From Chitinophagales bacterium (lineage in GTDB: Bacteria > Bacteroidota > Bacteroidia > Chitinophagales > LD1): 64,000 nucleotides of DNA. How positions within the stretch are numbered: the stretch's first letter is position 1; each line of letters opens with the position of its first letter. The translations under genes and the position numbers were made by a program. The DNA lies in the NCBI GenBank assembly GCA_025057415.1, contig JANWXI010000002.1, positions 3,497 through 67,496 of the forward strand, read 5' to 3'. The notes under the pieces are model-generated. The model was given only the letters and a program-made list of their open reading frames with translations, was not told the origin of the DNA and made no database searches. Below, in pieces: positions 1 to 64,000 of the stretch.

Positions 1-605
1 ACATCCAAAACCTCGTATTCGAAAATCAGTTAGACAACTTCGGTTGGAATACTTCGCTCTCCAATGGTGAAACCAACTTTAACAACCGCGCTATCTTTTA
101 CCCCGATGTGAACATTGGCGTATTGTGGACACACGCGGCTTCTGATATGGCACGTTATTACGTTGGTTTTGCTATGAACCACCTGTCGCGCCCGCGCGAG
201 TCGTTTCTGGGTGACGAGACCAATCGCATGAACTACCGTTACAACATACATGCCGGAGGCGAATTTTTTCTGGATCAGAACTATAACTTCAGTTTATCGC
301 CCACCTTTTTGTTTATGCTGCAAGCCAACGCGCAGCAGTATAATTTTGGTTTAGGGCTTAACTACTGGCTTAGCGACAACATGGCCATATTCGGTGGGGG
401 CTGGTACCGCGTAAAGGATGCGGTGATTTTAAATGTTGGGGTAGAGTTTTTCAATACCCGTATCGGTCTCAGCTACGATATCAATCACTCTGACCTGCGC
501 ACAGCTTCGCGCGCCCAGGGAGCGCTCGAGGCATCGGTAATTTACGTTTTCAAAAAAGAGCGCCCCATGTCCATACAATACGAAAAATACTGCCCGAATT
601 TCTAA
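1..605 (+). CDS. PorP/SprF-family type IX secretion membrane protein (5' end outside window)
   Basis: Frame 3 is open from the window edge (IQNLVFENQLDNFGWNTSLSNGETNFNN...), so the listed Met at 108 is internal. The C-terminal beta-strand-like sequence GLGLNYWLSDNMAIFGGGWYR...IGLSYDIN...ALEASVIYVF matches my recollection of PorP/SprF proteins. Not checked by search. Confidence 0.75.
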   Translation, partial: IQNLVFENQLDNFGWNTSLSNGETNFNNRAIFYPDVNIGVLWTHAASDMARYYVGFAMNHLSRPRESFLGDETNRMNYRYNIHAGGEFFLDQNYNFSLSPTFLFMLQANAQQYNFGLGLNYWLSDNMAIFGGGWYRVKDAVILNVGVEFFNTRIGLSYDINHSDLRTASRAQGALEASVIYVFKKERPMSIQYEKYCPNF

Positions 606-641
606 TAACAAGCCGCTACTTTATCAGGGGTTTACTTCGCG

Positions 642-1340
642 TTATCCCAACAAAAACATACAGTACTGTTTATTCAAATTGGTACTTTCATTTTTCCAAG
701 CGGCTACCGTTGTGGTAAATACATACTGCCCGGGCAGTGTAAGATTTGCGGCTACACACAGGCGCGTGTCGGGTTTAAGAGTGCGCAGCAGTTCCTCAAA
801 TATTTTTTGAGCGCGGTAAGGTGTTTCCATGAAAATCTGTGTGGTACCGTTGCGTGCTGCCGATTCGATCTCCCGGATTTTACGGCTCCGCTCCGGCTCT
901 TTAATAGGCAGGTAACCGGCAAAGCAAAACGACTGTCCGTTTAATCCGGAGGCCATCAGCGCTAGCAACACCGCACTCGGCCCTATAAGCGGAACCACCT
1001 CAATCCGATGGCGGTGTGCATACGCTACTAACTCAGCGCCGGGGTCTGCAACACAGGGGCACCCTGCTTCGCTTATCAGACCGGCGCTGTTGCCTCGTTT
1101 TACCAGGGCAAACATTTTATCACAATCGGGCGCACCGTGTTTGTTTAGCTCATACAGGGTAGCCCGGGTATCGAAAGAATGAGGGTAACCGATAGCCCGC
1201 AAAAACCTGCGGGCGCTACGCGCGTCTTCCACCATGAAAATATGCAAATTATTTACAATGTTTTTTGTTTGCTCCGGAATGAGCGAAGGGTCTGGTTCGT
1301 TCAGAAATGAAGGGATGAGGTAAAGTTTACCGGCGCGCAT
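642..1340 (-). CDS. SAM-dependent methyltransferase, tetrapyrrole-methylase (RsmI-like) fold
   Basis: 232-aa ORF. The N-terminus GKLYLIPSFLNEP and the block GLISEAGCPCVADPG resemble the small RsmI-related methylase family common in Bacteroidota. Its start codon shares one base (1340) with the stop codon of the PBP gene. Confidence 0.6.
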   Translation of the reverse strand: MRAGKLYLIPSFLNEPDPSLIPEQTKNIVNNLHIFMVEDARSARRFLRAIGYPHSFDTRATLYELNKHGAPDCDKMFALVKRGNSAGLISEAGCPCVADPGAELVAYAHRHRIEVVPLIGPSAVLLALMASGLNGQSFCFAGYLPIKEPERSRKIREIESAARNGTTQIFMETPYRAQKIFEELLRTLKPDTRLCVAANLTLPGQYVFTTTVAAWKNESTNLNKQYCMFLLG

Positions 1341-3562
1341 CAGGGTTGTGTGTTGATTTGCGTAGAGCAGTCCATGTTTATGGTAAACGTGGAGTCATCG
1401 GGAAAAGTAAAATCGGCAGTGGAAAGTTTCAGGAGCTTGTCGTTAAAGCATTTGCGCATAAAAGCGCCAACAATGGGCAATGCGGCAGTGGCCCCGGCGC
1501 CGCTTGCATTAGAAATGAAATGAACGCTGGGTTGCTCAAAGCCCACCCATGCACCGGCTACCAGTTGGGGATTATACCCGATAAACCAGGCATCTGCGTT
1601 GCCTTGTGTAGTCCCTGTTTTACCGGCCAGCGGCATTTTGAGTCCGTACTTAGAGCGCAAACGGGTAGCGGTGCCGTAGTCCACTACACCCTTGAGCATC
1701 TGTGTAAGCGTGTATGCCGTTTGTGGCGCAATGGCTTCTTTTTGTTCCGGCACAAACTGAGCCAGTACGTTGCCGTGCTTATCGGTTATTTTTTCGATAA
1801 AGTAGGGCTTGCTGTAAACCCCCAGATTAGCAAAAGCCGTATATGCGCCAACCATTTCAATGAGCGAAATATCGGCAGTGCCAAGGCATAGCGAAGGTAC
1901 GGCATCCATTGGGCTTTCAATCATCAGCCGGCGGGCAAATTCAACCAACAGCGCCGGGTCCCCTATTTCGCACATGATTCGCGCGGTGATGCGATTATCC
2001 GAAGCCGCCAGCCCGTCTTTCATGGGCACCAGGTCGCCTTCTTTCCATTTGTCGGTTCCATCAGGATTCCAGTTGGCGTCTATGCCCGGGCACTCGGGTT
2101 TAACATAAGGAATTGGGGTGCATGGCTCGTAATTACGCTCTAAAGCAAGCCCGTAAAGGAAGGGTTTCATGGTAGAGCCCACCTGGCGTTTGGTGCTCTT
2201 TTTCACGTGGTCTAACTGAAAATACCGGATATTGGGGCCGCCAATCCAGGCGAGTGTTTTGCCGGAGCGCGCATCTACCGCTATAAAACCCACTTGTATA
2301 ATTTGCAGATAATACCGCAGCGAGTCGAGCGGGGTCATCACTGTGTCAATACTGTAACTTTGGTCTCCATGCCAACTGAAAATGGTCATTTCGGTTTTGG
2401 TGCGAAATGCCTGCTCTATTTCCTTGTCAGATTTTCCGGCGGCTTTCATGTTCTTATACCGTTCGGTTTGCTTTATCATTTTTTCTAATAAGTCAGGGTT
2501 GGCGCGCGAGCCGAATTTCCACGGTTCTTTACCTTTCCATTCTTTAAAGAAAATATCCTGCAGCGCTTTCAGATGTTCGCGCATGGCATCTTCGGCATAT
2601 CGCTGCATGCGCGAGTCAATTGTGGTAAATACGTTCAGGCCATCTTCGTAAATGTTCCATCGGCTGCCGTCGGGTTTAGGGTTTTGTTCGCACCACCGTA
2701 TCAGCTCCTGGCGTATATACTCGCGGATGTATGTGCCGATGCCTTCGCGAAAGTCGGGATTGTGGAAGTTTAACTTAATCGGCAATTTTATCAGTCGCTC
2801 ATATTCGGGGCGGGTGATGGCTTTCATCTCGAGCATGCGGCTCAGCACCAGATTTCTGCGTTCCAGCGCGCGCTCGGGATGGCGGCGCGGGTTATAGTAA
2901 GAAGGGCCGTTGAGCATCGCCACCAGCAGGGCAGCTTCTTCGGCTTTCAGTTCAGAGGGTTTCTTGTAAAAATAGGTAAACGACGCGGTTTTGATGCCGT
3001 AAGAATTATAACCAAAGCCGATTGTATTAAAATAAATATTGATAATTTCCTCTTTCGTAAACGTGCGCTCCAGCTTGGCAGCGAGAATCCACTCTTTGAG
3101 TTTTTGCGACATCCGCTTGAGGGGGCCTGCGCTGCTGAAGTCCTGGTGAAAAAGGTTTTTGGCTAATTGCTGGGTAAGGGTAGAGCCGCCCCCGCCTTCG
3201 CGCCCCAGTAAGCCGGTTAAAATAATGGCGCGAAACAGACCTTTCAAATCAATGCCGCTGTGGTTGTAAAAACGTTTGTCTTCAGTGGCAACAAGCGCCT
3301 TCACCAGATAAGGCGAAAGCTCATCGTACGTCACCTCAATGCGGTTCTCGGTAAAATAAGTACCCAGCACTTCACCATCGGCACTCCATACACTGGTAGA
3401 GATACTGCTGCGCGGGTTCTGAATTTTTTCCAAATCGGGCATTTCGCCCAGCATGCCGTAGTTTACCCCGATAAAAAACAACACCACCAGCAATACGCCG
3501 CTCCACAGGACTATCTGTACCCTGCGGAATACACTCCAGAAATCGTTTTTGTGATTGGGCAT
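1340..3562 (-). CDS. Class A penicillin-binding protein (PBP1A-type transglycosylase/transpeptidase)
   Basis: N-terminal TM helix. GT51 motifs EDKRFYNHSGID and GGSTLTQQLAKN. Transpeptidase motifs STMK (SxxK), SDN (SxN) and KTGTT. Confidence 0.92.
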   Translation of the reverse strand: MPNHKNDFWSVFRRVQIVLWSGVLLVVLFFIGVNYGMLGEMPDLEKIQNPRSSISTSVWSADGEVLGTYFTENRIEVTYDELSPYLVKALVATEDKRFYNHSGIDLKGLFRAIILTGLLGREGGGGSTLTQQLAKNLFHQDFSSAGPLKRMSQKLKEWILAAKLERTFTKEEIINIYFNTIGFGYNSYGIKTASFTYFYKKPSELKAEEAALLVAMLNGPSYYNPRRHPERALERRNLVLSRMLEMKAITRPEYERLIKLPIKLNFHNPDFREGIGTYIREYIRQELIRWCEQNPKPDGSRWNIYEDGLNVFTTIDSRMQRYAEDAMREHLKALQDIFFKEWKGKEPWKFGSRANPDLLEKMIKQTERYKNMKAAGKSDKEIEQAFRTKTEMTIFSWHGDQSYSIDTVMTPLDSLRYYLQIIQVGFIAVDARSGKTLAWIGGPNIRYFQLDHVKKSTKRQVGSTMKPFLYGLALERNYEPCTPIPYVKPECPGIDANWNPDGTDKWKEGDLVPMKDGLAASDNRITARIMCEIGDPALLVEFARRLMIESPMDAVPSLCLGTADISLIEMVGAYTAFANLGVYSKPYFIEKITDKHGNVLAQFVPEQKEAIAPQTAYTLTQMLKGVVDYGTATRLRSKYGLKMPLAGKTGTTQGNADAWFIGYNPQLVAGAWVGFEQPSVHFISNASGAGATAALPIVGAFMRKCFNDKLLKLSTADFTFPDDSTFTINMDCSTQINTQP

Positions 3563-3627
3563 TTAGAATTTACACGCGATAAAACTAATACAAGTATAAC
3601 ACAACTGCTCAGCGTATCAAGGCACTG

Positions 3628-4065
3628 TTATACCTGGTTGTTAGTAAACGCGTACCGTAAAAACGCCCATGGTCTCCGGTGTTTGAGATAGTCGGGGCGG
3701 TGTTCGTTGCTATACGCTTCGCGCTCAAATATCACAGCGCGATAGGCGCGGTGATGGCTGCGATAAAGAATGAGGTTGAAGAGGTAATGCAACCCGTACA
3801 AGATATAAAAGGGGAGGATGAGCATTTCTAGCTGCTGTACCAGGTGTATGCGCTCGTGGAGCATGAGGGTGTGGTCATGCACCATATCCCGGCTTTTCAG
3901 CAGCACAAACGGGAAAATCGCCATACCGGAGTACCGCAACACAGGCACTATTATCACCGGCGGGTTTTTCAAATATGCCAGTAGCAGAAGTGTATTCATT
4001 GCGATTAGGCAGAAGAAGGGAAGTTTTTCTATGTAAAAACGGGGAGGTAGTGTAGTAACAAACAA
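3628..4065 (-). CDS. Small membrane protein with HExxH motif (putative metalloprotease-like, function unknown)
   Basis: 145-aa ORF with hydrophobic N-terminal segments. Contains HERIH (HExxH) followed by FEREAY. The true start may be the internal MNTLLLL. Confidence 0.4.
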   Translation of the reverse strand: MFVTTLPPRFYIEKLPFFCLIAMNTLLLLAYLKNPPVIIVPVLRYSGMAIFPFVLLKSRDMVHDHTLMLHERIHLVQQLEMLILPFYILYGLHYLFNLILYRSHHRAYRAVIFEREAYSNEHRPDYLKHRRPWAFLRYAFTNNQV

Positions 4066-4091
4066 CCTCCCCGAAAAAGTTTTTGATAATG

Positions 4092-4511
4092 TTAGATGGC
4101 AGTAAGGTACTGGGTGTAGCAGTAGCCCTCTTCACCATCGTCAGTTTTGATGTACCACCACTGGTCGTTTTCTTTGCGCACGAGGGTCACAATTTCATTG
4201 CGGGCAGCTTTGCCGATGATGTCGTAATTGGTACCGGGGCCTTTGCGGATATTCAGGTTGGTGCTTACGGTGGTAACGCGCAGTTTGGCGCCCTCGGGCA
4301 CTCCGGCGGTACTGTTGATGTTCAACACCAGGTCGCCCGATACGTAATCGGGGTCTATTTTATCGTACAAGTCCCACAGTTGTTGTTTTACGGCAGCGCT
4401 GGCTTCCCCGTCAATGTACAAAACACCGTCCTGCTCGCGCACCTGCAAATTGCGTACCTGCCCGTTTTGGGCGGCATCAATCAGGGGTTTGTATTTAGCA
4501 GATAAGCTCAT
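4092..4511 (-). CDS. SH3b-domain protein
   Basis: The C-terminal half LNIRKGPGTNYDIIGKAARNEIVTLVRKENDQWWYIKTDDGEEGYCYTQYL is a typical bacterial SH3_3 pattern. The N-terminal half resembles the N-terminus of BON/LysM-type stress proteins. Confidence 0.6.
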   Translation of the reverse strand: MSLSAKYKPLIDAAQNGQVRNLQVREQDGVLYIDGEASAAVKQQLWDLYDKIDPDYVSGDLVLNINSTAGVPEGAKLRVTTVSTNLNIRKGPGTNYDIIGKAARNEIVTLVRKENDQWWYIKTDDGEEGYCYTQYLTAI

Positions 4512-4541
4512 AGTAAGTTATTTTTATATTATGAAAATATT

Positions 4542-5030
4542 TTATTTGTTTTTAAGCCCTGACGGGTCAATTTTTTTGGGCTTCAGGGCGCTAAGCGCCA
4601 TCATCAGTTTTTGCCGGTCGGCTTTGGCAATGGTGCCTGTGAGGGTAATTACCCCGTTTTCAACCACGGCAGTCACATCCGGATAGGAGGCAATGGCATC
4701 CTTTACGGCTTGTTTCAGCGGGTCGTCAGGGGTGATTTGTACCGGAGCAGGAGGCGCTACGGTAATGTTGTTGACGACTTCTTTAACGCCGGCAATAGCT
4801 TTTACCAGGTCGGCTGTGCGCACTTTACATGCTTCGTCTTTACATTGGCCGGTGAGGGTGGCTATACCTTTTTCAACGGTAACACCCAACCCGGTGAGGT
4901 CAGGATGGGAAGCAAGCGCTTTTTCAATGGCAGATTTGATGTCGGCATCTTTGGGTTTACTATTGCAGGAAAACAGCATTAGCGATCCACAAAGCGATGC
5001 TAAAGCGGCAAGGAGAAAAAGTTTTTTCAT
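4542..5030 (-). CDS. BON-domain lipoprotein
   Basis: The internal Met gives a lipoprotein signal MKKLFLLAALASLCGSLMLFSC. Two BON-like repeats follow (...VTVEKGIATLTGQCKDE...AGVKEVVNNITV; ...VVENGVITLTGTIAK...). The upstream 26 codons of the listed ORF are probably not translated. Confidence 0.75.
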   Translation of the reverse strand: MKKLFLLAALASLCGSLMLFSCNSKPKDADIKSAIEKALASHPDLTGLGVTVEKGIATLTGQCKDEACKVRTADLVKAIAGVKEVVNNITVAPPAPVQITPDDPLKQAVKDAIASYPDVTAVVENGVITLTGTIAKADRQKLMMALSALKPKKIDPSGLKNK

Positions 5031-5262
5031 GTGGTTAAATTTTAGTTGGTGATGATTTAAGCAGATAAAGTAATGCAATTTACTTGCCAGATTATGTTTA
5101 AGCGGCAATAAAAGAGTATTCAGGTACTAAAACTTCAAACAAAAACAACCTAAAATTAACCCGCAGGTTTTCCGGTTAAGAGAGGAAGTGCCTATATCAA
5201 GCTCCCCTTTCTACATAACTGCATCAAACTGTTGTATATAAAATACTTTTAATATAATTACG

Positions 5263-5281
5263 TGCGCGGCAGCACCGCGCA
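5263..5281 (-). terminator. Possible stem-loop terminator downstream of the T9SS cargo gene
   Basis: TGCGCGG-CAGCA-CCGCGCA inverted repeat about 20 nt after the stop codon at 5299. It is followed on the minus strand by an A/T-rich stretch rather than a clean U-run. Confidence 0.3.
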
Positions 5282-5298
5282 TGCATGTAAAAGCATTG

Positions 5299-8200
5299 TT
5301 ATTTTATAAATCGGGCGGCCGCTAAGCCGGCTTTAATGGTGTAAACACCTGATTGGAGAGCAGATACATCAAGGATATGCACAAAGGACGGTTCAGCGGT
5401 AAACTCAATTACTTTTCTACCTGCGATGTCCCATAATTCAATTTTATCGGTTTTTTCGGTTGTTTCAACTGTTAACCACCCTTGTGCCGGATTGGGGTAA
5501 ACGCGCATCGCTTCAGCCGTTATTTGTAAAGTTCCAAGACAGATATCTACAAAAAATGCATCCGTAGCCGAGGCGGTACAGTTGTTGGCATCGGTATATG
5601 TGTAAGTGATGGGGATGTTCCCTGTTAACCCTGCCGGGTTGAAAGTTCCTCCGCTCACGCCTGTACCACTGTAAGTGCCTCCCGCGGGGTCGCCTCCTGC
5701 AAGATTGATGGGGGAAGCGTTCTGGCATATTGTATCAACAGGTAAAGAGAGCGATACATTTGGCAGGGGGTTCACGGTAACGGTTATGGCATTAGAAGCC
5801 ACCGTGCATCCGGAGGAAGGGTCAGTAGAAGTTACATTGTAGTTGCCGGAGGTGCTAACAGTTATAGAGGTGGTATTGGCGCCGTTGCTCCAGGCGTAGT
5901 TGTCACCACCGGAAGCGGTTAATTGTACACTGCCTCCTGCACAAAAGGTGGTGCTGCCGTTGGCGCTTACATTCACGGAAGGTGCATACACCGATAGGTT
6001 ATAGCTGCCAGAGGCAGTGCATCCGTTGTTATCAGTAATGGTTACGGTATAGTTGCCCGCCGTGGTGGCTGTGATACTGGATGTAATATGTGAAGTATTC
6101 CACAGATATGCGGCTGCGGGAGACGCCTGCAAGGTTACGCTGCCTCCGCCCACACACAGTTTATCGGGGCCAACCGGTGAGATATTGGCAGCAGGCGGAG
6201 GAAACACAGTTACCTGAATAGTATTTGAATTTTTTGTACAGGCGCCATCACTTACCGTAGCAAAGTAGTTGCCGGTGGTATTGACCGTAATGGACTGGCC
6301 GGTTGCTCCGGTGTTCCATGTGTAGCTGAGACCGGGAACTCCACTCAATTGCACACTTTGCCCTTGACAAAAGCTCGTAGGACCATTTGCGGAAATAAGG
6401 TTACTGTCAATAAACGAGAGGTTAACGAAGATGGAAGAATCAGCGCTGCAACCGCCAGCCCCGGTGACGGTTACGGAATAAGTACCGGTAGCGCTCACAG
6501 CTACAGTTTGCCCGGTACTGCCGGTGCTCCACAAGTACGTATAACCGGGGGCTGCAGTCAGCACGGCCGTAATGTTGCACAAATCGTAGTTAGAGAAGCT
6601 CAGTGAAGAGTCGGGGGCGGGATGAACAGTAACGGTAATCGTGTTGGAGGATGCCGGGCAACCGTTTACGGTTACGCTTACCGTATAAGATCCCGATGTG
6701 CTAACGGTAATGTTTTGTGTGGAAGCGTTGTTACTCCACTGGTAGGAGTCGGCTATGGGAGCATTTAATGTAACTGTATTACCGCTGCAGAAAGTGGTAG
6801 GGCCGGAGGGTGTGATGGTGACTCCGCCCAGCGGGCCAATTTGTATGGCACGCGAAAAGTTACTTGTATCAGCGGGCGCAGTGGATATAACGCGCAGGCG
6901 ATAACCGCTTCCGCTGGGCACACTAAAGGGTATGATGACACTGATTGAGTCATTGCCGGGCAGTGCAGAGTTTTTTACACCAATGTTAATGGCATTATTA
7001 AAGTTGCCTGCGGAGTCAGATAACTGGACAATCATGTTGTTGAATGCGGCAAAGGCGATAGGTTTGTGGATGTAAATTTTGGTATTAGCGCCCTGGCAAA
7101 GCGAAAGCGGATAGTCGGTCAAATCGAGGTTGGAGGTACGCAAGCTGGCGAAATAATTACGTAAATAACCCTGAACACCCAGAAAACTTCCGGCAAGGAA
7201 GATACGCTGGTGCATGCGGCTGTACAGGTAACTGTTCATATACCCGATTACGCCATCACCGATGTAGAAAGCTCCACTAATGTTGCCATTGAAATCAGTA
7301 AATGCCATTTGGTTATGCGGTATGCCATTTACAGAGGTGAACTCTCCGATAATCAACACCCCGATTGGTAGTATGACAATGTTTCCGACATAACTATTGT
7401 TTACGGCAGCTGTATAAGTGTTATCTAAAGCACCATTTGGCATCAGGCGTGCAATGCGTTGTTTGCTGGTGCCGTTGAAAGACGTGAAAGATCCGCCGGT
7501 ATATATATAACCGTTGTCTGCCACCTCTATGGAATAGATAATACCATTGGCTGCTGTACCCGGAGTGAAAGTATTGTCAAGTGTTCCGTTATTGTTGATG
7601 CGTGCAATGCGGTTTATGCCTGTGGTGCCGTTGTAACTCGTAAAGGCACCACCGATGAGCACTTTTAGGTTGCTTACCGGTTTGATGGTCCAAACTGTAC
7701 CGTTAAATCCCGTACCGAAATTGAAGGTGTTGTCAATGCTGCCGTTGGGGTTGAGGCGTACGATGCGGTTACAGTTATTGCCGTTGTATTGTGTAAACGC
7801 GCCACCTACATAAATTTTACCCAAGCTATCAATGGCAATTTTGTTGATGGCGCCATTGAACCCGGTACCTACGTTGAAAGTGGTGTCAAGCGAGCCATCG
7901 GCATTCAAGCGGGCCAGGCGATTGCGCGCAACGCCATGAATAGTAGTGAAGTTACCGCCAATCACAATTTTATCATCTGTCTGTATCGCTATGGCAGTAA
8001 TCTGATCGTTGGCGCCCGAGCCGGCAGGGAAAGAGAGGTCTAAGGTTCCATCGTGGTTGTAGCGTATGATACGGGCTTTAGTGATATCGTGGTATTTGAA
8101 GAATGCCCCGGCTACAATCAGACGGCCATCGCTTTGCATATCCACCACGTTGGTAAAGGCGCTGAAATGCGACTCGCGGTTAAAGGTCTGGTCCACTTTG

Positions 8201-9360
8201 CCATCAGGTAACAGACGCACAAATCGAATGCGTGCGAACGAGTCGGCTATTGTGAAGGTGCCGCCTACATAGATACGGTCGTCATGTGCCATAAACACGG
8301 AGTTGCAGCTTAAGTTGAGCCCACCGCCCGGTTGAAAACTCAAGTCGCGCGTACCATCGTTATTAATACGCACGATTCGGTTTATGGCGCTACCGGCATA
8401 AGACGTAAAGTTGCCTGTTGCCAATACTTTTCCATCAGGTTGAATGCAGATTTCGTTTACATTATTGTTGAAACCCGTTCCGACATTGAAAGTGGCGTCC
8501 AGCGAACCATCGGAATTAAGCCGTGCGATGCGATTGCTGGGCGAGCCATCGTAATTGTTGAAAAAACCGCCAATCACTACTTTGTTCCCTACGGTTACAT
8601 AAGCCGAAGTAATGATGTTGTCTGCGCCACCATTGAGGGTCTTGAATGTAGTGTCACGGGTACCGTTAGGGTGCAAACGCAGGATTCGCCCTACCGTATC
8701 GCCATTGAATATGGTAAAGTGTCCTGCCACAATGATTCTGCCATCCGGAAGTTCGTCAACATCGTACACGTTGTTATTAGCAGCACTGCCGATCAAAAAT
8801 GTAGTATCTCGCGTGCCGTCTGGGTTTAATCGTACTAAACCATTTACAAGGTCACCATTATAGTGAGTGAACCCTCCCGCCACCAGTATTTTCCCGGTGC
8901 TGAGCACTTTAATGTCATACACAGAGAAAGAGAAACCGCTGCCGGTATTGAATGAATTATCCAGGGAACCATCGGGATTAAGGCGGGCAATTCTGTTTTT
9001 CAGCACACCGTTGAACATGACAAAGTCACCGCCAATGATTAGTTTACCATCGGGCTGGCGCGCCACTACGTTTACGTGCTCATCGGCTCCAGTGCCGGTA
9101 TTGAACGCAGGGTCTATGGTGCCATCGGGAAAAACCCTGGCAATGCCGGCAATTTTTTGATTGTTTGCAAAGAAAAACCGCCCTATCACAATTACGCTGC
9201 TATCGGGCAGCACCAAACCACCGGTACACTTGAAATCATACCCGCGGCTTTTGTAAAAAGAAGTGTCTAAGGTGCCGATTTGCGCGCTAAGCATAATAGG
9301 CAAGCAGTTGTAAGCAAATAGAAGCGCAGCTAAAAAGGTGCGTAGAAAATTCATATTCAT
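5299..9360 (-). CDS. Large secreted T9SS cargo: delta-60-type repeats + Cys-containing Ig-like modules + T9SS C-terminal sorting domain
   Basis: Signal peptide starts at the internal Met (MNMNFLRTFLAALLFAYNCLPIMLSAQ). About 12-13 repeats of the LNPDGSLDxxFNxGxGFN type follow. Next come about 5-6 modules of the type GPTxFCxGxSVxLxA...YxWSxG...ITVxxxGxYxVTVTDxxGCxxxS. The C-terminus RVYPNPAQGWLTVE...LWDIAGRKV...LQSGVYTIK is typical of T9SS sorting domains. Confidence 0.85.
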   Translation of the reverse strand: MNMNFLRTFLAALLFAYNCLPIMLSAQIGTLDTSFYKSRGYDFKCTGGLVLPDSSVIVIGRFFFANNQKIAGIARVFPDGTIDPAFNTGTGADEHVNVVARQPDGKLIIGGDFVMFNGVLKNRIARLNPDGSLDNSFNTGSGFSFSVYDIKVLSTGKILVAGGFTHYNGDLVNGLVRLNPDGTRDTTFLIGSAANNNVYDVDELPDGRIIVAGHFTIFNGDTVGRILRLHPNGTRDTTFKTLNGGADNIITSAYVTVGNKVVIGGFFNNYDGSPSNRIARLNSDGSLDATFNVGTGFNNNVNEICIQPDGKVLATGNFTSYAGSAINRIVRINNDGTRDLSFQPGGGLNLSCNSVFMAHDDRIYVGGTFTIADSFARIRFVRLLPDGKVDQTFNRESHFSAFTNVVDMQSDGRLIVAGAFFKYHDITKARIIRYNHDGTLDLSFPAGSGANDQITAIAIQTDDKIVIGGNFTTIHGVARNRLARLNADGSLDTTFNVGTGFNGAINKIAIDSLGKIYVGGAFTQYNGNNCNRIVRLNPNGSIDNTFNFGTGFNGTVWTIKPVSNLKVLIGGAFTSYNGTTGINRIARINNNGTLDNTFTPGTAANGIIYSIEVADNGYIYTGGSFTSFNGTSKQRIARLMPNGALDNTYTAAVNNSYVGNIVILPIGVLIIGEFTSVNGIPHNQMAFTDFNGNISGAFYIGDGVIGYMNSYLYSRMHQRIFLAGSFLGVQGYLRNYFASLRTSNLDLTDYPLSLCQGANTKIYIHKPIAFAAFNNMIVQLSDSAGNFNNAINIGVKNSALPGNDSISVIIPFSVPSGSGYRLRVISTAPADTSNFSRAIQIGPLGGVTITPSGPTTFCSGNTVTLNAPIADSYQWSNNASTQNITVSTSGSYTVSVTVNGCPASSNTITVTVHPAPDSSLSFSNYDLCNITAVLTAAPGYTYLWSTGSTGQTVAVSATGTYSVTVTGAGGCSADSSIFVNLSFIDSNLISANGPTSFCQGQSVQLSGVPGLSYTWNTGATGQSITVNTTGNYFATVSDGACTKNSNTIQVTVFPPPAANISPVGPDKLCVGGGSVTLQASPAAAYLWNTSHITSSITATTAGNYTVTITDNNGCTASGSYNLSVYAPSVNVSANGSTTFCAGGSVQLTASGGDNYAWSNGANTTSITVSTSGNYNVTSTDPSSGCTVASNAITVTVNPLPNVSLSLPVDTICQNASPINLAGGDPAGGTYSGTGVSGGTFNPAGLTGNIPITYTYTDANNCTASATDAFFVDICLGTLQITAEAMRVYPNPAQGWLTVETTEKTDKIELWDIAGRKVIEFTAEPSFVHILDVSALQSGVYTIKAGLAAARFIK

Positions 9361-9409
9361 ACCGCAAAATTTGGTGTTAATATACTCAGGAAAAATTAAA
9401 TGTTCTAAA

Positions 9410-10540
9410 TTACGGAAAAAATATTTGCCCGTTTGTAGCCACTTCTTCGCCTGCAACTACCTTGGTTTGATGGCGAATGCTTTCGTTGTGAATTTGCTGA
9501 AACAATTTAAGGATGAACTCTTCGGTAAGTCCCCCGGTTTTGCCTTTCTGCAGGGCGCGGGCTACTATTTGTGCCCAGCGTTCTTTTTGGTGTATAGCTA
9601 ACTGGTGTTCTTTTTTCACCTTGCCAATTTGCTCAGAGATACCCATGCGCTCAGCGAGCAGTTCAATGATATAATCGTCAATACGGTCCACGCGGGCGCG
9701 CAGGTCGTGCAGCGCTTGTAAGCTGCTGTTTTCGGGCAGGGTGGGTTTGCGCACTATCAGCCCTTGCAGAATTTCAGCGAGTCGCTGCGGGGTAATTTGC
9801 TGAGCGGCATCGCTCCATGCTTTGTCGGGATGGGGATGTGTTTCTATCATCAGTCCGTCAAAACCCATGTCTAATCCCTGCTGCGCCAGTGTGGCAATCA
9901 GGTGGCGCTTACCGCCCATGTGGCTGGGGTCAACGAGTATGGGTATTTCGGGGAAACGCCTGCGCAATTCAATGGGAATCTCCCACATGGGTGGGTTGCG
10001 GTAAACAGATTTTTCATAGGATGAAAACCCGCGGTGAATGACGCCCAGCTTTCGGATACCTGCTCCGTGGAGGCGCTCCAATGCGCCAATCCAAAGTTCC
10101 AGGTCGGGATTGATGGGGTTTTTGACCAGTACCGGTACATCTACACCGCGGAGGGCTTCGGCTATTTCCTGCACGGCAAATGGTGAAACGGTGGTGCGTG
10201 CCCCTATCCATAGCACGTCAATCCCGTGACGCAAGGCGGCTTCTACGTGCTCGGGGTTTGCCACCTCTACAGTAACGGGCATGCCTACTTCGTTACCGGC
10301 ATTTTTCAACCAGGGCAGGCCTATTTCGCCCACTCCTTCAAAGGTGTTGGGGCGTGTGCGCGGTTTCCAGATGCCGGCGCGCAGCAGGTGCACCCTGCCC
10401 GCAGCGTGCTTAGCAATGAGGTGAGCCGAGAGCATTACCTGCTCTTCGCCTTCAGCGCTGCAGGGTCCGGCAATTACCACCGGTGCTTCGGCAGCAGGCA
10501 GCCATGTTTGTATGGGGGAGATTTGGAATTTACTTGCCAT
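9410..10540 (-). CDS. Bifunctional 3-deoxy-7-phosphoheptulonate (DAHP) synthase / chorismate mutase type II
   Basis: N-terminal KDO8P/DAHP-synthase-like barrel (VIAGPCSAEGEEQ, LRAGIWKPRTRP, ILVDPSHMGGKR). C-terminal chorismate-mutase helices (LRARVDRIDDYIIELLAERMGISEQIGKVKKE). This fusion is common in Bacteroidota. Confidence 0.9.
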   Translation of the reverse strand: MASKFQISPIQTWLPAAEAPVVIAGPCSAEGEEQVMLSAHLIAKHAAGRVHLLRAGIWKPRTRPNTFEGVGEIGLPWLKNAGNEVGMPVTVEVANPEHVEAALRHGIDVLWIGARTTVSPFAVQEIAEALRGVDVPVLVKNPINPDLELWIGALERLHGAGIRKLGVIHRGFSSYEKSVYRNPPMWEIPIELRRRFPEIPILVDPSHMGGKRHLIATLAQQGLDMGFDGLMIETHPHPDKAWSDAAQQITPQRLAEILQGLIVRKPTLPENSSLQALHDLRARVDRIDDYIIELLAERMGISEQIGKVKKEHQLAIHQKERWAQIVARALQKGKTGGLTEEFILKLFQQIHNESIRHQTKVVAGEEVATNGQIFFP

Positions 10541-10582
10541 AACTTTTGGGGTGTAAGTTTTTTATATGGATACTTGCTTTTG

Positions 10583-11773
10583 ATGAAACGTTTAATGCCG
10601 GCGTGGTGCCTTGTTGCAATATTAGCGCAAACAGTTGGTGCACAAAGTAGTTTATCTATTAACACTTTTAACCATGCGCCGGATGCTTTCAGGTATCTTT
10701 TACTTCCCAATACAGCTATTGCACACAACGATACAGTACACGAAATCATAACAGATTTGGCAGAGCCGATGCTGGCGGACTCTGTGATAGAGAAAAGAAA
10801 GCAGCATCACCGTGTGTTTTTAATCGGCTGGCTGTTACATGCGTTTGGCGGGTATAACTGGCGGGCGCTTAGTATGCACAAACAGAAATTTGTAGGTACT
10901 GTGGTACGGCACACGCGCAGCCGTGAAGAGGAATATACGGAGTACGACATTAACTTTGATATTAACTTTCATCTCAAAAAGTATCTGTGGAAGATTTTTG
11001 GCGCTTATGACCGCCAGCGCGAGTTACGGAGGCAAGATTACCGCAGGTCGCACCACCGCAATTATGACAGTATCCCTTTTGTGCGCGACACGAATTGCAT
11101 CGATATTCGCAATTACCGGTTGCATTGTGAATTAACGCCCCCGCGCGCCTACCGCCATCTGCTCAATTATGTATTTTATCCTACACTGCCCGAAGCGGGA
11201 GATTTGGCGAAGCATCCCAGTTTTGGAACTAACCGCCCGGTGATGGGGTTTTACGGTACGTATTGTTTGGATTGTAACCACAGTTGTCATCCGGAGCTGC
11301 ACCCATACGAATGGGTTTGGTGGCTGAAGACACTGCCGGGCGACAGCACGCGCAGCAAAACATGGTTTTTCGGCTTGATGCACGAAAGCAGTAACCGGAT
11401 GAAGAACTGGAGCAGAGAGCCACTTTGCGGCAGTATTAAAATTCCGTTTGCTAAAGATTGCAGTAAAGCGGGCGACACTGTGTTGCGCATTTATGTAGAG
11501 CATTTGGTGTTTGGCACATTTGCCGGTATGGGGGAGGTATTGCTAGCAGACAACGCAGTGAAGTTATCGGGGGCTGAGAACAGCGTAATACAGCTTGAGG
11601 GTTTGCCCGGCAAATTTATGATGGTTGTTTTTTCGCACCCGATAAAGTCGGATGATTACCGAATTGGTTTCAGTGAAATGAATTACGACAGAGGACTTGA
11701 TGTTTTAACGGGGTATTTTCATATTGCGACAAATATTAATGCGTTATATACGGCGCGCGTTACATTCGATTAG
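10583..11773 (+). CDS. Hypothetical secreted protein
   Basis: The internal Met gives a signal peptide MKRLMPAWCLVAILAQTVGAQS. The listed ORF's first 119 codons overlap the aro gene antisense and are rejected. No family recognised. Confidence 0.5.
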   Translation: MKRLMPAWCLVAILAQTVGAQSSLSINTFNHAPDAFRYLLLPNTAIAHNDTVHEIITDLAEPMLADSVIEKRKQHHRVFLIGWLLHAFGGYNWRALSMHKQKFVGTVVRHTRSREEEYTEYDINFDINFHLKKYLWKIFGAYDRQRELRRQDYRRSHHRNYDSIPFVRDTNCIDIRNYRLHCELTPPRAYRHLLNYVFYPTLPEAGDLAKHPSFGTNRPVMGFYGTYCLDCNHSCHPELHPYEWVWWLKTLPGDSTRSKTWFFGLMHESSNRMKNWSREPLCGSIKIPFAKDCSKAGDTVLRIYVEHLVFGTFAGMGEVLLADNAVKLSGAENSVIQLEGLPGKFMMVVFSHPIKSDDYRIGFSEMNYDRGLDVLTGYFHIATNINALYTARVTFD

Positions 11774-11869
11774 TGATGGTAGTACATTTAAAACGTGTGC
11801 GCCTGAGCAGCGTAGTTTGTTGAACTTAACGTTGCGCAGCTGCGTAGTTGTGCTTTGAGCGTGCGCCAG

Positions 11870-12021
11870 CCGGGTGAGGGATGCGTAGGGCGCGAGCGCA
11901 GCGAAGCGGCCGCGCCCGTACCATTGATAAAAAAAATTTACGGGCGCGGCGGGAGCGGCAGCGTACCCCGCAGCAAGCCCGACCCCGCTGCCTTGCATGG
12001 CTTGGCAGCGGGGGCACCCCC
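11870..12021 (+). repeat. GC-rich double-hairpin intergenic repeat, copy 1
   Basis: CCGGGTGAGGGATGCG...GGCAGCGGGGGCACCCC aligns by eye along its length with 41315-41440 (same orientation) and 62715-62868 (inverted). It contains a 12-bp central stem (GCCGCGCCCGTA / TACGGGCGCGGC) and a 10-bp terminal stem (CCCCGCTGCC / GGCAGCGGGG). Confidence 0.85.
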
Positions 12022-12083
12022 TAAAAGCAAAAAAATGCATGTACCAGATGTGTATGATTGTATTAAACGTGTATTTTTGGAAT

Positions 12084-13472
12084 ATGAGCATGCTCAGTGA
12101 TTTTTTACGAACGCTCAAGCCCGATGAACTGGCGATAGTACGCCAAATGCCTGCATCGGAGCGCGAGAAACAGGTGCTGCTGAACACGCTGGTGCATTTG
12201 CAGGATAAGGAGTTTGATGATGAGCTGGTGCAATATGAATTGAAACTGAGTAAGTCACATTTTGATAAGATAAATTCTGTGTTGCTTGATAAGTGTTACC
12301 ATGTGCTGACCGATGGCAGCAACCGGGAGGTTCTTTACTTGCTTTGGCAGAAGGGACTGAAGACACTGCTGCTGCACGAGGCGAAGATACGGGAGCGCAA
12401 GTTGCTCAAGGGCAACAAGAAGAAGTTAGCTGAGTTGTACAAGATAATGTTTGACATTTCGGTGCGACTGCCGGTGCTGAACGGAAAGATTGCCTTGGCG
12501 GAAGAGTACGGAAGAAAATACCTTGCCACTTTAGGTAAGCCCGCTGAGGAACAACGCAGCGAAATATGGCTGAATTATTTGTTCGGTACGGTGTTTTACT
12601 ACGCAGCGAACGGGAAAATGGCGGAGTATGAAGCGTGGACGAAGGCAGAGTTAAAGAAGTGGGCGCGCAAATTGGAGGGGAAGGATTACCCGGTTTGTCA
12701 ATTCTACTATCATTTGTGCTGGTCGGCATATTATGAACATTACTCCAGCGACTGGGACAATCTGATGAAGAGTTTGCATGCTGCTTTAGAGGCACTCGGC
12801 CGGTGCGAAGAGCGGGTGGGAAGCAATTATCGCATTTATGTGGAAACCACCATAGCTAAGGCGTATGCTCACAACAGTAATTACCGCGAGGCATACGAGC
12901 GGTACAGCGCCTGTTTTGATAAGTTTGCAAAGCAGTTGGTTCGCAACCGGTATCACCCGTTGATGTACGCTGTGATAGCGATACTGCATCAGCAATATGA
13001 TGTGGCAGAGAGCATTATGGAGAAATACATGAAGTTTTACTTAGAAAACACACCGCACGATACGTTTAATTTTGACATAGAGCGGATATATGCGCTTTTA
13101 TATATGTATAAAAAAGATTATACGAAAGCAGCCTATTACCTGCAGCGTGGCCAGCAATGGGATAAAACAAAATTTACCTTTTTGGGTGACATTCTGCAGC
13201 GCATTACACAAAACATTTACTTTATCCTGCAGCGCGATTTTGAAATGGCGCTTACTCTGTTGCGCAGCAATAAACGGTTTTTGCAATCGAAACAACCCGA
13301 TGAGATGACCCGCGAGTACGGTGTGATGTTTGATTTGATAAACGATGTTATTCGTCTGCAAACAGGTAAAGAGCCCTCTAAAAATTTTTTGCAAAACCTG
13401 GAGCAGAGCCGCCGGGGTATCATGCGGTTGTATGCCGGACTGCTCGATGAGTTTATACCGCAGCGTTCATAG
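12084..13472 (+). CDS. Hypothetical protein (helical, TPR-like; function unknown)
   Basis: Long ORF. The start is moved to ATG 12084 (MSMLSDFLRTL...) because the listed start lies inside the GC-rich repeat. Helix-rich and Tyr/Leu-rich sequence with no catalytic motif recognised. Confidence 0.5.
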   Translation: MSMLSDFLRTLKPDELAIVRQMPASEREKQVLLNTLVHLQDKEFDDELVQYELKLSKSHFDKINSVLLDKCYHVLTDGSNREVLYLLWQKGLKTLLLHEAKIRERKLLKGNKKKLAELYKIMFDISVRLPVLNGKIALAEEYGRKYLATLGKPAEEQRSEIWLNYLFGTVFYYAANGKMAEYEAWTKAELKKWARKLEGKDYPVCQFYYHLCWSAYYEHYSSDWDNLMKSLHAALEALGRCEERVGSNYRIYVETTIAKAYAHNSNYREAYERYSACFDKFAKQLVRNRYHPLMYAVIAILHQQYDVAESIMEKYMKFYLENTPHDTFNFDIERIYALLYMYKKDYTKAAYYLQRGQQWDKTKFTFLGDILQRITQNIYFILQRDFEMALTLLRSNKRFLQSKQPDEMTREYGVMFDLINDVIRLQTGKEPSKNFLQNLEQSRRGIMRLYAGLLDEFIPQRS

Positions 13473-14828
13473 AATGTTTCTCGCTTTTATTTCGAGATAT
13501 TTGTTGATGACGTTGACGGTTAGCTGCTGGGGGGCTGTGAGTAAACTCATAATGCCGTGTTGGCGCAGTTGTTTTTCCACGAGGCGTTTTTCGTAGAGCA
13601 TTTTGCCGGCAATGGTTTTGATGTAAATCTCCTGAAGGTCGCTGGCGGGTCGGGTAAAAACGTTTTTCACTTCGGTGTTTTCAAAAAATACTACCAGCAA
13701 CAGATGATGCCTTGCCATTGCTTTCAGGTAGGGGAGTTGGCGCTCCATGCTGTAGGGGGTTTCAAAATTGGTGAATAGCACCAACAAGCTACGCTGTTTG
13801 ATACGGCGGCGTACCTGGGCATGCAGGCGGTCGAAGTTGCTTTCGAGAAATGTTGTGTTCAGGTTGTATAAACTTTCCATAATGCGCGCGAGTTGAGTGG
13901 AATGATGCGCTGCGGGTAAAAACGTATCGGACTGATGAGCGAAGGTGATGAGGCCCGCCTTGTCGTACCGCATAAGGGCAGTGTGGCTGAGCACGAGAGA
14001 GGTGTTGATGGCATAATCCAGCAGGGTCATTTTCTCAAAAGGCATTTTCATGCTGCGACCCATGTCAATCACACAATACAACGGTTGGCTTTTTTCATCG
14101 GTGTAGGTGTTGACCATCAGGTTGTTTCTGCGCGCGGTGGCTTTCCAGTTTATGGTGCGGTAATCATCGCCCGGTACGTACTCTTTTATTTGTTCAAATT
14201 CCAAACTGTGTCCAACTCTACGAACCCGCTTTACGCCCAGTTCGTTCAACCGGTCGTTAAATGCCAGCAGTTGGTACTTGTTCATCTGCACATAGGAGGG
14301 ATATACCGGTACTGTGGTCTCCTGCGCTAATGCGTACCTGCGGGTTACCATTTGCAGGGGCCCGTTTACGAATATCAGCAAGCGCCCGAAATGATACTCA
14401 CCGCGGCTTACGGGACGCAACGTGTATTGCAGATGATGATGGCCATTTGCCGGAATAGTGGCGGGCAGGTAAAAGTTGCGTTTCTGAAATTGCACGGGAA
14501 TTTCATCAATTACCCTGATGCGCACGGGAAAACCGTAATTGTTTTGAACGGAAATATGAACGGGATTTTCGTCACCATTGCTGAGGCGGTTGCCGGGTAT
14601 ATGCCGAACAGCTTCGATACCGTTGCGGTTAAAGTAAAGCGCCATGGCATCAGCCAGAACGGTTACGGATAAAATTACGCATAACGACTTGGCTATGCTC
14701 ATCAGCAACGGGACGAAATACGAGAGTGCAAAAATCACCCCGATGCCAAACAGCGCCAGATAAAAATACCGGTGCAGGTAAAATGACAGATACCAGCGGG
14801 TGATTGCATTGCGCACCTTGCTGAACAT
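13467..14828 (-). CDS. DUF58-family protein (MoxR-associated, vWA-like)
   Basis: Two N-terminal TM helices. Hallmark block HSLEFEQIKEYVPGDDYRTINWKATARRNNLMVNTY. Lies immediately downstream of MoxR. Confidence 0.8.
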   Translation of the reverse strand: MFSKVRNAITRWYLSFYLHRYFYLALFGIGVIFALSYFVPLLMSIAKSLCVILSVTVLADAMALYFNRNGIEAVRHIPGNRLSNGDENPVHISVQNNYGFPVRIRVIDEIPVQFQKRNFYLPATIPANGHHHLQYTLRPVSRGEYHFGRLLIFVNGPLQMVTRRYALAQETTVPVYPSYVQMNKYQLLAFNDRLNELGVKRVRRVGHSLEFEQIKEYVPGDDYRTINWKATARRNNLMVNTYTDEKSQPLYCVIDMGRSMKMPFEKMTLLDYAINTSLVLSHTALMRYDKAGLITFAHQSDTFLPAAHHSTQLARIMESLYNLNTTFLESNFDRLHAQVRRRIKQRSLLVLFTNFETPYSMERQLPYLKAMARHHLLLVVFFENTEVKNVFTRPASDLQEIYIKTIAGKMLYEKRLVEKQLRQHGIMSLLTAPQQLTVNVINKYLEIKARNIL

Positions 14829-14831
14829 ACG

Positions 14832-15809
14832 CTAGCGGGGAATGTCAATGGATTGGATAATCTGACTAATTACATCATCGGGGGAGACACCCTCCATTTC
14901 TTTTTCGGGCGAGAGAATGATGCGGTGACGCAATACGGGTTTTGCCACATAGAGGATGTCATCGGGGATTACGAAATCGCGTCCGCTCATGGCGGCAATG
15001 GCTTTGGAAGCATTGAGCAAAGCCAGCGAGGCGCGTGGTGAAGCGCCCAGAAAGAGCGACTGATGGTTGCGCGTAGCTGTAATGAGGCGCGCGATGAAGT
15101 GCATCAGCTTTTCGTCCACCACGAGATTTACCACTAATTTACGCAAACGCTCTATCTGCACGGTATCCAGCACGGGTTGCAGGGTGTTTACGGGTTTTTC
15201 GTTCCCTAACGCATTAAATTTTTCCAATATCTTTACTTCTTCCTGTTCGCTCGGATAGGGCACGATGATTTTAAAGAGGAAACGGTCTAACTGGGCTTCG
15301 GGTAACCGATATGTGCCTTCGTGCTCGATGGGGTTTTGCGTAGCCAATACCATAAAGGGGAATGGCATATTATACGTTACTCCATCGGCTGTAATCTGCC
15401 GTTCTTCCATCACTTCAAAGAGTGCCGACTGTGTTTTGGCGGGTGCGCGGTTTACTTCGTCAATTAAAATGATATTGCTGAATATGGGGCCATTTTTAAA
15501 CTGAAATTCTCCGAGCTTTGCGTTATAGACCGATGTGCCGATGATATCGCTCGGCATGAGGTCGGGTGTAAACTGAATGCGCGAAAAACCGGTGTTGATA
15601 CAACGCGCCAGTAACTTTGCCGTGAGGGTTTTAGCCACGCCGGGCACACCTTCGATGAGTACGTGACCATCCGAAAGCATGGAGGCAATGAGCAGTTGTA
15701 CCATTTCTTGTTGCCCTACCACGATTTTACCTATCTCGCGCTGTATGGCATGCACCGCGTTACTTAGCTCAGTAAGGTCGGTGCGTTGCTGAAATTGTAA
15801 TTCTTCCAT
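14832..15809 (-). CDS. MoxR-family AAA+ ATPase
   Basis: Walker A GVPGVAKT and Walker B ILIDEVNRAPAKTQSALFEVMEE. The 325-aa size is typical of MoxR. Confidence 0.9.
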   Translation of the reverse strand: MEELQFQQRTDLTELSNAVHAIQREIGKIVVGQQEMVQLLIASMLSDGHVLIEGVPGVAKTLTAKLLARCINTGFSRIQFTPDLMPSDIIGTSVYNAKLGEFQFKNGPIFSNIILIDEVNRAPAKTQSALFEVMEERQITADGVTYNMPFPFMVLATQNPIEHEGTYRLPEAQLDRFLFKIIVPYPSEQEEVKILEKFNALGNEKPVNTLQPVLDTVQIERLRKLVVNLVVDEKLMHFIARLITATRNHQSLFLGASPRASLALLNASKAIAAMSGRDFVIPDDILYVAKPVLRHRIILSPEKEMEGVSPDDVISQIIQSIDIPR

Positions 15810-15814
15810 GGTGT

Positions 15815-17026
15815 TTATTGGGTTAGTTGGTAATATTTTTCCAATTGGCTGTGGTAATCTTTTAACTCTTCAGCCGAGAACTGCCGGGCAGATTTTATAT
15901 GCGCGGTAAATTTTACGAGAGAGAGAGCATCGTTTACATTCATGCCGCTGCGGGCAGCCAGCTTGTGGGCAAAAACATCGTCTAAGGCAGAGGTTGACAG
16001 GCGAAAACGCTGGCGCACATGCTCTAAGAAGTATGTTACCATTTTGTGCGCCAGGTTGAGGTGGTTCCCCTGTTCGTAATACAATTTACCGATGGTGGGC
16101 ACATAATCCAGTGAATCGTTTTTGGGGCTTTGTATCACCGGAACGACCCTCTGCTGGCGTTTGATGTAAATAAAGGTATATAGCGCTACCAGCGCCAGAA
16201 ATACGTAAATCGCATAGCGAAAAGCAGGAACCTCCATTAAAATGCGAAAGGGGGAATTACCGGCGCTGTTGTAGGTCAGATAGGGCTCTGTAAGGTGGTA
16301 CTCATCCCATATCACCTCATCATATTTTTTATCCATTAAGCTGAACACTTTCTCAGCATAGCTGAGGTTATTGCGGTGCATCAGAAAGTAATTTGTGAAG
16401 CAATATGGCTGGGTGTGCACAAACACATTGCCCCCTTGCGTTTTGAGCCGGATAAAATTGCAGATGTTGTTTTGGTTGTAGCCGAGAGGTTCGGTGGAAG
16501 AGATTTCGTAAGTCGTAATACTGCTTGCAGCAAAACGTCCGGGGTAAGTGTAAACCTCTTCGGGAAAGTACTTGTTACTCAGCGAAACAGTTCCGGAGTC
16601 CGTAGTGTTATAGTTTTGTACTATTGGAAGGTCTGTGGAAGACATTTCGATGTTAAGCGCATCGGTGAGCTCTGCATCCATTTCGGTTGCACACAGAAAA
16701 ACATCGTGACCTTCGTTGGCAAGGTGCAGGATGTGGGTGAGGTCGCCTGATGCGTTGCGGAAACGTTTGCAAATAGATATGTAAACAATGCGCTTTGCAG
16801 AGTCGAGAGGAATGTCGGTGGCGGGTTTATCGTTTACTGTGATTTTTGCCCCCGGGAACAAATCGCTGAGAGAGTTGTACAGCACGTAAGTGCCGTAAGG
16901 AATTTTGTCGTTTTTGCGCAAGGTGAAACGCTCGTCTAATTCGGTGGAACTGCTGAAGTACCATACCATACCGAAAAGCAGCAGTACTATTGCCAATATA
17001 CCCAGTAATGTTTTAATGTTTTTCAT
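15815..17026 (-). CDS. DUF4350-like membrane protein of the MoxR operon
   Basis: N-terminal TM helix, a second TM helix (AIYVFLALVALYTFIYI) and a position between the DUF4129-like gene and MoxR match the conserved operon as I recall it. Confidence 0.55.
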   Translation of the reverse strand: MKNIKTLLGILAIVLLLFGMVWYFSSSTELDERFTLRKNDKIPYGTYVLYNSLSDLFPGAKITVNDKPATDIPLDSAKRIVYISICKRFRNASGDLTHILHLANEGHDVFLCATEMDAELTDALNIEMSSTDLPIVQNYNTTDSGTVSLSNKYFPEEVYTYPGRFAASSITTYEISSTEPLGYNQNNICNFIRLKTQGGNVFVHTQPYCFTNYFLMHRNNLSYAEKVFSLMDKKYDEVIWDEYHLTEPYLTYNSAGNSPFRILMEVPAFRYAIYVFLALVALYTFIYIKRQQRVVPVIQSPKNDSLDYVPTIGKLYYEQGNHLNLAHKMVTYFLEHVRQRFRLSTSALDDVFAHKLAARSGMNVNDALSLVKFTAHIKSARQFSAEELKDYHSQLEKYYQLTQ

Positions 17027-17850
17027 GCTGCGTTGTCGGTAAAGTGTTGTAAGTGGGGTTTAAGACGAGCAAAATCATCGGGCGAAATATGAAACTTGCC
17101 GTACCAAACGTAGTCAAAAGCCCTGGCTAACTGAACAAAGTGCGGATAATGGGGAGTTCCGTGAAGCTCGACCGCATATTCGTTGTTGGTTTTATCTTCG
17201 CGATACACAATCGCCTTACTATCCATCAGGGTTTTAAGCGCAATCAAAAACATATATCGCACGGCCTGCCGCAGGTCGTTTTGCCGGATGGCTTCTTCCA
17301 GGGAACCATTCAGGTCGGTATTTAATAAATGTGTATGTGTATGCAGATTATTGGATGAAGTATCTTTTTTATTCTTGCGCAGGAGGATGTTGTAGTCCAG
17401 GCCGGCTAACCAATAAACTATATATACAGTCAGCAGCGCTACCAATGTCCATAAGAGTAGTTTAAGCACAGCGCTATTAAAAACGCTTAATAGCATGTCA
17501 ATTATTCTTTCCAGCAAATTCCATCGAATTGCCGGATACAAGTCATCAGCTTTTTCTTTTTTGTTTTTTACATAGTGTAATTTTTTGTCATTTAAAAATT
17601 TTTTTCGGGAAGCTGCGCCTACTTTACGTGTGACGGGCTGCAGGCGGTTTTTATCGTTTAGTTCCTCAAATGTAATCAGCGCATTTTCGGGCTCCTCCAA
17701 TTCGCCTTCGTTGTCAATAATTTCTTCTTCTTCTGAGAGGGCATCCTCATCGGTGATTTCTAAAGGAGTGTTTTCGTCATTGTATTCTTCATGGGCATAC
17801 GAAGTACAGCAGATGAAAAGAGACAGTAACACCAACAGCAACTTGGTCAT
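17023..17850 (-). CDS. DUF4129-like protein of the MoxR operon
   Basis: Signal peptide, acidic low-complexity region and a TM helix. The C-terminal ...LARAFDYVWYGKFHIS... resembles the DUF4129 signature. Overlaps the next gene by 4 nt. Confidence 0.55.
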   Translation of the reverse strand: MTKLLLVLLSLFICCTSYAHEEYNDENTPLEITDEDALSEEEEIIDNEGELEEPENALITFEELNDKNRLQPVTRKVGAASRKKFLNDKKLHYVKNKKEKADDLYPAIRWNLLERIIDMLLSVFNSAVLKLLLWTLVALLTVYIVYWLAGLDYNILLRKNKKDTSSNNLHTHTHLLNTDLNGSLEEAIRQNDLRQAVRYMFLIALKTLMDSKAIVYREDKTNNEYAVELHGTPHYPHFVQLARAFDYVWYGKFHISPDDFARLKPHLQHFTDNAA

Positions 17851-17853
17851 GAC

Positions 17854-18867
17854 TCAGGTTTGCGGATGTTTCTTTTGTTTTTGATGTACGGAAACCGGAT
17901 AAATACCGAAATACCCGATAACATACGCTGCGGAAAGTAACAGGATAATCCACTTGAGCGCCACAGGCATATCGGCATAGCGGGTGATGAACCCTTCAAA
18001 AAAAGCAGCCATGCAAAATACGGGTATCAGGCCGATGATAACGCGCACCCCGTCGGTAGCCGCGCTGCGGAACGAGCGCATACGCGAGTAGGTACCCGGG
18101 AATAAAAAGGCAAGCCCCATCCCCAGGCCGGCGCCTCCGGCAAGCACAATGGCCGATAACTCCAGCGTGCCGTGAATCATTACAGTCAATACTGCTTCAA
18201 GCCCCAGCCCGTGGTGATAAAACATGTACTCAAATGCCCCGAGGCGCATACCCTCGTGTATCAGGTTAAAAGGCCCGTACAAACCCAGTACACCGAATAT
18301 TTGCGTGCCTGTTAACACATCCAGAAAAAAAGGCAACCCCACAAAAAGCGATCCTGCAAAATACACAAACGACACTTTGATATTATTAAAAAAAATGCCA
18401 AGCCACATCCAAATTTCATCCCCTGAGGCATAAACGCCAAATGGTTGCCCTTTGGAAATGTTTTCTTCGGTCATCATCACATAATCTGCGCCCAGCACCT
18501 CTTTGACAAAATCGCTGTCGGTGCGCGCGCTGTAAAACCCCGCAGCAGTGAAGATTACAAATGTTACGAGCGTAAATAACATGCTGTACCGAAAACGATA
18601 CACCGCCAGCGGTAAGTCCACAGTAAAGAATCTTGACAGATGCGAAGCTTCGTGTTTTGTATTGCGGTATATGCGCAGATAGTAGCGCGCTGCTATGGAA
18701 TTAATATAGCGGGTGGTGGCGCTTTTCGGATAGAAGGTTCGTGCATAAGAGAGGTCTTCAATCATTTGAGTGAAGTAGGATGACATCGTATCCACATCAG
18801 TAGTTTCTGACTGGCGTATTTTTTCCCAGCGGTCTTTATTTTTTTTGATGAAGAGGGCCTCGCGCAT
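17854..18867 (-). CDS. SpoIIM-like (DUF95) integral membrane protein
   Basis: Soluble N-terminal ~90 aa followed by about 6 hydrophobic helices (…HGTLELSAIVLAGGAGLGMG…). This is typical of the stage II sporulation protein M family found at the head of this operon. Confidence 0.6.
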   Translation of the reverse strand: MREALFIKKNKDRWEKIRQSETTDVDTMSSYFTQMIEDLSYARTFYPKSATTRYINSIAARYYLRIYRNTKHEASHLSRFFTVDLPLAVYRFRYSMLFTLVTFVIFTAAGFYSARTDSDFVKEVLGADYVMMTEENISKGQPFGVYASGDEIWMWLGIFFNNIKVSFVYFAGSLFVGLPFFLDVLTGTQIFGVLGLYGPFNLIHEGMRLGAFEYMFYHHGLGLEAVLTVMIHGTLELSAIVLAGGAGLGMGLAFLFPGTYSRMRSFRSAATDGVRVIIGLIPVFCMAAFFEGFITRYADMPVALKWIILLLSAAYVIGYFGIYPVSVHQKQKKHPQT

Positions 18868-18877
18868 AGGGCTGTAC

Positions 18878-20491
18878 TTATGCTCTGATTGTTTCAGCTG
18901 GTTTCTGCTCTATGACCGGTTGATAGGGTTGAGCAAATGAAACGTCCTCGATGACACGCGAGGCAGGGGCGGCCTTAAGCCCGATTTTTTTCAGGAAAAA
19001 TCTTTTCAGGTGATAGAGGTTGTGCAGTGCATAAGCGATAAACTCAGGATTGCGTTGTTTAAAACCGGTGATGATGTCAGCCATCATGGAAAGGGGGCGC
19101 ACCAAAAAAGCAGGTATTAAAGAAGCTTTTTGCAGCGTGAGGTGAATTTTCCAGGAATCGGGTAATGCTGGCATGAGACGGAAAATGACTTCGTAGAGTT
19201 TGTACTGGTGCATTTTGTGTTTGTCTTTAACGTTTTCGGTGTTGCGGAAAAAGTAGAACTCTTCTCCCTCGTTGATTTTTCGCACCTGCTCGGGGGTCAG
19301 GTCGCCACGCTCTTCGGCCTCGCGCATCAGTTGGGTTCCGGGCAGGTAACACGTCCAGAAGGTTTGTACGCGCTTAGGGTGTGTTTTGGCGTAGAGTACA
19401 CGTGCATTTTCCTGTGCCTCCATTGGTTCGTTGGGCAGCCCGAACATGTGATCTACCTTGGCCAGCAAACCGTACTTACGCATCAGGTTAAGGGCATTCT
19501 CTACGTCTTCCGATCTTTCATAACGGAGTAAACTTTCTTTTTTAAAGCTTTCATCCATGCTTTGTACCCCCATCTGTATCCATTCGCATCCGCTTTCCTT
19601 TAGCCAGCGTGCGGTGTCTTCGTCCATATAGCGCGGATGGGTGAGAATGTTGTACGGGATATTGATTTCTTTTTTGTACTTCCAGGCAAATTCCTCCAGC
19701 CATTTTTTGCTGGTGGCGAAAACATCATCCTGAAAGTCCACTTTGTAAATTTTATATCTGCGCTTGGCGATTTTTAACTCAGCAATTACGTGATCGACAC
19801 TGCGCAGACGCACATACTTACCGCTTTTTTCTTCGGGCAACTTGGCAAAGAAGTTATTGAAACAGAAAGTGCAGCGATAGGGGCAACCCCGCGAGGCCAT
19901 GGTGAGGTAAAGGTCACCCAGACGCACGTAATCTTCCCACAACTCCTTGTCGTAAAACGGCAATGTGTCCAGATGTTGCAGAAAACCTTTCTGCATGCCA
20001 CTGATTACCTGTCCCTCTTTGTTTTTGAAGCTGGTATTAAAAATAGGGCGGGAGTAATCATCATTAGCTATGGTTTTAAGTATAGCCGGGAAGGCCTCAT
20101 CGCCTTCACCAACCACCACAAAATCGACCTGAGGGCGGGCAATTACCAGATGCGGCACGGCAGAGGGGTGTACTCCGCCAAATACGGTCTTGATGCGGGG
20201 GTTAATTTCTTTGGCTGTTTGTGCCACTTGCAGCATCCACTGATAAGTGGAAGTAAGGGCGCCAAATGCCAATACATCGGGCTGTTGGTCTTTTATGGCT
20301 TGTATAACATCGTGTGTATCATCAAAAAACGGTGCGATGGCGGGAAACTCAAGATTAAAACGGTCATGAAACAGGGAAGCGCTAAATGCCAAGCCCACCT
20401 TGTGTCCTTCGCGACGGGCAATGGCGCTGAGCTGGCTGATGCCGAGCTGCTCGGTGCCGAGGCCAACAAATGTTACTTTAAGCGGGCGCAT
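18878..20491 (-). CDS. B12-binding-domain radical SAM enzyme (class B)
   Basis: N-terminal Rossmann-like region (KVTFVGLG...DVLAFGALTS...VFGGVHPS...VVVGEGDEAF). Radical SAM cluster motif ASRGCPYRCTFC. Confidence 0.85.
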   Translation of the reverse strand: MRPLKVTFVGLGTEQLGISQLSAIARREGHKVGLAFSASLFHDRFNLEFPAIAPFFDDTHDVIQAIKDQQPDVLAFGALTSTYQWMLQVAQTAKEINPRIKTVFGGVHPSAVPHLVIARPQVDFVVVGEGDEAFPAILKTIANDDYSRPIFNTSFKNKEGQVISGMQKGFLQHLDTLPFYDKELWEDYVRLGDLYLTMASRGCPYRCTFCFNNFFAKLPEEKSGKYVRLRSVDHVIAELKIAKRRYKIYKVDFQDDVFATSKKWLEEFAWKYKKEINIPYNILTHPRYMDEDTARWLKESGCEWIQMGVQSMDESFKKESLLRYERSEDVENALNLMRKYGLLAKVDHMFGLPNEPMEAQENARVLYAKTHPKRVQTFWTCYLPGTQLMREAEERGDLTPEQVRKINEGEEFYFFRNTENVKDKHKMHQYKLYEVIFRLMPALPDSWKIHLTLQKASLIPAFLVRPLSMMADIITGFKQRNPEFIAYALHNLYHLKRFFLKKIGLKAAPASRVIEDVSFAQPYQPVIEQKPAETIRA

Positions 20492-20533
20492 GATTTTTCA
20501 GAAACACAAATTAAACATAAAAAGCGAAAAGCG

Positions 20534-20541
20534 TAAGTTTG
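20534..20541 (+). promoter_or_regulatory. Candidate Bacteroidota -7 promoter element (TAnnTTTG)
   Basis: TAAGTTTG lies 20 nt upstream of the ATG at 20561, in the 69-bp divergent intergenic region. Confidence 0.3.
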
Positions 20542-20560
20542 AGCTACGAATATAACCGGA

Positions 20561-21331
20561 ATGTTGCCCGAAAGAGTGTCCGGACTTTCTGTTAAGGAAT
20601 TTTATACCTCATATTTACAAAAGTCCATACCGGTAATAATTACCGATGTAGTGACCGGTTGGCATTCCTATCGGGAATGGAGTATAGATTCATTTGCCAA
20701 AAAATATGGTCATAAAGCGGCCGGAGTAATGCGCATTAAAAACGGATTATCTGACGCAGATACCTACAACGAGCGCAATTCGGCATTGGTGCCTGTACAA
20801 CGGATTATTGAGTCGGTCAGCAAAGGGCTACACGGTGCAGACATTGTGTTGGCATCTCCCATTGATGCGTTGAAACCGGAGATAGATTACGATGTAGCAG
20901 TGCCGGAGTATTGTCGCCACGGAAAATTTTTTCGCAGCCGCATTTATGTGGGGCCAGGCGGTTTAGTAACCTCCCTGCATCAGGACCTGCCCGAAAATTT
21001 TTATGCCCTCATCAGGGGGCGTAAACACATTACGCTGTTTAAGCCCGCTGACCGAAAATACCTGTATCCAAACCCGGTGTGGAGCCGCCACCCCAATTTT
21101 GCGCGTTACAATCCCGATAAACCCGATAATATTGCTTTTCAGAGGGCGCGCTTTGCGCAACCTGTGGAGGTTTATCTGCAGGAGGGAGAAATGTTGTATA
21201 TCCCCTCATTGTGGTGGCACCACATCCGTAATCTGGAACCATCCATAGCGGTGAACTTTTGGTGGAGCGTGGGGTGGAAGGTAGTACCGGCCTGGGGATT
21301 GGCAAAGTTAAAGCAAATACTCAATGGCTGA
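20561..21331 (+). CDS. JmjC/cupin_8-type Fe(II)/2OG oxygenase
   Basis: FYTSYLQKSIPVIITDV...W...FAKKYG N-terminus. HxD in SLHQDLP. Distal His in LYIPSLWWHHIRN. Confidence 0.75.
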   Translation: MLPERVSGLSVKEFYTSYLQKSIPVIITDVVTGWHSYREWSIDSFAKKYGHKAAGVMRIKNGLSDADTYNERNSALVPVQRIIESVSKGLHGADIVLASPIDALKPEIDYDVAVPEYCRHGKFFRSRIYVGPGGLVTSLHQDLPENFYALIRGRKHITLFKPADRKYLYPNPVWSRHPNFARYNPDKPDNIAFQRARFAQPVEVYLQEGEMLYIPSLWWHHIRNLEPSIAVNFWWSVGWKVVPAWGLAKLKQILNG

Positions 21332-22481
21332 TGGGGATGTGGGTCGTATAAAGCGGGTACATCAGCGAGTCGTGCAACCAATATTGTTGTTTTTTGAAAA
21401 GTTCGAGCTTTAAAATGGCGGGTGTTTTTTTGTTTGTAGGTTTAATTTTTTCTGAATGGTTGAATGCTTTACCCGGTTGAAAGAAAGCACCCCCTTCAAC
21501 ACCGCCCAATTTGTTTTTATTGTAGTAATCGTACATTAAAGAGTCAAACTCAGCTTTGCGATTAAAGCGAATAAGGTAAGAGGTTATCGCTGTGGAATCA
21601 TTCGCAAGCGCCGTGCATTGAAGCAGTAGCTCTGTACATTGAGCTGTTACATGAGGCATTTCAAAAGAGGATGTAAGGCGCAGGGTAGCATGAGATACAT
21701 CATAAGTTGCAATCATGTTTTTAAATATCCCGTTATAAAGGTGGTGTGTCAACGCGGGCGGGTCTTTGTACCAAATGTAACGGTGTGGTTGTTTTTGGTT
21801 CGTCAAAGTGTGGCATGTGTTGCAACGGCGGAAATTATAGTTGCTGCCATAAAACTTGTAAGCGCTCTTGGCGGCATCTGTATGACAAGGCAAACAGGTA
21901 ATGTCAGTTTTAGCGAATAGTTCTGAGTATTTTGGATTACAAGGAGCAGAGTAAAAAGTACTCGTATATTTTTTATTGCTGCTCATTACACCCTGACCAT
22001 CAAAGTGGCAACTCAAGCAATCTACGCCGGTAGTTTTGTCTTTGTCTGTTTTTTTCCACGGGATGGGCTGATGGGGATAGTCCTTTTGCATCAACCACCC
22101 TAAGAGAGAGTCCGTGGCATGATGATGCTGAAACACACTTTGAAACATATTATCAGGAGCATGGCAACGCATACATTCTGTTTCGGAATTTTTCAATACG
22201 TGATTTTCATAAAAACTGCACTCGTACTTCGGCTGGCTTACATATTGTACGTGCTCCTGAATAGAGTAATAGGCGTGAGCGTGAGGGCCATTTAATTCCT
22301 GTTCGTAAATCTCCTGATGACATTTGCCACATTCCTTGTTTTGCTCTGAGCGGGTTAATTTGAAAAACTCTTCATTAAACATCGTGTCAATACGGTTACG
22401 ACATCTACTTATGGATAAAAACATGGCTACCGTGTATGAGAATGTTAACATAAACAACAAAAGATTTCGCACAGGGAGCAT
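21321..22481 (-). CDS. Membrane-anchored pentaheme c-type cytochrome
   Basis: N-terminal hydrophobic helix. Five CxxCH motifs read directly: CGKCH, CMRCH, CLSCH, CLPCH, CNTCH. Confidence 0.75.
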   Translation of the reverse strand: MLPVRNLLLFMLTFSYTVAMFLSISRCRNRIDTMFNEEFFKLTRSEQNKECGKCHQEIYEQELNGPHAHAYYSIQEHVQYVSQPKYECSFYENHVLKNSETECMRCHAPDNMFQSVFQHHHATDSLLGWLMQKDYPHQPIPWKKTDKDKTTGVDCLSCHFDGQGVMSSNKKYTSTFYSAPCNPKYSELFAKTDITCLPCHTDAAKSAYKFYGSNYNFRRCNTCHTLTNQKQPHRYIWYKDPPALTHHLYNGIFKNMIATYDVSHATLRLTSSFEMPHVTAQCTELLLQCTALANDSTAITSYLIRFNRKAEFDSLMYDYYNKNKLGGVEGGAFFQPGKAFNHSEKIKPTNKKTPAILKLELFKKQQYWLHDSLMYPLYTTHIPISH

Positions 22482-22512
22482 GTATATCGGGTTTTGGCGC
22501 CTGAATAATATT

Positions 22513-23934
22513 TCAGTTATTACTTCTGCAAAATTGTATGAATTTTTCCAGCAATTTAGTGAAAATACTCTTGCGGTATTTTACGGAGAGCAGTTTTTTA
22601 AAAAAAATTTCTTCGTTTTGCGGTATTTGCAGAAGCCCGCATTTCAGCCACTCTCTGTAAACGGATGAGTATAACCATACAAACCCGAATAGTTCCAGCT
22701 TAGTCCAAAAAGATAGATTTTTTTGCGGGAAAATACGTTTTGCCAACGATGCTGGTGAGTAAAATTGCCTGATAAAGTATTTTGCTCCCTCCATGATCAG
22801 TTCTTCATTTACACCATGGGGCAGGTAGCTGAGGTGAATACCATCGTATAGCGAATAATCATTACCTATATATGTACCTTTTTTAGCCATGTATTGGTGA
22901 GCTTTTGAGCCGGGGTTGTAAGTGAGGAATGTTAATTTTACGTAGAGCAATTTGTTGCGCTGGAAAAACGCCAAAGTATTTCGGAAAGTATCTAACGTTG
23001 TGTTCTCCAGTCCCAGTATAAAACCCGCGCCAATCTGAATGCCGTATGATTGCGTTTTACGGATTATCCGTTCATAGTTATCAATAATGTTAGTGTGCAT
23101 TTTATGTATGGAGCGCAATGCACTATCATCAATGGTTTCCAGACCGCAGTAAATGATTTTGCAATTGCTTTCGCGTAATGCATATAGTATCTCATCATCA
23201 TCCAGAAATTCAATACACATTTCAGCCATCCAGCCCGCAACGCGGTTTTTGCGCAGAAGCGATGCCACACGCAGCACATGCTCTTTACTTACTCCGAAAT
23301 TATAATCTATAATATTCACAAAACGTCCCGTGTAGTACTTTAGCTCACTATCCAACATACCATAATCTTTTAGGGCGTACGGTTTTTGCTGCATGATGTG
23401 TACCATGCAAAAAGAGCACTTTTCGGTGCAGCCGCGCGAAGTTTCCAATGGCATACCCATCACAGAACTGTATGCGTGGTAGTTATGCAATAATTCCCAT
23501 TTGGGGCTATTGAATACATGTAATACATCTCTGCCCGAACTATAAATCTTTTTTAGGTTGCCTGCTTGCCAATCTGTCATAAATTCGCTGGCGATATTTT
23601 CTATGAGACCACATATTGTGATATCTGCATGTTTACTGGCTTCCATGGGTAACATTGTAGGAAACTCACCGCCCCAAAGTACTTTGGCGTTAGGGTTGTA
23701 TCTACGAACTTTATGGGTGATTGCTACAGCAAAGCGGTAATTCTGTGCGGATACTTTAATGCCAACGCAAGCGTAATTTTCCCATGATATTTTGTCATCG
23801 TCTTCCAGATTAAGGTCAATAATCTCCGGTTCAAATATTTTTTCTAAACAAGATGCAACTACATAAAGCGAAAGTGACAGAATACCTTTGGGGTAAACCG
23901 GTAGGTCAATCAGCAGTAGTGGAGGTTTGTTCAT
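22513..23934 (-). CDS. B12-binding-domain radical SAM enzyme
   Basis: N-terminal Rossmann-like region (LLLIDLP...VGIKVSAQN...VLWGGEFPT). Motif SRGCTEKCSFC. Confidence 0.8.
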   Translation of the reverse strand: MNKPPLLLIDLPVYPKGILSLSLYVVASCLEKIFEPEIIDLNLEDDDKISWENYACVGIKVSAQNYRFAVAITHKVRRYNPNAKVLWGGEFPTMLPMEASKHADITICGLIENIASEFMTDWQAGNLKKIYSSGRDVLHVFNSPKWELLHNYHAYSSVMGMPLETSRGCTEKCSFCMVHIMQQKPYALKDYGMLDSELKYYTGRFVNIIDYNFGVSKEHVLRVASLLRKNRVAGWMAEMCIEFLDDDEILYALRESNCKIIYCGLETIDDSALRSIHKMHTNIIDNYERIIRKTQSYGIQIGAGFILGLENTTLDTFRNTLAFFQRNKLLYVKLTFLTYNPGSKAHQYMAKKGTYIGNDYSLYDGIHLSYLPHGVNEELIMEGAKYFIRQFYSPASLAKRIFPQKNLSFWTKLELFGFVWLYSSVYREWLKCGLLQIPQNEEIFFKKLLSVKYRKSIFTKLLEKFIQFCRSNN

Positions 23935-23955
23935 TATGGATCATTCAACATAAAT

Positions 23956-25497
23956 TTAACGAACCTGTTCGGCCGTAATCACTTTTGTTTTGGTTCGTTT
24001 GAGTAATTCTGCCAGCGCCCACTCAGCCCTTGATTCAAACCTGCGCAGGAGTAAGTTGCGCATGGTTCGTATTAGTCGCACCGGGCGAAAAAGATAATTG
24101 GTGAAGTAAAATACAAACAGATATACCAACGCATAGATGCGTAAAAGCGAAGGGTTTACCTTCTCATTATAGAAATGTATATTCCACAACGAGTCGGCCT
24201 GAATTATCTTCATAAAATACTCATCGTCTTCAATATTGATTTTTCCTTCGTCCACGAGGCGCTGAAACAGCGCACTACCGGGGTAAGGAGTAAAAATAGC
24301 GGGAGCCATGTCATTTACCCCTGCCCAGCTTGCCCTGATTAAAAACCAGATAGATTGCCATATATGACGGTGCCCTTCATCCGGAAAACCAATCATGAAG
24401 TTGATTTTAATGTTCATCTTTTCTTCACTGGAGTGGCGTATGGATTGCAGCATGCGGTCGAGTGAAACCTTCTTTTTAATGGTTTGCAGTATTTCCGGGC
24501 TGCCACTTTCGGGAGCATACGTGATATTACGACAACCCGAGCGATAAAGCCAGTAAGCCACTTCGCGGTCAATGGCCTCGCTACGCGTGCCGGCCGGTAT
24601 TTGCCAAACGATGTCTAAACGCCGTTGAACAATTTCTTTTGCAAATTCTATAATCCATCTTTTATTTATGACAGCGGTTAAATCGTAAAAGTCAAAATTA
24701 CACACACCGTATTTTCCCACATATAGTTCTATTTCATCAGCTACATCTGAAGCCGGCCGCATACTGTATTTGGTGCCCCACATCTGCGGACTACTACAAA
24801 ACGTACATTCATAAGGACAACCCCGTGTAGCCATCAAAGGCAATGCAAAGGAATTTTGAAGTTCTACACCAAAACTGATGCCATGCGATGTGTATTTTTG
24901 AAAAGGGAATATATCCCAATATGGCCGGGGGATTTGTGCTACTTCACGAATTCTTTTTCTTGGGGCAGTTCTTTGAGGTTGAGAATATTCATTTCTAAAA
25001 ACAATGCCGGGGACATTCTCTAAGGGAGAATTTTCAGCAAGGGCTTTTACCAGGTCTATTACAGTTTCTTCGCCTTCACCTAATACACAAGCAGTTAAGC
25101 ACTGTGTTTGCCTGATACAAAACTCCGGTACCGCAGTGGCATGCTCTCCGCCGGCAATGATGGGGACACCGGGAAAAGCATTCCCGATTTCATCAATCAG
25201 TTCCCTTTGATGTAACCAGTTGATACTGAACATCATGGTAATGCCGATTAGCTCAGTATCCGGGTGAATTAGCTGAATTATCTGACGTGACAACAGACCG
25301 TGAATAACTATGTCTTTTCTGCCTTTAAAAGCCACATACTGGTCGGGAGCTTCAGCAATGGCATCTATTATGTACACATCGTGCCCATCCGCCTTAAGGG
25401 CGCCGGCAATGTATGCTAATCCCAATGGTGGTGAGGGGCGCATGGATGCGCTCATAAGTTTCATCAGCCGTGACGGGTTTATCAAACAAACCTTCAT
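23956..25497 (-). CDS. B12-binding-domain radical SAM enzyme, family A paralog 1 (513 aa)
   Basis: MKVCLINPSRLMK...PPLGLAYIAGAL...IDAIAEAP...AGGEHAT...VLGEGEET. Motif ATRGCPYECTFCSSPQMWG. Block QIPAGTRSEAI. Aligns end to end with the ORFs at 41558, 44327 and 49317. Confidence 0.85.
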   Translation of the reverse strand: MKVCLINPSRLMKLMSASMRPSPPLGLAYIAGALKADGHDVYIIDAIAEAPDQYVAFKGRKDIVIHGLLSRQIIQLIHPDTELIGITMMFSINWLHQRELIDEIGNAFPGVPIIAGGEHATAVPEFCIRQTQCLTACVLGEGEETVIDLVKALAENSPLENVPGIVFRNEYSQPQRTAPRKRIREVAQIPRPYWDIFPFQKYTSHGISFGVELQNSFALPLMATRGCPYECTFCSSPQMWGTKYSMRPASDVADEIELYVGKYGVCNFDFYDLTAVINKRWIIEFAKEIVQRRLDIVWQIPAGTRSEAIDREVAYWLYRSGCRNITYAPESGSPEILQTIKKKVSLDRMLQSIRHSSEEKMNIKINFMIGFPDEGHRHIWQSIWFLIRASWAGVNDMAPAIFTPYPGSALFQRLVDEGKINIEDDEYFMKIIQADSLWNIHFYNEKVNPSLLRIYALVYLFVFYFTNYLFRPVRLIRTMRNLLLRRFESRAEWALAELLKRTKTKVITAEQVR

Positions 25498-25513
25498 ACA
25501 GTTTCACATGAAA

Positions 25514-26248
25514 TTAGTTTCCACGAATTTTCAAATATATATAAAGTAAACAAGCCGCCGGTAATGCCATCGCTTTTCGTATTCCGATGGGGGTTTTTTC
25601 GTATATACCTAAACGGCTAAGCAGATAGCGCATGGCTTCTATGCCTAAGCATCGGGCGCACACCCATGTGCGCAGGTGAGCAAATTCTGGTCTGATAATA
25701 TCAAACACCAGCACATAGCGGTATTCGTCCGTATTGTTCCATGCCTCATGCTGATAGGCATCGTTAAATGCAAATACTTTTCCCTCCTCCCACTCAAGCA
25801 AGGTGTCTTTCACACGCATCCCAATTTCGGGGAGTTTGCCCGGTACCTTTAAACCCAGATGACAACGGATGATAGCATTGGTTTCACCACAGTGCATTTT
25901 GAGGCGGCTCTTTGGCGCTAAAGTGGTGATGCCGGCCAACGTAATATGCGGGTGGGCGTCTATTATCGCGGAGGTTTTGGGAAAATACTTTGGTCCTAAA
26001 GGGTAACGTAACAGGTAGTTTTTAAAATAAATATTTTTCCAGCTATCGGGGTAGGTCATCTCCGGAGCGCTGGGATTGCGGTACGGAATGTCAAACTTTC
26101 GATGGATGTAATCATGCACCTCATCCTTGATGATTTGATAATGTTTTAAAACGTGTTGTATAGCCGGATATGCCGCCGGTTCATAAACCGTCGGTTCACT
26201 TTCTTCATGCAACGCATAATCACTGTATAAATAGACAACTCTTGACAT
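25514..26248 (-). CDS. Aspartyl/asparaginyl beta-hydroxylase (LpxO/AspH-like) family oxygenase
   Basis: HCGETNAIIRCHLGLKVP block, AYQHEAWN distal His and a hydrophobic C-terminal tail (ALPAACLLYIYL). Confidence 0.8.
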   Translation of the reverse strand: MSRVVYLYSDYALHEESEPTVYEPAAYPAIQHVLKHYQIIKDEVHDYIHRKFDIPYRNPSAPEMTYPDSWKNIYFKNYLLRYPLGPKYFPKTSAIIDAHPHITLAGITTLAPKSRLKMHCGETNAIIRCHLGLKVPGKLPEIGMRVKDTLLEWEEGKVFAFNDAYQHEAWNNTDEYRYVLVFDIIRPEFAHLRTWVCARCLGIEAMRYLLSRLGIYEKTPIGIRKAMALPAACLLYIYLKIRGN

Positions 26249-27277
26249 TTAACTAAAGCCACTATCGGGCGTGTAAAATAACACATTTCTCTCTTTAAAT
26301 AAAACGATAACACCTGCTGTTACCTGTGGTATAAAGTATGATAAGTGTAGATAAATCGTATAAGCGGCCGCCTCAGAAGTTAACTCAACATTAACCGGTA
26401 AAGATTTAAACGAAGCGATTTGCAATAGTACATAATAAATACCGCCATGTACTACCCCGGCACTGCCGGGGGCGGCAGGAATCAGAAATACAATAATCAT
26501 CGAAACTGAGACCATATAAGCCACATCCCAACTACGCATCGCTGCCGGTAAAGAAGTCATTTGAAGAAGCAGGTAGTATTGTAATATATTAATGATAAAA
26601 ATTATGAGACCTATCACAAAATAACGAAGGTATTGGTCAAGTGTCATACTTTTCAGATAGAGTTTTAGTTGTTCATGCAGTGAAAAAAGCCACATGCCCT
26701 TGTTTTCGAAAAGAGACAAGAAACGCAGCATAATGCGCTCTGTTTGCCGATGATGTATTATTAACAGATATAGTATGAAAATAAACAGTACAATAATTGT
26801 TACAGGCATGAAAAGCCGTCTGTAAACAGCCAATGAACCAAATATCAAACCAAGTATAGCCGCATACAAAATATAGTTTAAGGCATCAATATATTTCTCA
26901 AGCCCAACCAACGACAGACCATGTTTATATGAAATTTTATTCTTTTTACTAAAATGCCATGCACGAATCAATTCGCCTATGTTGCCGGGTAATAAGCTAT
27001 TGTAAAGCAACCCGAGTAACAAGGACTTTATGCTATCTGTGGTTTTAACCACCTTTAATCCTTCTGTGGGGATGATGAACCTTTTGGCTTGAAGGCATAT
27101 CACCAAAATTAAAAGCAATACAGTGGTAAAGAATAAGATTGCTTCGGTTTTTCCAATTCTCAAGTCGCTCCAACGCAGGTTGCTGTCTGATATTGTATAT
27201 ATGAGCAATACGATACTCGCCAGCGTGAATATGGCGGCCTTAATTTTTTGTGTGCGCTGCAGCCAACTGATAGACAT
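26249..27277 (-). CDS. Flippase-like membrane protein (lysyl-PG synthase TM-region / UPF0104 family)
   Basis: About 8 hydrophobic helices. The LLPGNIGELIRAWHFSK motif is characteristic of the family as I recall it. Confidence 0.55.
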   Translation of the reverse strand: MSISWLQRTQKIKAAIFTLASIVLLIYTISDSNLRWSDLRIGKTEAILFFTTVLLLILVICLQAKRFIIPTEGLKVVKTTDSIKSLLLGLLYNSLLPGNIGELIRAWHFSKKNKISYKHGLSLVGLEKYIDALNYILYAAILGLIFGSLAVYRRLFMPVTIIVLFIFILYLLIIHHRQTERIMLRFLSLFENKGMWLFSLHEQLKLYLKSMTLDQYLRYFVIGLIIFIINILQYYLLLQMTSLPAAMRSWDVAYMVSVSMIIVFLIPAAPGSAGVVHGGIYYVLLQIASFKSLPVNVELTSEAAAYTIYLHLSYFIPQVTAGVIVLFKERNVLFYTPDSGFS

Positions 27278-28932
27278 TATATTTTATATGCTTTAACCCG
27301 ATATATATCAGCTTCACAAAAGTGTATGTCCGAAACTTTTGTGAAATCTAATTTAACTTTGTACAAGTGCAGGAAATAGAAACTAATCAGTTGAATTCTA
27401 TCTTTGGTAATATATGCAAGAACACCTTCTTTGGAGTTAGTCAACAACTCTGTGTGCTTGCGAAAATCACCGGGATGGTATCCAAAAAGTTTTGTGAATC
27501 TTTCTACACAATAACTGTAGTAAGTCAGATAACCCCCATCGAATGTTGCAAAGTTTTGATAGAGAGTTTCAGGGGTCCGGTAAAACGGATCGTTTGTTAA
27601 CGGTATTTCGGCATTAGAAAAAAAAAGTGTGCGTTCACCGGTAGTTTGTTTTACAAGGTCTTTGGAGTTTTTTAAAAACGCCTCATGTACCTGCGATAGT
27701 TGTACGTGAAGCGGATGATAATATATTACTTGTCTGACCCCGAAAATAGCAATGGCTATTAGAACAAGTATAGGTAAACTAATACGTACAAATTTTGGTA
27801 AAGGCCTCTCTTCGAAAACTACTAAATATTTTAGAAGTAACAACCAGCTTAATATTCCTATATAAGAATTAAAAAAGCGCTCTTTGAGTTCATTGGTCAA
27901 TAATAAAATCAGCCCTGCGGGTACCAGAAACATCACCCATGTAAATAGCAATGATTCCTTTGCATGACCTGGCGAGGTACACACAAATAAGCACAACAAA
28001 ATAACAATCGAAATCAAAAGATAGGACGTGTCTCTCCATCGTTTAGAGATATCCTGTTTGATAGCCGATATATTGTAAGGGTCGAACACAAACGACAATG
28101 TGGGTTGTATGCGAACAAACTGATGGAAATATTCACGTGTATATTGAGCCGTATCGGTGAAAAAGAATGACTTTAAGCCAAGATACCTAGCTGTATCTGC
28201 ACTTTTACTTGCCGATGTTAAAGGTGCAATATGCGGTTTTTCCAGTATTGGATACTCAAAATGTGCTTCAATATACCTGCCCATATTACTTGTGAACTTA
28301 CCATTTAACTGATACAATCCCAGCAGCATCAGCGTAAAGGCAAACATTACTTTGTATTTACCGAATGTATATCCCAGCGGTTTTCTGAGTACATCATATG
28401 CGATAAATGCAAAAAGTATTAGGGCTGCGGCATGAATTCTGGTTATAACTGCAAAAAAAAACAATAAAAGCGGTGTGGCGCGTAACCTGTTATTGTTATC
28501 ATACTCCAAACTGTGCAGATAGAGAGCAGCAAACGACAGCAACACACTCTGTCTGATACAATGCAACTGAAATAATGAATCATAAAGAAATACACACGCA
28601 GCGACCACCAGAATCATAATATACATAACCTTATTCGCAAAGGTTCGTATGGCTATCACGGTAATAGCCCAGAAAACCGTAAACTGTGTTAATAACTTAA
28701 AAATGCCAAAAACAGGGATAGTTGGCAGATTTTTGCTTAGATGAAATAAGGGTGGAAATAGGAATACAAGAGAGTCAGACCAGTATTGTTCATTCCCCAT
28801 TTCACCTAATACTCCATAATTTATAGCCGCCACAATAGTTTCATTATCCTCCAGGTAGATACCTGAAATTGTGAATAATAGTACAACTGTAAAGGATACA
28901 AGGGCAGACCACAAGCCGGTTGACAGTTTCAA
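27277..28932 (-). CDS. Polytopic membrane protein with soluble C-terminal domain (unknown family; paralog of 46737..48440)
   Basis: 551 aa with many hydrophobic helices, a central loop and a ~150-aa C-terminal domain. The C-terminal ITKDRIQLISFYFLHLYKVKLDFTKV aligns by eye with VSTAQRVQLINLLTTEFYQMRLLFTAV of the 567-aa protein. Confidence 0.5.
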   Translation of the reverse strand: MKLSTGLWSALVSFTVVLLFTISGIYLEDNETIVAAINYGVLGEMGNEQYWSDSLVFLFPPLFHLSKNLPTIPVFGIFKLLTQFTVFWAITVIAIRTFANKVMYIMILVVAACVFLYDSLFQLHCIRQSVLLSFAALYLHSLEYDNNNRLRATPLLLFFFAVITRIHAAALILFAFIAYDVLRKPLGYTFGKYKVMFAFTLMLLGLYQLNGKFTSNMGRYIEAHFEYPILEKPHIAPLTSASKSADTARYLGLKSFFFTDTAQYTREYFHQFVRIQPTLSFVFDPYNISAIKQDISKRWRDTSYLLISIVILLCLFVCTSPGHAKESLLFTWVMFLVPAGLILLLTNELKERFFNSYIGILSWLLLLKYLVVFEERPLPKFVRISLPILVLIAIAIFGVRQVIYYHPLHVQLSQVHEAFLKNSKDLVKQTTGERTLFFSNAEIPLTNDPFYRTPETLYQNFATFDGGYLTYYSYCVERFTKLFGYHPGDFRKHTELLTNSKEGVLAYITKDRIQLISFYFLHLYKVKLDFTKVSDIHFCEADIYRVKAYKI

Positions 28933-29020
28933 TAGAGTATATTTTGCAAACGAATATAGACAAAGCTATTTTATATCACTCGTAAGTATTTTTAATTTTA
29001 TGCCGTAATAAGAGAGCAAG

Positions 29021-29857
29021 ATGCAAAAAATTGATAATGCCATCATACACCCTTACGAATGGCCCGAAGGAGAGGAAATAATATATGTACGTCCGCCGGT
29101 GGAGGAATACCATGGCAAACTCCATAACTTTTATAGCACCGAAAGTTTTCCCGAGCTAAAACCTTTATTAGATAATTGGGAAAAAATCAGGGATGAGGTA
29201 TTGGCTGTAGAGGCGCGGGATGGTCTCTTGACAAAGCAAAACTCCCTTTCTCCTGCCAAAGTGGAGGGTGAGGGCAGTTGGAGTTTAACTTATCTGGTAA
29301 GTTTTAACTGGCTTTTTCACGAAAATATTAAGCGTTTTCCTGTAACCTGGAGCATTGTACAACAGATCCCGAACTGCGTATTTGCCGGTATAAGTATTTT
29401 GCCGCCTAAAACAGAAATCAAGCCACATTATGGCGATACAAACGGGATTGTGCGTGCTCATCTGGCTTTGGTAGTACCGGAGCCATATCCCACTATCGGG
29501 ATTCATGTGAATGGGGAAGAGCGCGGCTGGAAAGTGGGCGAAATAATGGCTTTCATCAATGTACAGAAACATCACGTGTGGAACCACAGCGACAAAAGAA
29601 GGTATGTGCTGATGTTTGATTTTGTACCCAAACCTCTGTTACCTCGCCTGAATGAGATTTGTACTAACGCGCTGGGGAATCAGAGCTTCGTATTTTTTTA
29701 CAGGCGCAGCGCAATTGTACGCAAAATGCCCGACTGGATGCATCGGCTAATGATTAAAATTTTTGCATTTATCTGGAAATGCTATTTACCCGTTCAGCGG
29801 CGGTTTAGTTGGGCCACCATTAAATCAGGTGATGTTCAGGATGTTCGCTATCGATGA
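29021..29857 (+). CDS. Aspartyl/asparaginyl beta-hydroxylase (LpxO/AspH-like) family oxygenase
   Basis: HYGDTNGIVRAHLALVVP, VQKHHVWN and a hydrophobic C-terminal segment (MIKIFAFIWKCYLP). Confidence 0.8.
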   Translation: MQKIDNAIIHPYEWPEGEEIIYVRPPVEEYHGKLHNFYSTESFPELKPLLDNWEKIRDEVLAVEARDGLLTKQNSLSPAKVEGEGSWSLTYLVSFNWLFHENIKRFPVTWSIVQQIPNCVFAGISILPPKTEIKPHYGDTNGIVRAHLALVVPEPYPTIGIHVNGEERGWKVGEIMAFINVQKHHVWNHSDKRRYVLMFDFVPKPLLPRLNEICTNALGNQSFVFFYRRSAIVRKMPDWMHRLMIKIFAFIWKCYLPVQRRFSWATIKSGDVQDVRYR

Positions 29858-30820
29858 TATTGGTTTTTGAAATAATAAATTGAATTCCAGCATAGGACCC
29901 ACGATACATTCTGTACACGGAGTTTTGCAGTTGAAAGATTTTTCCCAGTCATCCTCCAGAAGGTTTATACCGGGGGTTTTCCCTTTTGTATAAGCGCAAG
30001 GGTATGCGGTACCGGAGGCATCTATAAAGATATATCCTCTGCCGGCAGCACATCGGCTGCCAGTCACGTAGCGGGCGCTTTGCCGGTAATCTTTCCAGGA
30101 TATGATGTATTGAAGGTATGACTCGGAGCTGGCAATGGGAGCTCCTGATTGCTTTTGTTTAAGGATGTATTTCCAAAAGCGGCGGGCTTTTTCTTGCGGG
30201 AAATCCTCTTTGGCAGAACGCATCACTATTTCTGTATCGAAACATTCGGGTTGGAAATGCACGGTGAAGCGCTCTTCACGCGCTAATGCCAGCAGATATT
30301 CAGCATCTTCTGTTTCAAAATCGGTAATCACACAAATTGCGGTAAGAGGTTTACCTTGCCCGCGTATATCGCGTATAGCGGTGAGGACCTTCTCGTAGTC
30401 CTGCTTTCCACGATTTTTGATATGTCTGTCAGGAGGACCATCTAAACTAGTGAAAAAGTAATCGGCATCACGGAGTGTATCGGCATGCTTTTCGTATAAC
30501 AATAAATTACTGTTAACCGATACAAAGAAACCCTTCCTTTTAGCCATGCTTAAAATTTCAGGAAAATCCCTTCTGTATAGCGGTTCTCCGCCCAGTAATC
30601 CCAGGCGAATAACCCCCATTCGTTTTAATTTTGTAAATACGGTTTCAATTTGCTCAAGTGTCATTTCCGGCTCTTTGAGCAAGGGGAAATTACAGTAGGC
30701 ACAACGAATATTACAGCGATTCGTGACCACCATAGAAGCGCTGAATGGGCGGGGGGATGCACCCGACCTAATAGCTGCTAAACTTAACACATAACTCAGT
30801 ATCAACCGATGTTGTATCAC
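29825..30820 (-). CDS. Radical SAM enzyme with C-terminal Cys-rich SPASM/twitch-like domain
   Basis: VTNRCNIRCAYCNF cluster motif. C-terminal CAAGRGYIFIDASGTAYPCAY...CKTPCTEC. GTG start overlaps the upstream stop codon (GTGA). Confidence 0.75.
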   Translation of the reverse strand: MIQHRLILSYVLSLAAIRSGASPRPFSASMVVTNRCNIRCAYCNFPLLKEPEMTLEQIETVFTKLKRMGVIRLGLLGGEPLYRRDFPEILSMAKRKGFFVSVNSNLLLYEKHADTLRDADYFFTSLDGPPDRHIKNRGKQDYEKVLTAIRDIRGQGKPLTAICVITDFETEDAEYLLALAREERFTVHFQPECFDTEIVMRSAKEDFPQEKARRFWKYILKQKQSGAPIASSESYLQYIISWKDYRQSARYVTGSRCAAGRGYIFIDASGTAYPCAYTKGKTPGINLLEDDWEKSFNCKTPCTECIVGPMLEFNLLFQKPISSIANILNIT

Positions 30821-31986
30821 TTTATCGTTATTATTTTTTTTTCTTTCAGATAATTTACTACGTTGTTTGCCACAAATTTGCCTTTTATTGAGTCACCGGT
30901 TTCGTCTAAATGGCAATCGTCAATCCAATGTTTAGAAGGTATATCAGTATAGTTGTAATTGATGATGCCTACATTATACTTCATAGCTAATTTTTTTAGT
31001 GCATTGTTTAAGCCATCCAAGTTCTTAATATAATATGGTCGCTTGATACATTCTTCAGATAATTTGTTTACGGCAAAAGTCATCAGCATTATGTGTGATG
31101 AATCATAAAGCGCTTCTCTTATCAACGTAGAAATATTAGTTATTGCAGGAGATTTCATATAATCATTTGAAATTTCTTTTCGTACTATGTCAGGATACCA
31201 GTTACAAAAATAATAGTTGGTATTACTCATATTAGGCTGATCATGGTTTAATTTCTTCAATAAATCGTAACGTATTACCAAATAACTTATGAAATATGAC
31301 CTAAAAAAAATACGAGGGATAGGATATCTATAAACTAAATATGTCTCCGTTAGTCGGAAATTAACTTCATCAGGTGTATAGGAGAAAGAGTTGTTAAAAT
31401 CTATTTCAGCATCGTTACCGACAGAATGTAAGATAATTAAATTGGGTTTATAATATCTGAATTTGTGAAGATAAGCATTTAATTCATCACAAGATCTGCC
31501 GCCTTCTAAACCGGCATTAATCCCTTCAAAACCATTAAAATCTTTCATTTGAATCATGCCAGAATCTAAAAGTTGATTCAGAAATTTTATTGTTTGGGCA
31601 GGATATGTTTTATTAGGATTTAACACGCCACTTGAATATGTAGTAGATCCTCCTAAAAATAATATTCGATACTTATTGCCATGTAACATATTTACTTTCT
31701 CCCCTCTATATCCGTCTGAATTGTGTTGTAGAAAGTTACTTATCTGATAATTTGGAGTGGGCATAAAATTTAAATTAACAGCACCTACATATCTGGGTAA
31801 TACATTTTTAGATCCCTTCAATACCTCTCTTAGACGAAGAATTCTATCGGGGAATATATCCCTAAGATTGTCTGATTTATTTAAGTTGTGCAGTGCGAGG
31901 TAACCGATGCATTCCACAATAAATGACGTAACAATTAATATGACAGCAACGAATATACTATAGTATAATTTTTGTTTCATAAACAT
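30817..31986 (-). CDS. Membrane-anchored SGNH/GDSL-like hydrolase or acyltransferase
   Basis: N-terminal TM helix. Block I ILFLGGSTTYS, block III HSVGNDA, block V DDCHLDETG. Confidence 0.6.
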   Translation of the reverse strand: MFMKQKLYYSIFVAVILIVTSFIVECIGYLALHNLNKSDNLRDIFPDRILRLREVLKGSKNVLPRYVGAVNLNFMPTPNYQISNFLQHNSDGYRGEKVNMLHGNKYRILFLGGSTTYSSGVLNPNKTYPAQTIKFLNQLLDSGMIQMKDFNGFEGINAGLEGGRSCDELNAYLHKFRYYKPNLIILHSVGNDAEIDFNNSFSYTPDEVNFRLTETYLVYRYPIPRIFFRSYFISYLVIRYDLLKKLNHDQPNMSNTNYYFCNWYPDIVRKEISNDYMKSPAITNISTLIREALYDSSHIMLMTFAVNKLSEECIKRPYYIKNLDGLNNALKKLAMKYNVGIINYNYTDIPSKHWIDDCHLDETGDSIKGKFVANNVVNYLKEKKIITIK

Positions 31987-32785
31987 GGATTAATATATAT
32001 ATCCATGAAATTAAGAAATATATTCTCCAAATATACCATTTGATTAAAATATTTTGATTAGAAAAGCCAATACTTATTGGTATTAAAATCATAAATGCCA
32101 TTAATAAACTACGGCTACTTAGCCATACTGAATAACCTGTACATAAACCTAATGTATTTTTCATGTATAATGTAAATTTTCTCAGTTTGACTGCTGATGT
32201 ATTCACGTTGGTTATTCGATCAATTTCAATGTCATGCTCTATCTGATGTATGTGTGCTATGGAAGTCATGAGTCCTGATATTACACAAAGAGAAAGGTTT
32301 ACTCTAGGAGCTAAAACAGTTAACAATCCTCCCCAAATACCTACGATAATAATGTCTAATACCGGTAATGATTTAAAAAATGATGAGTAGGCGAAATTTA
32401 CTATATATAAAAGAAATAGTCCCCACGATTGCTTGTATTTCCAAAATAACAACCCATATGTTATTGATAAAATTGTTAAGAAGATAATTACTATCAGAAA
32501 AATCTGTTGATTATTGTTTATTTCTTCCACAAACGGTTGAAATTTTTTTGGGTTAAGGCGGTCGTTATAACGATCGGCATAATCGTTATAACCGTACAAG
32601 GCACATAACGTCAGAATGCTGTGCAAACCGGTGGCGATTGCCCACATAACATCATGGGTAGAGAAGTATGCGTGTAACACATTGAAAATCCAAATACCTC
32701 CTTCGCCCAGCTTCCAGCGCAGCCACAGCGGATAAAAAGCAAAACGCAGGAGCTGGGATAAATTGATGTTTGTACCGGTACGCAA
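31958..32785 (-). CDS. UbiA-family prenyltransferase / polyprenyl-phosphate transferase
   Basis: Polytopic 275-aa protein. First Asp-rich motif NDYADRYND (NDxxDxxxD) and second motif DIEID (DxxxD). Confidence 0.6.
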   Translation of the reverse strand: MRTGTNINLSQLLRFAFYPLWLRWKLGEGGIWIFNVLHAYFSTHDVMWAIATGLHSILTLCALYGYNDYADRYNDRLNPKKFQPFVEEINNNQQIFLIVIIFLTILSITYGLLFWKYKQSWGLFLLYIVNFAYSSFFKSLPVLDIIIVGIWGGLLTVLAPRVNLSLCVISGLMTSIAHIHQIEHDIEIDRITNVNTSAVKLRKFTLYMKNTLGLCTGYSVWLSSRSLLMAFMILIPISIGFSNQNILIKWYIWRIYFLISWIYILIHVYETKIIL

Positions 32786-32806
32786 GCGTTACAATTTAAT
32801 TTAATT

Positions 32807-34198
32807 TTAGCAAAAATACTTGTGGATGTAATACCTAACCCCCCTGATTATTACAGAGGCGTTTGCGGCATCGGCAGTTTGTGCAAAACGCTCGTCTCCG
32901 TAAAAACACACGATAGCCAACCATGCAATGGATATAATCGATAAAATCGCCCATGAGCTTAAGATGTTTTTTTTAGAAAAAAATACAGGTATAAAAAAGA
33001 GTGCTACGTATAGTAAAAGCGATTTAGCGCTGAAAGCGTTCAATACTTTAGCAATCATTAAACGGAAAAATAACCATGGGTGTTCCCGGTAGAAGTGAAG
33101 CAATTTGCAATGTTTATTCATTTCTTTCGGCAGTTGATTAAAAAAAGAAGTTTTGATAATTCGCCACTCGGGGTGAAAATCCCCATCGGTACAGAATTCA
33201 TTGTGCACATTCAAAATGTTGTATTCGCCCAGTTGGTTAGTGATAAGGATGAAGTCATTTTCGCGCGCATGCTGATACTGATGAAACTTCAGAATGTCTT
33301 CTATAACATCCTCACGTATTTTACCTTGACGATTAAAAATCTCCCGATGATGCTGAAGCATCAGGCGGGGAGATGTTGCCTCCAATCTATTACTGAAGCG
33401 CAACCGGTTTGGAATGTCTTTTTGTATGACTGAATTTATAAACACTATCCATGGGAGCCAAATTACCAACACACCCATCAAGTAGTATAATATATACTTT
33501 CCGAAAGTAATCGTCCTGAGCTTTTTCAAGCCATAAATGTACCCTGCAGCAATGAATACCACAACAGGCAAAAAGTAACCTTTCGATAACAGCAAAAGAG
33601 CGGTAACAACTCCTGCCAAAACATGAAAAAACGCCTTGCGGTACTTGGCGGCTATAACTAACAATAAACAAGTACAACCAACCAGGCAGGCAGTCAGTAA
33701 TTCTGCATCATAATTGAATATTTCCCCATTCCGCAACAAATACACTACTGTTGCCGCGATGATTGAAAACATCCACCCGCCATTCATCAAATAAACGCTA
33801 GCTGCCACTGAAAAACACAATACCATCAAACACAACACATTGAATTGTACGGCAGTTTGCGGTTTAAATCCAAACCAACTATACGTCATGCCGATTAGCA
33901 GTGAATACAGGGGGGGTTTACTGGAGAAAAACATCGTACCGGCATAGTATGTGTCGCGGTAATATTTCACACTGTCGGGATGAGCGCAAAGTTTGTAATC
34001 GTTTATATGACTTAAAAAACCATATACGGGGAAGCGATGATGCAGAGCCAAATTTGCCGCAGGAAGATGGTACTCAAAAAAGTCGGGGTTGAAACCATTC
34101 GGAGAAAAATACTCCGATGTTGCTGTTTTATTGCATATAAATATACACATGCAAAGCCATGCTAATCCTGCCACAAAAATTAGTCGTTTAATTACCAT
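32807..34198 (-). CDS. GT-C fold glycosyltransferase (ArnT/PMT, GT39/GT83-like)
   Basis: 463-aa polytopic protein. SKPPLYSLLIGMTYSWFG resembles the conserved first-loop motif of ArnT/PMT_2-type enzymes. Confidence 0.55.
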   Translation of the reverse strand: MVIKRLIFVAGLAWLCMCIFICNKTATSEYFSPNGFNPDFFEYHLPAANLALHHRFPVYGFLSHINDYKLCAHPDSVKYYRDTYYAGTMFFSSKPPLYSLLIGMTYSWFGFKPQTAVQFNVLCLMVLCFSVAASVYLMNGGWMFSIIAATVVYLLRNGEIFNYDAELLTACLVGCTCLLLVIAAKYRKAFFHVLAGVVTALLLLSKGYFLPVVVFIAAGYIYGLKKLRTITFGKYILYYLMGVLVIWLPWIVFINSVIQKDIPNRLRFSNRLEATSPRLMLQHHREIFNRQGKIREDVIEDILKFHQYQHARENDFILITNQLGEYNILNVHNEFCTDGDFHPEWRIIKTSFFNQLPKEMNKHCKLLHFYREHPWLFFRLMIAKVLNAFSAKSLLLYVALFFIPVFFSKKNILSSWAILSIISIAWLAIVCFYGDERFAQTADAANASVIIRGVRYYIHKYFC

Positions 34199-34270
34199 TA
34201 CACTGGTACTCAGCGTTTCAGATTTTACAATAAGAATTTACATTGAACAGAACCCTAAATTAAAATAAAA

Positions 34271-35386
34271 TCATTTCTGCTTGCATTTCATGCTGTCGGA
34301 AATCTTTATGCCTGGGCGATTCGTTATCAAATTAAATATATGGTAGGCAACAACTTGCTGAAAAGGGGGATGTAAGTGACAATCGTCCGTAAATACGGGT
34401 TCTGTTTCCTGGTCGAATATATTTTTCATATCCACTAAAAAATCAGGATGCCTCAAACACTCCTGAGCCAGAAGAGGATAATAGGATTTGTACTGGCTTA
34501 TCATGTCAATTACGTAACCATCCTGGTTAATCTGTCTGTAGCTACTTACGCCCTGCACCGGCTGTAAAATTCCGATGAATCTGTAACCGTAGTGTTCGGC
34601 AAGCGCCTGCATTGTATTCATGTTTGCAGCCCAAAATCGAAAAACTTGCTCAGCATAATTACTATTGTAGTTTTTATTGTAGTAATTATCCCGTATTTCT
34701 TTGTAATAGTCATTTATTTTAGCGTGTTCCCGAGCATCTTTAAGATAAAATAAATGTTGCAGAGCAATCCACAGGTTTGGAACATAGCGCGGAGGTACGG
34801 GCTTATTGCAATTAATGTAAAAATCTTGTTCAAATATTGATATGAAACGGGGTTCTATTTCGTTTGCACCTGAGTAGGATAGATGTATATCCGGGATAAA
34901 GTTTCTTAAATCAGTACTCAATAATTTCAGCAGTTCTTGACCTGAGTTGTAACCCCCCACGGCTCCAATAATTATTTTTGCACAAATCCCTGCTGAGTCA
35001 AATAGCTTTGTAAGCAGAGTGGGCCAGTTTTGGGGAATGACAGCGGGATCCGTTGTACTTCCTCCTGATAGGTATATTACGAGTGTGTCAGCACAATTAC
35101 AATTCCCATGAAAGACGATATTACCAAATTCTGTTTTAAAACCTTTCTTGCATAGGATAGAGTCGCTCATCCTCCATCCGAGGAGAGGATCAATAATATC
35201 AAACTCTATGGCTTGAAGCGACTCAAAGCCGCCTGCAGGATAAGTGTTAAACTCTTTGTTATATAATATCGGCTTGCGCTCGTTTTCAGGCAAAGAGAAA
35301 TATGCGATTAATTCAAAAATTGTGATAAAAACAATACAACATATAACTAGTATTATTATTCCGTAAAATTTATTAATGTAAGCCAT
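34271..35386 (-). CDS. Membrane-anchored SGNH-like protein (divergent)
   Basis: N-terminal TM helix. YLSGGSTTDP (block I), SGANE (degenerate block III), DDCHLHPP (block V). Confidence 0.5.
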   Translation of the reverse strand: MAYINKFYGIIILVICCIVFITIFELIAYFSLPENERKPILYNKEFNTYPAGGFESLQAIEFDIIDPLLGWRMSDSILCKKGFKTEFGNIVFHGNCNCADTLVIYLSGGSTTDPAVIPQNWPTLLTKLFDSAGICAKIIIGAVGGYNSGQELLKLLSTDLRNFIPDIHLSYSGANEIEPRFISIFEQDFYINCNKPVPPRYVPNLWIALQHLFYLKDAREHAKINDYYKEIRDNYYNKNYNSNYAEQVFRFWAANMNTMQALAEHYGYRFIGILQPVQGVSSYRQINQDGYVIDMISQYKSYYPLLAQECLRHPDFLVDMKNIFDQETEPVFTDDCHLHPPFQQVVAYHIFNLITNRPGIKISDSMKCKQK

Positions 35387-36500
35387 TTGCTACTGGTTTA
35401 TGTAAAATTTGATGCAAGTACGGTTCAATTAAATCTGCCTTGACTTTCTCCCCAATTTCATTCACGTGTATCCCGTCATTAGGAATGAATAAGCTATCAG
35501 GAAAGGAAGATTTAGGGAGTATGCAAACCGGAACAGATCTCTCATTGCCCACCCGGATAGTGTATTCATTATTTATCAAAATGCCTTCATACAACAGATT
35601 TTTGAATGTTGCCGGCATTTGTATTGTATCCACTACTTCTGTCACAAGAAGTATTTTACACCCGTGGCTTTGTAAGATTTTTACCAGTTCAGTTAAGTTG
35701 TTGTAATAACCGTTGGCAGTGGGCTTAAATTTTTCTTCATTGCCACCCGGGTACCACACGTGATCATCGTGATATGAGAAAAATGGATTTTCCGTAAAAC
35801 TGTTATTAAGATACTCTTTGTAGCGGGTCTTAGTTAGCATAAAAGTAAGGATATTGCTGTATGAAAAAATCCGACTCGTATTGTTAACGGGCAAAGGGTT
35901 TTTAAAAACTACTTTGGCAGTGTGGTAGTCCGGCTGGTAAATGTATCCGGGTAATGATACTGTAGTGAAAGCATCGTTAATACCGGCATGAATTACTACA
36001 ACATCGGGGTGGAGATATTTGTACTTAAGCAGATAGTGTACAAGTAATTCTGCACTGGTTGCAGCTCCTAGTCCGGCATTAATACACTCAATGTTTCTGT
36101 TGTGTTTGTTAGGATTGCGAACTGTGTCGTTAAAACGTCTCTCCAATAAGAACGGAAACGTGTGTTCCGTTTTTTCAACTTCGCCAAATGTCGTACTACC
36201 CCCCAGGAACAAAACACGAGTTACGTTCGGTGGTTTGGGAATTATTATATCTCTGGGGTGACGCAGCCCCCATGTGTTAATTTGATGATGACCTGAATTA
36301 TCGGTATAAGCCGGGTTATTGATGTAATTGAGGAAGGGCTGAGAGATGTAGAGCGGTTGAGGGTTGGAAGAGCGTAGGTATTGTTGTACATACCTGTAAG
36401 GTTTATCTTCCGTAAACATTACAATACCAAATGTTAAATCAGCCAGCAAAAGCATCAAAATCAAAAAGCATAACAGAAAAAATATTTTGATATACCTCAT
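35373..36500 (-). CDS. Membrane-anchored SGNH/GDSL-like hydrolase or acyltransferase
   Basis: N-terminal TM helix. FLGGSTTFGE, HAGINDA, NDGIHVNEIGEK. Close paralog of 39983..41101. Confidence 0.65.
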   Translation of the reverse strand: MRYIKIFFLLCFLILMLLLADLTFGIVMFTEDKPYRYVQQYLRSSNPQPLYISQPFLNYINNPAYTDNSGHHQINTWGLRHPRDIIIPKPPNVTRVLFLGGSTTFGEVEKTEHTFPFLLERRFNDTVRNPNKHNRNIECINAGLGAATSAELLVHYLLKYKYLHPDVVVIHAGINDAFTTVSLPGYIYQPDYHTAKVVFKNPLPVNNTSRIFSYSNILTFMLTKTRYKEYLNNSFTENPFFSYHDDHVWYPGGNEEKFKPTANGYYNNLTELVKILQSHGCKILLVTEVVDTIQMPATFKNLLYEGILINNEYTIRVGNERSVPVCILPKSSFPDSLFIPNDGIHVNEIGEKVKADLIEPYLHQILHKPVANGLH

Positions 36501-36542
36501 AATGTATATCAGTTAGGGTTATATGCGATTATATTCAATTTA

Positions 36543-37316
36543 TTAACTAACCATATCAACCAGATGCCAAAGTACTCGCTGAAGTGGCAAATAAATATAC
36601 CATACTATCGCCAACAATCGGGAAAGCAGCAGGGCGATCGGTTCGGGTATTTTTTTTAATAACCATAGCCGGTTTTCTATAAACACCCAACTTTGCGCAC
36701 CTAATACACGCGCACAAATCCACCACCTGCGTTTTTCCCAATTTGGATGGATGATATCCACGCAAAAGATATACCTGCGCTCATTACTGTAATTCCATAC
36801 AGTATGCAGATGCGCCTCACTGAATAGCAATAACTTACCCTCTTCCCACCCGCGCTCTTCATCTGCCACCCGGATGCCACACACGGGGTGAGGCGCCGGA
36901 ATTTTTAAACCCAAATGACAGCGAATTACGGCATTGGTATCACCGTAATGCGGCGTTAGAGTGCCGCCCGGATTGAGTGCTGCAAAAGCCGCAAAAGTGA
37001 GCCCGGGGATTTTATCAATGATGGCACACGTTTTGGGAAAGTATTTTCTGTTTTTGTAGTAACGCCATAGGAAATTTTCCAGATATAGATTGCTCCAGGG
37101 GCTGTCGTTTGAAGTACCGGGAGGGGAATAAGTACTCAAACCCTGTAAAGGTCCATGTTTTTGTTCGTAGGCAATTAGTTCATCGCGTATTTCCTGCCAG
37201 TGATCGCTCAAAACTTTTAAATCAGGGAATTGCTCCGGAGTATAAAATGCGGGCAATTTCCCGTTATAGTAATTATTACGAAGGTGGATTATCAATGGTT
37301 CGGTGCTGTTTGACAT
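36543..37316 (-). CDS. Aspartyl/asparaginyl beta-hydroxylase (LpxO/AspH-like) family oxygenase
   Basis: HYGDTNAVIRCHLGLKIP, EAHLHTVWN and a hydrophobic C-terminal segment (LLLSRLLAIVWYIYLP). Confidence 0.8.
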   Translation of the reverse strand: MSNSTEPLIIHLRNNYYNGKLPAFYTPEQFPDLKVLSDHWQEIRDELIAYEQKHGPLQGLSTYSPPGTSNDSPWSNLYLENFLWRYYKNRKYFPKTCAIIDKIPGLTFAAFAALNPGGTLTPHYGDTNAVIRCHLGLKIPAPHPVCGIRVADEERGWEEGKLLLFSEAHLHTVWNYSNERRYIFCVDIIHPNWEKRRWWICARVLGAQSWVFIENRLWLLKKIPEPIALLLSRLLAIVWYIYLPLQRVLWHLVDMVS

Positions 37317-37346
37317 AGCTATATATTCAGTAACTTCATAATATGT

Positions 37347-38597
37347 TTAATTATCAGTAGCGTTTGTTGCATACAATTCATCAAACAAGCACTTGGCTAT
37401 AACAGAATATCCTTGCGGGGTACAGTGACCATCCACCGGCCAGTATAGAGAGTAAATTTGTTTATCATTTGTCAAATAATATTCATACATACATGGCAAT
37501 AATGATATGACTTTAATGTCTGGTATTTCTAACAATTTTTTATGTAAATTTTCAATATTAGAACGAAATGACTGAATATCAGTAGCGAAAGGGATTAACA
37601 CCACCGTCAGTTGTATTCCCTTTTCACGGGCAAAACGCACATAGTGTTCTTTGATAATATTAACTAATATATCTTCACTTTTCTTGATTTCATTATTGAA
37701 TTCTATGCTTTTTTTCAGAAAATAGTTGTAATGAAAAACATCATGAACAACTAGTCTGATTATGTAAAAACCTGCATAGAATATCTCCCACCATGGCGCT
37801 GAAGAAAATTGTAATACACAATCTTTATGAAAACGCTCAATGCCCCCCCGCATACATATATCATTTAAATCAGATTCATTAATTGCCAATATAACTTGTT
37901 TAATCTGGTACTGGCTACAAAGATATTTTAGCACAAACCACTCCATAACCGGATCGCTGCCCGATATGCCTCCGTTTATTAAATTATAGTTTTGTTTGAA
38001 GTGGTGATTAAAAAAACTGGCATATAAAAAAGGCCATGTACTGTCGCAAGGAGTACCTATCCCTTCGGTAAAGGAGTCGCCTAAAGTCAGGATAATATCT
38101 CCTGTGTTCTTATCGGGCAAATCGCCTCTTAAACCCAAAGCGTTATACGCATGTTCATAGCAATATTCACCCATGCTACAGAAATTTTCCCGGGTAAGGG
38201 GATTTTGAACTATTTTCCAATAATTATCCGCGTTGCACCCTAGATACTTTTTTAATACACATACGTAATCAGGCCGCTCATAAGGCGAAGCGTAAAAAAA
38301 ATTACCTTTTCTCTCGTTATAGCTCTGGTGGCGTTTCAAACAATACCGTAAGTATAACTCTGCCATCAGTATGGAAAGTATTAAACTAACGGTTGTCAAC
38401 AGTAAATTTGCGTGCATGGAGGATGGAAATAAACGTAAAACCAGCGCCCTTACCATAGTATAAAATAATAACAACAGACTAACTGTTAGCAGTATGCTAC
38501 CTGCCCCGGCAAGAAAATAGATCAGTATGTTAAAGCTGATAAAACAAATTATTAAAATGTTGAATGCACCTTGGAAAATTGTTAGATATTTAATCAT
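37347..38597 (-). CDS. Membrane-anchored SGNH/GDSL-like hydrolase
   Basis: Three N-terminal hydrophobic helices. LGDSFTEGIG (classic GDS block I), GGISGSDP (block II-like), VDGHCTPQGY (block V). Confidence 0.6.
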   Translation of the reverse strand: MIKYLTIFQGAFNILIICFISFNILIYFLAGAGSILLTVSLLLLFYTMVRALVLRLFPSSMHANLLLTTVSLILSILMAELYLRYCLKRHQSYNERKGNFFYASPYERPDYVCVLKKYLGCNADNYWKIVQNPLTRENFCSMGEYCYEHAYNALGLRGDLPDKNTGDIILTLGDSFTEGIGTPCDSTWPFLYASFFNHHFKQNYNLINGGISGSDPVMEWFVLKYLCSQYQIKQVILAINESDLNDICMRGGIERFHKDCVLQFSSAPWWEIFYAGFYIIRLVVHDVFHYNYFLKKSIEFNNEIKKSEDILVNIIKEHYVRFAREKGIQLTVVLIPFATDIQSFRSNIENLHKKLLEIPDIKVISLLPCMYEYYLTNDKQIYSLYWPVDGHCTPQGYSVIAKCLFDELYATNATDN

Positions 38598-38598
38598 G

Positions 38599-39993
38599 TT
38601 ACATCGTCACTTTGCGAGAAACCATTTTGAATACATAAGGTATCGTATCTTTTATAGAGGCGTCTGTATATATGCTCAGTGGGAAATTGAATAACTGAGC
38701 AGGCCTAAAATAAAACTTACGGTAAATGTATTTTCTGTGTTTAGTGGCTTTTTGAGTAAGGAGAGGGTCGGTGAATTCATTTTTATAGGGCATTAAGCTA
38801 AAGTGTAATAAATGCTTGTAACGGTTATGCAGGGGGGTGCCGGGGTAAATTTTCAGAGTATCTACAATCGCAAAATGGCAAAGCTCCTTTGCCATTTTCA
38901 ATGTGTAATGAATGTCCTCTACTGTTTCTTCCGGAATACCCGTTAGAAAAAAACCGAGTATTTCAAATCCCATCTTTCGGGCTTTTTTGACGTGTGGGAT
39001 ACATTTTTCTATTTCATATCCTTTCTCCAATATATCGAGTATTCGCTGGCTTCCGCTTTCAAAACCGATGTTGAGCCGAATGCAGCCGGCTTTGCGCATC
39101 CACAGGAGCATTTCTTCGTCATACAAGGTGTCGGCACGGCTCAGGCAGGTCCATGGAAGGTTTACTTTGTGTTCAATCATTAAACGACACAGCTTAATGA
39201 CCCGCGAGGGTACAGCAGTAAAAGTATCGTCAATAAAGCGCAGGGAGCGAACGCCTAAGTGTTTTTTCATAAACAGGATGTGCTCCAACGTATTTTCCGG
39301 GGTGAGTACGGTGAGTTTGGTGCCGAAAGAGTGTACGCAATAATTACAAAAGTAAGGGCAGCCCCTGGCGCTCTGGATAACCCCTACCGGATTGGGCATG
39401 AAGGGTTCTTTATAGTGTTTTGGGATAATTAAATCATAAGCAGGCATGGGCAGCAGGTTAGGGTTCGGTACGCGCCGGTCGGGTTCGTTTGCCAGAATAT
39501 CACCGGTACTTTTTCTCACTACCGTACCGGTTATGTGTTCCGGTAAATTGCGGGGCGAAAAATATTTTAGAACATTTTCAAATACGTGGTCCGGTTCACC
39601 CAGCATTACCATGTCTGCACCTGTAAGCGCTAATGTTTCATGAGGAAATTCGGTAGGGTAATAACCGATTAGGATATATGGGACATCAGGCATAGATTGT
39701 TTGAGCATTTTCACGGCACTTACATCCTTATCAAAAAGCTCAAAACTCATGATGCTTACCACCAAATCGGGGCGTATGGTTTCGCTGAGGCGGATGACCT
39801 GCTGTATGCCGATGCATTCGGCAACAGCATCGGTAAATACCACCCGGTGGCCAGCTGCCCTGGCAACCGCAGCTAACGCGAGCAGGTCGTGGGGCGGGAA
39901 TAAATACCGCTCGGCAAAGCTGCTGCACATGTAGCGCCTCACTACCGGTATTGCAGCGGGAAGATTAAGAAACCATATCGTGCTACTGTTCAT
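38599..39993 (-). CDS. B12-binding-domain radical SAM enzyme
   Basis: The N-terminal region has AARAAGHRVVFTDAV...DLVVSIMS...MLGEPDHVF. Motif ARGCPYFCNYC. Confidence 0.85.
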   Translation of the reverse strand: MNSSTIWFLNLPAAIPVVRRYMCSSFAERYLFPPHDLLALAAVARAAGHRVVFTDAVAECIGIQQVIRLSETIRPDLVVSIMSFELFDKDVSAVKMLKQSMPDVPYILIGYYPTEFPHETLALTGADMVMLGEPDHVFENVLKYFSPRNLPEHITGTVVRKSTGDILANEPDRRVPNPNLLPMPAYDLIIPKHYKEPFMPNPVGVIQSARGCPYFCNYCVHSFGTKLTVLTPENTLEHILFMKKHLGVRSLRFIDDTFTAVPSRVIKLCRLMIEHKVNLPWTCLSRADTLYDEEMLLWMRKAGCIRLNIGFESGSQRILDILEKGYEIEKCIPHVKKARKMGFEILGFFLTGIPEETVEDIHYTLKMAKELCHFAIVDTLKIYPGTPLHNRYKHLLHFSLMPYKNEFTDPLLTQKATKHRKYIYRKFYFRPAQLFNFPLSIYTDASIKDTIPYVFKMVSRKVTM

Positions 39994-41101
39994 CTGAGCA
40001 AATTATTGCTTTAATAAAATCTGCTATATAATGTGCTTTCAGTTTTTCGCCCTGTGCATTTACGTGTATGCCGTCTTCTTCTAAAAACAGGTTCGGTGTA
40101 AAGATGCTATCGGGCAGCAGGCGGCAGCGGATATAATGATTAACGGCCAATTGTTGCATCATGGCACGGTGCAGCATTAATCCGCGCAACAACGGTAAAC
40201 GTAAGTGAGCAGGCATTTTGGTAGTGTCGCACACTTCGGGTACAAACAATACAACCGAGCCGCGCGAGGCAGCTACATGCGTTAAAGTTTTCATGTTTTG
40301 AAAGAAAGCATTGTAGGTGGTATCGCGGTGAAGTTCCGGATTATCCGGGAACCACAGGTATTGGCCTGTGTAATGGAAAAAGGCGTTGTCCTCCAGGGAT
40401 GTTTTGAGATAATCGCGAAGCCGTAGGTTGACCAGCAGGTAAACAGCCGTGCGGCTCCATAGCATTTTTCTTTCCCAAGGTTTTAATTCCAACACATCGC
40501 GAAATACTCTCCTGCTATTGTGGTAATCGGGTTGGTACGGCGCCTGGTTGATACGGGCATACATAAATGCATCATTGAAGCCGGTGTGCAGCACAACGAT
40601 ATCGGGCTGCAGGTATTGGTATTTGTATTGAAAATGCGCCAGTAGTTCAGCGCTCGTAAGCCCGTGTACACCCCCGTTTAAACACTCTATGCTGCGAAAC
40701 TTTTTCATTACGCAGGGCTCTTGTGGCAGGGCTTTTTCAATTAAGGCAGGGAACATTTCGAATGTATCGTCCACATCGCCAAAGGTGGTGGAGCCGCCCA
40801 AAAAGAGTATCCTGCAGGTTCCGCTGTCTTTTTGCAGAGGTACTTCGCGGCTGTATCGCAAGCCCATGGAATTGATTTCGGTATTACCGCGGCTATCGCG
40901 GTAACCGGGCCGGTTGATGTAGTTTAAATAGGGTTGCGAAATGTATCCTACCTGGTTGCCGGGTTGTTGAAGCGCTTCGTAAATCTGTTGATATACGGTG
41001 CCATGACGGAATAGGGTGAACTTGAATGTAATTTCTATCAGCAAAAAGAGTACTGCAAATGCCAAAACAGACACGATAAGTCCGAATAAAATCTTTTTCA
41101 T
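39983..41101 (-). CDS. Membrane-anchored SGNH/GDSL-like hydrolase or acyltransferase
   Basis: FLGGSTTFGD, HTGFNDA, EDGIHVNAQGEK. The start is moved to the internal Met (MKKILFGLIVSVLAFAVLF) because all four paralogs begin directly with the TM helix. The 62-codon upstream extension to 41287 is doubtful. Confidence 0.65.
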   Translation of the reverse strand: MKKILFGLIVSVLAFAVLFLLIEITFKFTLFRHGTVYQQIYEALQQPGNQVGYISQPYLNYINRPGYRDSRGNTEINSMGLRYSREVPLQKDSGTCRILFLGGSTTFGDVDDTFEMFPALIEKALPQEPCVMKKFRSIECLNGGVHGLTSAELLAHFQYKYQYLQPDIVVLHTGFNDAFMYARINQAPYQPDYHNSRRVFRDVLELKPWERKMLWSRTAVYLLVNLRLRDYLKTSLEDNAFFHYTGQYLWFPDNPELHRDTTYNAFFQNMKTLTHVAASRGSVVLFVPEVCDTTKMPAHLRLPLLRGLMLHRAMMQQLAVNHYIRCRLLPDSIFTPNLFLEEDGIHVNAQGEKLKAHYIADFIKAIICSDEQ

Positions 41102-41314
41102 GCCGACAGAATAACAAACATACAGGTTCTGTATGAATTTTTCGTACCCAAAAAATGTGTTGCGGGTTTGTATTGTGAAAGAAAAGGCGGATGTGGCTGC
41201 AGCGTGGGGAGCCATTACCGCATACATAACGCTACAGGCGAATACAAGGGTGTGAAGTAGCAAATGCTGGTGGGATTTATGTTGCATAGGTGAAGTAAAG
41301 TAGTAGCGTATAAG

Positions 41315-41440
41315 CCGGGTGAGGGATGCGAGCGGAAAGCCCGCAGCCGCGCCCGCGCTTATAGCGCGGGCGCGGCGAGGACTTGAAGCGGGTCAGCCCG
41401 ACCCCGCCGCCTTGCAGCGCTTGGCGGCGGGGGCACCCCC
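41315..41440 (+). repeat. GC-rich double-hairpin intergenic repeat, copy 2
   Basis: Same element as 11870-12021, shorter. Central perfect 13-bp stem GCCGCGCCCGCGC-TTATA-GCGCGGGCGCGGC. Terminal stem CCCCGCCGCC / GGCGGCGGGG. Lies in the divergent intergenic region between the two halves of the cluster. Confidence 0.85.
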
Positions 41441-41557
41441 AAAAAAATATTAACCAGATTTACTTTGTGTTGCGTACAAAGGTTCAAGGGATAATTAGGA
41501 TGGGGAGTTTCTGATAGCGATAATTGATGAATAAGGATTATAGCGTATCTTTACCGC

Positions 41558-43099
41558 ATGAACATTTGCCTGGTGCGGCCGCCCAAGTTGATGAAGTTGC
41601 TGGGCGGCTCTATGAATCCGGTGCCTCCGCTGGGGTTGGCTTTTGTGGCAGCATCGCTGCGCGAGGCGGGGCATCGGGTAACGGTGATTGATGCCATAGG
41701 GGAGGCGCCGTTGCAGGTAGTTCCGTATCGTTTGCAGGGCACATACACTAACGGATTGAGTTACGATGAGATATACCGGCGCATACCTTCAAATACCGAT
41801 GCCGTGGGGTTTAGTATGATGTTTACCGAGAACTGGCTGAGCGACCGCGACCTGATACATTACCTTGGCAGCCGTATGCCGGGGGTAACTTTTTTTGCAG
41901 GAGGCGAGCACATCAGCGCGTATCCGGAGATGTGGTTGAAACAGGCAGAGCACTTGCATGTTTGTGTAGTGGGTGAAGGGGAAGAAACGGCTGTGGAACT
42001 TGCCCGGGCGCTTGAGAGTGGCACTCCTTTAGAGGATGTACACGGGATAGTTTTTAAAAACCATCGAGGTACAATCATCACAAACCTCCGCCGGGGGCGT
42101 ATTCGGAAAATAGAGGATATACCGTTGCCGGCGTGGGAGCTTTTTCCGATAGAAACGTACAACGATTTGAAGTTGCAATGGGGTGTTTACCGGGGCAAAT
42201 CGTTGCCGATACTCGCTACGCGCGGCTGCCCCTATACCTGTACTTTTTGCAGCAGTCCGCAGATGTGGACTACGAAATACTCCATGCGCAGCCCGATGCA
42301 CGTGGCGGATGAAATGGAGATGTATTACCGGAAATACGGTATTACGAATTTTGATTTTTACGACCTTACGGCAATCATCCGCAAGGAGTGGATTATTGAT
42401 TTGTCGAAAGAGATTATCCGCCGCGGTTTGCAAATAACCTGGCAGATACCGGGCGGTACCCGGTCAGAAGCCATCAACCGCGAAGTAGCGCATTGGTTAT
42501 ACCGCTCCGGATGCAGAAACATTACCTACGCCCCCGAAAGCGGCAGCCCGGAAACCCTACATTACATCCGTAAGAAAATCAGTATTTCGAAAATGCTCAC
42601 CTCTATCGGGCACAGTAACCGCGAGGGGATGAACATTAAGTTGAATATTATGATAGGTTTTCCGGAAGAGCGACACAAACACTTATGGCAAACGATATGG
42701 TTTCTGATGCGCGCGGCAGCATACGGGGCGCATGATGCGGTGCCTTCTATTTTTTCGCCATATCCCGGCAGCGCACTTTTTGAGCAGTTGGTACGCGAGG
42801 GGCAGATACGCCCCGATACAGACGAGTACTACGAGGGTATATTGGATACCAATGATTATACGGGTACAAAATTTTACAACAAGCATTTAAGTAAAGGATG
42901 GTTAAGGTTTTATTTTTATATGTATTTGGTTGCTTTTTTTGGCACGCAATATCTTGTTCGTCCCTGGAGGTTAATCCGCACATTACGCAATTTAGTGCTC
43001 AGAAAACAGGAATCGAGAGGTGAAGCTGCCTTACTGGAAATGCTGGGGAGGAGGAAATTTGTGTTAAGAACCGAAATGACAGAGGTTGCACATGCATGA
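41558..43099 (+). CDS. B12-binding-domain radical SAM enzyme, family A paralog 2 (513 aa)
   Basis: MNICLVRPPKLMK...PPLGLAFVAASL...IDAIGEAP...VVGEGEET. ATRGCPYTCTFCSSPQMW. QIPGGTRSEAI. Confidence 0.85.
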   Translation: MNICLVRPPKLMKLLGGSMNPVPPLGLAFVAASLREAGHRVTVIDAIGEAPLQVVPYRLQGTYTNGLSYDEIYRRIPSNTDAVGFSMMFTENWLSDRDLIHYLGSRMPGVTFFAGGEHISAYPEMWLKQAEHLHVCVVGEGEETAVELARALESGTPLEDVHGIVFKNHRGTIITNLRRGRIRKIEDIPLPAWELFPIETYNDLKLQWGVYRGKSLPILATRGCPYTCTFCSSPQMWTTKYSMRSPMHVADEMEMYYRKYGITNFDFYDLTAIIRKEWIIDLSKEIIRRGLQITWQIPGGTRSEAINREVAHWLYRSGCRNITYAPESGSPETLHYIRKKISISKMLTSIGHSNREGMNIKLNIMIGFPEERHKHLWQTIWFLMRAAAYGAHDAVPSIFSPYPGSALFEQLVREGQIRPDTDEYYEGILDTNDYTGTKFYNKHLSKGWLRFYFYMYLVAFFGTQYLVRPWRLIRTLRNLVLRKQESRGEAALLEMLGRRKFVLRTEMTEVAHA

Positions 43100-44303
43100 T
43101 ATTGCCATACGGCTTACCGATGTATCAAAAACATACCGGGGTAATACCGGGCTTATCCGTGCAGTGCATAACGTTACAGCCACCATCAAACGCGGAGAGG
43201 CACTCGGGATTGTAGGCCGCAACGGGTGTGGCAAGAGTACATTGATGAAGATGATTGGCGGCATCATTAAGCCCAGCTCCGGCAAAATAGAAGTACAAGG
43301 GAATATTCTGCCCATTGTGGAGGTGGGGGCGGCTTTTCATCCGGAGTTGACCGGAGAGGAAAATATTTTATTAAACGGGTATTTGCTCGGCTGGAGCAAA
43401 AGCGAAATAAAACGCATATTGCCACAGGTGCTGGAGTTTGGTGAGTTAGGGAAGTTTATTCATGAGCCGGTAAAAAATTACTCGCAGGGGATGTTTTTGC
43501 GCCTGGCATTTTCACTGATGGCTCATTTGCCTTACGATATTGTTTTATTAGATGAAGTACTTTCGGTAGGAGACAGTAAGTTTCGCCATAAGTGTTATGA
43601 AAAAATACAAGAATTTAAACAGGACGGTAAGACCCTGCTGATCGTATCGCACATTTACGATGAAATCGCATCGTTGTGCGATTTATGTATGGTTTTACAC
43701 AACGGAACATGTGTTGCCCTGGGCACCCCTGCCGATACATTTAATATTTATCAGGAGTCGCTCATAGATGATGGCATGCAATCAATTATTGGTTTGGAAG
43801 ATCGTTTTGAATATATTCATGTAGGATATATGCGCATACGTGATGTGCATATTTATAATCTTAACGATAAAAATGCTCCGATAGTTTTTTCAGAACCGAT
43901 TGTCATTGAAGTAGAATGGGAAAAGCTGACACCTGAAGGGGGTATATATTTTGACATTCAATGTATGGATATCTTCAACAGACCTGTGTGGCATACCTCA
44001 AACTATTTTGGAAAAAAAATTGATCTTGATCCCGCACCAAACACTATGCAAACCGGCATTTTTACTGTCAGGTGTGTAATTCCTGCCTGTTTCATGAATT
44101 TTGGTAGTTATTACATAATAATTCAAGCATCACAATATATAGATAAGGAGAATAACTATACTATATTAAAGACAACACACCCCATACAATTATTTATTTC
44201 AAACAACTATCAGGAGGAACAAGAAAATAAGTGGACACATAGTCAATCTCATATTCGTACAAATATTTTTAATTGGGAAGAAACTGAAATATTATTAACT
44301 TAG
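43086..44303 (+). CDS. Wzt/TagH-like polysaccharide-export ABC transporter ATP-binding protein with C-terminal extension
   Basis: Walker A GRNGCGKST, signature-like YSQGMFLRLAF and Walker B IVLLDEVLSVGD, followed by a ~160-aa extra C-terminal domain. Overlaps the upstream rSAM gene by 14 nt. Confidence 0.8.
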   Translation: MHMHDIAIRLTDVSKTYRGNTGLIRAVHNVTATIKRGEALGIVGRNGCGKSTLMKMIGGIIKPSSGKIEVQGNILPIVEVGAAFHPELTGEENILLNGYLLGWSKSEIKRILPQVLEFGELGKFIHEPVKNYSQGMFLRLAFSLMAHLPYDIVLLDEVLSVGDSKFRHKCYEKIQEFKQDGKTLLIVSHIYDEIASLCDLCMVLHNGTCVALGTPADTFNIYQESLIDDGMQSIIGLEDRFEYIHVGYMRIRDVHIYNLNDKNAPIVFSEPIVIEVEWEKLTPEGGIYFDIQCMDIFNRPVWHTSNYFGKKIDLDPAPNTMQTGIFTVRCVIPACFMNFGSYYIIIQASQYIDKENNYTILKTTHPIQLFISNNYQEEQENKWTHSQSHIRTNIFNWEETEILLT

Positions 44304-44326
44304 CATTACTTTATTAGGTATTTGAG

Positions 44327-45862
44327 ATGAAAGTTGTGCTTATCAGACCGCCCAAATTCATGATAGAAGGTAGTCAGCCAATACCTATTATTCCCCCGTT
44401 GGGCATAGCGTTAATTGCCGGATCTCTTAAAGCGGCAGGGCATCAAGTAAATGTAATTGATGCTATTGCCGAAGCCCCTAACCAGTTTAATAAAAACGAG
44501 CCAATACCCGTTTACAGCAATCGCGTAAAAAAAGGTTATCGGCTGATCAGCATGGGCTTAAGCTTTGAGGAAATTGCATCCCGCATACCTCTCGATGTTG
44601 ATGTGATTGGCTTAAGTTGCATGTTTAGTATTAACTGGCCGTTAGATCGCGCTTTGATAAAATACCTCGCTGGAAAATTTCCGCTTGCCAAAATGATTGC
44701 CGGCGGGGAGAGTATCACCGGCATGGCGGAAACCTGTTTGCAACAAGCGCCCCAACTCATTGCGTGTGTTATGGGAGAAGGAGAAGAAACGTCCATTGAA
44801 TTATTAAGTGCTTTTGAAAAAAATCTGCCACTTAGCAATGTTCCGGGTATCATGTGTCGTTTGCCGGATGGCACTATCTATAAAACTAAACCCCGGCAAC
44901 GCATCCGTAAGTTAGATGAGGTGCCTTTTCCCGATTGGAGCACTATGCCGATCTACAACTATCAGCGCCATGCAGTGTATCCTGGCGAAACACCCCGCAT
45001 TACACTGGGTATTATGGCCACGCGGGGGTGCCCATATGAATGTACTTTCTGTACCAGCCCCGATATGTGGGGAACCCGCTATTTTATGCGCTCACCCGAC
45101 AATGTGATAGCCGAAATAGAATATATGAAAAATATTTATGGGGCTACTAATTTTGAATTTTTTGACCTCACAGCCATTATTCAAAAGCGTTGGATTATAG
45201 AATTTGCCCAAAAATTGGTGGAAAAGAAACTAAACATCACCTGGAAAATACCAGCCGGTACGCGCAGTGAAGCTATTGATGAAGAAGTGGCTTATTGGCT
45301 TAAAAAATCAGGATGTTTTTTTATTACATACGCTCCGGAAAGCGGCTCGCAACGTTTGCTAAATATCATCAAGAAAAAAGTTTCATTGGATAACATTTTA
45401 CAGTCTATAAAATACTCCAAAAAGCAGGGTATGATAGTCTATATTAATATGATTATGGGGCTACCTGACGAAACACACCTTGATGTATGGAAAACATTTT
45501 TATTTTTATTTAAGTGCAAACTAAACGGAGTTGATGAAATGCCCTTAGCTGTTTTCAGACCATACCCAGGCAGTTCGCTTTTTGATAGGCTTTTAAAAGA
45601 GGGTAAAATTGAATCATCCAGCGATGATTACGTAATTGACTCTCTTTTTATTATTGAAACGATTACTGAACATCAGTATTATAATGATAATATTTCGGCT
45701 TTTTGGTATAAAATATATATGTGGCTTGCCTATTTCTTTTTCTATGGTTTGGATTACATAAAAAATCCGACAAGCATATTGCGAACCATTCGAAATATAA
45801 GCGAAAAGAATTATCAAAATGAATTAGAACGTAAACTAGCCTACAGATATCAATCGCCTTAG
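44327..45862 (+). CDS. B12-binding-domain radical SAM enzyme, family A paralog 3 (511 aa)
   Basis: MKVVLIRPPKFM...PPLGIALIAGSL...IDAIAEAP...VMGEGEET. ATRGCPYECTFCTSPDMWG. KIPAGTRSEAI. Confidence 0.85.
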   Translation: MKVVLIRPPKFMIEGSQPIPIIPPLGIALIAGSLKAAGHQVNVIDAIAEAPNQFNKNEPIPVYSNRVKKGYRLISMGLSFEEIASRIPLDVDVIGLSCMFSINWPLDRALIKYLAGKFPLAKMIAGGESITGMAETCLQQAPQLIACVMGEGEETSIELLSAFEKNLPLSNVPGIMCRLPDGTIYKTKPRQRIRKLDEVPFPDWSTMPIYNYQRHAVYPGETPRITLGIMATRGCPYECTFCTSPDMWGTRYFMRSPDNVIAEIEYMKNIYGATNFEFFDLTAIIQKRWIIEFAQKLVEKKLNITWKIPAGTRSEAIDEEVAYWLKKSGCFFITYAPESGSQRLLNIIKKKVSLDNILQSIKYSKKQGMIVYINMIMGLPDETHLDVWKTFLFLFKCKLNGVDEMPLAVFRPYPGSSLFDRLLKEGKIESSSDDYVIDSLFIIETITEHQYYNDNISAFWYKIYMWLAYFFFYGLDYIKNPTSILRTIRNISEKNYQNELERKLAYRYQSP

Positions 45863-45868
45863 CCAAAT

Positions 45869-46729
45869 ATGTTTTTTAAAAATAAAGCCCTTCAACTAAA
45901 ATTTAAACAATTAGGTTACTGTGTTTTTCCTCTAGTAAAGGACCGAGTAGTGCTCAAAAATTTGCACAATTTATTGAATGATAAATTGTCCGAGCATTTA
46001 AAGTGCCCTGATAAATTTAAAGGTACCGGCTGGATAGATGATGCGGAGTTAAGAATCCAAATCAGCAAACAAATTTCCGATATATTGAGCGGACAAATTG
46101 AAGTGCATTTTCAATTATTTCAGGTGTTGGGTTATAATTTTTTACTAAAAGAATCGGATATTGACTCGCGCGTTCCTCCGCATCAGGATTGGACTTATGT
46201 AGATGAAAGTAAATATTATTCTTTCAATCTTTGGTTAGCGTTGGAAGATATACTGCCCGAGGACGGGGCTATTCAAGTATTGCCGTTTTCGCATCGGATT
46301 TTTTCCGGCTATTTGCGACCATCACCTGCATATCCCATACCGTTTGCAGCTTATCGCGATAAACTACTCCCCTTTATGAAGACCATACCGATGAGGGCAG
46401 GTGACTGTATATGCTTTAGCAATGCTGTGGTACATGCATCATTACCTAACACCGGAAGAGGACTCCGTCCGGTAGTAGTATGCACAATATACCCGAAAGA
46501 AGCCACTTTATTACATCATTATGTACATAATATTTCTACTCCCAACGAGGTGGTAGAATATCATATTTCTTCTGAGCAATTCCTTAAAATCAATCGCGGG
46601 CAACCGCCCCAATGTTACATCAATAAGCATTTTCGCCACACCCGTTATCCTGACATTACGTACCAGAAGTTTGTATTAATTTGGTATGCACAACTTTATA
46701 TGTATAAATTAAACAAAGTTTTTGTGTAA
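45869..46729 (+). CDS. PhyH-family Fe(II)/2OG dioxygenase
   Basis: HxD in RVPPHQDWTYVDE and distal His in NAVVHASLPN. Confidence 0.75.
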   Translation: MFFKNKALQLKFKQLGYCVFPLVKDRVVLKNLHNLLNDKLSEHLKCPDKFKGTGWIDDAELRIQISKQISDILSGQIEVHFQLFQVLGYNFLLKESDIDSRVPPHQDWTYVDESKYYSFNLWLALEDILPEDGAIQVLPFSHRIFSGYLRPSPAYPIPFAAYRDKLLPFMKTIPMRAGDCICFSNAVVHASLPNTGRGLRPVVVCTIYPKEATLLHHYVHNISTPNEVVEYHISSEQFLKINRGQPPQCYINKHFRHTRYPDITYQKFVLIWYAQLYMYKLNKVFV

Positions 46730-46736
46730 TATCTGA

Positions 46737-48440
46737 ATGATTATACCCTTTACATTTCGTCTATTTACCAAGTGGTTCATTTTCGGCATCATCATCAATA
46801 TTGTTATATGTAATCTTTTACCACCGGTATATGGCGACTACGATTATCTCGGGGCCGCCATTATGAGCGGACAATTGTCTGATGGTTTAGTATTAAAAAC
46901 GTATCACCTGGGATTGTTTCCTGCATCCTGGATGATCGGTATGCTGCATTATTTGGTCCCAACTTGGCCATGGACAGGTATTATTATTCTACTACAATGG
47001 ACTGTGATTTTGGCAAGTATTGCTTGCATGTTGCCGATAGACGAAACCATTGATAAGTACAATACAACTTTGCGAATTCTGCTGTATGTCATTTCATGGT
47101 TAATACTGGCATTAGGATGTTTAATAATTCCATTTCAAGAGTTTTCTGTGACTGGTGTAGGAGTGGTGAGCAGTGCGGTAGGCGCATGGGGCATATACCT
47201 CCATATCACCCGTACTAGTGGGGTAAAAAATATCTGTACGATATTGTTCTTTACACTGCTATGCTTTGGCGGTTATATGTGGCGATGGGAAGCAGGGCTG
47301 GGCGGTACAATACTTTTTGCGATATATGTCTTTTGGTTCGATGATCTTAAAAATGTACTGAAAGGGCTTTTAATACCGGGAATTATTGCTGTAATATTAT
47401 TTATCGGCATACTGGTCCAGTTGCGCGATCATTATTTTTTTAAGGTAATAGAACCGATGATATTTTATGTTACTGATGCAAGAACACCACCGCCCATTGA
47501 TAGTACCTCTTACAGAAAAATGCTTGCGCAAAGTATCATACGGGCCTCGTTTATATCGGATACTACCATCGTTAACTATAATCATGTTTATGAATTATAT
47601 GTGCGCAAGAAGATGCAAGAAATTAATCAATTAAAAGAGCCATTTAAAACAATTCGACAATCGCTAATAAATATGTCCGGTACCGTAAAAAAATGTAGCG
47701 GCATTAGCTTCGCTTACCTGTATGTTTTTGCTGCAGGTATGATGATTTTAGCGATGTCTGGGAGAAAAAGCGAAGTAATCCGGGTTGTACTGTTCAATCT
47801 GACTGTATGGCTAGTGATTATTCTTACTGCGTATGTGATGAAAATGGAGCCATGGCACTATACACCTATTTTGCAAACTACATTATTGTTTAATCTGGTT
47901 AACGTAATTTTCCCAATAAGCAACAGCGGTAATATTGCGATAATACTAGTACCGGCATTCTTATCTGTAATTAACTTCGGTAATTTCTATCATATGTGGA
48001 AAAAAGAACAACAGGAAATATTAACCAAAAAAGTCGCCAGGAGCAAATTTATTAGACCATCTGTTCCGTATGTATTTATAGATGTAGATACGAAAGATAT
48101 TCTGGATGATAGAGTGTTTACTCCTATGAAGTTACCTGCCAACATATATTTTTATGATTTAGGTCAACTGACCCATTTGACTCCTTTTAAAAATAAACTT
48201 TCGAAAGCTTGTAATTGCAATTTTTATCACGCAGATGAATTTTTCCGGTTTGTGGACAGTAAATCGGACTCAATCCTATATGTTTCTACTGCCCAAAGAG
48301 TACAACTTATCAATTTACTTACGACTGAGTTTTATCAGATGCGCTTGCTTTTCACTGCCGTTGACTCTGCTAATGTTACAGTTGGCACGCAGGAAATACC
48401 TGTAATTTATGCATTCAAAGTCAAGGTGATTTCTTCATAA
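46737..48440 (+). CDS. Polytopic membrane protein with soluble C-terminal domain (unknown family; paralog of 27277..28932)
   Basis: 567 aa with the same helix/loop/C-terminal-domain layout as the 551-aa protein. Blocks in the central loop (SFISDTTIVNY vs SFFFTDTAQY) and at the C-terminus align by eye. Confidence 0.5.
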   Translation: MIIPFTFRLFTKWFIFGIIINIVICNLLPPVYGDYDYLGAAIMSGQLSDGLVLKTYHLGLFPASWMIGMLHYLVPTWPWTGIIILLQWTVILASIACMLPIDETIDKYNTTLRILLYVISWLILALGCLIIPFQEFSVTGVGVVSSAVGAWGIYLHITRTSGVKNICTILFFTLLCFGGYMWRWEAGLGGTILFAIYVFWFDDLKNVLKGLLIPGIIAVILFIGILVQLRDHYFFKVIEPMIFYVTDARTPPPIDSTSYRKMLAQSIIRASFISDTTIVNYNHVYELYVRKKMQEINQLKEPFKTIRQSLINMSGTVKKCSGISFAYLYVFAAGMMILAMSGRKSEVIRVVLFNLTVWLVIILTAYVMKMEPWHYTPILQTTLLFNLVNVIFPISNSGNIAIILVPAFLSVINFGNFYHMWKKEQQEILTKKVARSKFIRPSVPYVFIDVDTKDILDDRVFTPMKLPANIYFYDLGQLTHLTPFKNKLSKACNCNFYHADEFFRFVDSKSDSILYVSTAQRVQLINLLTTEFYQMRLLFTAVDSANVTVGTQEIPVIYAFKVKVISS

Positions 48441-49278
48441 CCTCCTCGCGATGCTTCAAATATGCATCTTCTGAGAAACTCAAGGGTAAATGGGGAAGAT
48501 ACTTTACAAATATAGAGTCATCGGGCGGCACAGATAGGCGAAATTCCCCTGAGAGAAAGATATTTCGCTTGTGTTCGTATAGCGCCGCCTGTTTACCCGG
48601 AGGATTATCTTTAAAATAGTAAACTGTCACCAACGGAGCACTTTTGTCAATTATTTTTGATACTACAGCTACGCGCAACTTTGTTGACAGGTTTCTCTCT
48701 GTACAATGTAATATTCGGTTGTCAAACAAAAGAGCTTCACCGGATTTCATAGGAAAACACACGCTGTGTTTACGTATGGTTTCTTCATAACCTGCAAACG
48801 GACAAGGCATCGTAAAGGTGTAATAATCTACCATGTTTCGAGTAGCTAGGTCTAAACACAGCATTCCGGTATGTTCATCAATGTCACATAATGGTATCCA
48901 TAACGCCATGTTGTTCAGGTGTCTGTACGTCATGGTCGGGTCGATATGGAAATTAAGATAACTGTCATTTCCCGGTTTTTTTATAATAAATATGGAGCAA
49001 ACAATTTCGAAGTTCTCCAAAGCATTTGACAATGGTTCACCTATTACTGATAGTATCTCCTGGTTGATTTTTTTAATATGATGGGCTGGTTCGGTAGCAA
49101 TTGTATCATACAGTAGGGGCAAATTGTCCGGATTAAAATTTGTATAGAATATTCTCAGAAGTTTACCTATTTGTTCCTCGTTGAGTAAGGGGATAATAGT
49201 TGCGCCCGAAGAGAAATATTGATGATTGTTACCGATGTTTTTTATGCGTATGCCGGATTGTAAATAAATTAATGACAC
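48421..49278 (-). CDS. PhyH-like Fe(II)/2OG dioxygenase
   Basis: HxD in LNFHIDPTMTY and distal His in DNRILHCTERN. Confidence 0.6.
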   Translation of the reverse strand: MSLIYLQSGIRIKNIGNNHQYFSSGATIIPLLNEEQIGKLLRIFYTNFNPDNLPLLYDTIATEPAHHIKKINQEILSVIGEPLSNALENFEIVCSIFIIKKPGNDSYLNFHIDPTMTYRHLNNMALWIPLCDIDEHTGMLCLDLATRNMVDYYTFTMPCPFAGYEETIRKHSVCFPMKSGEALLFDNRILHCTERNLSTKLRVAVVSKIIDKSAPLVTVYYFKDNPPGKQAALYEHKRNIFLSGEFRLSVPPDDSIFVKYLPHLPLSFSEDAYLKHREEVMKKSP

Positions 49279-49316
49279 AGTATGGTTTGAGTAATTAGGA
49301 TAATTATATTTGGTAT

Positions 49317-50864
49317 GTGAATATTGTTCTCATACGCCCCCCAAAGTTAATGATTCGCGGCACACTTACTATGAAGCCGGTCGCGCCGCTGGGGCTTGCT
49401 TACATAGCTGCTGCAGCCGAGTCGGCAGGGCACAATGTTCGCGTAATTGATGCTATTGCCAATAATATTTGTGAATTCCATCCTACTGAATTAGGCAATG
49501 ATATTATCATTCAGGGAATGCGCCCCGAAGTTGTTGCAGAGTTAGTTCCTTGCGGCTCCAAAGTTATCGGTTTGAGTTGCATGTTCTCTAACAACTGGCT
49601 ATTGGATAGGCGGTTGATCAAAGTTTTGCGTAGTCGGTTTCCTGAAGCAGTGTTAATAGCAGGTGGAGAAAGCATTTCGGGGATGCCGGAATACGCACTG
49701 AAAGACAGTGAGTTAGACATTTGCGTGGTGGGTGAAGGAGAAGAAACATTTAAGGAAGTTTTATCGGCTATAGAAAATCAAATACCACTGGTTACAGTCA
49801 AAGGGATTGTATTCAAAAAAGATGGGAAAATCGTATTAAATCCGCGCAGGGAGCGTATTCGTCAATTAAATGATATACCCTACCCAGCGTGGCATTTTTT
49901 TCCTGTCAATGCTTATTTTGATAATCAAATTACATTGACACCTACCGAACGAAAAAGTTTGCCTACTTTAGCCACCCGGGGGTGTCCCTATACATGCACT
50001 TTCTGCAGCAGTCCTAACATGTGGACTACCAAATATAGCTTACGTAGTCCCGATAACATTCTTCAGGAAATGATTTATATGTATGAAAAATACGGTGTAA
50101 CTAATTTTGAATTGTTTGACCTCACGGCCATTATAAACCGACAATGGATACTGGAATTTTGCCGCTTACTGCAAAATTACCCGGTACATTTTACATGGCA
50201 AATGCCCGCAGGCACACGAAGTGAGGCCCTGTCTGAGGAAGTGATAAGGGAAATGGCTAAAGCAGGATGCACCAATATTACCTTCGCTCCTGAAAGCGGA
50301 AGTAAAAAAGTGTTACAACTTATTCAGAAAAAAGCCGACCCGGACAAGATGCTACCTGCAATGAAGTTGGCTTCACAACTTGGAATGTACGTTTACGTTA
50401 ACTCGATTATAGGTCTTCCAGGAGAAACCCACCGCGATATTTGGAAAAGTATGCTTTATCTTGCAAAAACGGCATTTGCCGGAGCACAAGATACGGGTAT
50501 GGCTGTTTTTATGCCATACCCGGGATCTGAGTTATTCAAACAATTTGAACAATATGGTCAATTATCGCTCTCCGACTCGTTTTTTTATGATATACTTTAC
50601 ACTGATTCTATCACAAAAAGTCAATTTTACAATAATAACATCCCTTCATTTATTTATCGTATTTATAACATTCTTTTATTAACTGTTTTTTATATAGTTT
50701 CTTACAGTAGTCATCCGTCAAGAATATACAAAAGTTTACGGAATGTAATCAAAAGACGGTATGTTACTCGTGGTGAAAGAGCTATCGGCTATCTAATGGA
50801 ACAATACTTTTCATTAAAAAAATCACCTGTCCATTCATTACACCAACCAGTATCTCACGTTTGA
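49317..50864 (+). CDS. B12-binding-domain radical SAM enzyme, family A paralog 4 (515 aa)
   Basis: GTG start. NIVLIRPPKLM...APLGLAYIAAAA...IDAIANN...VVGEGEET. ATRGCPYTCTFCSSPNMW. QMPAGTRSEAL. Confidence 0.85.
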   Translation: MNIVLIRPPKLMIRGTLTMKPVAPLGLAYIAAAAESAGHNVRVIDAIANNICEFHPTELGNDIIIQGMRPEVVAELVPCGSKVIGLSCMFSNNWLLDRRLIKVLRSRFPEAVLIAGGESISGMPEYALKDSELDICVVGEGEETFKEVLSAIENQIPLVTVKGIVFKKDGKIVLNPRRERIRQLNDIPYPAWHFFPVNAYFDNQITLTPTERKSLPTLATRGCPYTCTFCSSPNMWTTKYSLRSPDNILQEMIYMYEKYGVTNFELFDLTAIINRQWILEFCRLLQNYPVHFTWQMPAGTRSEALSEEVIREMAKAGCTNITFAPESGSKKVLQLIQKKADPDKMLPAMKLASQLGMYVYVNSIIGLPGETHRDIWKSMLYLAKTAFAGAQDTGMAVFMPYPGSELFKQFEQYGQLSLSDSFFYDILYTDSITKSQFYNNNIPSFIYRIYNILLLTVFYIVSYSSHPSRIYKSLRNVIKRRYVTRGERAIGYLMEQYFSLKKSPVHSLHQPVSHV

Positions 50865-51247
50865 ATATGCTTGAAAAATACCTTTGGATAATATACATAT
50901 CAATATCTTTATTAATCGGTGAATTTCACCCGTTTTCACTGTACAAGATGTATAACGCTTTTCCTGACAATGCCACAATCATTGTAGTAAAAAATGCCGA
51001 ATCGCATTTTATTCCCATAAGGGAACATTTACGTTGTCGTTCGGCTGATCTTACGCACAAATACTATGCGTATCGAAAACATTACGGTCAATCGGACTCA
51101 GCAGCTTTAGAATATTTATGCAAACAGCTACACACATATCGTATCTCTGCAATGCAAAGTGATTTACGATTGTGTCTCTTGAATCTTTATAAAATTCCAA
51201 ATCAGATTACTACAGAAACATTTTGCCGGCATGAAGCATGTCGCTGA
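50861..51247 (+). CDS. Hypothetical small protein with one N-terminal hydrophobic helix
   Basis: 128-aa ORF that overlaps the upstream rSAM gene by 4 nt and the downstream membrane-protein gene by 17 nt. No family recognised. Confidence 0.45.
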   Translation: MNMLEKYLWIIYISISLLIGEFHPFSLYKMYNAFPDNATIIVVKNAESHFIPIREHLRCRSADLTHKYYAYRKHYGQSDSAALEYLCKQLHTYRISAMQSDLRLCLLNLYKIPNQITTETFCRHEACR

Positions 51248-52094
51248 TTTATCAGATAGTGAAATAACGCTTTTTTGGTTCACTATTCGTTTATCATGGA
51301 GTGTAATACTTTGTGCTACATTAACCATATTTCTATTTCAGAGTAATCAGAATTTTTACCCCGAAGGTATTTTCCGATTTGTACCGATGAGTTTTTCGCT
51401 GCCGGTTTGGATGAAGGTATTAGCATCTATAATTATAAACGGTTGCGGGGTTGTGTATGTGTTGAACCGCAACATGAAATTGGTTGTGACTGTCTTAGCC
51501 GTATTGTCCTTTTTTGTTGTTTCATATCATGAGGCCAACGGCATTTATGCCCGCGCCACCATTCTGACAGCAATATGTATCGGACAAGCCATAGCTTTTT
51601 ATCAGAATGAGCGTAACTACCCGAATTCTGTAGCTTATAAAGCTATTAATTACTCAGTACAAATGATTGCTGCCGGCTACGTTTTGGCGGGCATTTCCAA
51701 GATTTATGAGTCAGGTTTAGGTTGGTTTTTAGATGTTGAGGGCTTTTGCCTGCAAATAATGAAAAATTTTTACTTTTTATATGCTGACACAGGGAATTCG
51801 GAATACCTGAATTACGCACAATCTATATATAACATTTTCTCCAATTATCCGTGGGTACCTGCTGCGATGTTGTTTGCTGCACTGCTGCTGGAGTTATTTT
51901 GTTTTGTGGTGGTTTATATGCCAAAACTTACCGTATGGTGGGGCATCGGTTTGCTGCTGATGCACCTGGGGATAGCTGTTCTGATGGGGATCGGTATTAG
52001 TGTGATCGCATTTCCGATGGTAATATTTTTTATTAACCCCGTGTATTATATCATTAGAGGGATTAAGAAACTTTCGGAGTGTAATGTCGTATAA
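51231..52094 (+). CDS. Polytopic membrane protein (unknown; possibly HTTM/DoxX-like)
   Basis: 287 aa with about 7 hydrophobic helices. The family assignment is only an impression. Confidence 0.45.
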   Translation: MKHVADLSDSEITLFWFTIRLSWSVILCATLTIFLFQSNQNFYPEGIFRFVPMSFSLPVWMKVLASIIINGCGVVYVLNRNMKLVVTVLAVLSFFVVSYHEANGIYARATILTAICIGQAIAFYQNERNYPNSVAYKAINYSVQMIAAGYVLAGISKIYESGLGWFLDVEGFCLQIMKNFYFLYADTGNSEYLNYAQSIYNIFSNYPWVPAAMLFAALLLELFCFVVVYMPKLTVWWGIGLLLMHLGIAVLMGIGISVIAFPMVIFFINPVYYIIRGIKKLSECNVV

Positions 52095-53019
52095 GTTCAA
52101 GCATTTCTTTTTCTGAGTAATCAAAGTATTTGTATGGCACTATCTCTTTTCTCCATAAAGTTTCATCCGGTTTGGAAATAAAATCATACGTGTAATAAAA
52201 CTCTTCCGTCACATAATATTTTTCGATTTGGTCAAGAGGCAGTTCCGGGTTACGGAAATAATACACCAACTGGTAGTTCTTACGTAGTACCGTCATGGTA
52301 ATGGCGTGACGGATTTCTGTACCGAGGTTGGGAGCGCTGGCATGGATACAAGCCGGGTCAAAAACAATCACATCACCCTTTTTGACGGTAACGGGGTGAG
52401 CATGCTTATAAAGTATAGGTATATAATTTTTGAACTGCCAGGGAACACCTAAGCTGCGTTGGGTATTACCCCACAGATGGCTGCCACTTACAAAAGATAC
52501 AACACCGTTTTCCATAGTTACATCGCAAAAGGGTATCCATACAAACAGGCAATAGTCGCTCTCTTCATCTATTACAGTAGAGTCCTGATGTATCAATAAG
52601 TCGCTGTTGGGATGAGGGGGTTTTACCTGAAAGGCGCCCCCGGTGTGTGTATCGGTTTTTTGCATATCAAACAAACGGGGCAGAATTACCGGGGCTAATT
52701 CATTGATTACCTGCTGTACTTTTTTCCGTATTTCAGGATTAAAAAGCCGTCCGCTGTTGAGCAAATGCTTATCTAATTCAAATCCGTCCAACTTTGAAAT
52801 TTCATCAAATGTTTGCATAAATCTGTCTATTTCATCCTGGCGGATTACCTGCTCAATTTTCACCCAACCGTACTGCAAGTATTTTGCGTGATGGTCGTCA
52901 TTGATAAAAAAACTATCCATGCGGATACGGTAATATTTATTCTCCTGCAAGGTTGGCAGACGGAGAGATGGTTTAAATATTTTTGTAATATAATTGATCA
53001 TTTTTGTAATTAACTCCAA
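52063..53019 (-). CDS. PhyH-family Fe(II)/2OG dioxygenase
   Basis: HxD in DLLIHQDSTVIDE and distal His in DPACIHASAPN. Confidence 0.75.
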   Translation of the reverse strand: MELITKMINYITKIFKPSLRLPTLQENKYYRIRMDSFFINDDHHAKYLQYGWVKIEQVIRQDEIDRFMQTFDEISKLDGFELDKHLLNSGRLFNPEIRKKVQQVINELAPVILPRLFDMQKTDTHTGGAFQVKPPHPNSDLLIHQDSTVIDEESDYCLFVWIPFCDVTMENGVVSFVSGSHLWGNTQRSLGVPWQFKNYIPILYKHAHPVTVKKGDVIVFDPACIHASAPNLGTEIRHAITMTVLRKNYQLVYYFRNPELPLDQIEKYYVTEEFYYTYDFISKPDETLWRKEIVPYKYFDYSEKEMLELIRHYTPKVS

Positions 53020-53837
53020 AAATATATACTTTTTTCATCTGTTGACAATGCTGCGAAACCACCCAATGTCACCCGCTCAGTGTCATGTGCTGCCGGTGGA
53101 ATAACTTTATGCCAATAGGTGCCTCCTTTAAACATCAATAAGCTGCCTGCCGGAGTTTCCACTACTTCATGTTTCATGGCTTCTTCAGCTATAATATTGC
53201 CGTTCGGGTCTTTTATGGTAAACTGACCTTCTTTAATGCAATTATCATAAATGCTGTCAGCCACCCATAGCTCACCCCCCTTGGACGGATTCCGCAAAGT
53301 GAAGTACCAGCTCAACATCGTATCTGGTAATATGTGTTGCCCTATCAAATTTCCCACTTCTTCGTGTATATAGGGCAACAGTTTACCGTCCTGATGCAAG
53401 TATAACCCTCCCTTGCCGGGTAACACTACCCGAAAACTATATGGCAAGAAACCTTGTAGAGGTCTTAGCTCAAAGGGTTTAAAATACATATAAATTTTAT
53501 TGACAATCCAACGGGTTACATCCGTGTTGCCCGCTTCATCTGCAGCATTCAGGAACGGTATTATGGTGTTAAAATAACGTTGTACTTCCTCCTTGGGTTT
53601 TGACCGATAAACAGAACCAAAAAGATAAGGAACAGAGTATCCATTGCCGTAATTGAGGTCAGCTATAAAATTTTCAGATGTGCGGTTCAGTATATTGAAT
53701 AAAAAATCAATATCATCAACCGATAATATATCCTCAACCACATAACCCGTAACTTCACATTGGATAATATGCCTTACATTGAATGGTGCATTACCATTCC
53801 GATGCGTGAATCGTTCAAAACGCAACATGTGATACAA
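53010..53837 (-). CDS. 2OG-Fe(II) oxygenase (prolyl-4-hydroxylase-like)
   Basis: HxD in GLYLHQDGK, distal His in GGTYWHKVIP and a downstream RVTLGGF (2OG-binding Arg context). Confidence 0.6.
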   Translation of the reverse strand: MYHMLRFERFTHRNGNAPFNVRHIIQCEVTGYVVEDILSVDDIDFLFNILNRTSENFIADLNYGNGYSVPYLFGSVYRSKPKEEVQRYFNTIIPFLNAADEAGNTDVTRWIVNKIYMYFKPFELRPLQGFLPYSFRVVLPGKGGLYLHQDGKLLPYIHEEVGNLIGQHILPDTMLSWYFTLRNPSKGGELWVADSIYDNCIKEGQFTIKDPNGNIIAEEAMKHEVVETPAGSLLMFKGGTYWHKVIPPAAHDTERVTLGGFAALSTDEKSIYFWS

Positions 53838-55500
53838 ATGTTGGTATATTACTGTTTAAGTGCCGTATTATTTCTTCATCGGTAATATCCAAAACTCTTT
53901 TAGGGACTTTGCGAATAACGTTTCCGAGTGGCTTACTCCCCGCCGCCAGGTCATCTAATCTGCCGAAGAGGTCATCCTCTGTTAATACATACTCATATAT
54001 GTGACTGTTTTCATGGTGATAATATACAGTTGGCGCTTCTTTGTGGCAAATGGCTGCCACAACAGCTACCCGTTCCTGATGACTGTGGTTCACACCCGAT
54101 CCGTGAAACAAGGCAGGGTGATACAGGACTACATCTCCGGGTTCGGCAGTGATTTCAATTACCCGATCACGTAATGGTTCAAAGGGGACAAAGCGAATAG
54201 GACAAGTACCTGAGCGATAGTTATGAAAAACTAAATGGGAACGCGGTATAACCGCGAGTGTGCCATTATGAGGCGAAACAGCTTGCAAAGGTATCCAGCA
54301 ATGAATGACCCCATATAACTCTTCCGGCACTATACTCCAGTCCTGATGCAAATTGAACAGACCGTCCGCTCCTGGCGTCTTGGCCGCATAATGACCTATG
54401 AGGGGTCTTATATTAACAAAATAGTTCTGTAAAAGGGGCTTGATGCAACTAAAAATCATTTCGCTGTGGCGCTTGTTAGTTTGAACATTTCGCTCATAAT
54501 GATGCGTTACAAACATGCCAGGTCCGGTAGTAAAATGACGATGGTAATTTTCTTTTAACTGTTCTATGATACTTGTGTCAAGCGCTCCACGAATATGTAC
54601 GTAACCCTCCAATTGAAATGTACGATGTGGCTCATCACTGCACAGAAGCCGATGAGTAAAACGATTTGAACGCCATGCCGCTTTTACTTCTGATACTTCG
54701 GGTGACATTTCCTCATGTGCGAATGTTTCTACGAGTTTCGATTCCTGTGGCAAGTGTGTATGGTATGTTCTGCTTAACATATCGCGAAAAGCCGCGGGTG
54801 TAAGTTGATATGCTCTGATTTCGTTGTCAAATCGTATGTAGTGATATATGGGGGATTTCTGATGTTTTAATATCAAGCGGAGCGCTGTAAAATCTACATT
54901 GGCCTGGTTAAGTTTTAAACAGTGAAATATTGCCTGGTGATAAGCCAGACACTGACCCGCCTCCATCGGCAGGTCGGTTCGCATTTCTTTTGGAATTTGC
55001 TCAAAAGGAATTCTGATTGTTTCCGAATTAGAAGAACGTATGCTCTCAATACCCTGATGTGTTCCTTCCAATAAAGCCATACAACCGTTCCCTTTGCATG
55101 TATCATTAAGCGGAATAAAACAGGTGATAAACGCATGTTCTTTCTCGTTGGTGTAACTCCATTCCTGGCGATAGGCATATTCCTCTAAAGTGTCTGCCTG
55201 ATGGATTAAATGCGCACTGTCAATTATTTCAAATTTTTCAAAATGTAACTCAAGGGCTGCACGAATAATTTCGATTGTTTCGTTTTCCAGATTTATTGGT
55301 CGGAATGCATCCGAAGCTACAGCATTATCGTTCAATACGTTAAAGTTGTGTGTTCTAATACTCACCTCTTTATGAAATGAGCTGAAAACTTCGCGTAATT
55401 TGGTCAACTGCAGGTCGTTCAACAGAGGTAGTAACACATATCCTTTTCCCAGAAATTCACATTCGGTCTTTTTATTTTTGAAAGGAGTTAACATAATCAA
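53815..55500 (-). CDS. Tandem di-domain PhyH-like protein (N-terminal domain with degenerate metal triad)
   Basis: 561 aa made of two PhyH-like halves. The C-terminal half has NLHQDWSIVPEE and LFHGSGVN. At the equivalent position the N-terminal half has YRQEWSYTNEKE (H->R, D->E), with IFHCLKLN retained. Confidence 0.65.
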   Translation of the reverse strand: MIMLTPFKNKKTECEFLGKGYVLLPLLNDLQLTKLREVFSSFHKEVSIRTHNFNVLNDNAVASDAFRPINLENETIEIIRAALELHFEKFEIIDSAHLIHQADTLEEYAYRQEWSYTNEKEHAFITCFIPLNDTCKGNGCMALLEGTHQGIESIRSSNSETIRIPFEQIPKEMRTDLPMEAGQCLAYHQAIFHCLKLNQANVDFTALRLILKHQKSPIYHYIRFDNEIRAYQLTPAAFRDMLSRTYHTHLPQESKLVETFAHEEMSPEVSEVKAAWRSNRFTHRLLCSDEPHRTFQLEGYVHIRGALDTSIIEQLKENYHRHFTTGPGMFVTHHYERNVQTNKRHSEMIFSCIKPLLQNYFVNIRPLIGHYAAKTPGADGLFNLHQDWSIVPEELYGVIHCWIPLQAVSPHNGTLAVIPRSHLVFHNYRSGTCPIRFVPFEPLRDRVIEITAEPGDVVLYHPALFHGSGVNHSHQERVAVVAAICHKEAPTVYYHHENSHIYEYVLTEDDLFGRLDDLAAGSKPLGNVIRKVPKRVLDITDEEIIRHLNSNIPTFVSHVAF

Positions 55501-56324
55501 ACGAATGGTTTTTGAATATCTGAAAGTGATAAATCTTCGGGGCGAATTGGTTGGAAGATAAAATCACTAATCGTATGTATGGGGGTATGAGTTTCAAAAA
55601 AGCTGCTGCTCTCAAAACGGAGCATTTCCTCTATAGAATCTATGACAAACTCGTAAAATGTCTTATCTCCCTCGTTCTTAGCAATAAAAATCTTTACTTT
55701 CTGGTGGTTTGGCACCATTATCAAAGTAGCTGCAATGCGCGGTGATGCCGAAGCATTAGCAGAGGATAAATGCAGTAAACGATGGTCATATACGATGGCC
55801 TCTCCGGCTTTTAATGGTACATATTGTACAAATCGGTCAGCAATTTCCCGTGCATACTTTCGATAAGTATCGGTAATGTTAATTCCCCGTATTTGATTGA
55901 CTACCCGGTGTGAACCCGGCACAAGTCCCAAAGTTGAGTTTTGCTGATCCGTGTCAGATAACGGCGCCCAGATGTTAAGTGATATATCTGTCTCCTCGTT
56001 CACATATCGCCAATCGGCATGTAGCGGCATCTCCGGCTCTCCGGGTGGTTTTGTAAAAAAATTACCCCAGAAGGGAATATGATATCGAAATAAATTTTCA
56101 ATAGCGGGTCGAAAAATTTCTTTGATGCCCTCATCCACTTTTTTGCGGTAAGTATAATCTTGGCGCATGAATGTGGTAAAAGGAGCTTTTGTAGAACTAT
56201 GAATCTCTGCGTAAAGATTTTTCAGCCGTTTAATATGTGGTTCCGGTAATAAACGGATTTTTACATAACCGAGTTCTGACAATGCGGTGTTTAGCTTGTC
56301 ATCGAAAAAAACATTGTGTATCAT
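55497..56324 (-). CDS. PhyH-family Fe(II)/2OG dioxygenase
   Basis: HxD in PLHADWRYVNEE and distal His in RLLHLSSAN. Confidence 0.75.
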   Translation of the reverse strand: MIHNVFFDDKLNTALSELGYVKIRLLPEPHIKRLKNLYAEIHSSTKAPFTTFMRQDYTYRKKVDEGIKEIFRPAIENLFRYHIPFWGNFFTKPPGEPEMPLHADWRYVNEETDISLNIWAPLSDTDQQNSTLGLVPGSHRVVNQIRGINITDTYRKYAREIADRFVQYVPLKAGEAIVYDHRLLHLSSANASASPRIAATLIMVPNHQKVKIFIAKNEGDKTFYEFVIDSIEEMLRFESSSFFETHTPIHTISDFIFQPIRPEDLSLSDIQKPFV

Positions 56325-57172
56325 AAAACAGGGTGCAATTCACTTTTGTGCACTTCCTTTTCTAACCATTGTATAATTTGCTGTTGTGTCAGCAGCGGAG
56401 GCGAGTAAGAGAACTTTTTGTATATGGGGAAACGGTGATCCTGATTACCCCATGCGTTTTCAAAAAAGAAAGTATAGGGAACTTCATATACCGTTACCAT
56501 GTTATCCGAAGGGCTATGGTAGTAGTAATACAGTTTCGCTTCCGGGTGTAACAATCCAAAATGTACTACGGGTCTGGGGTGTTTTGACCGGTTATCAGGA
56601 GAACCATGTAGTACTTTGTCGCCATAAACCACTAAATCCCCTGCTTTGGCATCTATAACATCGCAATATTTCAGTAGCATCGGCTCATATTCCAGATATG
56701 GCCAAACAGTATTGTGGGGCAACGGGTAATCAAAAAACTTATGACTTTTTCTTAAAACGTAAAGTTGCCCGTTTTCAGGTGTAGTATCAACTATCGGTAA
56801 CCAGATGTTTTGATAGGAAAACTCCGGTTCATCTTGCACACTGAAATCGCGGTGTAAGGTCACAGTGCTTTTTTCATTTGGGTTTTTGACTAGAAAAGTC
56901 GCAGCAGGGCACACATAGTTGGTAATATGCTCATCTAAGCGGGGCTTAACGATTTTAAGTATCTGGTCGCTGAGGTTAGCTGAAACATCATGGGGGATGT
57001 CGCATAAACTGTTCCACATGGTGGACGGCCAACCCTCACGAGGGTAATGTTGCTCAAATAACAAGCGAAGTTGCGTGATTTCGTCCCTGTTGAGCACGTT
57101 GCGGAGTAATACATATCCGTTTTCTTCATAACTTTCCTGTACGGCGGGGTCAATAAAGCGGGCAGTTTTCAT
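56321..57172 (-). CDS. PhyH-family Fe(II)/2OG dioxygenase
   Basis: HxD in TLHRDFSVQDE and distal His in DKVLHGSPDN. Confidence 0.75.
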   Translation of the reverse strand: MKTARFIDPAVQESYEENGYVLLRNVLNRDEITQLRLLFEQHYPREGWPSTMWNSLCDIPHDVSANLSDQILKIVKPRLDEHITNYVCPAATFLVKNPNEKSTVTLHRDFSVQDEPEFSYQNIWLPIVDTTPENGQLYVLRKSHKFFDYPLPHNTVWPYLEYEPMLLKYCDVIDAKAGDLVVYGDKVLHGSPDNRSKHPRPVVHFGLLHPEAKLYYYYHSPSDNMVTVYEVPYTFFFENAWGNQDHRFPIYKKFSYSPPLLTQQQIIQWLEKEVHKSELHPVL

Positions 57173-57267
57173 ATATTCATATTTTTATCAATGTAATTTT
57201 ACGATAAAATTATCGCTACCGCTAATATAGCAATTTGATTTTTATTTTTCTATTTGCATTAGATGAT

Positions 57268-58287
57268 ATGCGTCATTCCATTAATATGCACGTATGTTTG
57301 GCCGGTTACGGTTACTGGGGGAAAAACCTCCTCCGCAACCTCATTGAAACCCTTAGCGCTGACCGTATCAGTGTTGCAGAAATTATGCCCGAAAAGCGCG
57401 CTCAACTTAAACGACAATACCCTAATATTACCTGTTACGACTCTTTTGAAGATGCATTAGCTCAAAACCACAGCGCTGCCTTTGTAATCGCAACCGAAAC
57501 ACGCTACCATTATGACCATGCCCGCAAAGCGCTCCTCGCCGGCAAACACGTACTGGTAGAAAAACCCCTTACTACTTCCGTGGCGCAGGCAAAAGAGCTG
57601 TGCCGCATTGCAAAAGAGCGTGGGCTTATCTTAATGGTTGACCACATTTTCCGTTATCATCCGGTAGTGTGGAAAATGAAGGAATACTTCCGGGAAGATT
57701 ATCTCGGCCCCATTCATTATATGGATGCCACACGGGTAAACCTGGGTATTTATCAGGAAGATGTCAACGTACTTTGGGATCTTGCCTGTCACGACCTGAG
57801 TATTATCCAGTTTTTAGTTAATGAAAAACCTACATCGGTGAGAGCCATCGGCCGCATCAACCCTGAGCACGGCTCTGAAGACGTTGCTTACCTGTTTCTT
57901 TATTATCCATCCGGCATGCTGGTACAAATAAATTCTTCCTGGGCAAGTCCGGTAAAAATCCGCAAGATGATAGTGGGCGGTGAAAAACGCATGATGATTT
58001 ATGACGATATAGAGCCCACCAACAAACTCACCATTTATGAGTACGAGCCAAACATCCAACGCGATGAAAACAAAACCAAACTTACGGACTATCGCCTCGG
58101 AAATATCATTATCCCGAAAATTGAGCAGGGCGAAGCTCTGCGAAATGTAATCGTTGAGTTTTTGGAGTGTATTCAATGTGCGAAACAACCCGCTTCAGAC
58201 GGTTACAACGCCCTGGAAATCATCAATATTTTAGAAAAAGCACAACAATCTTTATCATTGGACGGAGCTATTGTCCCTTTACCTTGA
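57268..58287 (+). CDS. Gfo/Idh/MocA-family NAD(P)-dependent sugar oxidoreductase
   Basis: Rossmann N-terminus HVCLAGYGYWGKNLLRNL, plus the HVLVEKPL and FRYHP blocks typical of the family. Start uncertain: ATG 57268 or 57286 rather than the listed TTG 57235. Confidence 0.8.
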   Translation: MRHSINMHVCLAGYGYWGKNLLRNLIETLSADRISVAEIMPEKRAQLKRQYPNITCYDSFEDALAQNHSAAFVIATETRYHYDHARKALLAGKHVLVEKPLTTSVAQAKELCRIAKERGLILMVDHIFRYHPVVWKMKEYFREDYLGPIHYMDATRVNLGIYQEDVNVLWDLACHDLSIIQFLVNEKPTSVRAIGRINPEHGSEDVAYLFLYYPSGMLVQINSSWASPVKIRKMIVGGEKRMMIYDDIEPTNKLTIYEYEPNIQRDENKTKLTDYRLGNIIIPKIEQGEALRNVIVEFLECIQCAKQPASDGYNALEIINILEKAQQSLSLDGAIVPLP

Positions 58288-58979
58288 ACTACTCGTTTAT
58301 TATCTTTTGTTACAATGAAGAACACAACCTTATCCGTGTATATGAGCGGTTGAAAGCATTTTGCTCTCGTAGTCATTCAGAGCACGAAATCATTATTGTG
58401 GATGACGGTAGCACGGATGGTACTCCGGACATATGTAAAAAGTTAAAAGAAGAAAACCCGGGTATAATAGTGATTACTCATGCCGTTAATGCTGGTATAG
58501 GATTGGCATTGCGGAGTGGTTACGAAGCTGCTACACGCGAATACGTATGCGCCATTCCGGGCGATGGACAATTCGATATTGAGGAGTTGAATGCCGTACG
58601 TCCCTTTACAAAAGAAACATTCTACTCCTTCTACCGCCCGCAAACTAATTACAACTCATATCGCAAACTACTCACCTGGTTGAATCGTCTTTTTAATCAA
58701 CATATTCTTGGGCTTTACCTTCGCGATGTGAACTGGGTAAAAGTTTACCGCCGCGAGCATTTGATGATAACAGCGCCTGTGTTAAGAAGTTCTCTGATTG
58801 AAAGTGAAATATGTGCCAAGCTAAATCGAATGGGCATCATGCCCATAGAAATTCCATCGGTATATCATCCCCGCCAATCCGGCAAAGCAAAAGGGGGCAG
58901 CTGGAATACGCTTCGCAAAGCCCTTGCCGAAACGCTCAAATTATGGTGGTTAGTAGTTACATTTAAACCCCGAAAATGA
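58284..58979 (+). CDS. Family 2 glycosyltransferase (polyprenyl-phosphate sugar synthase-like)
   Basis: YSFIIFCYNEEHNL...IIIVDDGSTDGT...IPGDGQFD. The start is proposed at TTG 58284, which overlaps the upstream TGA (TTGA). The listed upstream 39 codons overlap the oxidoreductase gene. Confidence 0.75.
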   Translation: MNYSFIIFCYNEEHNLIRVYERLKAFCSRSHSEHEIIIVDDGSTDGTPDICKKLKEENPGIIVITHAVNAGIGLALRSGYEAATREYVCAIPGDGQFDIEELNAVRPFTKETFYSFYRPQTNYNSYRKLLTWLNRLFNQHILGLYLRDVNWVKVYRREHLMITAPVLRSSLIESEICAKLNRMGIMPIEIPSVYHPRQSGKAKGGSWNTLRKALAETLKLWWLVVTFKPRK

Positions 58980-59803
58980 AACTCGCCCTCGCCCAACTCC
59001 TTGTGGAAGGAACTGAGCCCGAGCGCAACTTTGAGCGTGCCGAAAAGCTTATCGCCCGCGCAGCTTCTGCCGCCTGCCAGCTCACCCTGCTGCCCGAAAC
59101 AATCGACTTCGCCTGGACACACCCCGATGGCATCCGCCACGCAAAACCCATCCCCGGTGAATACAGCGACCACTTTTGTCTGTTGGCAAAAAAATATAAT
59201 ATGTGGATTTGCGTGGGGTTGACTGAAAAAACTTCGCATGGCAACTACAATACAGCCGTATTAATTGACAACAACGGCAACCTTGTCGGTCTGCACCGAA
59301 AAATCAATCTCCTTACGGTAGAGTTTCCGTACTACCTCGTGGGCCAGAAGTTAGAGGTTTACGATACTCCATTTGGGAAAATAGGCATGAATATTTGTGC
59401 CGATAATTATCTGGATGCCTTAGATATAGGCCATGTGCTTGCGCGCATGGGCGCGCAGCTCATCCTCTCTCCGTCTTCATGGACAGTCAACCACTCGGTA
59501 ACTGAAGCTGAAGACCCCTATCGCGATAAATGGATAAAACCCTTCAGCGTGCTCGCCAGGGCACACGGGCTGGTGATAGCCAGCGCCACGAGCGTGGGAT
59601 ACATCGTGGGCGGCCCGTACGAAGGAAAGAAAATGGTGGGTTGTTCCCTGTGTGTAGGCCCGCAAGGGATAATCGCACAAGGCATGTTCAACGAGTTTGC
59701 CGGTGATTTAGCCATTGCCGAATTCGACATGCCACAGCGCCCGCTCAAAGGCACCCAAATCGGTGAAGCATTGCGCAGTCAGGGCTTTAAGTTCTATAAT
59801 TGA
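58976..59803 (+). CDS. Carbon-nitrogen hydrolase (nitrilase superfamily)
   Basis: Glu-Lys-Cys triad contexts: LTLLPET, GLHRKINL and GMNICADN. Confidence 0.8.
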   Translation: MKLALAQLLVEGTEPERNFERAEKLIARAASAACQLTLLPETIDFAWTHPDGIRHAKPIPGEYSDHFCLLAKKYNMWICVGLTEKTSHGNYNTAVLIDNNGNLVGLHRKINLLTVEFPYYLVGQKLEVYDTPFGKIGMNICADNYLDALDIGHVLARMGAQLILSPSSWTVNHSVTEAEDPYRDKWIKPFSVLARAHGLVIASATSVGYIVGGPYEGKKMVGCSLCVGPQGIIAQGMFNEFAGDLAIAEFDMPQRPLKGTQIGEALRSQGFKFYN

Positions 59804-59806
59804 CGC

Positions 59807-61003
59807 ATGAGTGAGGGGGTTATTGTTAATGGCATACTTAAGAAAATCCCGTACCGGCGCTGTGTGCGCTGCATCAGCGACACTACTTGTCCCGGCATCA
59901 CCTTCGATAATAACGGAGTGTGCAACTTTTGCCACCTGCACGACAAGTGGTGTCGCATGTATCCGAATGACGAGCGCGGGCAGCAAATCTGGAACAACAC
60001 GCTAAAGAAAATTAAGCGCGATGGGCGTGGCAAAAAATACGATTGCATCGTGGGCATCAGCGGGGGCCGCGATAGTTCGTATGTGCTTCACCTTGCGGTT
60101 ACCAAATACCAACTGCGCCCCCTGGCTGTTCACTTCAACGATGGCTTCGACAACCCCGTGGCGGGCGAAAATATGGTAAACATCACCCGCAAACTGGGCG
60201 TGGACCTGCGCACCATCACCAGCGACTGGCGCGAAGCCAAAGACCTGAAAATCTCTTTCCTGAAAGCGAGCGTGCCCGACCTTAACCAGGGCACCGATGT
60301 AGGCATTGCAGCCGCCTGTTACGGAGTGGCATGCAAAGAAGGTTTAAAACACATCATCTACGGGCAATCGTTCCGCACCGAAGGTATAAAACCCATAAGC
60401 TGGGCGTATATGGTGGGCGATTACCTCAACGATGTGCAAAATAAATTCGGAACCGTAAAGCTGCGCCCCTGGAAGCCCGAAGACCCCAACTATCATTTCG
60501 GGTGGAAACAACTCTTCTATTACAGTTTCATAAAAGGCATTCGCGCATACTCTCCGTTGTATTACGAGAAATACATCCGCCGCGAGGCAGAAGAAATTTT
60601 AAAGCGCGAGTACAATTGGGTGTATCCGGGTGCGCATTACTACGATGATTTATACTGGTCGCTGATTACCTATGTTCACCGCGTAAAATTCAACATTGAC
60701 TTTCGCCTCAACGCATACAGCGCTCTTATTCGCGATGGACAAATGGACCGCGACTGGGCGCTGGAGGCCGTCAAAAAACCCTATGTGATGGAAGACCCGC
60801 GCATCATAGACCTTTGCCTGAAACGCCTTGCCGTTTCGCGCGAGGATTTTGAAGCATGGCTGCGCCTGCCCCCTAAAACCTTCCGCGATTACAACACCGG
60901 CTATTCACTGATGTGGCGCCTGCGCCCGCTCATCAAGCTCATCAGCAAGCTGGGCTTTTTCCCCGAAATTGTTTACGACAAATACTTTTTGTGTGGCGAA
61001 TGA
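59807..61003 (+). CDS. N-acetyl-sugar amidotransferase (WbpG-like PP-loop ATPase)
   Basis: N-terminal Cys pairs CVRCISDTT...GVCNFCHLHD. PP-loop CIVGISGGRDSSY. The overall length is typical of the LPS-biosynthesis WbpG family as I recall it. Confidence 0.75.
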   Translation: MSEGVIVNGILKKIPYRRCVRCISDTTCPGITFDNNGVCNFCHLHDKWCRMYPNDERGQQIWNNTLKKIKRDGRGKKYDCIVGISGGRDSSYVLHLAVTKYQLRPLAVHFNDGFDNPVAGENMVNITRKLGVDLRTITSDWREAKDLKISFLKASVPDLNQGTDVGIAAACYGVACKEGLKHIIYGQSFRTEGIKPISWAYMVGDYLNDVQNKFGTVKLRPWKPEDPNYHFGWKQLFYYSFIKGIRAYSPLYYEKYIRREAEEILKREYNWVYPGAHYYDDLYWSLITYVHRVKFNIDFRLNAYSALIRDGQMDRDWALEAVKKPYVMEDPRIIDLCLKRLAVSREDFEAWLRLPPKTFRDYNTGYSLMWRLRPLIKLISKLGFFPEIVYDKYFLCGE

Positions 61004-62630
61004 AAAATACATCTTAGGCATCAACGGAGGCGTGCGCCCCGGTTATCAGGACGTATCGGCTGTGCTCTTGCGCGGCGGCAGCATCGTAGCCGCTGTGGAG
61101 GAAGAGCGCCTCAACCGCATCAAGCACGCCCCGGGCCAATTGCCCATACTCGCTGTAAAAGAAGTGTTACGCATTGCGGGCATACATATCACCGATGTTT
61201 CTACACTCGCATTTCACGGCAGCACCTGGCAGCCGGCTATTGAAGACATATTAAAAAATCATTTCACAAGTTATTTCGGCCATTGTCCCCCCATCCGGCG
61301 CTTTCATCATCACGATTGCCACGCGGCATCGGCTTACTACGCCTCGGGTTTTGACGAAGCCCTCATCCTCACCGTTGACGGCTCCGGTGACGGCATCAGT
61401 ACCCAGGTAGCTGTTGGCAGGCACGGTACGCTGCAAGTGCTCGAACGCTACGCCCGCCCGCAGAGTTTGGGTTTGTTTTATTCTATGATAACACAGATCT
61501 GCGGCTTCACACGTGATATGGACGAGTACAAACTCATGGGCTTAGCCGCCTTTGGTAAACCAACTCCCGAACGGCTGGAGGCGCTGCTGCAAATCACCGA
61601 TAGCGGCTATCGCCTCAACGAAGCATACCTCGTACCTATCCTTCCCGGCCAACCCGGTCCCTCGCGCTACGAAATGCTCTACACTGAAAAATTGCTCCAA
61701 CTCACAGGCACAAAACGCAGAACCGATACACACATCACAGATGAATACAAAAACCTGGCCGCCTCGGCACAATTCTTACTGGAGCAGGCGCTGTGTGCCA
61801 TTGTAAAAAAATATGTGCGCGAAACCGGCATCCGAAAAATCTGTATGGCAGGAGGCGTAGCGCTCAATTGCCTCGCCAACATGAAAATTGAACAACTACA
61901 CGAAGTAGATGAACTGTTCATTCAGCCCGCCGCAAGCGATGCGGGCATATCGCTCGGGGCAGCGTACCTTGCCGCGGCAGAGCAGGGCATCACACAGTTT
62001 GAAAAACAAACCCACGTGTTTTACGGCAGCGAATACAGCGATGATGAAATTGCCCGTGTGCTGCAAAGCTGCGCCTGCAAAGCCCAACGCGAACCCGACA
62101 TCACCGATGCTGCTGCCCGGGCGCTCGCGCAAAAAAAAGTCATCGGATGGTTCCAGGGGCGCATGGAGTTTGGTCCCCGCGCCCTCGGCAACCGCAGCAT
62201 CCTGGCAGACCCGGCAACACCCGACATACAATCTATCGTCAACCAAAAAATCAAATTCCGCGAGAGCTTCCGCCCCTTTGGCGCAAGCGTCCTGCAGGAC
62301 GACTTCCACCGCTACTTCATCGCCAGATGCACCGAAGCGCCATACATGACAAAAGTTTTTCATGTAAAAGAACCATACCGCGCGCTCCTGCGCGGCGTGA
62401 CCCATGCCGATGGCACCTGCCGCGTCCAAACCGTCACCGACAGCCAAAATCCCCTCTACGCCCGCCTGCTGCGCGCCTTCAAATCCCTCACCGGCCACAG
62501 CGTACTCCTCAACACCAGCTACAACCTCAGCCACGAACCCATCGTCTGCACCCCGCGCCACGCCATCGCATCCTTCTGCGCCAGCGGCTTAGACGAACTC
62601 TTCCTTGGCACATACCGCCTCACAAAATAA
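60993..62630 (+). CDS. NodU/CmcH-family carbamoyltransferase
   Basis: ILGINGG...DVSAVLL...VAAVEEERLNRIKH N-terminus, HHHDCHAASAYY, and C-terminal MEFGPRALGNRSILADP and NTSYNL blocks. Start is either GTG 60993 or TTG 60969. Confidence 0.85.
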   Translation: MANEKYILGINGGVRPGYQDVSAVLLRGGSIVAAVEEERLNRIKHAPGQLPILAVKEVLRIAGIHITDVSTLAFHGSTWQPAIEDILKNHFTSYFGHCPPIRRFHHHDCHAASAYYASGFDEALILTVDGSGDGISTQVAVGRHGTLQVLERYARPQSLGLFYSMITQICGFTRDMDEYKLMGLAAFGKPTPERLEALLQITDSGYRLNEAYLVPILPGQPGPSRYEMLYTEKLLQLTGTKRRTDTHITDEYKNLAASAQFLLEQALCAIVKKYVRETGIRKICMAGGVALNCLANMKIEQLHEVDELFIQPAASDAGISLGAAYLAAAEQGITQFEKQTHVFYGSEYSDDEIARVLQSCACKAQREPDITDAAARALAQKKVIGWFQGRMEFGPRALGNRSILADPATPDIQSIVNQKIKFRESFRPFGASVLQDDFHRYFIARCTEAPYMTKVFHVKEPYRALLRGVTHADGTCRVQTVTDSQNPLYARLLRAFKSLTGHSVLLNTSYNLSHEPIVCTPRHAIASFCASGLDELFLGTYRLTK

Positions 62631-62714
62631 CCCCGCCCTAACCCCATAGCGCGCCCGCAGCGCACCATCATCCCTCGCTAAGCTCTCAGCTCTTCCTCTT
62701 TTCATTTTTATTAT

Positions 62715-62868
62715 GGGGTGCCCCCGCTGCCAAGCGATGCAAGGCAGCGGGGTCGGGCTGGCTACGGGGTGCGCTGTCGCTCCCGCCCCGCCCGCAATTG
62801 GTTTGTTTTTTCAGCGGTACGGGCGGGGCCGCTTCGCTGCGCTCGCGCCCTGCGCATCCCTCACCCGG
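62715..62868 (-). repeat. GC-rich double-hairpin intergenic repeat, copy 3 (inverted)
   Basis: Its reverse complement aligns with 11870-12021 over its full length. Central stem GCCCCGCCCG / CGGGCGGGGC and terminal stem CCCCGCTGCC / GGCAGCGGGG. It sits at the junction between the GC-rich end of the cluster and the AT-rich RT segment. Confidence 0.85.
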
Positions 62869-62968
62869 GTATCAGCAAGCGACCAGACATCCAGAATTGC
62901 GGCTCTTATCCGCCCGACCCATTATTTTAGGATTTAGTTACGCATCCATCTAGATACTAAAATGTAAG

Positions 62969-62976
62969 TATGTTTG
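62969..62976 (+). promoter_or_regulatory. Candidate Bacteroidota -7 promoter element (TAnnTTTG) upstream of the RT gene
   Basis: TATGTTTG lies 178 nt upstream of the RT ATG, which implies a long untranslated leader. Confidence 0.3.
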
Positions 62977-63153
62977 GGTTTACAAGATATGAGTAAAATC
63001 TTCCTTAATTGCTATATGTATGTATAAAGGCGGTTTATAGGGTTTTTCTGGAGTTTTTACGCAACTAAGGTTGATGATTTATGGTTATTGCCTAGATTTG
63101 GGTGTTATAGGCAAGCTTAAAAGACTACATCCGATAACATTTAACAATAACGA

Positions 63154-64000
63154 ATGACAAGAATTTTAGACCTTAATCATACAGACGTAAGACAATTTTT
63201 TCTTAAAGCAGAAAGCTATTTCAACTTTGATCTTCCAAAATATTTTGTGTTTGAAAATTTATTGCAAGCTGTTTCCAATTATATCAGTGGACAAGAACTT
63301 TCAACTTTTTATTCTACATACACTAACAGTCAAGGACAAACCAAAAGACATTCTCCAGCAACCTTTGAAGATGTTAACTATAAATTCTTAAATAATAAAG
63401 ATGGAAAATTTGCTTGGCGACTATTACAACTAATACACCCAGCACTGTATATTTCACTAGTAAACAAAATCACTGAACAAGCTAATTGGAATTTAATTGT
63501 GAATCGGTTTGCTCAGTTTCAAGATAATCCAAAAATAAGATGTTACAGCATTCCATTACGTTCGGATGATCAACAGTCTGATAAAGCGACCTCAATTAGT
63601 CAATGGTGGCATGAAATTGAACAACAGTCATTGGAACTAGCATTGAAATACGAATATGTTTTACATACAGACATTTCAGACTGTTATGGCTCAATTTACA
63701 CACACTCAATACCTTGGGCCATTCATACAAAATCCGTAGCAAAAGCACATAGAAGAGACCAAAATCTCATTGGAAACATTATTGATAAACATTTGCAAGA
63801 AATGGCTTTTGGTCAAACAAATGGAATACCACAGGGAAGTGTTTTAATGGATTTTATAGCAGAAATTGTTCTTGGATATGCAGACTTAAAGTTATCACGC
63901 AGAATAGAGCAACACAACTTGCAGGACTATGAAATAATCAGATATAGAGATGATTATAGAATTTTTTCAAACAATCCCCAAACGGTCGAACATATTGCCA
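63154..64000 (+). CDS. Reverse transcriptase, Abi/UG-type (defence-associated-like), 3' end outside window
   Basis: Not in the supplied ORF track because there is no stop codon in the window. From ATG 63154 I translated 282 codons without a stop. N-terminal KAESYFNFDLPKYF and KDGKFAWRLLQLIHP. Motif A-like HTDISDCYGSIYTHSI, motif B-like NGIPQGSVLMDFIAEIVL and motif C IIRYRDDYRIF (YxDD). Confidence 0.85.
   Translation, partial: MTRILDLNHTDVRQFFLKAESYFNFDLPKYFVFENLLQAVSNYISGQELSTFYSTYTNSQGQTKRHSPATFEDVNYKFLNNKDGKFAWRLLQLIHPALYISLVNKITEQANWNLIVNRFAQFQDNPKIRCYSIPLRSDDQQSDKATSISQWWHEIEQQSLELALKYEYVLHTDISDCYGSIYTHSIPWAIHTKSVAKAHRRDQNLIGNIIDKHLQEMAFGQTNGIPQGSVLMDFIAEIVLGYADLKLSRRIEQHNLQDYEIIRYRDDYRIFSNNPQTVEHIA

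Follow-up and report, generated by a model that had tools for sequence, protein, structure and literature searches.

The 64,000-nt stretch of Chitinophagales DNA analysed here (the window) ends inside an open reading frame (ORF) of reverse transcriptase (RT) type, which raises the questions of what enzyme is encoded and how the gene came to lie at this locus. The first-pass annotation had reported 282 stop-free codons with RT palm motifs, absent from the ORF list for want of a stop codon within the window. Translation of the forward strand gave the same codons, and the three motifs were located at residues 173–181 (DISDCYGSI), 223–234 (NGIPQGSVLMDF) and 263–271 (RYRDDYRIF); the frame indeed runs off the window end. 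An in-frame TAA is found 6 nt 5' of the ATG at 63154, and the N-terminus so defined agrees with those of homologues (MT[RK]ILDLN); hence, the start codon is real. The probability of 282 open codons by chance is ~3e-10 (our own arithmetic for ~33% GC, at which ~7.5% of random codons are stops), and the protein has 1793 homologues at E≤1e-10. Thus, a chance ORF is excluded.

The window's own contig is also present in a Chitinophagales metagenome-assembled genome (GCA_033583875.1, JAVQYR010000001.1; hereafter L013), where it was found by exact look-up of the 398-aa gene upstream of the RT gene. L013 differs from the window by 6 mismatches in 14,194 nt, none of them in the RT gene. Extension of the contig, which the first-pass annotation had proposed, revealed an intact gene for a protein of 512 aa with no frameshift (L013 13348–14886), the stop codon of which falls at window-equivalent position 64692. 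The window ORF represents the first 55% of this gene. Among GTDB species representatives there was no exact self-match, the best match being 87%.

It is highly probable that the gene encodes an intact 512-aa RT of the Abi-P2 family, by homology an anti-phage enzyme, and that it has been moved as an integron-type cassette. The borders of the mobile unit are seen in relatives. Nucleotide homology to six independent loci starts exactly 50 nt 5' of the ATG, between G and TTATGGGC, and at the six loci the similarity stops ~20 nt past the stop codon. The right end of the homology is formed by GCCCATAAC, followed by a ~135-nt imperfect palindrome. In the relatives, the attC-like site before the RT cassette ends in the 9-mer of the left border, and the reverse complement of this 9-mer opens the attC of the RT gene itself. 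The length of the RT cassette is ~1.74 kb. The genes flanking it differ at every locus, the only recurrent families being generic histidine kinases and ABC proteins; these were considered as a candidate recombinase and rejected as generic paralogy.

In 19 of 37 RT loci, an attC-like site of ~135 nt, GCCCATAAC...GTTAnnnnn, begins 8 nt after the stop codon. No site of this attC HMM family was found in the other 18 loci, mostly those of more distant relatives. The attC-like sites are all on the RT strand and occur in arrays of 2–7, with many cassettes of 0.7–2.2 kb; the cargo of cassettes other than that of the RT includes Mrr, a C5 methylase, Barstar, an efflux protein, an oxidoreductase and unknown proteins. 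The stems of the sites covary, with double-sided changes in 14 of 15 stem pairs. Of the stem-pair cells, 83% are paired, as compared with 58% after shuffling (0/500), and slid registers give covariation scores of ≤0.15, as compared with 0.59 for the actual one. Furthermore, the R' tail of a site, i.e. the five variable nucleotides after GTTA, is the reverse complement of the start (R'') of the next site at 86 of 100 variable positions (0/10,000 permutations), as compared with 52 of 100 for the R'' of the same site, and 14 of 20 consecutive pairs match at all five positions. Co-oriented arrays, covarying stems and complementarity between R' and the next R'' are the signature of attC cassettes. 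The relation of R' to the next R'' calls for circular intermediates with crossover between G and TT.

A search of the 64-kb window and of the fetched flanks (≤10 kb where contigs allow) of 38 loci, by tblastn at E≤10 with an IntI1 query and by a tyrosine-recombinase motif regular expression on ORFs of ≥100 aa, revealed neither an integron integrase nor another tyrosine recombinase. Given the lack of an integrase within the fetched flanks, the arrays are CALIN/SALIN-like; for the same reason a recombinase is presumed, and the term integron is taken from the DNA sites alone. The lack of an integrase close to any array would also fit an interpretation of the ~135-nt palindromes as REP/MITE-like repeats, terminators or Xer (pdif-type) modules and not attC sites. 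Integrons have been reported to be nearly absent from Bacteroidetes (PMC9024848), and the palindromes are long, with an R/L spacing that is not quite that of class 1 attCs. This interpretation is nevertheless unlikely, as REP elements, MITEs and terminators do not generate complementarity of the R'/next-R'' type described above. The sites are also strictly co-oriented with the ORFs, start 8 nt past the stop codons, and retain their ...AAC/GTT... ends while the stems covary. In modules of the pdif type, the sites measure 28 bp and alternate in orientation.

In the window genome, the RT cassette lies in the AT-rich setting described in the first-pass annotation, the GC content dropping from ~0.60 to ~0.30 at ~62900. 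The repeat element noted there upstream of the gene is real (62711–62868, with copies at 11870–12024 and 41394–41453) but lies outside the RT unit. It was rejected as a part of the RT system, being a GC-rich, dispersed intergenic double hairpin located 236 nt outside the cassette border at G63104. The term defence islet fits the segment only in a loose sense. The low-GC DNA is what remains, in decayed form, of two integron-type cassettes, one for the RT and one for a BNR-repeat protein, between a biosynthetic cluster and rho. A defence island was rejected, PADLOC being negative for six neighbouring proteins. A P2 prophage context was rejected as well; the window is free of tRNAs, and phage relatives of the RT are limited to the P2-like type members with 35% identity. 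Coordinates of the features are collected in Table 1.

Table 1. Features of the Abi-P2 RT locus. Positions refer to the window unless L013 is indicated.
Feature	Position	Strand	Remarks
AT-rich leader between the GC-rich repeat and the cassette	62896..63103	+	Unique among the sequences compared; no attC
Bacteroidota-type -7-like boxes, TAnnTTTG	62969-62976, 63093-63100 (TAGATTTG)		Second box with TTG 19 nt upstream
Left cassette border, core-site (R') remnant	63104..63112	+	G followed by TTATAGGC; consensus of relatives, G followed by TTATGGGC
Cassette leader (5' UTR), 49 nt	63105..63153	+	Conserved with relatives; decayed copy of the common ...TTAAAAGACGACAC... box
N-terminal 282 codons of the 512-aa Abi-P2-family RT-like DNA polymerase	63154..64000	+	Fingers and palm through motif C
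Tyr30 codon, predicted protein-priming tyrosine	63241..63243	+	Aligns with Tyr61 of E. coli Abi-P2
Asp173 codon, motif A catalytic Asp (HTDISDCY)	63670..63672	+	Invariant in 122/122; corresponds to D192 of 7R08
Asp266-Asp267 codons, motif C catalytic pair (RYRDDY)	63949..63954	+	Invariant wherever the columns are covered
attC-like sites flanking the BNR gene	L013 15172-15304, 16392-16516		E=5e-12 and E=6e-5, respectively

The attC of the RT gene in the window genome is broken after R'' GCACATAAC and 6 nt, and the rest of the site resumes past ~268 nt of unique sequence. Complementarity between GTTATAGGC and GCACATAAC is retained at 7 of 9 positions, i.e. the pair is decayed. A MITE or IS as the source of the 268-nt interruption was rejected, as the sequence is unique and has neither terminal inverted repeats nor a credible ORF; it is either an insertion or the result of a deletion-fusion with an ORF-less neighbour cassette, the R'' of which would be AGGCACAAC. 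To the left of the cassette in the window, no attC or attI was found. The AT-rich leader was considered as a decayed form of such a site and rejected, as it gave no nhmmer --max signal and has no homologue in any locus. Its -7-like boxes suggest, on a match to the consensus only, that it may serve the promoterless cassette as a resident promoter, and expression of the RT gene would probably be driven from this AT-rich DNA. The RT and BNR cassettes constitute a short array without an integrase and with decayed attC sites. Since the sites are decayed and the attC of the RT gene is interrupted, the gene is probably fixed in place now.

A plausible history of the window locus, by analogy, is insertion of the attG type (Loot et al., 10.1101/2022.09.11.507474). 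As in that process, solo cassettes or short cassette runs would lie outside a platform, the left junction is of the form ...G followed by TT and lacks both attI and attC, and a nearby resident promoter would be needed for expression. Insertion at attG has been shown experimentally for IntI1 only, in E. coli and V. cholerae (10.1101/2022.09.11.507474).

The decay of the flanking recombination sites and the interruption of the attC could also mean that the RT gene itself is a fossil, i.e. a decaying remnant that has lost its expression or function in the window genome. There is no integron platform or Pc promoter upstream of the gene, and frameshifted and truncated copies are found in two other loci (L037 and L038). 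A fossil is nonetheless improbable, as the complete ORF of 512 aa retains every invariant residue, the protein is identical in two assemblies of the organism, and candidate Bacteroidota -7 boxes lie upstream. The dN/dS ratio of 0.13–0.18 in both gene halves, as compared with four close relatives, points in the same direction, though it mostly records the history prior to the arrival of the cassette in the window genome.

The first-pass annotation had correctly recognised a stand-alone defence-type Abi/UG RT and wrongly held that the class could not be assigned from the fragment. The HMM classification that it had proposed was performed with PADLOC, and the 282-aa fragment alone was assigned to AbiP2 (E=3.8e-129, 430 bits), as compared with 163 bits for the runner-up. 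For the full-length protein, the AbiP2 match extends over model positions 4–487 of 489 (E=3.6e-210, 697 bits). [quoted passage not shown] Pfam recognised a generic RVT_1 domain only.

The C-terminal part of the protein, which lies beyond the window and was read from L013, aligns with the helical domain of 7R08 (residues ~305–500). In the AF2 model (pLDDT 86.8), it is all-helical from residue 307 on; the C-terminal α-helical (alphaRep/HEAT-like) domain, which the Abi-P2 group has where a thumb or template-binding region would otherwise be, is thus present in the RT. A Foldseek search with this model retrieved 7R08 as the top match (E=1.5e-26 over ~520 columns), followed by DRT4/UG15 (2.7e-11). 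Within a known, structurally characterised defence family, the RT is an unexceptional member, if a divergent one (~35% identity).

Another stand-alone RT of UG/Abi class 1 (DRT4/UG15, DRT6, UG14, AbiK or AbiA) would have a broadly similar chemistry, with a different family, oligomer and triggers. Several of these families give significant PADLOC scores, though much weaker than that of AbiP2 (UG14 179 bits, Drt6 171, Drt4 159 and AbiK 107), and DRT4, UG15, DRT6, AbiK and AbiA are among the Foldseek matches at 1e-11 to 1e-6. Such an assignment is, however, very improbable in view of the 697-bit AbiP2 match across the full model. AbiK (E=8e-11) and DRT4/UG15 (E~4e-9) align to the RT core only, within residues ~89–315 (169–315 for AbiK), as opposed to the end-to-end alignment of 7R08, and the NCBIfam Drt4 score of 112 bits compares with a cut-off of 450.

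The motifs HTDISDCY, NGIPQGS and RYRDDY are all present in the Abi-P2 RT, and the catalytic Asp triad is invariant among 120 homologues. The predicted priming residue, Tyr30, was located by alignment of ELPAYINF in 7R08 with DLPKYFVF, and is invariant in all 118 family members covering the column. In E. coli Abi-P2, replacement of the corresponding tyrosine (Y61F) abolished DNA synthesis (PMC9508834). The dispensable Tyr46 of that enzyme is replaced by Phe15 in the RT. The tyrosine numbering used for Abi-P2 is the SEQRES index of 7R08, which agrees with both tyrosines named in PMC9508834. The priming tyrosine of Abi-P2 is situated on the loop between fingers helices α2 and α3, and Tyr30 takes the same place in the AF2 model, in the loop 23–33 with helices 19–22 and 34–44 on either side.

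By analogy with the characterised enzymes, the RT would act as a single-protein abortive-infection system of UG/Abi class 1, in which RT-like fingers and palm are fused to the C-terminal helical domain that replaces the template. The hydroxyl of Tyr30 would serve as the primer, with D173, D266 and D267 as the catalytic triad, and the product would be long, untemplated ssDNA covalently bound to the enzyme itself. The homologues E. coli Abi-P2 and L. lactis AbiK make assembly into a trimer or hexamer the most likely. Upon infection by certain phages, the DNA-synthesis activity would abort the infection. Given the ~35% identity, the RT may deviate from the E. coli enzyme in the length of its product, its oligomeric state and its phage range. 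The abortive-infection phenotype of P2-EC30 is directed against phage T5.

The RT shares with Abi-P2 of coliphages P2-EC30 and P2-EC58 the family, the fold as predicted here, a length of ~510 aa, the stand-alone gene, the two-lobe arrangement of RT and helical domain, the priming Tyr and the catalytic Asp triad. Besides sequence identity, the two differ in host, Enterobacteriaceae as opposed to Chitinophagales, and in vehicle, which for E. coli Abi-P2 is the hypervariable region of a P2 prophage or a plasmid (PMC9226505) and here an integron-type cassette. AbiK of L. lactis (PDB 7R06 and 7R07) and AbiA are also class 1 UG/Abi proteins with an RT-like and a helical domain, and in abortive infection they synthesise ssDNA in a protein-primed, template-independent manner (PMC9508834). 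In contrast to the RT, AbiK forms hexamers with its priming Tyr44 at a non-equivalent position, and AbiA has an additional HEPN domain. DRT4/UG15 and DRT6 are defence RTs of UG/Abi class 1 as well, each encoded by a single gene, and come next after 7R08 in structural similarity; they are set apart by the PADLOC and NCBIfam scores given above. DRT4 is likewise reported to produce ssDNA of random sequence in the absence of a template (PMC12783706).

The RT would require neither an ncRNA nor a partner gene, since the mobile unit consists of the gene, the 49-nt leader and the attC. Rfam models, including those of intron domains, retron msr/msd and DRT ncRNAs, had no match in the whole window at the gathering threshold or in L013 12800–17000 at E≤1. 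A group II intron RT/maturase was rejected (38.5 bits with TIGR04416 against a cut-off of 300, no Rfam intron, and a C-terminus matching the Abi-P2 helical domain, not a thumb/X domain), as was a retron RT (26 bits with the NCBIfam St85 RT, for which the cut-off is 235, no match to a retron RNA of Rfam at E≤1, and just 49 nt on the 5' side in the conserved unit). The first-pass annotation had already judged the RT not to be of group II intron, retron or DGR type, and the features that it had named as pointing elsewhere, a maturase/X domain, intron RNA, msr/msd and a downstream frameshift or stop, were looked for and none is present. A templated retroelement RT (group II maturase, retron, DGR, or DRT2/DRT3/DRT9) with an overlooked RNA partner, to which the generic RVT_1 domain and the weak NCBIfam matches might point, is extremely improbable in view of scores so far under the cut-offs, the lack of any Rfam family in the regions searched, and a conserved mobile unit in which the ORF is preceded by only 49 nt and followed by only 8 nt.

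As a vehicle for defence genes, the Abi-P2 cassette resembles the BRiCs of mobile integrons and the cassettes of the sedentary chromosomal integrons of Vibrio, in which attC-bounded defence genes occur in arrays of mixed cargo, restriction and toxin-immunity genes among them (10.1101/2024.07.02.601719, 10.1101/2024.07.02.601686). Those studies deal with Proteobacteria, an adjacent IntI and very small, 'streamlined' systems, and make no mention of an RT (10.1101/2024.07.02.601719, 10.1101/2024.07.02.601686), as opposed to a ~1.74-kb cassette with a ~135-nt attC in Bacteroidota hosts and no nearby integrase. That an Abi-P2 clade circulates in Bacteroidota in this form, with unusually long, highly similar attC sites and no adjacent integrase, is proposed tentatively; the clade would include Chitinophagales and Flavobacteriales as a minimum, together with numerous unbinned contigs from soil and freshwater.

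In our judgement, the integron-type cassette is an unreported vehicle for the known Abi-P2 defence family. RT-type abortive-infection genes in integron-style cassettes are not mentioned in the literature examined, and no paper pairing 'integron' with Abi-P2 or AbiP2 was found, in a literature coverage that is incomplete and does not by itself prove novelty. The cassette context is worth more than the gene, as it ties RT-type abortive-infection genes to integron-style exchange. If the proposal is correct, RT-based defence systems belong to the integron cassette pool, and Bacteroidota harbour an under-recognised cassette system, the recombinase of which acts in trans or is still to be identified. 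The RT also adds a Bacteroidota representative to the family, and its minimal mobile unit, with the gene alone, provides independent support that Abi-P2 requires no RNA template or partner.

Well-defined attC arrays are thereby exposed in a phylum where integrons count as rare, and they raise the concrete question of the recombinase that moves them. The arrays are also a source of cargo, including Mrr, methylase and toxin-immunity genes and many unknowns, to screen for defence functions. Intact arrays are present, for example, in Parafilimonas terrae DSM 28286 and Chryseobacterium aquaticum KCTC 12483.

The reading frame of the RT gene, a reverse-transcriptase-like polymerase gene at the right edge of the window (63154–64000, + strand), starts with the ATG at 63154, is preceded by an in-frame TAA 6 nt before the ATG, and extends for 282 codons without a stop. 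The palm motifs quoted for it in the first-pass annotation were all found on translation, and its omission from the ORF list was due solely to the frame running off the window end, as claimed there. Stops make up ~7.5% of random codons at ~33% GC, and the probability of 282 open codons calculated from composition is ~3e-10; the translation has 1793 database homologues at E<=1e-10. Hence, chance origin of the ORF is excluded. The nearest relative among the GTDB species representatives, a set that does not include the window's own genome, is 87% identical.

A search for exact copies of the complete 398-aa gene upstream of RT led to the same locus on a longer, 165-kb contig (L013; GCA_033583875.1, JAVQYR010000001.1; window position = L013 position + 49806). 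Over 14,194 positions, L013 and the window have 6 mismatches, all outside the RT gene. The full gene encodes 512 aa and is intact; neither the frameshift nor the premature stop past the window end that would mark a pseudogene was found in it. NCBI annotates the product merely as 'RNA-directed DNA polymerase' of a Chitinophagales bacterium (MAG). Degraded copies occur among the relatives, one frameshifted and split across frames 2, 3 and 2 (L037) and one, in Flavobacterium inviolabile CP058278.1 (L038), truncated after residue 295 with no C-terminal remnant, and such copies account for several ~300-aa 'homologues' on long contigs.

Pfam detects only a generic RVT_1 domain in RT. The PADLOC classification proposed in the first-pass annotation gave AbiP2 (E=3.6e-210, 697 bits, model positions 4–487 of 489), followed by UG14, Drt6 and Drt4 at 179, 171 and 159 bits. 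The class, thought not to be assignable from the fragment, can be assigned from it alone, since the AbiP2 match of the 282-aa fragment is dominant (E=3.8e-129, 430 bits against 163 for UG14). RT residues 2–500 align with the E. coli Abi-P2 crystal structure (PDB 7R08, E=2e-92); alignment with AbiK, DRT4/UG15, DRT3b and group II RTs is restricted to the RT core. In an AlphaFold2 model (pLDDT 86.8, pTM 0.84), for which 28 family members were used, the N-terminal lobe is RT-like and the C-terminal lobe entirely helical. Among PDB structures the model again matches 7R08 best (E=1.5e-26), 15 orders of magnitude better than DRT4/UG15, DRT6, AbiK and AbiA. The TM-score of 0.51 at full-length coverage is modest, probably because the two lobes are oriented differently relative to each other in the model. 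The founding members, from phages P2-EC30 and P2-EC58, are ~35% identical to RT over 98% of its length, and plasmid homologues 36–42%. RT is thus a new Bacteroidota-borne example of the known family Abi-P2, and an ordinary one.

Abi-P2 makes DNA without a template; Y61F abolishes synthesis, Y46F does not, and Tyr61 is on the loop that joins fingers helices alpha2 and alpha3 (Figiel et al., PMC9508834). Tyr61 (ELPAYINF) corresponds to Tyr30 of RT (DLPKYFVF) in phmmer and MAFFT alignments. Tyr30 is invariant in all 118 homologues covering the column and is placed by the AlphaFold2 model in loop 23–33, between helices 19–22 and 34–44. The dispensable Tyr46 is Phe15 in RT. Also invariant among aligned homologues are the catalytic aspartates D173 (motif A) and D266/D267 (motif C), and the codons for these and Tyr30 all lie inside the window. 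The dN/dS ratio against four close relatives is 0.13–0.18, alike in the N- and C-terminal halves. These comparisons show an intact gene under purifying selection, with predicted priming Tyr and catalytic Asp residues. By analogy with characterised homologues, the protein would oligomerise, prime on Tyr30 and make untemplated ssDNA held by the helical domain, and on infection by particular phages this activity would lead to abortive infection.

A group II intron or a retron had been judged absent, and this was borne out: no Rfam match was obtained in the whole window at gathering thresholds or in L013 12800–17000 at E<=1, and the NCBIfam models Drt4, Drt3b, group II RT/maturase, Drt5, retron St85 and Drt3a all scored far under their cut-offs. 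Genes flanking RT vary from locus to locus, and an all-against-all ORF comparison of 37 loci gave only generic histidine kinase and ABC families as recurring, with no specific partner family. AbiP2 has been described as a stand-alone multi-domain protein (PMC9226505), which agrees with the lack of an RNA or protein partner here. The earlier reading as a stand-alone Abi/UG defence-type RT is supported, with three corrections, to the class, the repeat and the islet.

Nucleotide similarity between the window locus and six independent loci begins at a common first base, G63104, 50 nt before the ATG, and stops ~20 nt past the RT stop codon. In most close relatives the right border is followed by a ~135-nt imperfect palindrome ending ...AAAC(C/G)GTTA. 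An HMM built from these attC-like sites found them on the RT strand only, exactly 8 nt past the stop in 19 of 37 RT loci and in arrays of up to 5–7 (five in L033, four in L021, seven in L026). Double-sided changes affect 14 of 15 predicted arm pairs; the paired fraction of cells is 83%, compared with 58% in shuffles (0/500 reach 83%), and the covariation score is 0.59 against <=0.15 for slid registers. The variable bases following the GTTA of one site form the reverse complement of the opening bases of the site after it rather than of their own site: the R' tail agrees with the next site at 86/100 positions and with its own R'' at 52/100 (0/10,000 permutations reach 86). Recombination of circular cassettes at G|TT yields such a rule, which defines integron attC x att recombination; this complementarity is therefore the decisive sequence evidence for integron-type carriage. 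The mobile unit bearing RT, ~1.74 kb long, is thus shown to be an integron-type cassette.

Features of the RT locus and of related loci (window positions unless a locus is named)
Feature	Location	Sequence or remark
RT motif	RT residues 173–181	DISDCYGSI
RT motif	RT residues 223–234	NGIPQGSVLMDF
RT motif	RT residues 263–271	RYRDDYRIF
Full RT gene	L013 13348–14886	window-equivalent 63154–64692
GC-rich intergenic repeat, ~160 nt	62711–62868 (+)	further copies 11870–12024 (-), 41394–41453 (-, partial)
Candidate Bacteroidota-type -7 box	63093–63100	TAGATTTG; TTG 19 nt upstream; consensus match only
RT cassette start	G63104|TT (+)	
Left border	G63104	G|TTATGGGCAAGC in relatives; GTTATAGGC in window
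Right border		GCCCATAAC, reverse complement of left border
R'' of RT cassette	L013 14894–14902	GCACATAAC; after RT stop
Remainder of attC-like site	L013 15172–15304	E=5e-12
BNR/sialidase-like repeat protein gene, 351 aa	L013 15325–16380	window-equivalent 65131–66186
Second, more decayed attC-like site	L013 16392–16516	E=6e-5
rho	begins L013 16891	
Mrr type IV restriction enzyme	L021 8594–9508	cassette directly upstream of RT cassette; PADLOC 302 bits
C5 cytosine DNA methylase	L026 3119–4090	cassette neighbouring RT cassette
Barstar-like immunity protein	L033 3295–3831	cassette neighbouring RT cassette
RES-domain protein, weak match	L026 1714–2871	cassette neighbouring RT cassette
Cassette 5' ends with (A/G)ACGAC(A/G)C box	L001, L009, L020, L021, L022, L026, L031, L033	decayed at window 63120–63132
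RT within 50–400 nt of contig end	L002, L003, L004, L009, L010, L020, L022, L027	
Frameshifted RT copy	L037 10001–11536	
Truncated RT copy	L038 10001–10891	

At about 62900 in the window, GC content drops from ~0.60 to ~0.30, and it remains at a low level across the RT gene. No attC or attI was found left of the cassette; 208 nt of unique AT-rich DNA (62896–63103) lie there instead, preceded by the GC-rich repeat. The AT-rich segment directly after a repeat, as first described, is real in both parts, but the repeat is unrelated to RT: it lies outside the border at G63104 and was rejected as part of the cassette. It consists of two hairpins, CCCCGCTGCC...GGCAGCGGGG and CCGCCCCGCCCG...CGGGCGGGGC, and is classed as REP-like because both stems show compensatory changes between copies. 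L014, a Logan assembly of the same strain, has a break within this repeat. Immediately upstream of RT, at ~49300–62630 (L013 1–12824), is a natural-product-like cluster encoding a B12/radical SAM enzyme, five PhyH-family dioxygenases, a WelO5-like halogenase or hydroxylase, a GFO/IDH/MocA oxidoreductase, a GT2 glycosyltransferase, a CN hydrolase, a 398-aa protein without Pfam match and a carbamoyltransferase.

On the right, R'' and six further attC bases are separated from the remainder of an attC-like site by ~268 nt of unique sequence that has neither an ORF nor terminal repeats. The interruption may come from either an insertion into attC or a deletion that fused it with an adjacent cassette lacking an ORF. 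Downstream are the genes for the BNR-repeat protein, rho and T9SS-tailed proteins. The BNR gene starts 21 nt past the first attC-like site and ends 12 nt before the second; so tightly bracketed beside rho, it is itself a cassette. Its product has a Pfam match, under threshold, to the T6SS immunity family Tli3. R'/R'' complementarity of the RT cassette is reduced to 7/9 positions, and the AAC triplet of the BNR site is mutated to ATC; the locus is therefore read as a fossilised two-cassette array. Thus, the presumed defence islet is a decayed integron-type mini-array, not a defence island, and none of six proteins neighbouring RT matches any PADLOC model. By analogy, the locus plausibly arose when an integrase inserted the cassette at a genomic GWT 'attG' site, where a resident promoter would drive expression; this route has been demonstrated experimentally for IntI1 (10.1101/2022.09.11.507474). 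The candidate -7 box is located just outside the left border.

AbiP2 is known from the hypervariable region of P2 prophages and from plasmids, and the UG/Abi classification paper nowhere mentions integrons (PMC9226505), whereas the RT described here resides in an integron-type cassette. Cassette-borne defence genes are an established finding in mobile integrons and in the chromosomal integrons of Vibrio; neither of the two key papers mentions an RT, and both stress very small systems (10.1101/2024.07.02.601719, 10.1101/2024.07.02.601686), in contrast to the size of the RT cassette. According to IntegronFinder 2.0, Bacteroidetes are almost devoid of integrons, with earlier In0 only and one complete integron in Salinibacter (PMC9024848); a review counts Bacteroidota among integron-bearing phyla. 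A literature search of incomplete coverage found no paper pairing 'integron' with 'Abi-P2' or 'AbiP2'. Within the literature searched, the vehicle of RT appears to be unreported, yet of known type, and this cassette context, rather than the enzyme, is the part worth following up.

Searches of the 64-kb window and of the fetched flanks of 38 loci (<=10 kb, as far as contigs reach) revealed neither an integron integrase nor any other tyrosine recombinase; hence, the arrays qualify as CALIN (attC clusters without an integrase) or single-site versions, and the recombinase moving the cassettes is presumed from the sites. Assemblies of many loci break just upstream of RT, and the contig ends of at least L003, L004, L009 and L027 fall in or beside an attC-like site. 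This suggests that near-identical attC repeats fragment short-read assemblies, hiding arrays and any distant integrase. Huge ORFs in L016 (5672–8332, 886 aa) and L021 (155–7660, 2501 aa) stop shortly ahead of the first attC-like site of their arrays and are either unusually large cassettes or marks of the array boundary.

Unrelated cassettes have in common CAA/TAA directly after the 9-nt R' and a loose box, (A/G)ACGAC(A/G)C, ~15–25 nt past the G|TT crossover, which might extend the recombinase-binding region or act as a 5'-UTR signal. Of 45 distinct cassette 5' ends, 10 contain exact ACGACAC, a 7-mer present 39 times in 460 kb overall. The cargo of neighbouring cassettes is the usual mixture, including, besides the genes in the table, a cation efflux protein, a flavin oxidoreductase and several unknowns. 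Neither Pfam nor PADLOC recognises several further cassette proteins, and these are candidates for new defence functions.
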